DNA of 54,771 nucleotides, counting the filler, from Jimgerdemannia flammicorona (taxonomy: Eukaryota): the NCBI GenBank assembly GCA_003990765.1. It is 3 parts of 3 records of this genome, joined end to end, with 100 filler letters (N's around TTAATTAATTAA, not from the genome) between each part and the next. Parts side by side here need not be neighbours in the genome. Positions count along the whole stretch, not along the records: positions 36,584 to 54,771 come from RBNJ01002271.1; 2 more parts are not named here. One strand, written 5' to 3'. Each line of letters starts with the position of its first letter. Positions within the stretch are counted from its first letter, which is position 1. Positions 1-54,771 of this stretch are shown one piece after another. A program made the position numbers and the translations under genes. Below the pieces are notes generated by a model, which was not told the origin of the DNA, searched no databases, and saw only the letters and a list, made by a program, of their open reading frames with translations.

Positions 1-33
<33 letters not shown>

Positions 34-35
<2 letters not shown>

Positions 36-3000
36 CTTCTTTTTTTGATACTTTTGGCTGATATCACATTTCTTGAGTATGTCTCAGTCTTATGTTCTGA
101 GATTGGGTCATTGTTGGTGTATTGTTTGTAGTTTTTCTTCCATATTTGCCTGTTCTTGATGAGCTTTCTGGTATTCTTTTCAGATGAGATCTTCTTATAC
201 TTTGATAGTTGGAGGAGCTTTCTTTAGAGTATAGTTCCTCAGTATACTCTTTTTCTGATTCATTAGAGTTAGCAGGAAAGTATATCAATATTGTTGTGAA
301 CTTTCTCTACTATGTGGATGATGGTGATCTTATAATCCTGAAAAATAAGAATCTAGTAGGCCAGGATTCCAGTGGGTTCCTTATAGTTAAATAGCTATTT
401 AAGAGTAGTATGATTAGTTATCAGAGTGAATATTTTTCTAATGAGATAATGTTTGAACAAAGTGACTACTCATATGACTGTAAGGTATTCTAATTTAGTA
501 CTACTATAGTTGATCTGCTGCTGATTAGTAACTTGGCTTATATAAGCTATTATATAGTATTATTGGTCAGATCCTTTCTGAGCTAGAACTGCTCCAAGGC
601 TATCTTTGGAAGTATCTATATATAAGATAAATGGCTTCTGTAGATTAGAATATACAAAAATTGGTGCTGTAGTCATGTGGTACTTAAGTTTCTTAAAGGC
701 TAGTACTTGTGATTTTATCTATTTATACAGTACTTCTTTCTTGAGCAGGGTTCAGATTGGAGCAGTAATTAGGGCAAAGTTCTTAATAAACCTTCTGTAG
801 TAAGATACTAGTATCAGAAATAATAGTGTTTCCTTTGAGATCTTAGATACTGACCAGTTGTTGATCTTTTTGAGTTTTTTTGAGTCTGCATGAGTTTTTT
901 TCTTTCGAAACTATAAATCTAAGAAATTCAAGTTTCTGTTTCCCAAAGTAGCATTTCTTGACATTGAGTCTCAGGTAGTTCTTATGAGTGAGCTTGAAGA
1001 ATTCTTTTAGATAGTATAGGTATTCTTTGAAATTTGCTAAATAGATGTTAGAATTATCTATATACAATTAGATAGTGATAGATTAGTAGGCTGTAGACTG
1101 AGTTCATCATTCTCTGGAAGATGGGGGGTGTATTGTAAAGTCCAAAGGGTATTTAGAGATATTTAAACAGTTTTCCTAAGGTATAGAAGGCTGTCTTCTG
1201 AATGTCTTTGAGATCTATGAGAATCTCATAGAATCTTATAAAAAGGTCCATACTGCTGAAGTATCTGGTATCTTGTAACTGGTCTAAGAGATCATCAATT
1301 CTAGGCAAAGGATAGGTATCCTTCTTGATGACAGAATTGAGTTTTTTATAGTCTATACAGAGTCTCTATCCTCTTTTCTTTAGTACAATAAGTATAGAGC
1401 TGACTCAAGGGCTGATAGAGGATCAGATGACTTATTGTCTAAGAGTTCCTGAATTTATTCCTTTTTGAATATCTTTAAGTAATGGGGTATTCTATAAGGT
1501 TTTTGCTAGATCGGTGTTATATTTTCTATATTTATACTGTAGTAATATAATGAGTTATATAGCAGATTACTATAAACAGTAGTGAAGATATCTCAATATT
1601 TATTGAGAAGTTCTACTAGTTGTTGCTATTTCTGGAGTATCAATTCTTCTCCAATGTTAGTAGAAGGCCTTACTGTCTCCTGGATTATAGAGAGATCTTT
1701 TCTTTCTTCTGGGATCTTTTTCCATTTCTCAATAAGTTTAGCTCATAGACTTCTCTATGAGTTCAGTTAAAAAAGAGTACTAAATGTCCTATGATGGTTC
1801 TTTTTGGTAAGATAATGTTTTTCCAGCTCTGGTTGATTGCTCAGAAGTATACTGGATTCATTATATCAGAGAATGTGTGTCCCTTGATGCTTAGGTTTGA
1901 GATGACTTTATTGAGTTCAAAGAAGAGATTTCTGAGATCAGGTGGTATAAAGATTTTGAAGGTGGTTTGCTCTCTGGGCTCCAGAATGAGATTCTTGTAT
2001 AGTTTGACTGATTGATAATATACTTGCTAGAAGACATCCTTCTTATCTGAGCTTCCAAATCCTTCAGTTTGTCTTATTCTTTCAGTCAGTCTGGAGACTT
2101 CTTATAGTTGAGGGATTTTGACTTTTATGAAAACTGCTTGAGTAATCTTCTATTCTCTAAGGATTTGGTGCTATTCTGTACCACTATTGTATAAGATGAT
2201 CTTGATTTCATCTATATATCCTGGGTCTATAGTTCCTCTTTTTATGGTTACTCCTTGTCTGGCAAGTCCAGACCTTGAGGTTAGTTGAATATAAGTTCCT
2301 TTGAGTGGCTGTATAGCTTGTTCTATCCTGAATACCAATATTCTTCCAGACTTGATAGGTTCATCCTCTAGACTATAGAGGTTATACTCTACATCTTCTT
2401 GGTAGACTTTAGTCAGGAGTTTGGTCTTGGAATATAGCAGGACATATAGGCCAATATCTTTGCTGAGTTCAGGTTATCCTTGGGCTGAGGCTCTGCTAGC
2501 AGAGAGTCTTCAGGCTCTGAGGTTGAGGTACAACCATCTGGCTCCAGTAGAAGAGTCTCAGAGTTAGTTGATTTTTCTCTTTTCTATAGAGTCTAGGGCT
2601 TCTATGAAGTTGGTGACATCTTCTATCTATTTCCAGTGAGTTGTATGTATATCTGATGAGGGCTAAGATATCTTCTTCCAAATCATAGATCTTAAGAGTC
2701 CTTCTTTCTGATTTCTTGGCTTGACTTTTTTGGATCTGACTTCTATTATCTCCTCTCTTTAGAGTGTAGACTACAATATCCTAGCTGAGGTGAATCTTCT
2801 GGTGTCTGCAGTCTCAGCAGTCTGGATATCTTCTATGATTACAATATCTCATTACTTGGAAATACTGTTCTTGGTTATTAATATCTTATTATCTTAGAAA
2901 TTAGTATCTATCTTAATTATAAGTTAGAGGTAGAATAGCCAAAGAATATACTTCTTTTTAGGTAAAAAGGCCTTATCCTCTAGCTTGGCTTTATAACTTT

Positions 3001-6000
3001 ATAGTGACTTCCTAGAAGATAATTGACTATACAACTATAGTTGGGAGTTCTGGCCTTTGGGGTCTCTGTATTTCTTATTAATCCAGTAGATGGCACTGAT
3101 AGCAGTAGTCTCAGAGAGAGTAAAAGACTATTTGATGTAAATATCTTCTAGCCAAAAGACTCTTTCTTAGTGTATTTCTTGCTTTAAAACAATGGAGATT
3201 ATACTGAGTCCTTCTTCAACATTCCAGGGGTCATTATTTTCTAGTGCTGTTCAGCAAGAGTCATCTCAGGGAATGAGTTCAGAGACTTCTTCCTCTTCAG
3301 ATACTTCTTGTTCAGGAGCCTCTTGCTTGGGGGTTTCTTCTTCCTCAGATAATTCTTAGTCCTAGATTGCTTATACTTCTGCAGCTTTAGCTATAGGTAT
3401 CTTCAGAATATATCTTTCTTTTTCTATACTCAGAGTAGACTGTGCCAGGTGAATTCCTTATTCTAATAATCTTGGATGAGTATTAGAGACACTTGTATCT
3501 TTTGATCTATTCTACAATGGCTCTGATTGTGATAGAGATAGTATTCCTAACCCACACATTGTCTTCTGGTCTATTATCTATTAAATTGATTCAGAGATTG
3601 AGTCTGGGATCATTTCTATCTTCAGATTCTTCTTTCTCTTCTATAGTAGACTCTTTACTGCTGGTATATTCTTTCTGGATGATGACCTTCTTCTTCTTTG
3701 ATAGCTTATATATAACTGGTCACCTTAACTCTATACTTCTTGCCTCAGTAGTTAAACTTGAGTACTTGTTGACTAATATCAATAACTGTATTTATTTCCT
3801 TCATCTAGTTAGTACTAAGGATTATGTCATAGATGATAGCTTTAGTGATAACAGCTTTTAGAATAGAGAACTGAATGTGTCTCAGAGAGATGGTAATATT
3901 TCACACTTCTCTAAGAGGTTGAGTTCAGGCTCCATCTGCTACTATGATGCTGAGGTTGGATAGTCCATCAATGGACCATTGGAGGGTGTCCAGAAATTAC
4001 TTAGTAATGATACAGACAGCTACTCCTTTATCTATGAGGATTTTCACCTTTTGTCCTCCAATATCTCTATGTAGATAGGTACTGATATGTCTCTCTGCAG
4101 CTTGAATAGGAGTGGGAGCTAGTTCTTACTATGAGATTGGAACTCAGCTGGTACTAGATCTGATAGTTCTTAACAACTTATTTCAAACTCCAGCTGATAT
4201 CTATTCTGACTTCTTGAATCTTTTGTCAGACTTTATTATAGATATCTCTAGATATGGTCTTTGGAATATACTTATTTTTGAGCTTTGGAGAAGCAGGCTC
4301 TTGTTCTTCTTGCTTCAATTCTTCATTCTTTGGAGGTAGTTCATTTATTTTGGAAACAAAAGGTGAAAGAGATCAGAGAGGTATTTCTACTTGCTTCTCT
4401 TCATTTTCTTAATCTTTTTCTTAAACAATTTTTCTGCTAGTATTCCTAGATGGTCTTTCTATAGGTCTTTTCCTTTTTTCTGCTGAGTAGACTGTCTTTC
4501 TGGTAGTGACTTTGGCTAGATATAGATCTAGGTCACTGTAGTCTTCACTGTTACTTTCTTCTTCAAAGTCTTTGACAAGATGGACTTCAGTCTTCTTATA
4601 CTGGGTTTTGTTTCTTTAGTTTGGTAGTTCTGAGTCCCTTTGGTCACTTATTTTATTGTTACATTCAGTGGTATAGTATCTGAATTATCTATAGTAGAAG
4701 CACTGAACTTGGACTCTGTTTCAGACAGAGTATCTTCTTTCTTCTTGCTAGTAGCTTCTGTTATCTCTGAGTGAATATCCTTAGTTTCTTTGTAGTATAT
4801 ACCCTCTGTTGTCTTGTGGATAGCTCTAATTTTTATATATAGTGAGGTTTTCAATCTATCCAATCAGTCAGTCCAATTTGGAACTAAGGTCTTGAATTTT
4901 GCTCTTATCCTTCTTCTATTTTTTAGCTGGCTTTCTTTCTTTGGATCTTTTCTATCCTTGAAAGAGTCCTTGCAGGGCTTTGATCAGGATGTCTTTCTTA
5001 TTATCCTTCTTGTTATGGTCACTCTATATAGTTTCTTATCTGATATCAAAAAATTCTTGGGCTGTATCTACTTGTTCTTCAGATCTTCTGATATCTAGAG
5101 TATAGATATACTGAGCAATATTTGGGGGAATCTCATTTATGAAAGTTATTGGACCTATAATTTGGTTAGTAGTATTGAATCCAGCAGCATACATTCTCTT
5201 TTGAATTCTTGTGAAGAATGCTCTGAGTGATTCTCTAAGATTCATCTTCATTCCTATAATAAACTCTTGGATCTTGTGGCAGGTCTCATTTTCTGTATAC
5301 TTCTCAATGAGTCAATGGGTCATAGCTTCATACTCTGCTAGCCAAGTTGGTGCTACATTGATGGCTACTCCAAAGTCTGAGTTTAAATCATTCCTTGCTC
5401 AGATGAAAATTCCTTTAGCTGGTTATCTGTATTTAGTCTTGTAGATGGTGACTTTTTTTTCAGAAGAGAGATTCTTCAGGGCTGCAATTTCTTCAATTCT
5501 ATTGATAAATTCTCTTGGGTCTTCTCTTGGATATCCTGGTTGGCAATGAAGTGGCCATTTCATCATCACTGTCTTCTAGTTATAGTTCTGATTCTAGTAC
5601 TGATTCTGATTCTGATTCTGATTCTAATTCTGATTCACTCTCTGAATTGTTACTAGAGTTCAGAATACTTGGGTATTCTGAAGATATTGTTGGAGATCTT
5701 GGGCAAGATAGAATAGGTCTGAGTATTCTTGAAAAAGCTACTTCATAATCTTCTTATTCTGTAACAGTTGGTAGTAGAGATTCAATAGGTGAAATTGGTA
5801 AAACTTCTGTGAAAAATCAGGCTTGTTCATTAAGTTGTTGTGCAAGCTTATCAAAGACTCTGGCAGGGCTGTCTGTATAATCTGGTTAATCTGGTTGGTT
5901 TAGTAATAAGTCTGTTGGTACTGGCTGAGGATTTTGTACTATACTAGCTTTCTGTTAAGATCTTTCTAAAACTGGGTAGTTGGCAAGTCTTGAAGTAATT

Positions 6001-7623
6001 ACTTTCCTTCCTGTCCAAATACTGGTAATGACTAGTTCTTCTATAGTAGCAGAGATTGGTATTGTATTAAATGTATCTAGTTTGACTATAGGTTCTTGTG
6101 AGCTGAGAAGTCACATCAATTTTGAGTGCAAATTTTGAAAATCTTTCCAGTTGAGCTCCCAAATATAATATGCTGGGCTTAATAGAGACTAATTATAAGA
6201 TTAGAAGTTAGTGTAGTTTGACTTGAGCCCCTAGTTACTTTATCAAAAAGCAATAAAATGTTCTGAGATTCCTGAGGTCCTTGGTATTTAGTAGTATAAT
6301 AGTCAATCTGAATATAATAATTGATTTCCTTATTGAGATAGTTCTTGAGTATAGCAGTGATTTCATATAATGGTCAGATTCCTTATATGGGATAATCTAT
6401 ATGTAGTATGATAATCTCTATATAGCATGAGTGGATTCCTTATATGAGATAATCTGGAAATTTTGTAGTTTTTTTTTATATTGATAGCAATCTCTAAAAG
6501 TATGTGATTTCTGTGATGATCTCTATATGACAATCTTGTGAGTAGTATTCCTTATATAGATTTCTCAAAAATAGTGAGTGACTCAGCTAGGTGTATATTC
6601 TCCTGAATTGATATACTTCTTGAATAATAACTCAGATAGTGTAGATAATTCAAATAACTTGGATAACTTGATTTAGTATAGATTCTCATGAATTAGCAGA
6701 CTCTCCGAGAATATCAGATAACTTAATAACTTAGATAATTTGGATGATGTGAATTCTTTCTAAATTAGTGAGCTTCTGGGAAATAACTCAGATGGTGCAG
6801 ATTCTTGATAAGTTATATCAAAGACTGGCTTTATTTATATAGGGTTATATCAAGAACTAGCTTCACTACAAAGTTGTATCAGATAGACTGGCTTGTGACA
6901 AGGTTCCTTAAGATGGATTCTCTGGGAATGACAGAGGTTCTTGAGCAAAGTTACATCAAGACTAACTTTATTTATATGAAGTTACATCAAAAGAAACTGG
7001 CTTTACTGCAAAGTTGCATCAGAAGACTAACTTTGTAATAAGATGGCAGACTTTTTTAGATTCTCTTCAGGCTTATCTAGTAAGCAAACTAAAATGTAGC
7101 AGACTTCTCTTGAAAATAGTGGCTTATTCCTTAAGTGGCAGACTTCTCATCAAAGCTTTATATTGGAAAGTAGACCAGAGTGGGAAAGAAGCCTAGCAGT
7201 AACTTTAGAGTATCTCTTAAAGTATGGTAGGTAGACTTATCTTTTACTTTTAAACTTTTTGGACTCTTCCCTTCTGACTTAGTCTAGCAAGTATACCAAT
7301 CTTTGTATTGAAAGGTAGATCAGAGTAGAAAAGGAAGCTTTCTGCTTTTCTTTAACTTTTCAGACTGAAGTTTATTTACTCTTATCTCTGGGGTATTTTA
7401 TATAATTAGGGTTACTATCTGGTAGCTATCTGGTTAATTATAGAATACACAGTATAGCTAAATATAGTGTGTGACTTTCACTGTATCTTTAAGGTTCAGT
7501 TATCTCAATCAAAGTATCTGTTGCTATTTATATAATTCTGCAGTAACTAGATAATTATGAGAATAACTATGATATGTAAGGTTCATATCATCTGGATATC
7601 TGATACTTATATTGTGTATCATA
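34..7623 (-). mobile_element. Ty3/Gypsy family F1, degraded copy A (5' LTR, gag, PR, dUTPase, RT, RNase H, start of IN; 3' end missing)
   Basis: Colinear reverse complement of 7897-15450. RT remnant ORF 843-1067 (YIDNSNIY...KCYFGKQKLEFL), dUTPase relic ~2050-2400, gag remnant 5036-5251, PBS complement ttccagttgagctcccaaa at ~6145-6163. Confidence 0.93.
6164..7623 (-). repeat. F1 5' LTR of copy A (variant U3)
   Basis: Homologous to F1 LTR U5 and to the TATA/AATAAA core (~7365-7405). Termini decayed (tataata from tgtaaca, tatcata from tgtcaca). Followed by ATAT. Right boundary approximate. Confidence 0.7.
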
Positions 7624-7856
7624 ATATGTATATATTATAGGAAGTATAATCAGAATATTATTTTTGATAATAAGTTATGATTATTATAATATTTATTATA
7701 ATAATAATATACAGGTATAGAGATCTATAGAAATCTGTTTAATCTTATTATCATTATTAGTATCTATAGATATATTAGAAGAGAGCTAATAGAACCTGTT
7801 TTTAATTTGCCAGAAATATATATTTATTATGATGGGGATCTTATAAAACAATTTGT

Positions 7857-7858
<2 letters not shown>

Positions 7859-7896
<38 letters not shown>
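7859..7896. repeat. (AT)n microsatellite, insertion target of F1 copy C; continues at 18174-18192
   Basis: Perfect AT run abutting TGTGACA; the AT run resumes directly after the 3' LTR. Confidence 0.95.
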
Positions 7897-7899
<3 letters not shown>

Positions 7900-9260
7900 G
7901 ACAAACCAAAATGTACCACAATTATATCTTAACCAGATGACATGAATAATTAGACAAGATGACGTGAACACACAGCATAGTAACTAGCAACCATTGCTGT
8001 GGAAAACTGTATAAATAGCCAGACATACCAGAAAGGGTCTGTTTACCTGTACAGACTCTGTACACCATACAGACTCTGTACACTGTATAGGTCCTGTACA
8101 CCATACAGACTCTGTACACCTGCCATAAGTAGTAGATCTATAGTTAGCCACATAGTAACTAGATAGCAACCAACTTGTATAAATTACCCCAGAGACAAGA
8201 GTGAATAAACCTCAGTCTGAAAAGTTGAAGTAAACCAAAGAAGCCTCTAAAGATTGAGCATTGGTCCCTTTTCCCTACTCCAGTCCACTTTCCAATACAA
8301 AGATTGATTGGTTCGCTTGCCAGATAAGCCTGAAGAATTCAAGTTTGCTGCCTAAGTTCAAGGAAGAACTTCGCTGCCATTTTCAAGTCATTTTGCCACA
8401 TTTCCAGAGAGCTCTATTCTTGCCACAAGCTAGTCTTTCTGACACAACTTCACAGTGGAGCCAGTCTACAACATAACCCCATGCAAATGAAGCCAGTCTT
8501 TGACATAACTTGCCAAGAATCTGAGTAGTATTCCCAGTTGAAGCCGATTCAGGAAGAATCTGTGCCATCCAAGTTAATTCTCAGTTAAGCTGCCATTTTC
8601 AAGAAGTCCACCAATTCAGGAAGAATCCACATTATCCACTGTTTTCAAGTTATCCGCATTCCCAGTTGAAACTGCCAATTCAGGAAGAATCTGTGCCATT
8701 GTATTCCCAGAAGAGCTGCTGATTCAGGAAGAATCCATGACATCCAAGTTATTTATTCCCAGTGAGCCCGATTCAAAGAATTTACACCATACTATTCCCA
8801 GTGAGCCAAATCGAATTATCTGTCAAATTATCAGAATGTCTTGCATAAGGAAGCCTGCGCTACACAGAGATCATCACGCAGAGATCACCGTCACCCAAGA
8901 AGGAAAACCACTAAATTGCCAGACCATCACATACAAGGAGATCATCACGCTACACAGAAATCACCCATTACTCAAGAAGGAAACTGCTTGTACTATACAC
9001 AAATTCTGCCACTCCCAGTTGACCCAGGAAGGAAACCCATTCACACAAATCACCGCTACACCCAGAGAACCATCCCAATTAGGAAATCGATATACAAATC
9101 GCTCGCAGATATCCAGCTTTGTCTATTATACCACTAAACACCAAGGACCTCAGAAATCTTAGAACATTTTGTTGCTTTTTAACAAAGTAACTGGGGGCTC
9201 AAGCCAAACTACATTAACCCCCAACCTTATAATTTGCCTCCATTGAGCCGGCATGTTACA
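7897..9260 (+). repeat. F1 5' LTR (1364 bp)
   Basis: Direct repeat of 16854-18173; TG...CA ends; TATAAA at ~8010 and ~8178; AATAAA at ~8204. Confidence 0.97.
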
Positions 9261-9262
9261 TT

Positions 9263-9280
9263 TGGGAGCTCAACTGGGAA
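9263..9280 (+). promoter_or_regulatory. Primer binding site, tRNA-Pro-like
   Basis: TGGGAGCTCAACTGGGAA starts 2 nt after the LTR. It resembles the MLV tRNA-Pro PBS TGGGGGCTCGTCCGGGAT; three of the five differences are transitions. Confidence 0.7.
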
Positions 9281-9490
9281 GATTTTAAAATCAACGTGAC
9301 TTTTCAGCTCACAAGAACCCACAGTCAAACTGGATACATTTGATACAATACCAATCTCTGCCACTATAGGAGAATCAGTCATCACTAGCATTTGGACAGG
9401 AAGAGAAGTAATCACCTCAAGACTTGTCAACTACCCAGCATCAGAAGGATTTCAACCAGAAGCAGGAGGCAGTACAGTCCGAAATCCCCA

Positions 9491-9568
9491 ACCAGATCAA
9501 TCAGATCAACCAGACCAACTAGATCAATCAGACCAACCAGATCAATCAGATCAACCAGATCAACCAGA
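9491..9568 (+). repeat. 9-bp tandem repeat (CCAGATCAA-like) encoding (PDQ)n in the gag leader
   Basis: About 8 imperfect units; fewer units in copies A (~5880-5900) and B (~30545-30560). Confidence 0.85.
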
Positions 9569-9881
9569 CAATACAGACAGCCCTGCTAGAGTTTTTGGAG
9601 AACTTGTACAAGAACTAGAAGACTTTATTACCCAGACCCAACACTTTACAGCCAGACACCCCACACCAGTCTCACTAATCTCACCAATAGAACCCCTACC
9701 ACAACCTCTTGCAGAACTAGAAGTAGCTCCTACAAGGATACTTAGGCCTATTCCACCCTGCCCAAGGACCAGAATACCATCTTCAAGATACCCAAGCACT
9801 CCAATCTCTAGTGATAGTTCAGAAAGTGAATCAGAATCAGAATCCAAACTTGAACCAGAATCAGAGGAAAGTGATGATGAA

Positions 9882-10800
9882 ATGGCCACCTCATTGCCAA
9901 CCTTTGCAGGATATCCGGAGGAAGACCCCAGAGAATTTCTTGATGGAATTGAAGGAATTGCAGCCTTGAGGAATCTCTCAGATGAAAGAAAAATCACCAT
10001 TTACAAAGCTCAGCAGCCAGAGGAATTTTCCATCAAACAGTAAACAACCAAGATTCAGAACTAGTAAGACAGATACAAGCAGCAATGTCTGATGAACTAG
10101 AATATGAGGCCATGGTCCACTGGCTCATCAAAAAGTATGCAGGAAATGAAACCCGCCACAAGGCTCAAGAATCTATTATGGGAATGAAGATGAATCTTGG
10201 AGAATCACCCAGAGCCTTCTTCACAAGAATCCAGAAGAGAATGCATGCTGCTGGATTCAATGCCACCAACCAGGACATCATTGGACCAATGACCTTCATG
10301 AATGGAATTCCCCCAAACATTGCCCAACATGTCCGCACCCTAGGCATTAGAAGGTCTGAAGAGCAAGTAGATGTAGCCCAAGGATTCTTTAATGTCAGAC
10401 AAGGAACTACTTGGAGTGACCATGATAGTAAAGAAGATAAGGAAGACATTCTGGTCAAAATTCTACAAGGACTCCTTCAGGGATAAGAAAGATCTGAAGA
10501 AAGAAGGCCAGCCAAGGAAGGAAAGAAGGATAGAAGCGAAATTCAAGACCTCAGCTCCAAGTTAGACCAATTGGTTGGACAGATTGAAAAACTCACCACA
10601 CATGAAAATCGGAACTACCAAAACAACAGAGGGTACCCACCACAGAGGAGCCAAGGTTATCCACCAAGAGATAACAGGAATTACCAGCAAGAAGAAAGAA
10701 GGTACCCCATCTGAGACAGAGCCCAAGTTCAATGCTTCTACTGTGGACAATTTGGACACTATGCCACTGAATGCAACAACAAAAGAAGTGACCAAAGGGA
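9882..10800 (+). pseudogene. gag: F1 gag (capsid plus CCHC zinc knuckle), disrupted
   Basis: MATSLPTFAGYPEEDPREFLDGIE...; ORF 10085-10486 (MKMNLGESPRAFFTRIQ); knuckle CFYCGQFGHYATEC at ~10733-10775. Confidence 0.9.
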
Positions 10801-11369
10801 CTCAGAACCAGCAAACCGAAGGAATGACACTTAGTACAAAAAGACTGAAGCCCATCCTGTTGAAGATTTTGAGGAAGCAAGCAACAGTGAAGACTACAGC
10901 AACCTAGACTTGTACCCTACCAAGGTTACCACCCAAAAGACAGTCTACCCAGCAGAAAAAAGAAAGAGGCCTGTGGGAAGACCATCCAGAAATATCAGCA
11001 GAAGAATTATCCAAGAAGAAGATAAAGAACATGAGGAGGAACAAGTTGAAACACCTCCCCGAACCCCCTCACCTTTTGTCTCTAAGACAAATGAGTTGCC
11101 ACCAAAAGATGAAGAAATGGAACCAGAAGAATGGGAACCTGCTGCTCCAAAGCCTAAGAAGAAGTACACTCTGAAAACTATGCCTAGAGACATTTACAAT
11201 GAAGCCTGGCAAAAGATTCAAGAGGCTAAGATGGAAGTCCCTCTCCTGCAGTTCTTGCAACTGACACTAGCTGAAGTTTGAAACAAATTGCTGAGAACTA
11301 CCAGATCTAGCACTGGCCAAGTTCCAATCCCACAGCAAGAACCAGCTCCCATCTCTATCCAAGCAGCTG

Positions 11370-11720
11370 AAAGACATGTCAGCACCTACTTACATGGAGA
11401 CATTAGAGGACAAAAAGCAAAAATCCTCATAGACACCAGAGCAGCTGTCTGTATCATTGCCAACGATTCTTGGACACCCTCCAATGGCCCATTGATGGAC
11501 CATCTAACCTCAGTATCATAGTAGCAGATGGAGCCCGAACTCAACCCCTTGGAGAAGTACTCTCCATCCCCAAAGCTGTTGTCACCAAAGCTGTCACCTA
11601 TGACATGATTCTTGGTACTAACTAGATGAAGGAAATGAATGCAGTTGTTGATATCAGCCAATAGGTACTCAAGTTTGATTACCGAGGCAAGAAGTATAGG
11701 GTTAAGGTGACCAGCTATGA
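11370..11720 (+). pseudogene. F1 aspartic protease, frameshifted
   Basis: KILIDTRAAVCII (DTG changed to DTR by G>A); downstream YDMILGTN motif. Confidence 0.85.
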
Positions 11721-13009
11721 GCAATTAAAGAAGAAAAAGAAGGTCACTATTCAGGAAGAGTATGCCAGCAGTGAAGAATCCACCACAGAAGAAGAGGAAG
11801 AATCTGAAGATGGAAATGATCCCTGACTCAATCCCTGAATTAACCTGGTGGATGACAGACCAGAAGACAATGTGTGGGCCAAGAATACTATCCCTATCAT
11901 CATTGGAGCCATTGCAGGAGAAGCCAAAGGATGCCCTATATGCATCAAAAGACACAAGTGTCCTGAGCACTCCTCCAAGATCATGGGAATAAGGAAATCA
12001 CCTGGCACAGCCTGCCCAGAGTACAGAAGGAAGAAGAAGAAATGCAGACATGTTCCAGAAATACCTGCAACTGAAGCTGCAGAAGTACAAGAGAATCATC
12101 TGAGGAAGAAGAAACTTCTGACTAAGAAGTTCCTGAACAAGAAGCACCTGATGAAGAAGAAGTCCCTGAACTCATCCCCTGGGATGACCCTCACTGGATA
12201 CCACTTGAAGACAATGACCCCTGGAATACAGAGGAAGGACCTAGTACCATCACCATTATCTCCAAGAAAGAAACCCACCAAGAGAAAGCTTTCCAGCTAG
12301 GAAGATGTCTACACCAAATGGTCTTCCACTCTCCCCAAGACTACTGCTATCAGTGTCATCTGTTGGATCAACAAGAAAGACAGAGACCTCAGAGACCAGA
12401 ACCTCCAACTACACTTGCACAGTCAACCACCTTTCAAGAAGTTACCACAAGATTACAAAGTCAATTTAGAGGACAAGGCTTCTTCACCCGGACAGAAATA
12501 TATCCCTTGTCTACTCTTCTACCCACCTATGACCAAGATGGATACTGATTCCCAAGACAACAAGAGATAAATAGCTGGGAACATCATTTCCAAGCAATGG
12601 AATATTGCAACCATAGGAGACACCCTGATTGCCGAGACTGCAGACATCAGAAGATTCACCTCAGTCATGATGTTGCAGTGCACACCTTGAAGAAAGGAGA
12701 TAACCGAAGTTAGATCTGAAAAAGTCAGATTCGAAAAAGCCAGACCAAGAAGCCTGGAAAAAGAATTCTCAAGATCTATGATTTGGGAGAAGACATCCTA
12801 GCTCTCATCAGACATATAACCCACCAAGGATGGGCAGAAGATACCACCAACTTCATGGAAGCCCTTGACCCTATGGGAAGGAGGGGAATCAATTACCTCT
12901 GAGACCCCTCTACTGGAGCCAGATGGCCACACCTCAACCTTAGAGCTTGGAGGCTTTCCGCTAGTGGAGCTTCAGCCATAGGAAAGCTCGAACTCAGCAA
13001 GGACATTGC

Positions 13010-13415
13010 CCAGTATGCCCTGCTGCACCCTAAGGCCAAACCCCAAACCAAAGCCCACCCAGAGGATGTAGGATATGATCTTCACAGCCTGGAGGATGAA
13101 TCTATCAAGTCTGGAAAAACCTTCATGGTCAGAACTGGATTAGCCATGCAGCCACCTCAAGGAGCTTATATTCAACTGACCTCAAGGTCCGGACTTGCCA
13201 GACAAGAGATAACTGTAGAAGGAGGAACCATTGACCCTGGATATACAGGCGAAATCAAGGTCATCCTATACAACAGCAGTGCAGAATGGCACCGAATCAT
13301 TAGAGGACAGAAGATTGCCCAAGCAGTCTTCATGAAGGTCAAGACCCCACAGTTACAGGAAGTCTCTGAACTAACTGAAGGAATAAGACAAGCCAAGGGA
13401 TTTGGAAGTTCAGAC
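13010..13415 (+). pseudogene. dut: F1 dUTPase domain of pol
   Basis: All five motifs present: VGYDL, RSGLA, GTIDPGYTGEIKV, KIAQ, RQAKGFGSS. Confidence 0.93.
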
Positions 13416-13822
13416 AGGAAAGAGGTACATCTCCTTCAAGTCAACCACCTCAAGAGGAATGTTCCCCAGCAAGTATACTGGCAACCAGTCAGACTGTACA
13501 AGAATCTCATCCTGGAGTCTGGAGAACAAACTACTTTCGAAATATTTGCACCACCTGACCCCAGGAATCTTTTCTTTGAACCCAAGGAAGATATCCCACA
13601 CCTGGACATAGAGGGACACACATTCCCTGACAAGATGAACCCAGTACACTCCTGAGCAACCAACCAAAGTTGGGAGACCATCATCTTACCAAAAGGAACC
13701 ATCATAGGACATCTGGTACCTTTTCTCAACCGAACTCACAGGGAGGTTTATGAACTAAACCTATTGGGAAATGGCAAAAGGTCCCAGAAGAAAGGAAAGG
13801 CCCCTCTGCGACCCAGGAGACA

Positions 13823-15226
13823 GTGAAGCCTTCCACCAACATTGGAGAAGAATTGACACCTCAACAACAGCAACAACTAGTAGAACTTCTCAATAAATAT
13901 CAAGATATCTTTACTACCAATTATGGCAACCTGCCCTACAACCCATCATATCACTACAGCATAAATACAGGAAATACAACACCCATCCGGCAGAAACCCT
14001 ATAGAATACCCCATTACTTAAAAACATTTGAAAAAGAGCACATATAAGAACTTTTAGACAATGGAGTCATCTGACCCTCTACCAGCCCCTGGGCCAGCCC
14101 TATACTTATTGTACCAAAGAAAGGAGGATGGAGACTCTGTGTGGATTACAGAAAACTCAACTCAGTCACTGAAAAGGATGCTTATCCTTTGCCCAGAATT
14201 GATGACCTTTTGGACTAGTTACAAGATGCCAGATACTTCAGCAGTATGGACCTCTTTGTAGGATTCCATGAGATCCCCATGGACCCCAAGGACATTCAAA
14301 AGACAGCCTTTCTTGCTATAGGAAAACTGTTTGAATACCTCTGAATGCCCTTTGGACTCTGCAATACACCCCCTACCTTTCAGAGGATGATGAATTCAGT
14401 CTATGCCCCCTTGATCCACCACTGCCTGATTGTATACATAGATGATTCCAACATCTATTCAGCAAATTTTGAAGAATACTTGCACTACCTAGAGGAATTC
14501 TTCAAGCTCACCCATAAGAATCACTTGAGATTGAATGTAAAGAAATACTACTTTGGGAAACAGAAACTTGAATTCTTGGGATTTGTGGTCTCAAAAGAAG
14601 AAACTCATACAGATCCAAAAAAAATCAAGAAGATCAACAATTGGCCAGTACCCAAGACTCCAAAAGAAATACTATCATTCCTGATACTAGTATCCTACTA
14701 CAGAAGGTTCATCAAGGATTTTGCCCAAATTGCTGCCCTAATCCGAATTCTTCTCAAGAAAGGAATGACAAGCAAATGGACAGAATCACAGGAAAAAGCC
14801 TTCAGAGAACTCAAGAACCACATAACTACAGCACCAATCCTTGTGCGCCCCAATCTACAGAAGCCATTCATCTTGTATACAGATGCTTCCAAAGATGGCC
14901 TAGGAGCAGTTCTAGCCCAAGAAGGACCTGACCAACAGCACCACATGATAGCTTATGCAAGCAGAGCTACCAATCAATAGCAGATGAACTATGGCAGCAC
15001 TAAACTGGAATGTCTTGCAGTCATATGGGTGGTCACCCTGTTCAAGCATTATCTCATTGGAAAAAGGTTCACCCTGATCACAGACCATGCAGCCCTCAAA
15101 TGGCTATTCAACCACAAGAAACCCACCGGAATCCTAGCCTACTGGATTCTTATTCTTCAGGATTACAAAATCATCATTATTCACAAAGCAGGAAAAGCCC
15201 ACAACAATGTTGATGTACTTTCTTGA
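13823..15226 (+). pseudogene. pol: F1 reverse transcriptase and RNase H
   Basis: [26 protein letters not shown]; RNase H LYTDAS...LGAVLAQ, ECLAV, ITDH. In-frame stops from CAA/CGA. Confidence 0.95.
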
Positions 15227-15229
15227 TAG

Positions 15230-16302
15230 CTCCAATGAACCAGAAGAAGGGTGTCCCGAGGAACCACACCCTAAAGGAAGCTCCTCAGACCATCAAGAAA
15301 CAAGAAGATCTCATCCAACAAGAATATCAAAAAGCCCACCAAGGATAGACAAGTACAGAAGACAAGATTTGAAAACAATATCAACATTGGCCCCACCTAA
15401 GAACTCAAGTCTGGGACATCATTCAGAAATGTAACATCTGCCAGAAGTACCAAGGAAAGAAGAACTATCAAGTCCCTCTGCAACTGATCCCCCCACCCAC
15501 TCACATCTTTCAGAGATGGGGAGTAGATGTAATTGGACCTCTACCAGTTATACCAAGAAGAAACAAATACATCCTTATATTTGTGGAATATCTGACCAAG
15601 TGGTCCGAGGCTTTCCCAATGGAAATCGCAGATGCCTTAATCATTGTAGGCCTCCTCCATAGACTCACACTCAGATATGGACCTCCAGAAGAACTCATCT
15701 CCGACCGAGGCACAGAATTCATCAACAACATAATCACAAGTTATACCCGAATTCACAAGATCCACCTCAAAAGGACCACATTATACCACCCTCAGACCAA
15801 TGGCATGACAGAGAGAATGAACCAGACCATCAAGAAAGAACTTACCCGAGTCAATTCTACTGATTGGGACCTCTGCTTACCTGAGATCCTATGGGAAATT
15901 CAGAACACCCCTGCCACATCCACCAAACAAAAGCCATTTGAAATGATGTTTGCTAAGAGAACCAGAACTGCTGACCATGAGAATCTCAGAGACCTCCTCA
16001 AGAAGGCAGAACAGCTACATAATCAAGCCCAAGGACAGATTATCAAAGCTCAGGAAAGACAAAAGAAGTATTATAACCAAAAACAGAAGGATCAGGAGAT
16101 CAAGATTGGAGATCAAGTCCTAGTTTGGAGAAGTATGATTGAGACAAACTTTGCTACCAAACTAGAACTGAAGTGGGAAGGACCTTATCTTGTACACAAC
16201 ATCAGAGGAACTAGTATCTATTTAAGAAGTATGGATGGATGAACCCTGAGAACACCAGTATATATCAATCACCTCAAACTATATTTCCCCTCTACACCAT
16301 GA
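15230..16302 (+). pseudogene. F1 integrase (HHCC remnant, DDE core, GPY motif; no chromodomain evident)
   Basis: CNICQK; WGVDVIGP; ISDRGTEF; HPQTNGMTER; KWEGPYLV; ends ...HLKLYFPSTP* at 16300-16302. Confidence 0.95.
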
Positions 16303-16814
16303 GCCAAAGGATTGATCAGTGCCTCCAGACATTAGTCCTCAGCTCCTTCCAAGCCCTACCAGTCCCTCTGCCCCAATTCGGCCAAGCCAATGGAAGCCCC
16401 CTTCAAAGGATCCAAGCTCATCAAGAAAATCTCACCCTGGCCAGATGCCTACTATAAGTCTACCAACTGCAGGCCTATTATGCAATTAGTGAACAATTGC
16501 AGAACCTCTCAGCCTCAGAACAGACCTACATCAGGAATACCACAGGTCTGACCAGAAGAGACACTACTGCTGCAGACAGACTATATACCATTTACAAATG
16601 AAATGTCACAGCCCTGATACAGGCACAATTCTCCCTGAATGATATTCAAGGAATGAACCCTGTTACCTATTTGAGCATCATCAACTCTATCGAAATCCTA
16701 TTCCCTGAAGAAGAAGAAGAGCCCATAGAATGGAGTGACCCCAGTACAGACAATAAAGATGATGGAATAGGTATAGATGCAGAAGCAGCCTATGCTTATT
16801 GGGATGATGACTGA
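16299..16814 (+). pseudogene. F1 accessory ORF3 (171 aa, unknown function, acidic tail), 2 internal stops
   Basis: ATG 16299 to TGA 16812-14 in one frame. Internal stops are TAA and TGA, consistent with CAA and CGA. Colinear in copy B at 23130-23642. Similar to F2 ORF3 and the F3 LTR ORF. Confidence 0.8.
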
Positions 16815-16817
16815 AGA

Positions 16818-16853
16818 ATAGTCTGGAACAGACTACCCTTCAGTGGGGGCTGA
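16818..16853 (+). promoter_or_regulatory. Short hairpin and polypurine-tract-like site before the 3' LTR
   Basis: TAGTCT-GGAAC-AGACTA inverted repeat, then CAGTGGGGGCTGA abutting TGTGACA; same arrangement in copy B. Confidence 0.7.
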
Positions 16854-18173
16854 TGTGACAAACCAAAACATACTACCCGAATTATATCTTAACCAGATGA
16901 CGCGAACAATTAGGCAAGATGACATGAACACACAGCATAGTAACCAGCAACCATTACTGTAGAAAACTGTATAAATAGCCAGATATACCAGAAAGGGTCT
17001 GTTTACCTGTACAGACTCTGTATACTATACAGACTCTGTACACTGTACAGGTCCTGTACACTATACAGACTCTGTACACCTGCCATAAGTAGCAGATCTA
17101 TAGTTAGCCACATAGTAACCAGATAGCAACCAACTTGTATAAATTACCCCAGAGACAAGAGTGAATAAACCTCAGTCCGAAAAGTTGAAGTAAACCAAAG
17201 AAGCCTCTAAAGATTGAGCATTGGTCCCTTTTCCCCACTCTGGTCCACTTTCCAATACAAAGATTGATTGGTTCACTTACCAGATAAGCCTGAAGAATTC
17301 AAGTTTGCTGCCTAAGTTCAAGAAAGAACTTCGCCACCATTTTCAAGTCATTTTGCCACATTCCCAGAGAGCCCTATTCTTGCCACAAGCCAGTCTTTCT
17401 GATGCAACTTTGCAGTGGAGCCAGTCTATGACATAACCCTGTACAAACGAAGCCAGTCTTTGATATAACTTGCCAAGAATCTGAGTAGTATTCCCAGTTG
17501 AAGCCAATTCAGGAAGAATCTATGCCATCCAAGTTAATTCCCAGTTAAGCCGCCGTTTTCAAGAAGTCTGCCAATTCAGAAAGAATCCGCATCATCTGCT
17601 GTTTTCAAGTTATCCACATTCCCAGTTGAAACCACTGATTCAGAAAGAATCTGTGCCATCATATTCCCAGAAGAGCCACCGATTCAGGAAGAATCCGCAA
17701 TATCTGAGTTATTTATTCCCAGTGAGCCAAATCGAATTATCCACCAAATTATCAGAACATCCTGCATAGCTATATAGAGATCGTCATGCAGAGATCACTG
17801 TCACCTAAGAAGAAGGAAAACTGCTAAATTGTCAGACCATCACACACAAGGAGATCATCGCGCTACACAGAAATCACCCATTACTCAAGAAGGAAACCAC
17901 TCGTGCTACACACAAATTCTTCCACTCCCAGTTGACCCAGGAAGGAAACCCATTCACACAAATTGCCACTACACCCAGAGAACCATCCCAATTAGGAAAT
18001 CGACATACAAATCACTCACAGATATCCAGCTTTGACTATTATACCACTAAATACCAAGGACCTCAGGAATCTTAGAATATTTTGTTGCTTTTTGACAAAG
18101 TAACTGGGGGCTCAAGCCAAACTACATCAACCCCCAACCTTGTAATTTGCCTCCATTGAGCTGGCATGTTACA
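16854..18173 (+). repeat. F1 3' LTR (1320 bp)
   Basis: Direct repeat of the 5' LTR; differs by transitions and small repeat-unit indels. Confidence 0.97.
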
Positions 18174-18192
18174 ATATATATATATATATATA

Positions 18193-18292
18193 NNNNNNNN
18201 NNNNNNNNNNNNNNNNNNNNNNNNNNNNNNNNNNNNTTAATTAATTAANNNNNNNNNNNNNNNNNNNNNNNNNNNNNNNNNNNNNNNNNNNN
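18193..18292. other. Assembly gap linker (N-run/TTAATTAATTAA/N-run)
   Basis: Identical artificial spacer at 36484-36583. Confidence 0.97.
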
Positions 18293-18314
18293 AAAAAAAA
18301 AAAAAAAAAAAAAA

Positions 18315-20880
18315 CTTGAAGCTCACGGTGCGGCAAGAAACATAATGTCATGTCGTATGTTTGTCATGTTCGGCATTTAAACTTCTGGCTGGTATATATG
18401 TATGTCACGGATCAAAAGAAAATTGTCTGCTCCTATCTTCTGTCCAGCGACGAAGGTTCGGCCATATTTAATTAATTAAACCTCTGTTCTAGGGTCTCGG
18501 AAGCTGTCACGAGATCACAGACCGATCTGGGCAAGCCGCTCAAGTGCACATCACCAAAACCAATTTGGACAGACCTCGTGCTTTCATTACAATATAACGG
18601 GTGTGCACGAGTTTTTTGTTTGTTTTTATAAGCCAAAATTGGTCAAAATGGCAATATCATCTTGAATAAGTCTAATCTACATTGCATGTATGGCGTTTCA
18701 GTCTTAACAAGCATGCCCAATTGCAAAACTTAACTTGTTGGCGTGATGTCTTCAGCGGTTCAGCACAATTTTAATTTGTTGCCGTGCGTCATTCCACCCA
18801 AGGGTCTTCAGGAAAATGGCAAGCTATTTCGACGAGCGGGATCTACTTTAACCTTATCGCACAATACTACCTACATATGTCCAGGAGTTGAGATTCCGTT
18901 GATTGACATCACGAGGGCGTCAAACGGTGATGAATAAAATACTATTATATCATAACAGTAGCGCTTTATATGCGCACAACCGCACATCAGCTCTCAATGT
19001 CATTGACAACTTTGGGCGCGTCTAGAGGCCATATGGTTAGGTGACGTTGGACAACGCCACGGGTATTGGGAATCAAACTCGAAAATTACACCATATTCAA
19101 ATCACGTGCAGAGCAAACGACGATCTCTAGTACACACTGTCTGTCGAAGCCCGACATCATCATGTATCAGTTTTGTTGGAAGCATTACGCTTCTTTCTTG
19201 AAACTGTGGCTAACTTGGCTTGCGATAATACCATAGGAAGACAACTTCGCCGGGTCCAAACGAGCGAGCGTGATTCTTCACGAGTCCAAATTTGGAAAAA
19301 AAACCCCCCGAAGCTTATGTAATATCTACATATTGGAGAACCTGTTCAACGTCGTTTCCTTTTTGTCGTTGAAAAATTCATTGGGGATATGTGTATATAA
19401 TATTTCACGCGCGCAAGTTACCGCTCATTGAATCCCCCCCCCCCCAAAAAAAAAAAAAAAAAAGCAAGAAACTAACACCAAACTCGCGCAATGCAACGCC
19501 CATTTTATCCGCCTTGGACCTGCACCATTAATTCCCACTCCCCAAATTCTGTCACGAGCGCACGCTTGCAGCGTGTGACCATATCAACTCATGGCATTTT
19601 GCACTTGTAAAAACATACCTCGTCAGAAATCGAAAGAAATCGATAAAACGGACGGATTTGAAGAGAGTTCGATTTGACGCAGCGCCATATAGTGTCAATC
19701 CGATAAGGAGGGGAGATTATTCGATTTCCATACCAGCTGATCACGTAGATTGGCTCGAGGTTCGCACATGGGAATATCACGATACAAAAGTCAACATTGC
19801 CATAGCATTACGCATTCAGTGATATGAAGAGTAACCGATATATAGTGCTATCTCTCTTGAGGGCTCAAGAGTCACCATCCCGGCGCGTCCTCCGAGAGCC
19901 TTGGGCAATATGTTGATTTTTTTTTTTGCTTTATCGATATTGCAATGGAAGGTGAACCAGTAAGAGAATCTATTGTCCCACCCCGACGGCATTACTCGCT
20001 GCCAGCGTCATGAATCAACTCGTGCACGATAATACTTCATTCAATTTAGATGGAAATAAATTTTTTGGCATATTCCTTTCCCATCCGTGCCCGAAAACCA
20101 GGCACGTCCTGTGTCACCCTCTGTGACCAACGTCCCAAGGGCGTCCGTATACCATGATAATTGAAGGAGCATTTGTGAAGTTGAGCGGAAGGGCTTTTCA
20201 GAGATCACTTATTTTGACATTCTTGCGGCGGCTGGTCCGCCGGGGGAATGGAAGAGAAAGGGGGGAGGTCCCAGGATATGGACACTTTCAGCATAGTGTG
20301 ATCAGGTCCATTTTATTGTCAGCCAGTCTCTAACTTAAAAAGTCATTCTGCTGTCATTCGGAAATGAAAGTTTTGCACAACACGCATGCAACAGGCACTC
20401 GCCGACCTTGGCCCAAGATGATTACTAAATCAAGACATGTGACCCAACCTGAAACTCCCTACCTTTTGGCGAGGATTATTTTTGTGTTTCGCACGAACTT
20501 TTTGTCTTTAACATCATTATATGCTGAACGATTCGATATTCTCAAGTTTCTGAATAGTAGAAACTCTTGAGCTCTCTCGTTTATAACCCACCATTTGTAC
20601 ACGATCGACTTCCTTACCCTCAATTGTGAGAACTCCCACAACTAGGATAACGTAGATATAGAATATATGAAGCAAAAAGCAAAACGTCAAAATCTGGATA
20701 CTATACGAGCGAATTAAATTAGCTTAATCTGGGTTTTACTAATCAAAACGGGAGTCCCCAATAATGTACTGATCTCCACCGTTCACTTTGTCCTCCAAAA
20801 ATTGGATGGTTACCTCAATACAATGAGTTACAACAATGGCGCTTAGCCTTTGTGAAACCAAAATTTGAAGTTGTAATAAA
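18315..20880. other. Unique, CpG-retaining, apparently non-coding host sequence
   Basis: Balanced GC and frequent CG dinucleotides; no similarity to the window's repeats; only short ORFs with no recognisable motifs. Confidence 0.6.
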
Positions 20881-21747
20881 CGGTATCTTGTTCTAATAAA
20901 TATTTTATATATAAATTATAAAATGATATGTTTCTTATATCAAAAAAATAAATTATCAGATTTATTTGAATTCATATATATAAAAAAAGAGAGATATAAT
21001 ATCTTTCTACCTGAAGATATATATCAACATATATGATGGGAGAAGCCGCACAATAGAAAGTCACAAGTCACAAGCCACAGGCCACAAACTGTAAGCCATA
21101 AGCTGCTCAAATAATAATAACTAAATTCAAATATAAGGTTTTCAATGCTACTCATAATTAATCAGAAAATAGTTATGAAGACTCTAAAATCTTCCATTAT
21201 ATCATAATACTGATGTATATTATTTAATTATATAGTAACTTTTAACTTTTAATTTTAATATTTAAAAACCATTATAACTATATTAGATAGTTAATAATAA
21301 TATAATATAATATTATCACTATTGTTAAACTATGAGTAATATCTAAAACAAAAAAAAAAAAAAAACTTTAATTTATTCTTATTTACAGCATTAGCATAAT
21401 ATTAATTTTATTTTAATTTTTATATTTTAACTATAAAAATTTAAAATATTATAATTAATACTCTTAAATAAATTCAATTAAAATTGATTCAAATTATATC
21501 AAATTAGAATTTTTTGTATTTAAAATAAACTATTTTATATTAAATTAAAATTTAATTTAATTTATTGAAAATAAGATATAATGTTAACTAGCTTAGAAAA
21601 AATAAAATTATAAAAAGAAAAGAAAATACTCTATATATAATATTTTTTAAATTAATTTATCTAAATATAAAACTGTTAAATATTTATAAATTATTATAAG
21701 AAACTTATTTTTATAAAGAATTGTAATAAATTGTTATATATATATAT

Positions 21748-23090
21748 TGTAACATATCTGGCTCAATAGAGATAAATTACAAGATTAGAGATTGGTATAG
21801 TTTGGCTTGAGCCCTCAGTTACTTTGTTAAAAGCAACAAAATATTCTTGATATTTAGTAGTATAATAGTTAATCTAGATATCTGTGAGCAGTTTGTATAT
21901 TGATTTTCTAATTAGGACAGTTCTTTGGGTATAGCAGCAATTTGTATAAGAATGGGTTTTCTTCTTGAGTTAACTAGAAATTGGTAGAATTTCATATATA
22001 GTACAATAATCTCCAAAAGTATGTGATTTCTGAGTGATGATCTCTTGTATAACATAATGATCTCTAAAAGTATATGATTTCTGAGTAATGATCTCTTGTA
22101 TAGTATAATGATCTTGGTGATGTTTCTTATGTAGATTTGACAGATAACTTGGTTTGGCATAGATTCTCCTAAATTGGCTCACTGGAAATTATACTCAGCA
22201 GCTTACTGAGAATAGAGAGTAGTGCAGATTCTTCTGAATTGGGCTCACTAGGAATAAACAACTCAGATATCATGAATTCTTCCTAAATTAGCAAGGTTTT
22301 CTGGAGATATAGATAACTCAAAAATGGTAGTTTCAACTGAGAAATATAACTGGTAGCTTTTAGAAAAGAGTCTCTTAGTAAAGTTGTATCAAAGATTGGC
22401 TTCATTTGCACAAATAGATTTACTGTGAAGTTGTATCAGAAACTGGCTTAAGTAAGACAGCTTTCTCTTAAGTAGTGGAAAAGGTGGAGATCTTCAAACT
22501 TATCTGACAAGCAAACTAATAATATAGCTTATTTCTTAAGCAGCAGATTTCTCTTCAAAAAACAGTGAAGTTCTTTACTCAAACTTTGGTAGCAAACTCA
22601 GACTTTGTATTGGAAAGTGAACTAGAGTGGAAAAGAAATGCTTTGCTCACAATCTCTTAGCAGTGGCTATAGAGTTTCTCTCAAAGTATAGTAGGCAGAC
22701 TTGTCTTTTACTTTTAGATTCAATTTCAGACTAAGGTTTATTCACTCTTATCTCTGAAGTATTTTATACAAGTTGGTTGCTATCTGGTTGCTATGTGGCT
22801 AACTATAGTTTTACTACTTCTGGTAATGTTTGAGTATATCCTCTGGATATAGATATGTCTATAGGATATGAGTATATCCACAGGACATAAGTGTGTCTGT
22901 AAGATATAAGTATATCTGCCAGACACAGGTGTGTCCTCAGAATATGGATAAACAACCCTGGTCTAGTATTATGGCTAATTATGAGTATATTGGATATGAG
23001 TAACTATAATATACTAGAAGTTACATTATGTTGAGAGCCCATATCATCTGGCTAAGTTATAATTTAGGTAATATGTTTTGGTTTATTACA
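21748..23090 (-). repeat. F1 copy B 3' LTR
   Basis: TGTAACA...TATTACA; repeat of 30789-32183. Confidence 0.92.
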
Positions 23091-23129
23091 TTAGCCCCCA
23101 CTGAAGGATAGTCTGTCCCAGACTATTCT

Positions 23130-23642
23130 TTAGTCATCATCTCAATAAGCATAAGCAGCTTCTGCATTTATATCTATTCTATCATCTTCATTGTCTGTAC
23201 TAGAATCACTCTATTCTAAAGACTCCTCTTCTTCCTCAGGAAATAGGGTCTCAACTTGATGAATGATGCTGAGATAGGTGAGTAGGATCATTCTTTAAAG
23301 GTTCAGAGAGAACTGGGCCTGGATTAAGGCAGAAGAGTTCTATTTATAGATTGTATATAGTCTTTTTGCAGTAGTAGTATTCCTTCTGTTCAGGTCAGTA
23401 GTATTGTAGATATAGGCCAGGTCTGGGAGGGGGAGATTCTGCAATTGTTCTCCAATTGTATAGTAGGCCTGCAGCTAGTAGACCTGAAGTAGTCTCTTGG
23501 CCAGAGTGAGGTTTTCTTGATGTACTCAGATTCTTTAGAGATATGTTCCATTGGACTCTCTGAACTGTGGCAGAGAAACTGGTAGAGCCTGGAGGGAACT
23601 GAGAACAAGGGTCTAGAGGTGGTTATCAATTCTCTGATTTAT
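23130..23642 (-). pseudogene. F1 ORF3, copy B
   Basis: Colinear with 16299-16814; retains LQAYYTIGEQLQ and AKRLYTIYK. Confidence 0.75.
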
Positions 23643-26600
23643 GATATAGAGAGAGATATATCTTAAAGTAGTTGATATATACTGGTGTCCTCAGGGTTTG
23701 TCCATCTAAGCTTCTTAAATAGATACTGATTTCTCTGATGTTATGTACAAGATAAGATCCTTCTCATTTGGGCTCCAATTTGACAGTAAAGTTTATTTCA
23801 ACATACTTCTCTAAACTAGTACTTGATCTCTAATCTTGATCTTTTGTCTTTCTTGGCCTTTGGTAATCTGAACTTGGGCTTGATTATATAACTGTTCTGC
23901 CTTCTTGAAGAGATCTCCAAGATTCTCATAGTCAGCAGTTCTGGTTTTCTTAGCAAACATTATTTTGAATAGCTTTTGCTTGATAGAGGTAGCAGGGATG
24001 TTCTGAATTTCCCATAGGATCTCAGGTAAGCAGAGGTCCCAGTTGGTAGGATTGACTCAGATAAGTTCTTTCTTGATGGTCTGGTTCATTCTTTCTGTCA
24101 TGCCATTGGTCTGTGGGTAATATGATATAGTCTGTTTGAGGTGGATCTTGTGAACTCAGGCATAACTTGTAATTATATTATTGATGAATTCTGTGCCTCA
24201 GTCAGAGATAAGTTCTTCTAGGGGTCTATATCTGAGTGTGAGTCCATGGAGAAGGCCTACAATGGTCAAGGCATCTGCAATTTCCATTGGAAAAGCCTCA
24301 GGCCACTTGGTCAGATGTTTTACAAATATAAGGATATACTTGTTTCTTCTTGGTATAACTGGTAGATGTCACATTTCTTGAGTATATTCCAGACTTGTGT
24401 TCTGAGATTGGGCCAATATTGGTATATTGTTCACAGCTTCTTTTCTATGTTTGTCTGTCTCTGGTGGGCTTTCTGATGTTCTTTTTGAATAAGATCTTCT
24501 TGTGTCTTAATGGTCTGAGGAGCTTCCTTTAGAGTATAGTTTCTCAGGACACTCTTCTTCTGATTCATTAGAACTAGCAGGAAAGTACATCAATATTGTT
24601 GTGAGCTTTTTCTGTCTTATGAATGATGGTGATTTTGTAATCCTGAAGAATAAGGATCCAGCAGGCTAGGATTCCAGTAGGTTTCTTATAGTTGAATAGC
24701 TATTTAAGAGCTGAATAATTAGTTATTATGTAGAATGAACTTTTTTCTGATAAAGTAGTATTTGAACAGAGTAACCATCTATATAACTTTAAGATATTCT
24801 AATTTGGTACTGCCATAATTCATCTGCTGCTGATTGGTAGCTTAGCTTGCATAAGCTATCATATGGTATTATTGGTCAGGTCCTTCTTGGGCTAAAACTG
24901 CTCCCAGGCTATCTTTGGAAGTATCTATATATAAGATGAATGGTTTCTATAGATTGGGGCAGGTGAGAATTGGTGCTGTAGTCATACAGTTCTTGAGTTC
25001 CTTGAAGGCTTTTTCTTGTAACTCCATCCATTTGTAAGATACTTCTTTTTTGAGAAGAATTCAGATTGGGGTAGCAATTTGGGTGAAGTCTTTGATAAAC
25101 CTTCTATAGTAGAATACTAGCATCAGGAATGATAGTATTTCCTTTGGAGTCTTGGGTACTGACCAATTGTTGATCTTCTCAGTTTTCTTTGGGTCTATAT
25201 GAGTTCTTTCTTTTGAAACTACAAATCTAAGAAATTTGAGTTTCTGTTTTCCAAAGTAGTATTTCTTGGCATTAAGTCTCAGATGGTTCTTGCAGGTGAG
25301 CTTGAAGAATTCTTCTAGGTAATGCAGATGTACTTTAAAATTTTCTGAATAGATGTTGGAATTGTCCATGTATATAATCAAGCAGTAGTAGATCAGGGGG
25401 GCATAAACTAAATTCATCATCCTCTGGAAGGTGGGGGGTGTATTGCAAAGTCCAAAGGGTATTTGGAGGTATTCAAACAGTTTTCCTAGAGCAAGGAAGG
25501 CTGTCTTCTGAATATCATTGAGATCCATGGAGATTTCATGAAACCCTGCAAAAAGGTCTATACTGCTGAAGTATCTGGCATCTTGTAACTAGTCCAAAAG
25601 GTCATCAATTCTGGGCAAAGGATAGGTATCCTTTTTGGTAACTATATTGAGTTTTCTGTAATCTATACAGAGTCTCCATCCTCCTTTCTTTGGTATAATA
25701 ATTATAGGACTGGCCCAAGGGCTGATAGAGAGTCAGATAACTCTATTGTCTAAGAGTTCTTAAATATACTCCTTTTCAAATATTTTTAAGTAATGAGGTA
25801 TTCTATAGGGTTTCTGTTAGATGGGTGTTGCATTTCCTGTATTAATGCTATAGTAATATGATGGATTGTATAGCAGATTGCCATAATTAATGGTGAAGAT
25901 ATCTTGATATTTGTTGAGAAGTTCTACTAGTTGTTGCTGCTGTTGGGGTATCAATTCTTCTCCAATGTTGGTGGAAGGCTTCACTATCTCCTGGGTCACA
26001 GAGGGGCCTTTCCTTTCTTCTGAGACCTTTTGCTGTTTCCTGATAATTTTTTCTCTATAGGTTCAGCTGAGAAAAGACACCAGATATCCTATGATGATTC
26101 CTTTTGGCAAAATAATAATTTCTCAACTTTGGTTGATTGCTCAGGAATATACTAGATTCATCTTGTCAGAGAATGTGTGTCCTTCTATATCTAGGTGTGA
26201 AATATCTTCATTGGGTTCAAAAAAAAGATTTCTGGGGTCAGATGGTACAAAGATTTTGAAGGTGGTTTGTTCTCTAGATTCTAGAATGAGATTCTTATAC
26301 AGTTTGACTAGTTGGTAGTATACTTGCTAGGGGTTATTCCTCTTAAGATAGTTGACTTAAAGGAGATATACTTTCTTCTTATCTGAAATTCCAAATCCTT
26401 TGGCTTATCTTATTTCTTTGGTCAATTTGGAGACTTCTTGTAACTGCAGGATCTTGATCTTCATGAAGACTGCTTGGGCAATCTTCTGTTCTCTAATGAT
26501 TCAGTATCATTCTATACTACTATTATGTAGGATGACCTTGATTTCACCTATATATCCTGGATCAATAGTTCCTCCTTCTATGGTTATTCCTTATCTGGCA

Positions 26601-27449
26601 AGTTCAGATCTTAAGGTCAGTTAAATGTAAGCTCCTTGGGGTGGCTGTATAGCTAGTCTGGTTCTAATTATAAATTTCTTTCCAGGCTTGATGGATTCAT
26701 CCTCCAGACTGTGAAGATCAAATCCTATATCTTCTGGGTGAGTTTTGGTTAGGAGTTTGGCCTTGGGATATAGCAGAGCATACTGAGCAACATTCTTGCT
26801 GAGTTCAGGCTATCCTTGGACTGAGGCTCTACTAGCAGAGAGCCTCCAGACTCTGAGATTAAGGTGTGGCCATCTGGCTCCAGTAGAGGGGTCTCAATTC
26901 CTCTTCTTTCTGTAGGGTCTAGGGCTTCCATGAAGTTGGTGGCATCTTCTACCCATTCTTGGTAGATTGCATATCTGATGAGAGCTAGGATGTCTTCTCC
27001 TAAATCATAGATCTTGAGAGTCCTTCTTCCTAGCTTCTTGGTCTGGCTTTTTCAGATCTGACCTCTGTTGTCTCCTCTCTTCAAGGTATAGATTGCAACA
27101 TTCTGACTGAGGTAAATCTTCTGATGTCTGCAGTCTCAGCAGTCTGGGTGTCTTCTATGATTACAGTATCCTATTGCTCTGAAATGATATTCCTGGTTAT
27201 TGATTTCTTGTTATCTTGGAAATCAGTACCCATCTTGATCATAAGTTGGGGGAAGAGTAGACAAGGGGTATATTTCTGTTCAGGTGAAGAAGCCTTATCC
27301 TCTAAATCAACTTTGTAATCTTGTGGTAACTTCTTGAAAGATGATTGACTGTACAACTATAGTTGGGGGTTCTGATCTTTGGGGTCTCTATCTTTCTTGC
27401 TGGTTTAGTAGATGACACTAATAGCAGTAGTCTCAGAAAGAGTAGAAGA

Positions 27450-27760
27450 TGGGGTTGGGGATAGGGTGGCATGTTGGGAATGGTTACTACTGGATATTTT
27501 GAATGGCTGGTGGCAAGGGTGGGGGCCAGGTGGGGGGAGTCACAGGGGTTTGATACAGTGTATCTCCTGGAAAAGTGGCAAGAGGATTCAGATGGTATGC
27601 AACTGAGTTATCCTCTAGCAGAGAGGTGTAGAGGGTAGAGAAGTAGATCTGAGAGGTATCAGTTGAGGGAATGGGGTGATATTGTATTATTATTATTATA
27701 GATGGCAGTAATAAAGGGAAGTCCAAGTGACTATAAAAAAAAAAAAAAAAAAAAAAAAAA
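27450..27760 (+). mobile_element. Poly(A)-tailed non-LTR insertion (5'-truncated LINE 3' end or SINE/retrocopy) inside F1 copy B
   Basis: Absent from copies A and C; AATAAA 27710-27715; A26 tail 27735-27760; approximate TSD AGTAGAAGA / AGTGGAAGA. Confidence 0.85.
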
Positions 27761-30700
27761 GTGGAAGACCATCTGATGTAGATATCTTTCTAGCTGAAAA
27801 GCCCTTTCTTGATGAGTTTTTTTCTTGGGAATAATGGGGATTGTGCTGGATCCTTCTTCCATATTTCAAGAGTCATTATCATCCCAGGGAATGAGTTCAG
27901 AGACTTCTTCTTCTTTGGGTACTTCTTGTTCAGAAATTTCTTAGTCAAGAACTTCTTCTTTCTTAAATGATTCTTGGCCCCAGATTGCTTGTACTTCTGC
28001 AGCTTCAGCTGCAGATATGTCTGGAATATGTTTATATTTCTTCTTCTTCCTTCTGTACTTCAGACAGGCTGTGCCAGACAAATTCCTTATCCCAATGATC
28101 TTAAAGGAGTGCTTGGGGCACTTGTGTCTCTTGAGACAGATGGGGCATCCTTTGATTTCTCCTACAATGGCTCCAATGGTAATAGAGACAGTGTTCTTGG
28201 CCCATATATTGTCTTCTGGTCTATCATCCATTAGATTGATCCTGGGATTGAGTCTGGGATCATTTCTATCTTCAGATTCTTCTTCTTTCTCTGTAGTAGA
28301 TTCTTCACTACTGGCATATTCTTCCTGAATAGTAACCTTCTTCTTTTTCTTTAATTGCTTATAGCTGATTATCTTGGCTCTATACTTCTTGCCTTGGTAG
28401 TCAAACTTGAGTACTTATTGACTGATATCAATAACTGTATTCATTTCCTTCATCTAGTTGATATCAAGGATTATATCATAGGTGACAGCTTCAGTGATAA
28501 CAGCTTTTGGGATAGAGAACTGAATGTGTCCAAGGGAAATAATGATGTTTTATACTTCTCTAAAGGATTGAGTTCAGGCTCCATCTGCTACTATGATGCT
28601 GAGGTTGGATGGTCCATCAATGGACCATTGGAGGGTGTCCAGGAACCATTTGACAATGATACAGACTGCTGCTCCTATGTCTATGAGGATTTTTGCCTTT
28701 TGTCCTCCAATGTCTCCATATAAGTAAGTACTGACATATCTTTCTGCAGTTTGGATAGGAATAGAAGCTGGTTCTTATTGTGGGATCAGAACTTGGCCAG
28801 TGTTAGACCTAGTAGTTCTCAGCAGTTTGTTTCAGACTCCAGCTAGTATCAGTTGCAGGAACTGTAGAAGGGGAATCTCTATCTTGGCTTCTTGAATCTT
28901 CTATCAGACTTCATTATAAATACCTCTAGATATAGTCTTTAGGGTGTACTTCTTTTTGGGCTTTGGGGTAGCAGGTTCCTGTTCTTTTTATTCCATCTCT
29001 TCATCCTCTAGTAGCAACTCATTTGTCTCAGGAACAAAAGATGAGAGGGTTTGGGGAGATATTTCTATCTGCTCCTCTTTATGTTCTTCATCTTCTTCTT
29101 AGATGATTCTTCTGCTGATATTCCTGGATAGTCTTCCTATAGGTCTCTTCCTTTTCTCTGCTGGATAGACTGTTTTCTGAGTGGTAACCTTGGTAGAGTA
29201 TAAGTCTAGGTCACTGTAGTCTTTACTATTACTTGTTTCCTCGAAATCTTCAACAGAATGGGCTTCAGTCTTCTTGTACTGAGTGTCATTCCTTCAGTTT
29301 AGTGGTTCTGAGTCTTTTCAGTCACTTCTTTTGTTATTATATTCAGTAGTATAGTGTCTGAATTGTCCACAGTAAAAGCATTAGACTTGGGCTCTGTCTT
29401 GGACAGGATATCTTCTTTCTTCTTGCTGATAACTTCTTTATCTCTAGGTGGATAATCTTGGCTTCTCTGTGGTGGGTATCCTCTGTTGTCTTGGTAACTC
29501 CAATTTTCACATATGTATGGTGAGTTTTTCAATCTGTCCAACCAATCAGTCCAACTTGGAGCTGAGGTCTTGGATTTCACTCCTGTCCTTCTTTCCTTCT
29601 TTGGCTGGTCTTCTTTTCTCAGATCTCTCTTGTCCTTGAAGGAGTCCTTGTAGGGCTTTGACCAGGATGTCTTTTTTATCTCTTTCTTATCATGATCACT
29701 CCAAGTAGTTTCTTGTCTGATATCAAAGAATTCTTGGACTGCATCTACTTATTCTTTGGACCTTCTGATACCTAGATGCAGATATGCTGAGTAATGTTTG
29801 GGAGAATCTCATTCATGAAGGTCATTGGACCTATGATGTTCTGGTTGGTGGCATTGAACCCAACAGAATACATTCTCTTCTGGATTCTTGTAAAGAAGGC
29901 TCTGAGTGATTCTTCAAGATTCATCTTCATCCCTATGATGGATTATTGAGCCTTATGGTGGGTTTCATTTCCTGTATATTTTTCAATGAGCCAGTGGACC
30001 ATGGCTATATATTCTAGCTTATAAGATGCTGCTGCTTATATCTGTCTCACCAGTTCTGAATGTAGGTTATTTGCTATTTGGTAGAAAATTCCTCTGACTG
30101 GTTCTCTGAGCTGGGCCTTATAGATAGCAATTTTTCTTTCATCTGAGAGATTTCTCAGGGCTGCAATTCCTTCAATTCCATCAAAGAATTCTCTGGGGTC
30201 TTCCTCTGAGTATCCTGCAAAAGTTAGCAGTGAGGTGGCCATTTGGTTCTAGTCTGGATTCTGGTTTGAATTCTGACTCTAATTTACTTTCTGAACTATT
30301 ACTAGAGATAGGAGTACTTGGGTATCTTGAGGATGGTGTTCTGGACCTTAGACAAAGTAGAATGAGCCTAGGTATTCTTATAGGAGCTACTTTCAATTCT
30401 GTGAAGGCTGGTGATAAGAGTTCAATGAGTAAGATTAGTGGGACTGATATGGGATATCTGGCTATAAGATCCCAGACTTATATAATGAGATCTTCTAGTT
30501 CTTATACAAGTTCTTCAAATTGTCCAGCAGGGCCACCTATGTTGTCTAGTTGATCTGGTTGGAGATTTTGAACTATACTGACTTCCAGTTCTAATTGAGA
30601 TCCTTCTGATGCTAGGTAGTTAGCAAGTCTTGAGGTGATTACTTCTCTTTCTGTCCAGATACTAGTGATGACTGATTCTTCTATAGTGGTAGAGATTGGT

Positions 30701-30788
30701 GTTATATTAAATGTATCCAGTTTAACTATAGGTTCTTGTGAGCTGAAAAGTCATGTCTATTTGAAATCTTCTCAGTTAAGCCTCTAAA

Positions 30789-32183
30789 TATAATATGCCT
30801 GGCTCAATGGAGGCAAATTACAAGATTGGGAATTAATGTAGTTTGGCTTGAGCCCCCAGTTACTTTGTTAAAAGTAATAAAATATTCTTGGTGTTTAGTA
30901 GTATAATAGTCAATCTGGATATCTGTGAGTAGTTTGTGTATCAATTTCCTAATTAGGATGGTTCTCTGAGTATAGTAGTGATTTATGTGTGAATAGGTTT
31001 CCTTCTTGGGTCAACTGGGAATTGGTAGAATTTTGTATATAGTATAATGATCTCCAAAAGTATATAATTTCTGAGTGATGATCTCTTGTATAGCATGATG
31101 ATCTCTAAAAGTATGTGATTTCTGAGTGACAATCTCTTATATAGTATGATAATCTTAGCAATATTCCTTATGCAAATTTGGCAGATAACTTAGTTTGATA
31201 TAGATTCTTCTAAATCAGCTCACTGAGAATAATACTGGTGGCAGATTCTTCTGAATTGGGCTCACTGGGAACAAATAACTCAGATGTCATGGATTCTTCC
31301 TGAATCAGTAAGGTTCTCTGGAGATATAGATAACTCGAAAACAGTAGTTTCAACTGGGAAATATAACTGGTGGCTTTGGGGAAAGGGTCTCTTGGCAAAG
31401 TTACATCAAAGACTAGCTTTATTTATATGAATAGATTCACTGCAAAGTTGTATCAAAGACTAGCTTCATTTGTATGAACAGATTCACTGCAAAGTTACAT
31501 CAGAAACTGGCTTGAGCAAGATAGCTTTCTCTTAGGTAGTGGAAAAGGCAGAGATCTTCAGGCTTATCTAGCAAGTAAATCAATAGCACAGCTTATTTCT
31601 TAAGCAGCAGGTTTCTCTTCAAAAGGTGGTGAAGTTCGTTACTCAAACTTTGGTAGCAAACTCAGGCTTTGTATTGGAAAGTGGACTGGAGTAGAAAAGA
31701 AATGCTTTACTTACAATCTCCTAGCAGTGGCTGTAGAGTTCCTCTCAAAGTATAGTAGATAGACTTGTTTTTTGCTTTTGGATTCAATTTCAGACTGAGG
31801 TTTATTCACTCTTATCTCTGGGGTATTTTATACAAGTTGGTTGCTATCTAATTGCTATATGGCTAACTATAGATTTACTACTTCTGGTAATGTTTGGGTT
31901 ATCTTCTGGGTACAGATATATCTATAGGACATGAGTATGTCTGCAGGACATGAGTGTGTCCACAGGACATAAGTGTGTCTGCCAGACACAGGTGTGTCCT
32001 CAGGACACAGATAAACAACCCTGATCTGGTATTCTGGCTAATTATAAGTGTAATGGATATGAGTAACTATAATATACTGAAAGTCACATTATGTTGAGAG
32101 CCCACATCATCTGGCTAAGTATGTTAATTGTTCACATTATCTGGCTAAGTTATAATTCAGATAGTATATTTTGGTTTATTACA
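30789..32183 (-). repeat. F1 copy B 5' LTR
   Basis: Repeat of 21748-23090; inner terminus decayed to TATAATA. Confidence 0.92.
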
Positions 32184-32299
32184 ATATATATGCTACTAAA
32201 AATTCGGATAGAAATTCTGATAGAAATTCCTATTAAAATTTCTATAAAATTTCTAACTAGTAGTTATAGTTATTCAAAAGAGTATAAATATATATAGAT

Positions 32300-35200
32300 A
32301 TATCTAATATACTATATTTTGTCATAGCCTCAAATATATATAAATACTCTCTATACTAAGTATATTATAATCTTAGCTCCACTTTTCTCTCTTAAGAATA
32401 AATTAATATTCTTATCTGAGAACCCCCAGACCTGAATTATTAATAATTCTGAGTCTGATCAACTTGAAAAAGCAATTCTTAAACAAGACCTATACTATAG
32501 GTATTTTAGAACTCAGTACTTTCTCAAGAACTCAAAACTTAAAGCCAATAGTCACCATTGACTATCTGTAATATATTAATTCTATCAGTATATAGTTTTA
32601 TTACAATTGATAGCAGTAGAAGTTACTCCTCACCTATGAGCAATCTTTTTTCAAAAATATACTATAGATAATCAGAACTAGTCAATATCACTAATATTAT
32701 CAGCAATAGTCAAGAAGTACCTTCACTCTAGATACTCTTCAGACTCAAGCTAAAGAATCTAATAGAATTATCACTAAGTAGACCAAACTCATATCAGCTA
32801 AGAGAAGTTTGACAAACTTAATAATAAAATTACTTAAGAAGTATTTAATATCTTTCTTATACTTAACAAAGAAGTCTCCTATACTACTAAACTTAAAGAG
32901 AAATTTAACAAATTAATTGACAATCACTTTTATAAAAAATATACATGAGAATCCATTGAGACTATAAGTAAATATTTTCTGAATCTCATCTCCAATAATT
33001 ACTACTATAAAGCCAAGACCTTTCTGAACTATAAGAAATACTATATCTATTAAAAGAAATCTCACTTTTATTATTAAATTCTCTACACATAAGTGAAAAT
33101 AATCTAGTAATAAGAACTATAAGCTGCTAGACCTAATAAGGCTCCTGTTATATCATTCAAACCTAAGAGAATAATTGAAGAGATATCTGAATCTAATATT
33201 GGTAATCTCAGCACTATTACAGAACTACTACTAAGAATATCAAATCTACCAAAAATCACAGCAGATCCAATAGTTATTCTATCAAGACTACTAGTCTACA
33301 AGCTTACCTATCTTAGTAATATCATAGAAGAGTTAACTCCAAATCATAATTAACATAATATAATAACAGAAGAAGGACCCTAATTATCTTACCAAATAGA
33401 TAATAAAGATAGCAGAATGATATCAGCAAATGACAAAATAGCAGTACTGGCTGACTAAGTAGCTATATATTCTCAAGCTCTTTATCTCAGTATTGAAATA
33501 AATAAATTTACAAAAGGCCTCTGCCTTATACTATTCAAAGGTAAAGCAGATTAAGTAATAATATTTATAAAATAAGTTAACATCAATTATTGTACTAATA
33601 GATAGAATGACAATCAGAATCCAGATAGTATCTTCAATAATAATAAATACTATAAGATTGAAGATCTCTATACAACTGCAGGCTCATAAGTAGAGAAAGT
33701 TACTATCCATTTTATAGATATAGCTATCCAGTAGTGATACAATCTATCAATATATCCTCTTACCTGGGAAACCTATATCAAAATCAATACAAGTAAAGAA
33801 GATAATAATTATTCTAACTATAAAGTCTATCTAGCTACTGTGGGCCTAAAAGAACTAATTATCTAATAGTTTTATAGCTCTGTCCATATTGCTAAAGTCA
33901 GAACTTAGCTCAAGAACCTTTAATTTTATAATGATAGAGAAAAGAAGATATTAAAACATTTGCCATAAGACTAAAAACTCTTCTGAATACTATAAGAGCA
34001 GAATATAGCTGATGAGAATAGACCATAAATGGAATCTGAGCTGCTTACTTCTTTGATGCTATCTTTAAATAGTTATCAGGAAAAATTTGTGAATAAGGAT
34101 GACTCTATAATTATCTGTATATATAAGCAATAGTACCTAAGATAAACTGTCACCAGAGTATGTACTATATATCTCTATAGTCCAAAGATCAAGAGATAAT
34201 AGAAATAACAATAAAGAAGACAAATGACATCAATTCAAGAAGAAGTATGAACTCTGAAATGAGTCCTCAAAACTATAAGATAGATTCAAGAAACTATCTG
34301 ATAAGAAAATAGAAAAACTTATAAAGAAAGAAGTATAGTTCTACTATAAAAAGATAGGACATATATCTTACAAATACTCTGATAAGAAGACTAATATGAA
34401 TAAAGAACCATCCTCCTCATACCATTATTATGATAGGAGATAATCTCAAAAAAATCAAAATTAAGAGATTCTATATTACTAAAAAAATTTCAGATAAAGT
34501 ATATATCTGATATTAGCTATAATCTCTAATCTAGTATAAAAGTAATCATTGAACTAGATAAGTAAGTAACTATTAGCACAGATTTTGAAATGGAAGTCTT
34601 CAAAGAAACTTATATCTGCTTTATAGAAAGGAGCTATCTGGCTAAGAAAGAGAGACTCCATATAGCCAGAAGAGTTGTAGACCAAGAATTTAAAGATGAA
34701 ATCAAGATTATGCTATATAATATTAGATAAAAGACAGTTGAAATCATATATGGAAAACAGATTGCCTAAGCTATCATCAAGGTAATATATAATGATCTTG
34801 AAGTTAAAGAAACAAATAAACTATCACTCTCCAATAGAGGAGAAAAAGCTTTCAGATCAATAGAAAAGTACTCTAATAAGGCCAAGAAGAAGACTAAGAT
34901 ACAGAAGATAATCTATATTGAAGAATCTCAAAACTGAGATCAGAAATAGTATCAGTATATTACTGATAGATATATCCCTACAGGACAATATCCTTATAGA
35001 ATTAAGATATACTATTTTGAATATATAAGAGAATATATTATATATATTCTAAAAACTAAAAAGTATAAACCAACTATCTCAGAATGATAGGATGAAGAAA
35101 TCAAGAACATCAATGATAAAGATAGAGAAGCATAAGATTGAGAAGAAGGAACTATCTCAGAAATAATTATTACCTAGTAAGAAGATAATATAAAATATAT

Positions 35201-36031
35201 CTATCTCTAAGAGAAAATTGAAGGAAACTCTATTGAAGTCTTTATTGATAGTAAAGTAAGTAAGAGCTACTTTGATAAAAAAATTACTAATAAATTCTAC
35301 TTTAAGATATAGAGAAACCCAGAAGAAAACATTGCTATATATATTCAGAAATAGAACAATATAGAAATTCTTCAAGATATATAAGAATATACTTCTATAA
35401 CTTAGAAATTACACTATAAAGTAAATCTTCTATATCACATATCTCTCTGGATACAACCTCATCCTTGGAAAATCCTGGTTTACTCAGAAAAATTCTCATA
35501 TTGATTTATAAACTAATATAATCTCTCTAGGAGATATTAAGTTAAACTCAAGTATATCAAAAAGAAACCCAAGCCCTGATATAATTATTTAGATAAAAAA
35601 GCTAATTCAAAAACCAGACCAATATATTTATATATATATAGTCAAGAAAATCTTAGAAGAAGATAATAAAGAACTCTCTAAACTTCTGAAGAATAAAGAT
35701 AATAAGGAAGATAATCTCTAAGAACTACTTAAGGAATATGAAGATATTTTCCAAAAACCCCAAGAACTGTCACCTATCTGAGTAGTAGAATATAGTATTG
35801 AAACTATTTTTAGTTGAGATTCTCTCTATTATAGAATCTATTGATTAGCCTAATCTGAGCTAGATATTCTTAAGAAATAATTAGCTAAATTAGCAAGTAA
35901 AGATCTTATCTATTTATTAAAATTACTATATAGTATACTAATTCTCTTTATCTATAAAAAAGATAGAAGTCTTTACATATATACTAATTACTAAGTACTC
36001 AATAATATCCCTATCAAGAACTGATATATAC
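32300..36031 (+). mobile_element. Heavily mutated Ty3/Gypsy family F4 relic (gag-knuckle-dUTPase-Cys/His-PR-RT start)
   Basis: Knuckle relic *FYYKKIGHISYKY ~34335-34380; dUTPase relic; PR relic VFIDSK(G)..SYFD ~35240 and ILGKSW ~35460; RT start LLKEYEDIF...KKDRSL ~35725-36020. Left boundary approximate. Confidence 0.75.
34460..34862 (+). pseudogene. dut: F4 dUTPase relic
   Basis: SDISYNL, RSYLA, RVVDQEFKDEIKIML, KQIA*, NRGEKAFRS: the five motifs with transition damage. Confidence 0.8.
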
Positions 36032-36483
36032 TGTGATGGTACAGCCGAATTTGGAAGAAGGAAATAGGGAATAGACACTTGATCGTACCCATTCCCAAAG
36101 TAGTATAGTCTTATAGTTAGCAGTCCTCGATTTTGACATTGTCTAATTTCTTAGACATTATCCAAATCGAATACCCTGATTTAGCATAGCATTTAGACAT
36201 TGTCTAAATGTTTCGACAAAGTCCAAATGACTCATTTATTACTTAGCCACCCTCTCATAGCTAGCAAACTTGTATAAATAACCCAGTATCTTTGAGTGAA
36301 TAAACCTCAGATCAAAATAGTTCAAAGCAAAGAGATAGCAAAGGAACTAGTAAGCCTGCGGGCAGATACACTTCGAACTCACCCACCCTCCCCTGCAACT
36401 TCAAAAAGACTCTGCGAGAGTCAGAACAGTCAAGTTTTCAAGATACAGAAATCCGACGTACTTTCAAGAGTAAGTGTCCGCTA
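36032..36483 (+). repeat. F2-type LTR (variant U3), cut by the gap; interrupts F4 RT
   Basis: Starts TGTGATGG; reverse complement of the F2 LTR 47055-47521; retains more CpG than neighbours. Confidence 0.9.
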
Positions 36484-36583
36484 NNNNNNNNNNNNNNNNN
36501 NNNNNNNNNNNNNNNNNNNNNNNNNNNTTAATTAATTAANNNNNNNNNNNNNNNNNNNNNNNNNNNNNNNNNNNNNNNNNNNN
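36484..36583. other. Assembly gap linker
   Basis: N-run/TTAATTAATTAA/N-run. Confidence 0.97.
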
Positions 36584-36591
36584 AAAAAAAA

Positions 36592-38891
36592 GACATTGAT
36601 GGGAATTCGTATCTTCTGTCTCTGGTAGGTGATCTGCATCTTCTGGACATTGAGATCAATTACTGCCTTGGCTTTGTGAAGCCATTGATTGCCAATGAGG
36701 ATATCATAGTTGGTGGCATTGGTTACAATTACATCTACTGGGATGGTTGCTCCTCCAATCTTGATGGAAACATCTTGGATCTTTCCCAGAGGTGTGGCTC
36801 TTGTGCCATCGGCTGTGATGAATACCAGCTTAGTTGCTTCTTCTACATCCCAACCTAGGCAGTCTGCTACCTTCTTACTGAGGAGACATCCTCCTACTCC
36901 CATATCAATGATGGCTTCAAAGATTCTATCTTTGATTTGGTATGTTGCATAAGCAGAGGTTTTGTGATTGTCCTCACTTTCTTCTCCTGAGTTCTCTTGA
37001 ACATTATTGGCCTCAGTTATCTTCCATCCTTATTCCTTAGTTGTTTCAGCAAGTCCAAACCTCATTTACTGTCTGAATGTTGGGATTTCTGTGAGCTGAC
37101 CAAAGGTTGCATTGATCTTTTGTTGACTGAGGTCCTTGAAGATATCATACTTGAAGGTCTTGGTCTTCCAAAGCTTCTTTTCTTTTTCTCCTTCACTGGC
37201 TGGAGTGGTTCCTCAGATAATATCTTGGACTGCTTGTTCCAGCTCCATATCTTGGTCCATCTCTTCAGCTTGGCTTTCAGTGGCTGTTTCCATCTGCTTT
37301 TCTACTGAGTTCTTCTTGGGTCTTTCTGGTGGTCTCTTGTAGGGTTCTTTGCGAACATCCTTCTTGGTGGTCTGAGCAGGATAGGCCTCTCATTCTTCTT
37401 CATCAGAATCTCCAATTTCCTCAAAGGTAATTGTATTGGCCTGTTCCTTGTTTCATGTAGCATTGCTTGGTTGAGCCTTGCACTTGGTTTTGCTCATGCA
37501 TTCATAGGAGTAGTGGCCTTCTTCTCTACAAGTATAGCAGGTGCCTTTCTTCTTGTCTGAGGTGACAGCAAACTTCTGGACAGAGCGGTAGTCTCTTCCT
37601 CGAATTTCCTTTACCACATCTCCCAGGTGGGCAGTCATTTCGGCAAACCTTTTGGCGAGTTCCTCCATAGGGTCACTGTTCTTTTGCTGCTATGTAGCTT
37701 TTGGCTGAGGTGTGTTTCGATTGATCATTGTGGTAGGGATCACACTGGTTGTCTTGGGTGTCTTGATTCTGACTCCTGTGACCCTTTCCATTATATGGTC
37801 TTATGGATGTCTGGCTATCCAGTATCGCTAAGCATAGGTGACCTTCTGTGGCAGATCCAGAATTACTGGTGATGAGCAGATGGCCATGGCTATTTCTGAA
37901 TAGACTCCTTTCATGAAGGTTGCTTTGGCTACTTGATCTTGGATAGCAGCAGCATAATCTGCAAGGATTATCTGATATCAAATTCTGGTATAGAATGTGT
38001 TTAGATCCTCGCTTATTCCTTGGCATGTTGTATTGAGCTGATCCTTCAGGACTTGCTTGATCTCATCTGTATAATATGTATTTTGAAGCCAGGTCTTCTG
38101 TACTGTCAGTATAGCATTGGTATCATTTTCTGCATGGGTTGCGGCTGTGAATGCTGCTCTGGCAGGACCTCGTAGGCTAAAGGGCATAAGGGCTACTTGC
38201 TGTGCTGCTGTCAGGGTCCTTACAGCGGCATACTGCTTGAAATCATCAATGAAGGTGATAATTGATTTGTCTGAGGTATATCTGTGGAATACTGGTGGTC
38301 TCATATCTATCTTGTCTGGGTATTGGGGCTCAGTTTGTATGGTTGTTCGGGTAGGGGTGGTTGTTCATTGTTCAGCTTGAAAGTGAGGGATTCATCTTGA
38401 ATCACCAGCCAATGGGCACCAAGTTGTAATGTAGTGGATGCTTACTCTTGAAAGTATGTCAGATTTCTGTATCTTGAAAACTTGACTGTTCTGACTCTCA
38501 CAGAGTCTCTTGAAATTGTAAGGGAGGGTGGGTGAGTTCAAAGTGTATCTGCTCGCAGGCTTACTAGTTCCTTTGCTATCTCTTTGCTTTGAACTATTTT
38601 GATCTGAGGTTTATTCACTCAAAGATACTGAGTTATTTATACAAGTTTGCTAGCTATGAGATAGTTACTGGGTTACATGGCTAAGTTATGAGTCATTTAA
38701 CACTTTGTGAAATATTTGGCCAGTTGTGAAATGCTATACTATATTGAGAAGCTCAATCTCGCACTTTGCGAAATATTTAGCAAATGGCAGAATCAAGGAC
38801 TGCTAACTATGTGGCTATACTACTTTGGGACTGGGTGTGATCAAGTATCTGTTCCCTATTTCCTTCTTCCAAATCTGGCTATACTGTCACA
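36592..38891 (-). mobile_element. F2 5' fragment (LTR 38425-38891, PBS, gag, protease), truncated at the gap
   Basis: Colinear with 51470-53757; CYTCREEGHYSYEC knuckle; protease ORF 36532-36903 (YDILIGNQW). Confidence 0.93.
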
Positions 38892-38899
38892 ATATATAT

Positions 38900-40750
38900 A
38901 GCAGTTGAAAATAATTTTGGTTAACTGTCAGACAGATTAATAATGGTTATTGCTTTGTTTACTACATTTGTACTAGCTAGTATATAGATATAAAGATCTT
39001 GACTAGTATATTCATATATATCTCTGAAATCTTTTTTCTCTTTTCTCAGTACTATATATTATATGATAAGACTATATACTGCTTGCGTAGATCTCAAAGT
39101 CTATATGTCTTACTGGAATACCCAAGAAATATGTACTTAATGACTTCTAGTTTGAATTTATACTGATTGGTATTACTTTTATTAAGAATATATATCTTGC
39201 AACTAAATATATATAGATGAGATATATTAGGCTTAGTTTTACTCTATAATTCTTTAGGAGTAAAATCATTATCTCTATACTTATTATTGTTATCAGAATT
39301 CTTACTTAGTACTCTTTACATGAATATGTATCTTTTTGTTACTGTGTAACATTACCTTCCTTATTAAAAAAAGGGTTTTGTCAATTTCTGAAGCATATAG
39401 TATATCTAGGAAGATATTGATAAATTTTATAATATTACTATAGAGATATATCTCTACATTTCCCTTTTCTTGAATATAGATAATATTATCTTCTAGTTTG
39501 ATAGATATAGGGTACTCAAAAGACTCATATATAGAGAACTATTTCCTGTATAATATTATATATTATATATCTCCTAAATCTATTAATTAGATATTATTAT
39601 CATTAGCTATATTGGTATATTCATCAGATATATAGTTAGGTATACTGTCATAATTGCTATTTTTCATTAAGTAAAAAGTATTTTATTATTGACTGAAATT
39701 TATAGATGATAAATTAGTAGATTTGACAGCAGAAATATAGTCATCTATATATATATATTACTTATATATAGAATATATTACTTTTATCAGTTTTAGTAGT
39801 ATTTACATTCTTTTGCTGACTTCTGCTATTTCTATGATAGTTCTTTTCACTATTCCAATATTGTTAATACTGGCTTCTATATTTATTTTTACTACTCTTC
39901 TTGTTATTTTCTCAGTAATAATAATGATACTTCTTATATCCAACTTACTATAGTATTTATATGTAGTAATTATTATATTTAGTTGATTGAGTAGACAGAT
40001 TGTTAATATATTGATTTTGAGTTTAAGTTCATTGATCTTATTATTGTTCATACTTTTGATCTTGTTTGGCATCATGTCTGTAGGACCTATAGAATATATT
40101 TTCATTATTAACAGTAATACTATTGTCTTGGTACATTTCCTTATTTATGAGACTTATTATTATATAAACATAATCTATAAGCTTATCACTTTCCTGTATG
40201 GTTACTACTATGATATAATATACTATGAGGAGATTTCTTATAAGAGCCAGAACTTTGTCTTTATCTCTTACAAACTATGCTGATATACTTAAGAAATTCA
40301 CCTGATTCATCAGATCATTAATATAACTGGAATATTTACAGATAGTCTTCTTAGACTTTATTTATAGATTGAATAGCTGAGATTTATAGTGGAATTAATT
40401 TGATGTAGTTATTTGTATATAATAATTGTATAAAGTCTTCCATACCTTATAAGTAGTTGTTATATATATTATGAGCTTTATTTGGAAATTTGACAATATA
40501 AATATAATCTTATATAATGCTTGGTAATTATTTATAGTATTATAATCTTGAATTTGCTCTTGTAGCTTTATATATTCCACTAAGCTATATTTATTAAGGA
40601 GATTCATTATATAGAATATCCAGATTATATGTATAATATTTTTAATTGAAGATTGGAATAGACCTCTTAGCTATATTTATACTTACAACTGGGACTATAT
40701 TTCTCATATCTGTTGTGGTAGTTACATCTATAGTACTAATGGGAACTATT
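38900..40750 (-). mobile_element. Ty1/Copia relic (gag, knuckle, probable PR and pre-integrase)
   Basis: Copia gag-like MNLL..YSLVEYI...ALYKIIFILSN.Q...TTYKVWKTL...Y (40395-40607); decayed knuckle TYKYYSK (from TCKYCGK) ~39930-39965. Very AT-rich; boundaries approximate. Confidence 0.6.
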
Positions 40751-40885
40751 ATTACCAGAATACTCATAATTAGCATATCTATTTCTATACTTATATTACT
40801 AGACTGATTATTATTTGATATTCTAGTATAGTATATATTAAGAGATATATTGCTATAGCTACTTAATACTAACAGAGCTCATAAC

Positions 40886-41256
40886 TAGTGCTCTCAAAAT
40901 GAATATTTAAATTAATTCAAAGTAGATATACATATATGGTATTTGAATCAAATTAATTCAATTCAATTCAAACATTATTTTGATTTCCTAATTAGAATAT
41001 AAATGTTTTCCTCAATACCTTTATGAGTTTTTATCTGATTTTGGTGATCTTGGTATCATTGAAATACTATTATATAGAGCCTTTCAAGAATACTAGTTTA
41101 ATCAAAATCAGATATAAACTCATGGAGTTATTGAGGAAAACATTTGTGTCCTAATTCGGAAATTAAAATAATATTCAAATTGAATTGAATCAATTCAATT
41201 TGAATACTATATATATCTACTTCGAATTGATTCAAATATTAATTTTGAGAGCACTA
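40886..41256. mobile_element. hAT-type non-autonomous foldback MITE (371 bp)
   Basis: TIR TAGTGCTCTCAAAAT...ATTTTGAGAGCACTA; ~160-bp inverted arms; perfect 8-bp TSD CTCATAAC (40878-40885, 41257-41264). Confidence 0.9.
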
Positions 41257-42651
41257 CTCATAACCTTTGTTGTAAAGAGTGGCATTTTTATTGAAGTTAT
41301 ATAGGTTGCATATTTCATACATTATTAATAAATGATATAAAACTAATGGAATGATATAAGTCACATACTGATATATTGAGTTACTATCTCTTAATAAAGG
41401 ATATAACTTTTCTTTAGAAATTCTATTAAAATTTCTATTATATAATATATTTATATTGGATTACTACTTCTTCTATACTTGGTAAAAGATTTTCTTTTTT
41501 CTTTTAGATGAGATTTTATTTAGAATAATCTTTCTATTTTATAAGATAATACTGAGTAGGCTTGATAGTTTGTCTAAATTATCAGTTCTTATAATTTAAG
41601 ATATAATTAACTTTATACTCTGGTTCTTAATTAATAATAATTGAGTTTAAAGATAGTATAATTCTTCTATTAAAGATATTTAAGATATATAGTTAAAGCT
41701 AAGATATATAAAATATTAAGTAGATTCTTCTAAGATCATTGAGAGATCTAATTTGTTATAATGGTTAATCTGAATTAAGAATAGTAATTAGGAGATAGAT
41801 ATTTGATTATAGTATCTAAATCTAATTTCTGATATAGTATAATATATAGTTTAATAGTTATTTAATCTCTCAGTTATACAATTTATATAGCTATATAAAA
41901 CTTACAATTATATAGATTGTACAAATATATAAATCTCTCAACTATATGAAATGACTTATAGAAAAAGAAGTTTAACTTAGCTAATATATAGTTAGTAAAC
42001 TTATATAAACATTTCTGGTATCTAAAGTAAATAAACCTCAGATTGAAATAGTTTAAGTAAAGAGGTAAGAAACTAGTAAGTTTGTAGATAAATATACTTT
42101 GAACTTATTTACTCCTATATCTGAGAACTCCAAGGAGTTAAAGAAGATCAAGTATTTAAGATAAAGAAATCTATCACACTTCTGCTAATTATATCTACTA
42201 TATTATAACTTAGTACCCATTGACTGATAATTTAAGATAAATTTCTCACTTTTAAGCTAAATAATAAACAACTGCTACCACTCAAATATACATTCAAATT
42301 AAACTAAGATATTCAGATAAGATAGATATAAGATTACTAATATTGTATAGAAAAACTTCTGATAAATCAATCATCATCTTTTATAATGATTTAAGTAATA
42401 TACTATTATAAGAATTCTGTTAGTATAATAACAATTAGTTCTAATATATATCATTTAGTCTCTAAGAATTAGCAAGAGCTATATTTATAGCTATAAATAA
42501 TATCAGAAATAATGATATTATAATACTGCTAGTACAGAAAGCTTAGTTGTGAGTCATCTACTATATAGATAAAATCAAGTAGACCCTAAAGAACTAACTC
42601 AATACTATTTATTAAAAAATAAATAGAGACCTAAATATCTTCTATAACTAA

Positions 42652-44175
42652 TGTAACAGTGACCTCAGAATGATGACATCAGCACAGGAGACATCCTTTT
42701 TTTGCAAGCCACCAGATCAGAGTATAAGAAGATTATACGACATACGAGATGAGTAATGATGACCAACTGTGAGTCATTGTGACCACAGTATAAGCATCCT
42801 GAAGAATATAAAAGAAGGATCAAGGAACCACAGTAGCAGCAACCAACAAGAACCACTAATCCCAAAATAGCTCAAAGACTTACCACAAACAAAATGCCTG
42901 CTGCTCACCAAACCTCAAGATCAAGAAATCACCAAGGTATCTCAGTTGAGGAAAGAATGTTCCAAGACATCAGAAGAGCCATGAGGACCTGCTCAAGAAG
43001 GACCCCTAGTGTCAACATGGATACTGCAGACTCTTATCACTTCATCTTCTACTGTTATAAAATGGAAACAAGGATTACTATTGCTACTGAATGCCTCTAA
43101 ATGTGGCAGGAGTATGAAATAGAAAACCTCCTCTGCTGGGAGTTCCCACAGGCCAGCACCCAAGAGCTACAAGATGCCACTCCTATGGACATATGTGAAA
43201 TGAGGACAGCTAAGAAGATCTATCAGATCTTCAGGCATGCACCATGGTCGATCCCCAACTTGAAGTATGTTAGAGTCTCAGATTTCAGAGATCTATCATT
43301 CTGCTATATCAATGTACTAGAAGTCAGGGTGGCTACAGAAGCCCAGTTCACTATCACCCTCAACAGCAAAGAAGTAGAAGACTTCTGGCACCCTATCCTT
43401 CAGGACAACCCAGACCAATTCCTGCAAGGATTGATCTCAGTATTCCAAGGCCCAAGCATCCAGGTTAGATCTCCCCAAGACCCCACATTTGTTCTCTATT
43501 TTGTAGAAGAGAACCTCATAGACTGGAGAGCTCCAGACCTTGTCCCCGATTTCCCTGCCACAGCCAAACATGATGACATCATTGATGATATCATCCCATA
43601 TGACATCGGAGCATGCGAAAATGATAAATTTATGGATCTCATCTCCTTCAGTGATGATGATGATGAAGCCCCCATGATCCTGAACTTTCTGCTCTAAGTT
43701 CTTTGTTACACTAGATAATACCAGCACTGGTATTCTCATGTAACATTGGATAATGCCAGCACCGGTATTTTGAGGTGACACAAAATTGTTCCAGCACCAG
43801 CATTTTGATGTGATATTAAATAATGCCAGCATCCTGAACCTGTACAACCAACAGTGCCAGTCCTGGAACTTAGTAGTTTTAGTTATTGGAATTTATATTT
43901 AGCTTTATATCTTAGCAACCATTGAATTATATTTTGTATAAATACCCCTCTTATTTCCTTTGAAATAAAGTTCTAGTTCTGGTTTCACTTACACACACTT
44001 CCTTGCAAGCAATCTAAGAGATAACAAGACAGTTAAAGATAAGAAGTTTGAGGACTATAAGACCTTGGGAAGGCACTTCAATAAGAGCTTACTTATAACA
44101 ACTTGAGTTAGTCTAAGAGATATACCTTGAAGAGAATCTGGTGTATTTAAAGGACTCAGCGACCACTATGTGATA
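42652..44175 (+). mobile_element. Family F3 solo-LTR-like unit (1524 bp) containing a protein ORF
   Basis: TGTAACA...TGTGATA ends; 4-bp TSD CTAA both sides; TATAAATA ~43937; AATAAA ~43964; second copy begins at 53933. Confidence 0.88.
42894..43697 (+). pseudogene. F3 LTR-encoded ORF (267 aa, ORF3 family), one internal stop
   Basis: ORFs 42894-43100 and 43101-43697 are in one frame; the TAA is CAA in the second copy. Confidence 0.85.
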
Positions 44176-44569
44176 CTAAATCTACTATTAGATAATCTTG
44201 GCTTATTATACTGATATCATCAGAAATTAAGTAGTCAAAGTAATCTTTATAAAAAGAATTCACCTGAAGATAACTATAGTAATCTAATTAATACTATTAA
44301 TTCTGAACTTAGTATAGAAGGTAACTTATGCTCTATAATATTGAATAATTAGATATCATCAATACTATATAAGAAGAGAGTTACTGGAATTAGAATTGAA
44401 GTACTTAAGATAACTAGTATAATTCTTATAATTATATTTAAACAAAATACACCTTAACCAAAGACCACAGAGTAATAGAAAAATAGTAATTATATAGAGA
44501 AACTTATTAATAAATATAAATAAACAAATGATTGGAAAAGATATAAATAGATAATTGAGATAAATATAA

Positions 44570-45950
44570 TATAATAGTTGATTTAAATTATAAAATATAA
44601 TCAGTAAATAGAAATTTAATTATGATATCTAAATCTGATTTCTAATAGAGTATTATAGTTAGCTATCACTCAATCTCACAGTTATATAATTTATATAATT
44701 ATGAAAAGTATAACTATATAAAACTTATAATCATACAGATTGTATAGATTGTATAAATATATAGATCTCATAACTATATGAAATAACTTATAGAAAAAGA
44801 AGTCTTAACTTAGCTGCTATATATATAGTAAGTAAACTTATATAAATATCTCTAATATTTAAAGTAAATAAATCTCAGATTGAAATAGTTCAAAGTAAAG
44901 AGACAAGAGAACTAGTAAGCCTGAATATAGTAGTCTAAGAGACTATAAATAAAAATTAAAAAAAAAATTAAAAAAAACTTTAAACTCATTCATCTTATAT
45001 CTGAGGACTCTGAGAAGTTAAAGAAGATCAAGTATTTAAGATAAAGAAATTTGCTATACTTCTAAGATTATATATCTACTATATTGTAACTTAGTACTTA
45101 TTAGCTAGTAATTTAAGATAAATCTCTCAATTTTAAGCTGAACAATAAACTACTACTACTACTTAAATATACACTCAAATTGAATCAAAATAGTTAGACA
45201 AGATAGATATAAGACTACTAATATTCTATAGATATATCTCTAATAAGTCAATTATTATCTTTATAGATAATTTTGAGCAATATATTACTGTAAAACCCCT
45301 AACACTAGTAAAATAAGTAGCTCTTCTACCATTCAGTCTCTGAGAATCTATAAGAACTATATATATTAATAGCTGTAAATTATATTGAAAATATTGATAC
45401 TATAATATTAATAGTATAAAAGGCCTAGTTGTAAACTATCTACTATATAGATAAAATCAAGCTGGCTCTAAAGAACTAACTCAATACAATCTGCAAAGAA
45501 TAACTGAAGACCTAAACATCTTTTATACTTAAATCTTCTATTAGATAATCTTGATTAATTATACTAATACTATTAGAGATCAAGTAGCTGAAGCAATCTT
45601 TATAAAGAAATTTACCTAGAGATAGCTATAGTAATCTAATCATTATGACTTATTATAGAAAGTAACTTATACTTAACAATATATATTAGATAGCCAGACA
45701 CCCTCAAGACTATATAATAGAGAGAGTCACTGGAGTCAGAGTTAAAGTACTCAAGATAGCTAGAGTAATCTTTATAACTATAGTCAATTAAAATATACCT
45801 CAACTAAAGACTATAGAGTAGTAGAAGAATAGTAACTCTATAGAAGAACTTGCTAAGAAGGTTGCTAAAATAACTATATATCTGAGAGATATAGTAAAGA
45901 AAATTAGAGGTAGAGACTATTACATAGTTTAAAAGTTTACTGCTACTATA
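44570..45950 (+). mobile_element. Second old F2-related relic (LTR ~44570-45088, PBS, gag)
   Basis: Paralogous to 41757-44560 and to F2 gag; lacks the F3 insertion at ~45525-45540. Confidence 0.72.
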
Positions 45951-46049
45951 GCAAGAAGAGATCAGAAATCAGATTCAGGTACTATGATTAAATATATATC
46001 TATCTTCTGATTATACTTTTTAATTTGAATTAACTGTTACAACTTTTTT

Positions 46050-47054
46050 CTAAATAAGTAACTTGATTTTTAAATTATCTTATTTAAACTTCTAAACTTC
46101 TATCAGTTATATATTCATATACTATATGATCTACTTGATTGTATTCTTCTAATAATATTTTTTCATTTTTCTGAAGTCTCTTAAAACTACTTCTTGAAAA
46201 TGGATCAGAGTTTATTTATTATTCTTAAATAGTTTGTAAATCTATTAGGTAATAGTGATTTGGATATAGAATATCTAATACTTAGCAATTTACTCTTTTT
46301 TAGTCATATTCTTTTCTCATTTAGTAATATTTCTAGCTTAAAGTACTCTTGAAACTCAGTATAGTTTTAGTAGGCTCCAAAGTATAAAATATATAATAGA
46401 TGAATATGTGTAATACTTTAGATACTATCAAATGATTTCTCTATAACTAGTGACTCAGCAGAATACTATTATCTTTCTATAGTTTACTAGGTAGTACTAG
46501 TGATCTTGAGAGCAATAATAGTATTTTGTTGGTAATCTATAATACTTCTTGAGTCAGTTTTAGTAGATAGTAGTAGAGATGATTGTGTATAATAGTTTTT
46601 ATAGCTAAAAGATAGTTCTTTTTATATTTTATACAAGATAAGATCTTTGATACTTGAGCTCTAGTTTTTGTAATCATGAAGCTTCTATTATGTTTTAATA
46701 TACTAGAACTTTGTTTCTTATCTTGATAATCTCTAAGAACTTATAAATCTTCTTTACATTATTCTATTATAATATCTATATTTTAATTATATAATTCTCA
46801 GTCTTATTTCTTATTTGGTATAATCTCTATATTTTAATATCTACTTATTTCAATACTGTATCTCTATTAGATAATAAGATTTCTTTAGAACATTCTTCTC
46901 TATTAGTAATTTCTGAGAGATAAATTAGATACTTTGTAATTATATATCCCAAAGAGCAGATAATACTACTGATAGATATTTGTTTTAATTTTTAAAGTTA
47001 TTATAGATCTTAGTAATAATGTTCTTAAGAATCTTATTAGTTCTTTTTATCTGT
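46050..47054 (-). mobile_element. Old F2-related 3' relic (IN C-terminus and ORF3); IN continues at 53758-53932
   Basis: Colinear with 47600-48535; ORF3 relic EFQEYFKL...QITIT**IYKLF. Confidence 0.78.
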
Positions 47055-47558
47055 TGTAACATAGCAGATGCTTACTCTTGAAAGTACATCAGATTTCTGT
47101 ATCTTGAAAACTTGACTGTTCTGACTCTCACAGAGTCTCTTGAAGTTGCAGGGGAGGGTGGGTGAGTTCGAAGTATATCTGCCCACAGGCTTACTAGTTC
47201 CTTTGCTATCTCTTTTCTTTGAACTATTTTGATCTGAGGTTTATTCACTCGAAGATACTGGGTTATTTATACAAGTTTGCTAGCTATGAGATGGTTACTG
47301 AGTTACATGGCTAAGTTATGAGTCATTTAACACTTTGCAAAATATTCAGCAAGTTGTAAAATGCTATACTATATTGGGAAGCTCGATCTTGCACTCTGTG
47401 AAATATTTAGCAAGTTGCGAAATCAAGGACTGTTAACTATGTGGCTATACTACTTTGGGACTGGGTGTGATCAAGTGTCTGTTTCCTATTTCCTTCTTCC
47501 AAATCTGGCTATACCATCACAACTTCCTCCTGAATAGATGATCTTGTCCCTAAAGTAT

Positions 47559-48020
47559 CTATTCAAACTCCCAAGCTTCAATGGTCTGTATGGTCTTGTA
47601 TTGCACGATTTGTTACATCACTGTTTCTCAATAGTGTTACCTGACTCAGTCGAAGTCTGAGGGGGTCACTCCTCGCAGGTGGGCTAGTGCTGATTCATCC
47701 ACTTGGAATAGCTTGTGGATTCTCTTGGCAATGGTGATCTGAGAATAGGAGAGCTGGCATTCTGCGATCCAATTTTCTTTGGTCATTTCTGGGTCTTAGT
47801 TGAGTACTTGGCCAAGTTTGAAGTACTCTTGGAATTCGTTTTGATGCTGATAGGCCTTGAAGTATGAGATCTGAGAGAGTTGAGTCTACACGATGCTTTG
47901 GATACTGTCATAAGACTCCTCTATGATTGGGGGCTCAGTGGTGCACCATTATCTCTCGATGGCTCTTTGGGCAGCACTAGTAATCTTGAGTACCATTGCA
48001 GTACTTTTGTTACTGGCCAT
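47559..48020 (-). pseudogene. F2 accessory ORF3 (153 aa), several transition-type stops
   Basis: MASNKSTAMV...EFQEYFKLGQVL...QITIAKRIHKLFQVDESALAHLRGVTPSDF...WEFE*, single frame. Confidence 0.78.
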
Positions 48021-49200
48021 GATATTTCTTGAGTCGGTTTTGGTAAATGGTAGTGGGGATTATTGTGCCTGAGGGTTTTCGTAGCCAAAAGGTGGTTCCT
48101 TTTATATCTTGTACAAGGTAAGGTCCCTCCCACTTAGGCTCTAGTTTTCATGACCATGAAGCTTCCACCATATTCCGATACACCAGGACTTTGTCTCCTA
48201 TCTTGATAATCTCCAAGGGTTTGTGGGTCTTTTCCACATTCTTCCATTGTAGTGTCTGCACCTTTGTTATGTAATCCTCAGCCTTCTTTCTGATTTGGTG
48301 TAGTCTCCATATTTCTATGTCCACATGTTTCCATACAGCATCTCCATTGGATGACAGTGTTCCCTGAGAACATTCTTCTCTGAACAGCATTTCTCAAGGG
48401 GTAAAGTGGGTGCTTTGTGATCGGATATCCTGAAGAGCAGATAATGCTATTGGTAGATAGTGATCCTAGTTCTCATAGTTATTGCAGATCTTGGCAATAA
48501 TATTCTTGAGAGTTTTGTTGGTCCTTTCTACTTGTCCATTTCCTTGAGGGTAATATGCTGTAGTCTGAATATGCTGGATCTTGTACTTCTTGTAGAGAAC
48601 TTTGAAGAACTGGTTCATGAATTCAGTTCCTCTATCTGTAGTTACTTGTGTTGGGGTCTTGAACCGACAGATGATTTCTTTGTGGAAGAAATCAGCGATT
48701 GACTGTGCATTGGCTTCCATAAGGGGTCCTGCTTCTATCCATTTTGTAAAAAGGTCTACGATGATGATGATGTATCAGTTGCCGGTCAAAGTCAAGGGTA
48801 GAGGGCCAATTACATCTATTGCAATATGGGTGAATGGTACTGGTTCTATGTGTGCTGATCCTGGGGCTTGATTTCATTGATCTTGTTTCTGTTTCTGGCA
48901 TTTGTCACAGATCTTGACAAATTGTCTGATATCTTCCTCTATCCCTGGCCACCATATTGTTCTTCTTGCCTTGTCATATGTATTTATTCCTCCTAGGTGG
49001 CCAAGTTTGTGTACTGATTTCATTGCTTGCTCCTTCTTGTATTCTGATATGACTAGTAGTTTTTCTTTCTTCAGTGTTTCTCCATTAGTTTCGAATTGTT
49101 TCCATGTTCTGTTGATAATCGTTTGTATCCATTCTTCCAGATGTTGGGGCATCTTTCACTGTCTCAGGTATGTGATAATTCCATAGTAGAGCTCCTTATT
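48010..49200 (-). pseudogene. F2 integrase
   Basis: HKLGH...CDKCQK; IAIDVIGP; TTDRGTEF; YPQGNGQVER; KWEGPY. Confidence 0.93.
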
Positions 49201-49209
49201 CATGGCAAT

Positions 49210-50640
49210 TTTGTGGGGGTGGAGTCCTTCGGGGTGTCTGTGAGAGGGCATCTGCATTGGCATTGGTTCTTCCAGAGTAATGTACAATGGTTACATCATA
49301 AGCTTGCAACTTCATTATTCATCTGGCATAGATTCCTTTGGATTGTCCAGTTGTCAGTTGCCAGGTGAGAGCTGAGTGGTCCATTTGGATGGTGAAGTGT
49401 CTTCCAGCCAAGTAGTAGTGGAACTTTTTTATGGCCCAGATGACTGCAAGGCATTCTGACTTATAGGATTCGTATTCTTTTTCAGCTCCTTGGGTTCCAC
49501 GGCTGAGGTATGTGATGACATACTCCACTTTATCTTTCTTTTGAGCTAGGACTGCTCCTAGTCCTTATGTGCTTGCATCAGTCTATAGGATGAATTCTTG
49601 AGTCTAGTCAGGTCTTCTGAGGATGGGTGCCTGGGTCAGTCTGACCTTGAGTTCATCAAATGCTTTTTGTTGTTTGCCAGTCCACCAAAACTTGGTATCC
49701 TTCTTGTTAAGTTTGTAGATTGGTCCCACGATATTGGAGAATCCTCTAATAAATCTGCAATAATAGGAGGCGAGTCCCATGAAGGCTTGGGCTTCTGTAA
49801 CAGTGGTGGGTCTTGGGTATGCTGTCACTGCTTGTATCTTGAGGGGGTCTATGTGTGTTCCATCTTGATTGATAATATGGCCGAGATAGGAGATCTCGAT
49901 TTCTGCGAACTTGTACTTCTTGGGTTTGATGTAAAGGCTATATTGTCTTAGTCTCTCTATTATCTGCTGTATATGCTGCAGATGTTCCTCAGGTGTCTTG
50001 CTGTAGATGATTACATCATTGACATAGACCATCATCTATCTTCCCATATCATAGTAGAAGATTTTGTTCATCATTCGCTGGAAGCTTGCTGGTGTATTGC
50101 CCATTCCAAATGGCATTCATAGGTAGCCATAGGTTCCATCTGGAGTGATGAAAGCTGATTTTTCACTTGCCATATCTGTGAGTCCGATTTGGTGGAATCC
50201 TGAGTATAAGTCCAAGGTGCTGTAGTACTGTACTTCATCTCCCAGTATTATGAGGATGTCATTGATGAGAGGCAGTGATTGGCGATCCTTCTTGGTAACC
50301 ATGTTGAGTTTTCTGTAGTCGACACAGAGTCTTGGGGTGAATTCTCCAGGCTTGCTACCTTTTTTTGGGGCCAGTACAACAGGTGAGGACCAGGGGCTGC
50401 TTGCTTCCTTAATGATACTGGCTTCTTCCATCTGCTTGATTTCTTCTCTGAGCCATTCTCGGTAGGCTGGCGGGACAGGTCTTGCTTTCTGATAAATTGG
50501 TTCAGTGTCTCCAGTATCTACTTCATGATAGTAGTGTGGGGTCTTTCCTTTGATATCCTTGAAATCTGTAGCAAGGACGTCTTCGAATTCATGGAGTATT
50601 TTCTTGAGTTCTTTCTTGAGTGGAAATTCATTCTTGATGG
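49210..50640 (-). pseudogene. pol: F2 RT and RNase H
   Basis: [28 protein letters not shown] (from YVDD), TDAS, ECLAVIWA. Confidence 0.95.
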
Positions 50641-50719
50641 TGTAGCTGTGCTTGTTTGTGTTTTCCTCCTTCTTATGCTTGAGTTTGGTGATCTTGGTGC
50701 TGGCGAATACTCCTCTTCC

Positions 50720-51135
50720 TGTGGATCCAAATCCTTTCTTTCCTCTTCTTGTTTCCTCCAGCTTCTTAACTTCTATGATCTTTGGTTGTAGGATCGGAAA
50801 GATCAACATTTGGGCCAATCAGTCCTTCTTCTTGACTGGAAATGGGATTGTAGGATTGTGATTCCTAGCAATGAGTAGAATTTCTCCAGTGTAGTCTGAA
50901 TCAATGACTCCTCCTTCAATTGTAATTTTGCTTCTAGCCAGGCTGCTTCTTGTCTTGAGAATCCCAACATGATCCTTTGGGATGGTCATCTCCAATCCGG
51001 TTACAAGTAGGGTGGTTGTCTGGGGTTCTAGTACGGTTTCTTCTACTGTAGTGATGTCCATTCCAGCTGCATTTTCTGACTTGTATTCTGGCAAGACTGC
51101 ATCAGGGTGGATCCTTCGAATCTTGACCTTGATTT
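50720..51135 (-). pseudogene. dut: F2 dUTPase
   Basis: AAGMDI, RSSLA, GVIDSDYTGEI, *LAQ, RGKKGFGSTG. Confidence 0.93.
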
Positions 51136-51469
51136 CTTCTTCATCATCACTGTCCTCCAGGAGAGCTGGTGGTTCGTCATCTTCCTCCTTCTCTTCTTCC
51201 CTGATCTGTTTTTCAAGAGCTTTCTGCCTTTTTGCCTGATGGATCTTCCTGATTCCAATGGTGTACTGGTAGCAATCATTGATGTGCTCCATGCAGTACA
51301 TCTTGATCCCATGAGGACAGACTCCTTGTGGGGCATAACCTTCTGTGATCTTCTTACACCATTCTTCTTCACTCATCCATCCGACTTTCTTCTTCTTTGG
51401 AGTAGTCACCATATAAGCTTCCTCCTGCTCACTCTCTTCTTCCTCCATGTCAGGCAGGACTCCTTTGTT

Positions 51470-51850
51470 GACATTGATGGGAATTCATATCTTCTGTCCC
51501 TGGTAGGTGATCTGCATCTTCTGGGCATTGAGGTCGATTACTGCCTTGGCTTTGTGAAGCCATTGATTGCCAATGAGGATGTTATAGTTGGTGGCATTGG
51601 TTATGATTACATCTACTGGGATGATTGCTCCTCCAATCTTGATGGGAACGTCTCAGATCTTTCCCAGAGGTGTGGCTCTTGTACCATCAGCTGTGACAAA
51701 CACCAGCTTAGTTGCCTCTTCCACATCCCAACCTAGGCGGTCTGCTGCCTTCTTGCTGAGGAGACATCCTCCTGCTCTCATATCAATAATGGCCTCAAAG
51801 ATTCTATCTTCAATTTGACATGTGGCATATGCAGAGGTTTTGTGATTGTC
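51470..51850 (-). pseudogene. F2 aspartic protease
   Basis: AIIDMRAGG (DTG decayed); YNILIGNQW. Confidence 0.85.
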
Positions 51851-52299
51851 CTCACTTTCTTCTCCTGAGTCCTCTTGAGCATTATTGGCCTCAGTTATCT
51901 TCCATCCCTGTTCCTTAGTTGTTTCGGTAAGTCCAAACCTCATTTGCTGTCTGAATGTAGGGATTTCTGCAAGCTGGCCAAAGGTTGCATTGACCTTTTG
52001 TTGGCTGAGGTCCTTGAAGATATCATACTTGAAGGTCTTGGTCTTGCAAAGCTTCTTCTCTTTTTCTCCTTCACTGGCTAGAGTGATTCCTTGGATGATA
52101 TCTTGAACTGCTTGCTCCAGCTCTGTATCTTGGTCCATCTCTTCGGCTTGGCTTTCTGTGGCAGTTTCCATCTGCTTTTCCACTGGATTCTTCTTGGGTC
52201 TTCCTGGTGGTCTCTTGTAGGGTTCTTTGCAAGCATCCTTCTTGGTGGTTTGAGCAAGATAGGCCTCCCATTCTTCTTCATCAGAATCTCCAATCTCCT

Positions 52300-53188
52300 T
52301 GAAGGTAATTGTATTGGCCTGCTCCTTGTTTCATGTGGCATTGCTTAGTTGAGCCTTGCACTTGGTTTCGCTCATGCATTCATAGGAGTAGTGGCCTTCT
52401 TCTCCACAAGTATAGCAGGTACCTTTCTTCTTGTCTGAGGTGGTGGCGAACTTCTGAACAGGGTGGCGGTCTCTTCCTTGAATTTCATTTACCACGTCTC
52501 CCAGGTGGGCAGTCATTTCAGCAAACCTTTTGGCGAGTTCCTCCATAGGGTCACTGTTCTTTTGCTGCTCTGTAGCTTTTGGCTGAGGTGTGTTTCAATT
52601 GATCATTGTGGTAGGGATCATGCTGGTTGCCTTGGGTGCCTCGATTCTGACTCCTGTGACCCTTTCCATTGAATAGTCTTGTGGATGTCTGGCTATCCAG
52701 TATCACTGAGCATAGGTGACCTTCTGTGGCAGATCTAGAATCACTGGTGATGAGCAGATGGCCATGGCTATTTCTGGATGGACTCCTTTCATGAAGGTTG
52801 CTTTGGCTACTTGATCTTGGATAGCAGCAGCATAATCTGCAAGGATTATCTGATATCAAATTCTGGTATAGAATGTGTTTAGATTCTCGCTCATTCCTTG
52901 GCATATTGTGTTGAGCTGATCCTTCAGGGCTTGCTTGATCTTGTCTGTATAATATGTATTTCGGAGCCAAGTCTTCTGTGCTGTCAGTATGGCATCAGCA
53001 TCATTTCCTGCATGGGTTGCAGCTATGAATGCTGCTCTGGTAGGGCCTCGTAGGCTAAAGGGCATGAGGGCTACTTGCTGTACTGCTGTCAGGGTCCTTA
53101 CAGCAGTATACTGCTCGAAATCATCAATGAAGGTGATGATTGATTTGTCTGAGATATATCCGTGGAATACTGGTGGTCTCATATCCAT
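52300..53188 (-). pseudogene. gag: F2 gag
   Basis: RPPVFHG...FIDDFEQY...SLRGP.RAAF; knuckle CYTCGEEGHYSYEC. Confidence 0.9.
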
Positions 53189-53269
53189 CTTGTCTGGGTA
53201 TTGGGGCTCAGTTTGTGTAGTGGTAGTTGTTCATTGTTCAGCTTGAAAGTGAGAGATTTGTCTTGAATC

Positions 53270-53287
53270 ACCAGCCAATGGGCACCA
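53270..53287 (-). promoter_or_regulatory. F2 PBS (tRNA identity uncertain; His- or Lys-like)
   Basis: TGGTGCCCATTGGCTGGT 3 nt inside the 5' LTR; same at ~38404-38421. Confidence 0.7.
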
Positions 53288-53932
53288 AGTTGTAACGTAG
53301 CAGATGCTTACTCTTGAAAGTATGTCAGATTTCTGTATCTTGAAAACTTAACTGTTCTGACTCTTGCAGAGTCTCTTGAAGTTGCTGGAGAGAGTGGGTG
53401 AGTTCGAAGTATATCTGCCTGCAGGCTTACTAGTTCCTTTGCTATCTCTTTGCTTTGAACTATTTTGATCTGAGATTTATTCACTCGAAGATACTGGGTT
53501 ATTTATATAAGTTTGCTAGCTATGAGATGGTTACTGGGTTACGTGGCTAAGTTATGAGTCATTTAATACTTTGTGAAATATTCAGCAAGTTGTGAAATAC
53601 TATACTATATTGGGAAGCTCGATCTTGCACTCTGTGAAATATTTAGCAAGTTGCGAAATCGAGGACTGTTAACTATGTGACTATACTACTTTGGGACTGG
53701 GTGCGATCAAGTGTCTGTTCCCTATTTCCTTCTTCCAAATCTGGCTATACCATTATACTGTCTATTTTTTTGAGGATAATAAGCTATAGTTTAATTATAC
53801 TGAATATTTTACTTCTTATAGAGAACCTTGAAGAGCTAATTTATGAATTCTATTCCTTTATCTATTGTTACTTACTTTGGGGTCTTGAATTGGCAGATAA
53901 TTTCTTTATAGAAGAAATTAATAATTAACTAT

Positions 53933-54771
53933 TGTAACAGTGACCCCAGAATGATGACATCAGCATAGGAGACAGCCTTTCTTTATAAGCCACCAGATCA
54001 GAGTACAAGAAGATCATACGGCATATGAGATGAGCAACGATGACCAACTGTGAGTCATTGTGACTACAGTACAAGCATCCTGAAGAATATAAAAGAAGGA
54101 TCAAGGAACCGCAGTAGCAGCAGCCAACAAGAACCTCAATCCCAAAATAGCTCAAAGACTTACCACAAACAAAATGCCTGCTGCCTGCCAAACCTCAAGG
54201 TCAAGGAATCATCAAGGTATCTCGGTCGAGGAAAGGATGTTTCAAGACATCAGAAGAGCCATGAGGACCCGCTCAAGAAGGACTCCTAGTGTCAACCTGG
54301 GTACTACAGACCCCTATCACTTTATCCTCTATCGCTGTGAAATGGAAACAAGGATCACCATTGCCACCGAATGCCTCCAAATATGGCAGGAGTATGAAAT
54401 AGGAAACCTCCTCTGCTGGGAGTTCCCACAGGCCAGCCCTCAAGAGCTACAAGATGCCACCCCCATAGACCTACATAAGGCAAGGACGGCAAAGAAGATC
54501 CATCAGATCTTCAGGCATGTACCATGGTCAATCCCCAACTTGGAGTATGTTAGAGTCTCAGACTTCAGAGACCTATCATCCTGCCAAATCAATGCACTAG
54601 AAGCCAGGGTGGCTACAGAAGCCCGGTCCACTATCACCCTCAACAGCGAAGAAGTAGAAGACTTCTGGCACCCTATCCTTCAGGACAACCCAGACCAGTT
54701 CCTGCAAGGGTTGATCTCAGTATTCCAAGGCCCAAGCATCCAGGTCAGACCTCCCCAGGACCCCACATTTG
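53933..54771 (+). mobile_element. Second F3 LTR copy, runs off the window
   Basis: Starts TGTAACAGTGACC; colinear with 42652-43490; inserted in the old F2 integrase relic. Confidence 0.9.
54174..54771 (+). CDS. F3 LTR-encoded ORF3-family protein, open to the window end
   Basis: MPAACQTSRSRNHQG...WQEYEIGNLL...RTAKKIHQIFRHVPWSIPNLEYVRVSDF...; no stop in ~199 codons. Confidence 0.75.
   Translation, partial: MPAACQTSRSRNHQGISVEERMFQDIRRAMRTRSRRTPSVNLGTTDPYHFILYRCEMETRITIATECLQIWQEYEIGNLLCWEFPQASPQELQDATPIDLHKARTAKKIHQIFRHVPWSIPNLEYVRVSDFRDLSSCQINALEARVATEARSTITLNSEEVEDFWHPILQDNPDQFLQGLISVFQGPSIQVRPPQDPTF

Follow-up and report, generated by a model that had tools for sequence, protein, structure and literature searches.

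A probable Ty3/gypsy solo LTR with an accessory gene in its U3 region and a homologue of the gene outside the LTR in a sister element

The window, i.e. the whole stretch of 54,771 bp of Jimgerdemannia flammicorona DNA that was analyzed, has a G+C content of 36% and contains four short N runs. Most of it is made up of nested Ty3/gypsy elements, among them the elements designated A, B, C, and D. The CpG observed/expected ratio is 0.13–0.23. The feature under study is a unit of 1524 bp, of which the window contains one complete copy (copy 1). The unit and its insertion site comprise the following features:

42652..44175, plus strand: probable solo LTR, copy 1, 1524 bp; starts with TGTAACAG and ends with ...TGTGATA
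42648..42651, no strand: left target-site duplication (TSD) CTAA; from direct reading and the empty-site paralogue
44176..44179, no strand: right TSD CTAA; from direct reading and the empty-site paralogue
45528..45531, no strand: paralogous empty site, which reads CTTA, in the neighbouring gag-like copy

The flanks of copy 1 (41733–42646 and 44173–44513) are collinear with an uninterrupted gag-like paralogue at 44549–45859. In the fine alignments, the left flank matched the paralogue up to position 45527 (112 of 140 positions identical), and the right flank matched it from position 45530 onwards (118 of 153 identical). The two alignments meet at about position 45528 of the paralogue, and therefore, copy 1 is a clean insertion. 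A sequence-only reading of the window had described a 1524-bp unit with a CTAA duplication that cleanly splits an old gag, and both the sequence itself and the empty site of the paralogue at about 45528 bear this out. A duplication of 5 bp (ACTAA), together with a unit that is one base shorter, fits copy 1 equally well. The LTR/gag region of elements A and B aligned with the sequence around copy 1 at 66–69%, with the two in inverted orientation, and thus, the label "old gag" was right. The same reading had assigned TG..(C)A ends to the unit. The TG start, within TGTAACAG, was found at the 5′ terminus of both window copies, but the CA end is not present in copy 1, which ends with TA; two related contigs finish with ...GACA.

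A BLASTN search of the unit against the window yielded two matches only, the unit itself and a second copy at the end of the window (unit positions 1–840, 90.1% identity):

53933..54771, plus strand: LTR copy 2 (solo or 5′ LTR), first 839 bp, up to the window end; from the BLASTN match and a comparison of the left border
54174..54770, plus strand: gene copy 2, first 199 codons open; from reading of the frame

At the left border of copy 2, the sequence 53756–53930 aligned to 48529–48704, and the alignment ended 2 bp short of the TG that opens copy 2 (53933). This second empty-site comparison confirmed the 5′ border of copy 2 independently. The comparison sequence 48529–48704 is part of the integrase-side interior of element A. 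The claim that a second copy at 53933 has the frame open could be verified for the part inside the window, as all 199 codons are free of stops.

Element A served as the main reference for the structure of the unit and of its flanks:

47053..53753, minus strand: element A, Ty3/gypsy with dUTPase, TSD ACAG; from LTR alignment and domains
53275..53287, minus strand: primer-binding site (PBS) of element A, TGGTGCCCATTGG; also present behind relatives of the unit
47523..47534, minus strand: PPT region of element A, TTCAGGAGGAAG; at the edge of the 3′ LTR; precedes relatives of the unit

The LTRs of element A (47053–47522 and 53289–53753) have lengths of 465–470 bp, are 94.6% identical, and have the termini TGTGATGG...CTATGTTACA. 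Elements A and D encode a dUTPase between protease and RT; an ESM Atlas search with a dUTPase ORF retrieved only generic dUTPase clusters. The duplications at copy 1 (CTAA) and at element A (ACAG) both lie within the range of 4–6 bp that is typical for Ty3/gypsy elements.

The occurrence of the unit outside the window was analyzed with public sequencing runs. A part of the unit was present in 20 of the 24 runs listed, and half of the sampled words were found in none of the 24. The runs with unit sequence were mostly soil metagenomes and belonged to 14 studies. Four runs (X22, X5, X1, and X8) were aligned to the region 42300–44500 at 85% likeness. For X22, 0 raw reads aligned to this region at that threshold. 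The numbers of aligned contigs were 177 (X5), 1747 (X1), and 41 (X8), and nearly all of them were confined to the unit. For X1, the summed depth was 132–2757 in 21 of the 22 bins of the unit and 1.52 in the bin 43558–43631, and it ranged from 0 to 4.1 across 8 flank bins. The confinement of the depth to the unit in three runs shows that a repeat with the same borders is present elsewhere. X8 is an RNA dataset by guess only and was kept out of the expression evidence, and no RNA dataset that holds the unit was found among the runs listed.

The contigs that extend beyond the unit were informative about its nature. LTRs are expected to differ in their flanks: a 3′ LTR is preceded by a shared PPT, a 5′ LTR is followed by a shared PBS, and solo LTRs or 5′ copies have unique upstream sequences. 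Before position 42651, one common flank was found in 3 contigs of X5 and 6 contigs of X1 among the loose ends listed, with an agreement of 0.91 (X5) and 0.99 (X1). This flank finishes in a polypurine run, AGGAGGAAG or TTCAGGAGGAAG, which abuts the TG of the unit. The two upstream flanks of X8 were unrelated to each other. Behind positions 44168 (X5) and 44173 (X1), one contig each among those listed continued with ...ACA, ACT, and TGGTGCCCATTGG. The observed pattern of loose ends can be explained by a mix of 3′ LTRs, 5′ LTRs, and solo or 5′ copies. The sample for the PPT flank consists of 9 contigs from one metagenome and one coded organism, and that for the PBS flank of 2 contigs (X5 and X1); all of them are relatives of the unit and not the window copies themselves.

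Both flanks have counterparts in the window. The 13 nt of the PBS, TGGTGCCCATTGG, occur exactly at 53275–53287(−) and at 38409–38421(−), where they adjoin the inner edge of the 5′ LTR of element A and element B, respectively. These are the only 2 exact occurrences in the window, and with up to 2 mismatches, 3 matches were found versus 0.57 expected. Across the PBS region of 23 nt, the X5 contig and element A agree at 22 positions. The bare PPT pattern, with 4 matches in the window versus 6.2 expected, is not rarer than chance, and therefore, it counts only by its position at the edge of the LTR of element A. The presence of a PPT and a PBS that match those of elements A and B at the flanks of the unit indicates that the unit is an LTR and that copy 1, a single unit with a TSD on both sides, is a solo one. 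Within the window, where copy 2 runs into the end, a pair of units around gag-pol was not seen. The assignment as a solo LTR made earlier is thus backed by at least 9 contigs with the PPT flank and 2 contigs with the PBS flank.

The similarity to element A also extends into the unit, but at a low level. The last 40 nt or so could be loosely aligned to the end of the LTR in element A (CTATGTGA-A versus CTATGTTACA). At the nucleotide level, a comparison of the unit with the A-type LTR revealed nothing significant beyond short motifs (best E value 0.074), and a comparison with the pre-PPT region of element A gave short, non-significant matches only. Judged from the shared flanks and termini, the unit belongs to a sister lineage of elements A and B, with element A as the short-LTR sister.

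The same flanks bear on an alternative explanation, in which the LTR represented by the unit comes from a non-autonomous, LARD-like element that has kept only a PBS, a PPT, and the accessory gene and is mobilized in trans by an A-type gag-pol. Hardly any difference from element A was found in the PBS (22 of 23 bases agree) or in the PPT, as would be expected of a parasite that uses the same machinery, and no gag-pol was seen next to the copies, for which 30 nt of internal flank were recovered per side. However, the two lineages are roughly 80% alike over the PPT and the preceding 30 nt or so, and for the 30 nt upstream of the PPT, this is the distance of a sister lineage and not that of a recent derivative. 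We regard a LARD-like origin as unlikely.

The unit contains the following internal features, which would be those of an LTR with an additional gene:

42807..42814, plus strand: TATA-like box TATAAAAG ahead of the gene, 80 nt from the ATG
42894..43697, plus strand: accessory-gene frame, 267 codons and stop; in-frame TAA at 43098–43100
43704..43831, plus strand: 35-bp tandem repeat, 3.7 copies, which separates the gene from the TATA box
43937..43944, plus strand: LTR TATA box TATAAATA, followed by CCCC; from reading of the sequence
43964..43969, plus strand: AATAAA poly(A) signal; its start is 27 nt downstream of the first base of the TATA box

The TATA/AATAAA module is also present in both A-type LTRs (TATAAATAACCC...GAATAAA) and in the metagenome contig L001 (TATAAATACCCC...GAATAAA). 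The frame 42894–43697 lies wholly upstream of this module, and thus, the motif positions support the placement of the gene in the U3 region, which would have a size of about 1.29 kb. The conclusion of the sequence-only reading that the ORF precedes the TATA box and the AATAAA, and hence lies in U3, is in agreement with the module position and with its conservation in the A-type LTRs and L001. The upstream box TATAAAAG recurs in copy 2 at the same relative position (54088–54095) and in L001 (bases 4–11, 58 nt before the ATG), and it is a candidate promoter for the U3 gene. The 35-bp repeats resemble a U3 enhancer array and might have such a role.

The unit had been described as carrying a 267-codon gene. 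The length of the frame was confirmed, but the frame is not open in copy 1, because codon 69 is an in-frame TAA. To judge from this stop, copy 1 is a decayed, non-functional copy of the gene. Intact relatives were found in protein databases. A word-indexed search yielded 6 matches among 201 candidates, with E values from 9e-125 to 5e-34 and identities of 81–55%. All six proteins are encoded on contigs of 778–1625 bp, and their 90%-identity clusters have 16 members on contigs of 540–2375 bp. An exhaustive profile search of 1.84 billion protein representatives yielded 5 matches only, the most distant with 28% identity. The frames of the relatives are intact down to this identity, and the start and the C-terminal motifs are kept. 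The protein is rich in arginine at the N-terminus and mostly helical in the core, and its conserved acidic tail ends with LNFLL. Features common to the whole family are an MPA start, an Arg-rich stretch, and an acidic tail ending with LNF.L, and the core contains the motifs W.EYEI, AKKIHQIFRHAPW.IPNL, and WNPILQDNPDQFLQGL...FQGP.

The metagenome contig L001 contains an intact frame of 323 codons with a nucleotide identity of 69%, and the alignment is limited to the coding part. Among the matches listed, the metagenome scan retrieved one locus, of 1345 bp, which lies wholly inside the unit-equivalent and is therefore without border information. Protein-pattern scans of the collections viral_contigs and genome_contigs revealed no relative among the matches listed. 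A search of 8000 candidates gave no score for any longer or fused form of the gene; this is weak evidence. The LTRs of elements C and D, with about 1.4–1.5 kb, gave no match to the accessory-gene family. Long frames in these LTRs were considered as possible genes and rejected, as they are of low complexity, have no start codon, and are not conserved between the LTR copies.

The selection on the gene was quantified by pairwise comparisons and by simulations. The dN/dS ratio was 0.25 for copy 1 versus copy 2, and the ratios versus L001 were 0.16 for copy 2 and 0.14 for copy 1; in the comparisons with L001, pS was 0.68–0.72, so that the synonymous sites are near saturation. The differences between copy 1 and copy 2 are almost all transitions, and therefore, the simulations were matched to the observed spectrum. 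The two copies differ by 30 amino acids, versus 40.1 ± 3.4 in the simulations, and a value of 30 or below occurred in 0.3% of the 5000 runs. One stop was observed between the copies, versus 3.7 in the simulations. Both approaches indicate conservation of the ORF beyond the neutral expectation. By these measures of conservation, the LTR-borne frame is a real gene family.

Searches for known domains or folds gave negative results. None of 8 proteins had a Pfam match above the threshold, and the one match below it had an E value of 0.23; a PDB profile search gave 0 matches at E values up to 1. In the ESM Atlas, the best score for the gene was 0.83, which is below the useful range, and the structure comparison gave TM scores of at most 0.33. 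An AlphaFold2 model, which was based on an alignment of 11 sequences, was mostly helical and of poor confidence (mean pLDDT 50.5). From the composition of the protein, our best guess would be a regulator of element expression, acting in transcription or in the handling or export of RNA.

Searches with tblastn and the family HMM against the window revealed a weak match in element A, in the interval between integrase and PPT:

47559..48020, minus strand: ORF3 remnant of element A, 153 codons, several in-frame stops; from tblastn and family HMM

ORF3 is thus located between integrase and PPT, and it ends about 25 nt before the PPT. With the isolated stretch of 160 residues, hmmsearch gave a score of 18.2 bits, versus at most 12.9 bits in 5000 shuffles. 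Among the 837 tiles of the window that were scored, the ORF3 stretch was the top match outside of the unit copies, an edge tile aside. This tile, with 14.9 bits, sits on the left edge of copy 2. The next independent tile, with 5.7 bits, is at the equivalent pre-PPT position of element C. When the stretch of element A was used as a query, with stops as X, 5 proteins of 88–153 aa with 66–80% identity were retrieved, which define the 153-codon ORF3 (family P0023–P0027), and intact ORF3 relatives have lengths of 115–153 aa. An hhalign comparison of ORF3 (positions 23–141) with the LTR gene (positions 9–149) resulted in a probability of 91.4% and an E value of 8.9e-7 over 118 columns. The C-terminal part of the LTR gene, about 120 residues, has no counterpart in ORF3. 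These comparisons support the view that ORF3 and the N-terminal half of the LTR gene are homologous.

Given this homology, two sister lineages would carry the same accessory gene, one outside and the other inside the LTR boundary. The order in the lineage of element A is IN, ORF3, PPT, and short LTR. The order in the lineage of the unit is PPT, followed by an LTR with a leader, the longer ORF, the repeats, the TATA box, the AATAAA, and U5. As the PPT and its context are alike in both lineages, the priming site was copied or retained rather than invented. The sequence-only reading had proposed that ORF3 was absorbed into the LTR. The homology that this implies was found, and the gene may have moved into the LTR or out of it.

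The homologue in element A also weighs on a second alternative, in which the ORF is a captured fragment of a host gene or a decaying relic that has no present function for the element. LTR retrotransposons can capture host fragments, copy 1 has a premature stop, and the protein contains no known domain, all of which would fit. However, the dN/dS ratios of 0.14–0.25 with synonymous sites near saturation, the conservation of the start and the C-terminal motifs down to 28% identity, the failure of any longer or host-like homologue to score among 8000 candidates, the presence of only 5 clusters among 1.84 billion proteins, and the homologue at the ORF3 position of the sister element argue against this explanation, and we consider it quite improbable. 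Very improbable is the view that the unit, rather than being an LTR, is a minimal mobile element that stands alone or a gene cassette that was retrocopied: both window copies are single, and the cassette has a TATA box, an ORF, and an AATAAA, but the lack of a poly(A) tail, the TG..(C)A ends and the 4-bp TSD as in element A, the PPT flank shared by at least 9 contigs and the PBS flank shared by 2, and the homology of the 3′ terminus and of the TATA/AATAAA module to A-type LTRs all disfavor this view, and with it the minimal non-autonomous element, taken as a non-LTR element, that the sequence-only reading had named as its alternative.

Taken together, we think it likely that a Ty3/gypsy dUTPase lineage, sister to that of elements A and B, left the unit behind as a solo LTR, and that a complete gene of 267 codons is part of the U3 of this LTR. 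A dUTPase between protease and RT and target duplications of 4 bp would be traits of this lineage. The position of the gene inside the LTR in one lineage and outside of it in the other implies that the LTR boundary, and thus the site of plus-strand priming, has moved relative to the gene. When plus-strand priming occurs upstream of the gene, the gene would become part of U3. Reverse transcription would then duplicate it into both LTRs, and recombination between the LTRs would leave one copy of the gene in each solo LTR. With a TATA-like box 58–80 nt before the ATG and the poly(A) signal of the LTR, the LTR could be a self-contained transcription unit, in which transcription of the gene might start from TATAAAAG and terminate at the LTR poly(A) signal. 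The AATAAA is so near to the main TATA box that the genomic RNA would probably start at or after the AATAAA. From retroviral biology, a start at this position would be expected to avoid polyadenylation in the 5′ LTR.

A further step would be that the shift of the priming site has turned every LTR, solo LTRs included, into an autonomous cassette for a gene that encodes a regulator of the element. We put this forward as a tentative proposal only, which may well not hold. If it is true, the gene would be multiplied and scattered independently of the survival of the element. A gene within an LTR would be copied wherever an LTR is left behind. For annotation, the masking of repeats also hides genes that lie inside LTRs, and such genes will be absent from gene sets.

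Genes in U3, or overlapping with it, are known from MMTV (sag), HIV (nef), and foamy viruses (bel). MMTV sag is a superantigen gene in the U3 of a betaretroviral LTR. Similarly to the gene described here, it is a complete accessory ORF in U3, is present in both LTRs, and lies upstream of the promoter and the poly(A) signals of the LTR. In contrast to MMTV, the element of the unit is a Ty3/gypsy element and not a retrovirus, and its sister lineage has the gene outside of the LTR. No sequence relation of the LTR gene to Sag or Nef was detected with Pfam or PDB profiles, and thus, the likeness concerns the arrangement only. Foamy-virus bel/Tas is a regulatory gene at the 3′ end that reaches into U3 and is driven by an internal, non-LTR promoter. 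Foamy-virus bel/Tas and HIV nef share with the unit the arrangement of a 3′-end regulatory gene that extends into U3, but they overlap with U3 only partly, whereas the gene of the unit lies wholly inside. By analogy, the foamy-virus promoter may be a model for the use of the upstream TATA box of the unit.

For Ty3/gypsy elements, the comparison with published work is as follows. In Cer1 of C. elegans, the regulator CERV is described as required for the export of genomic RNA (PMC10309623). As an orphan regulator, CERV would exemplify the kind of role that is guessed for ORF3 and the LTR gene. In contrast to the LTR gene, CERV lies outside of the LTR and is produced from a spliced mRNA; the two are unrelated orphans and are likened by role. 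Plant LTR retrotransposons carry additional ORFs (aORFs), and a term search of the main text of a review (PMC7264820) did not find a U3-borne aORF among the arrangements. The Ty3/gypsy elements of bdelloid rotifers and basidiomycetes have variable ORF3s and a dUTPase between protease and RT, as have elements A and D (PMC5408684), and a clear account of a complete conserved gene inside a gypsy LTR was not found in this article by term search. The literature search in general yielded no clear description of an LTR-internal gene in Ty3/gypsy elements; subscription journals were mostly outside its scope, and the result is not proof of absence.

The window contains a natural before/after pair, as sister lineages with the same gene outside versus inside the LTR are present within 55 kb. 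This pair makes several points testable, i.e. the movement of the LTR boundary, the expression of a U3 gene with the LTR promoter behind it left undisturbed, and the seeding of expressed genes by solo LTRs. Should the LTRs indeed be autonomous gene cassettes, they would be the retrotransposon counterpart of MMTV sag or of foamy-virus Tas.

The unit, the 1524-bp LTR that carries the 267-codon accessory gene, is found twice in the window, and the insertion host of copy 2 is an older relative of element A, the Ty3/gypsy element with a dUTPase and short LTRs. The two halves of this older element match element A at 47893-48530 and 48529-48704, respectively:

46413-47049, minus strand, older A-like element, first half
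53754-53932, minus strand, older A-like element, second half

Element A appears to have inserted into the older element and divided it, and because copy 2 also lies within the older element, the nesting is three levels deep. Copy 1, the solo LTR, is contained in the first of two LTR-end/gag fragments:

41733-44513, plus strand, first tandem copy of the fragment, with the solo LTR
44549-45919, plus strand, second tandem copy of the fragment

The window self-comparison yielded 74-76% identity between the two fragments, and the region 41733-45919 looks like a truncated element that was duplicated in tandem. Directly 5' of both unit copies, TAACTA plus one base is present (42645-42651 for copy 1 and 53926-53932 for copy 2), which may reflect an insertion-site preference or, with only two sites, chance.

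Three further elements were delineated:

7897-18173, plus strand, element D, gypsy/dUTPase
21750-32120, minus strand, element C, gypsy/dUTPase
36019-38892, element B, in the order LTR, two N runs, gag part, LTR

The LTRs of elements C and D are about 1.4-1.5 kb long, with 82-88% identity within the pairs in the window self-comparison. They were checked for long frames, and those present were of low complexity and not conserved between LTR copies. In element C, the pre-PPT position (about 23337-23507), where element A has its homolog of the LTR-borne gene, gave a faint match of 5.7 bits to the gene family. The N runs of element B are 44 nt each (36484-36527 and 36540-36583), and its structure is explained either by a large internal deletion or by an assembly gap.

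Contigs from the public runs X1, X5, and X8 were aligned to copy 1, and in all three the depth dropped at 43558-43631, the portion of the gene in which relatives vary by insertions and deletions. One X8 contig jumps from 43537 to 43634 and omits the intervening sequence. Over the last 200 nt or so of the unit (44002-44223), the summed X8 contig depth was 2939-15552, versus 5-21 just upstream. This rise would fit R-U5 reads from an LTR start site, but X8 is only guessed to be RNA and cannot serve as evidence of expression.

CpG is strongly depleted: the observed/expected ratio is 0.18 over the whole window and 0.13-0.23 within the copies of the unit. The differences between the two copies are nearly all transitions, occur in all dinucleotide contexts, and in most cases copy 1 has T/A where copy 2 has C/G. 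The depletion and the transition pattern are what would be expected if cytosines in repeats were heavily methylated.
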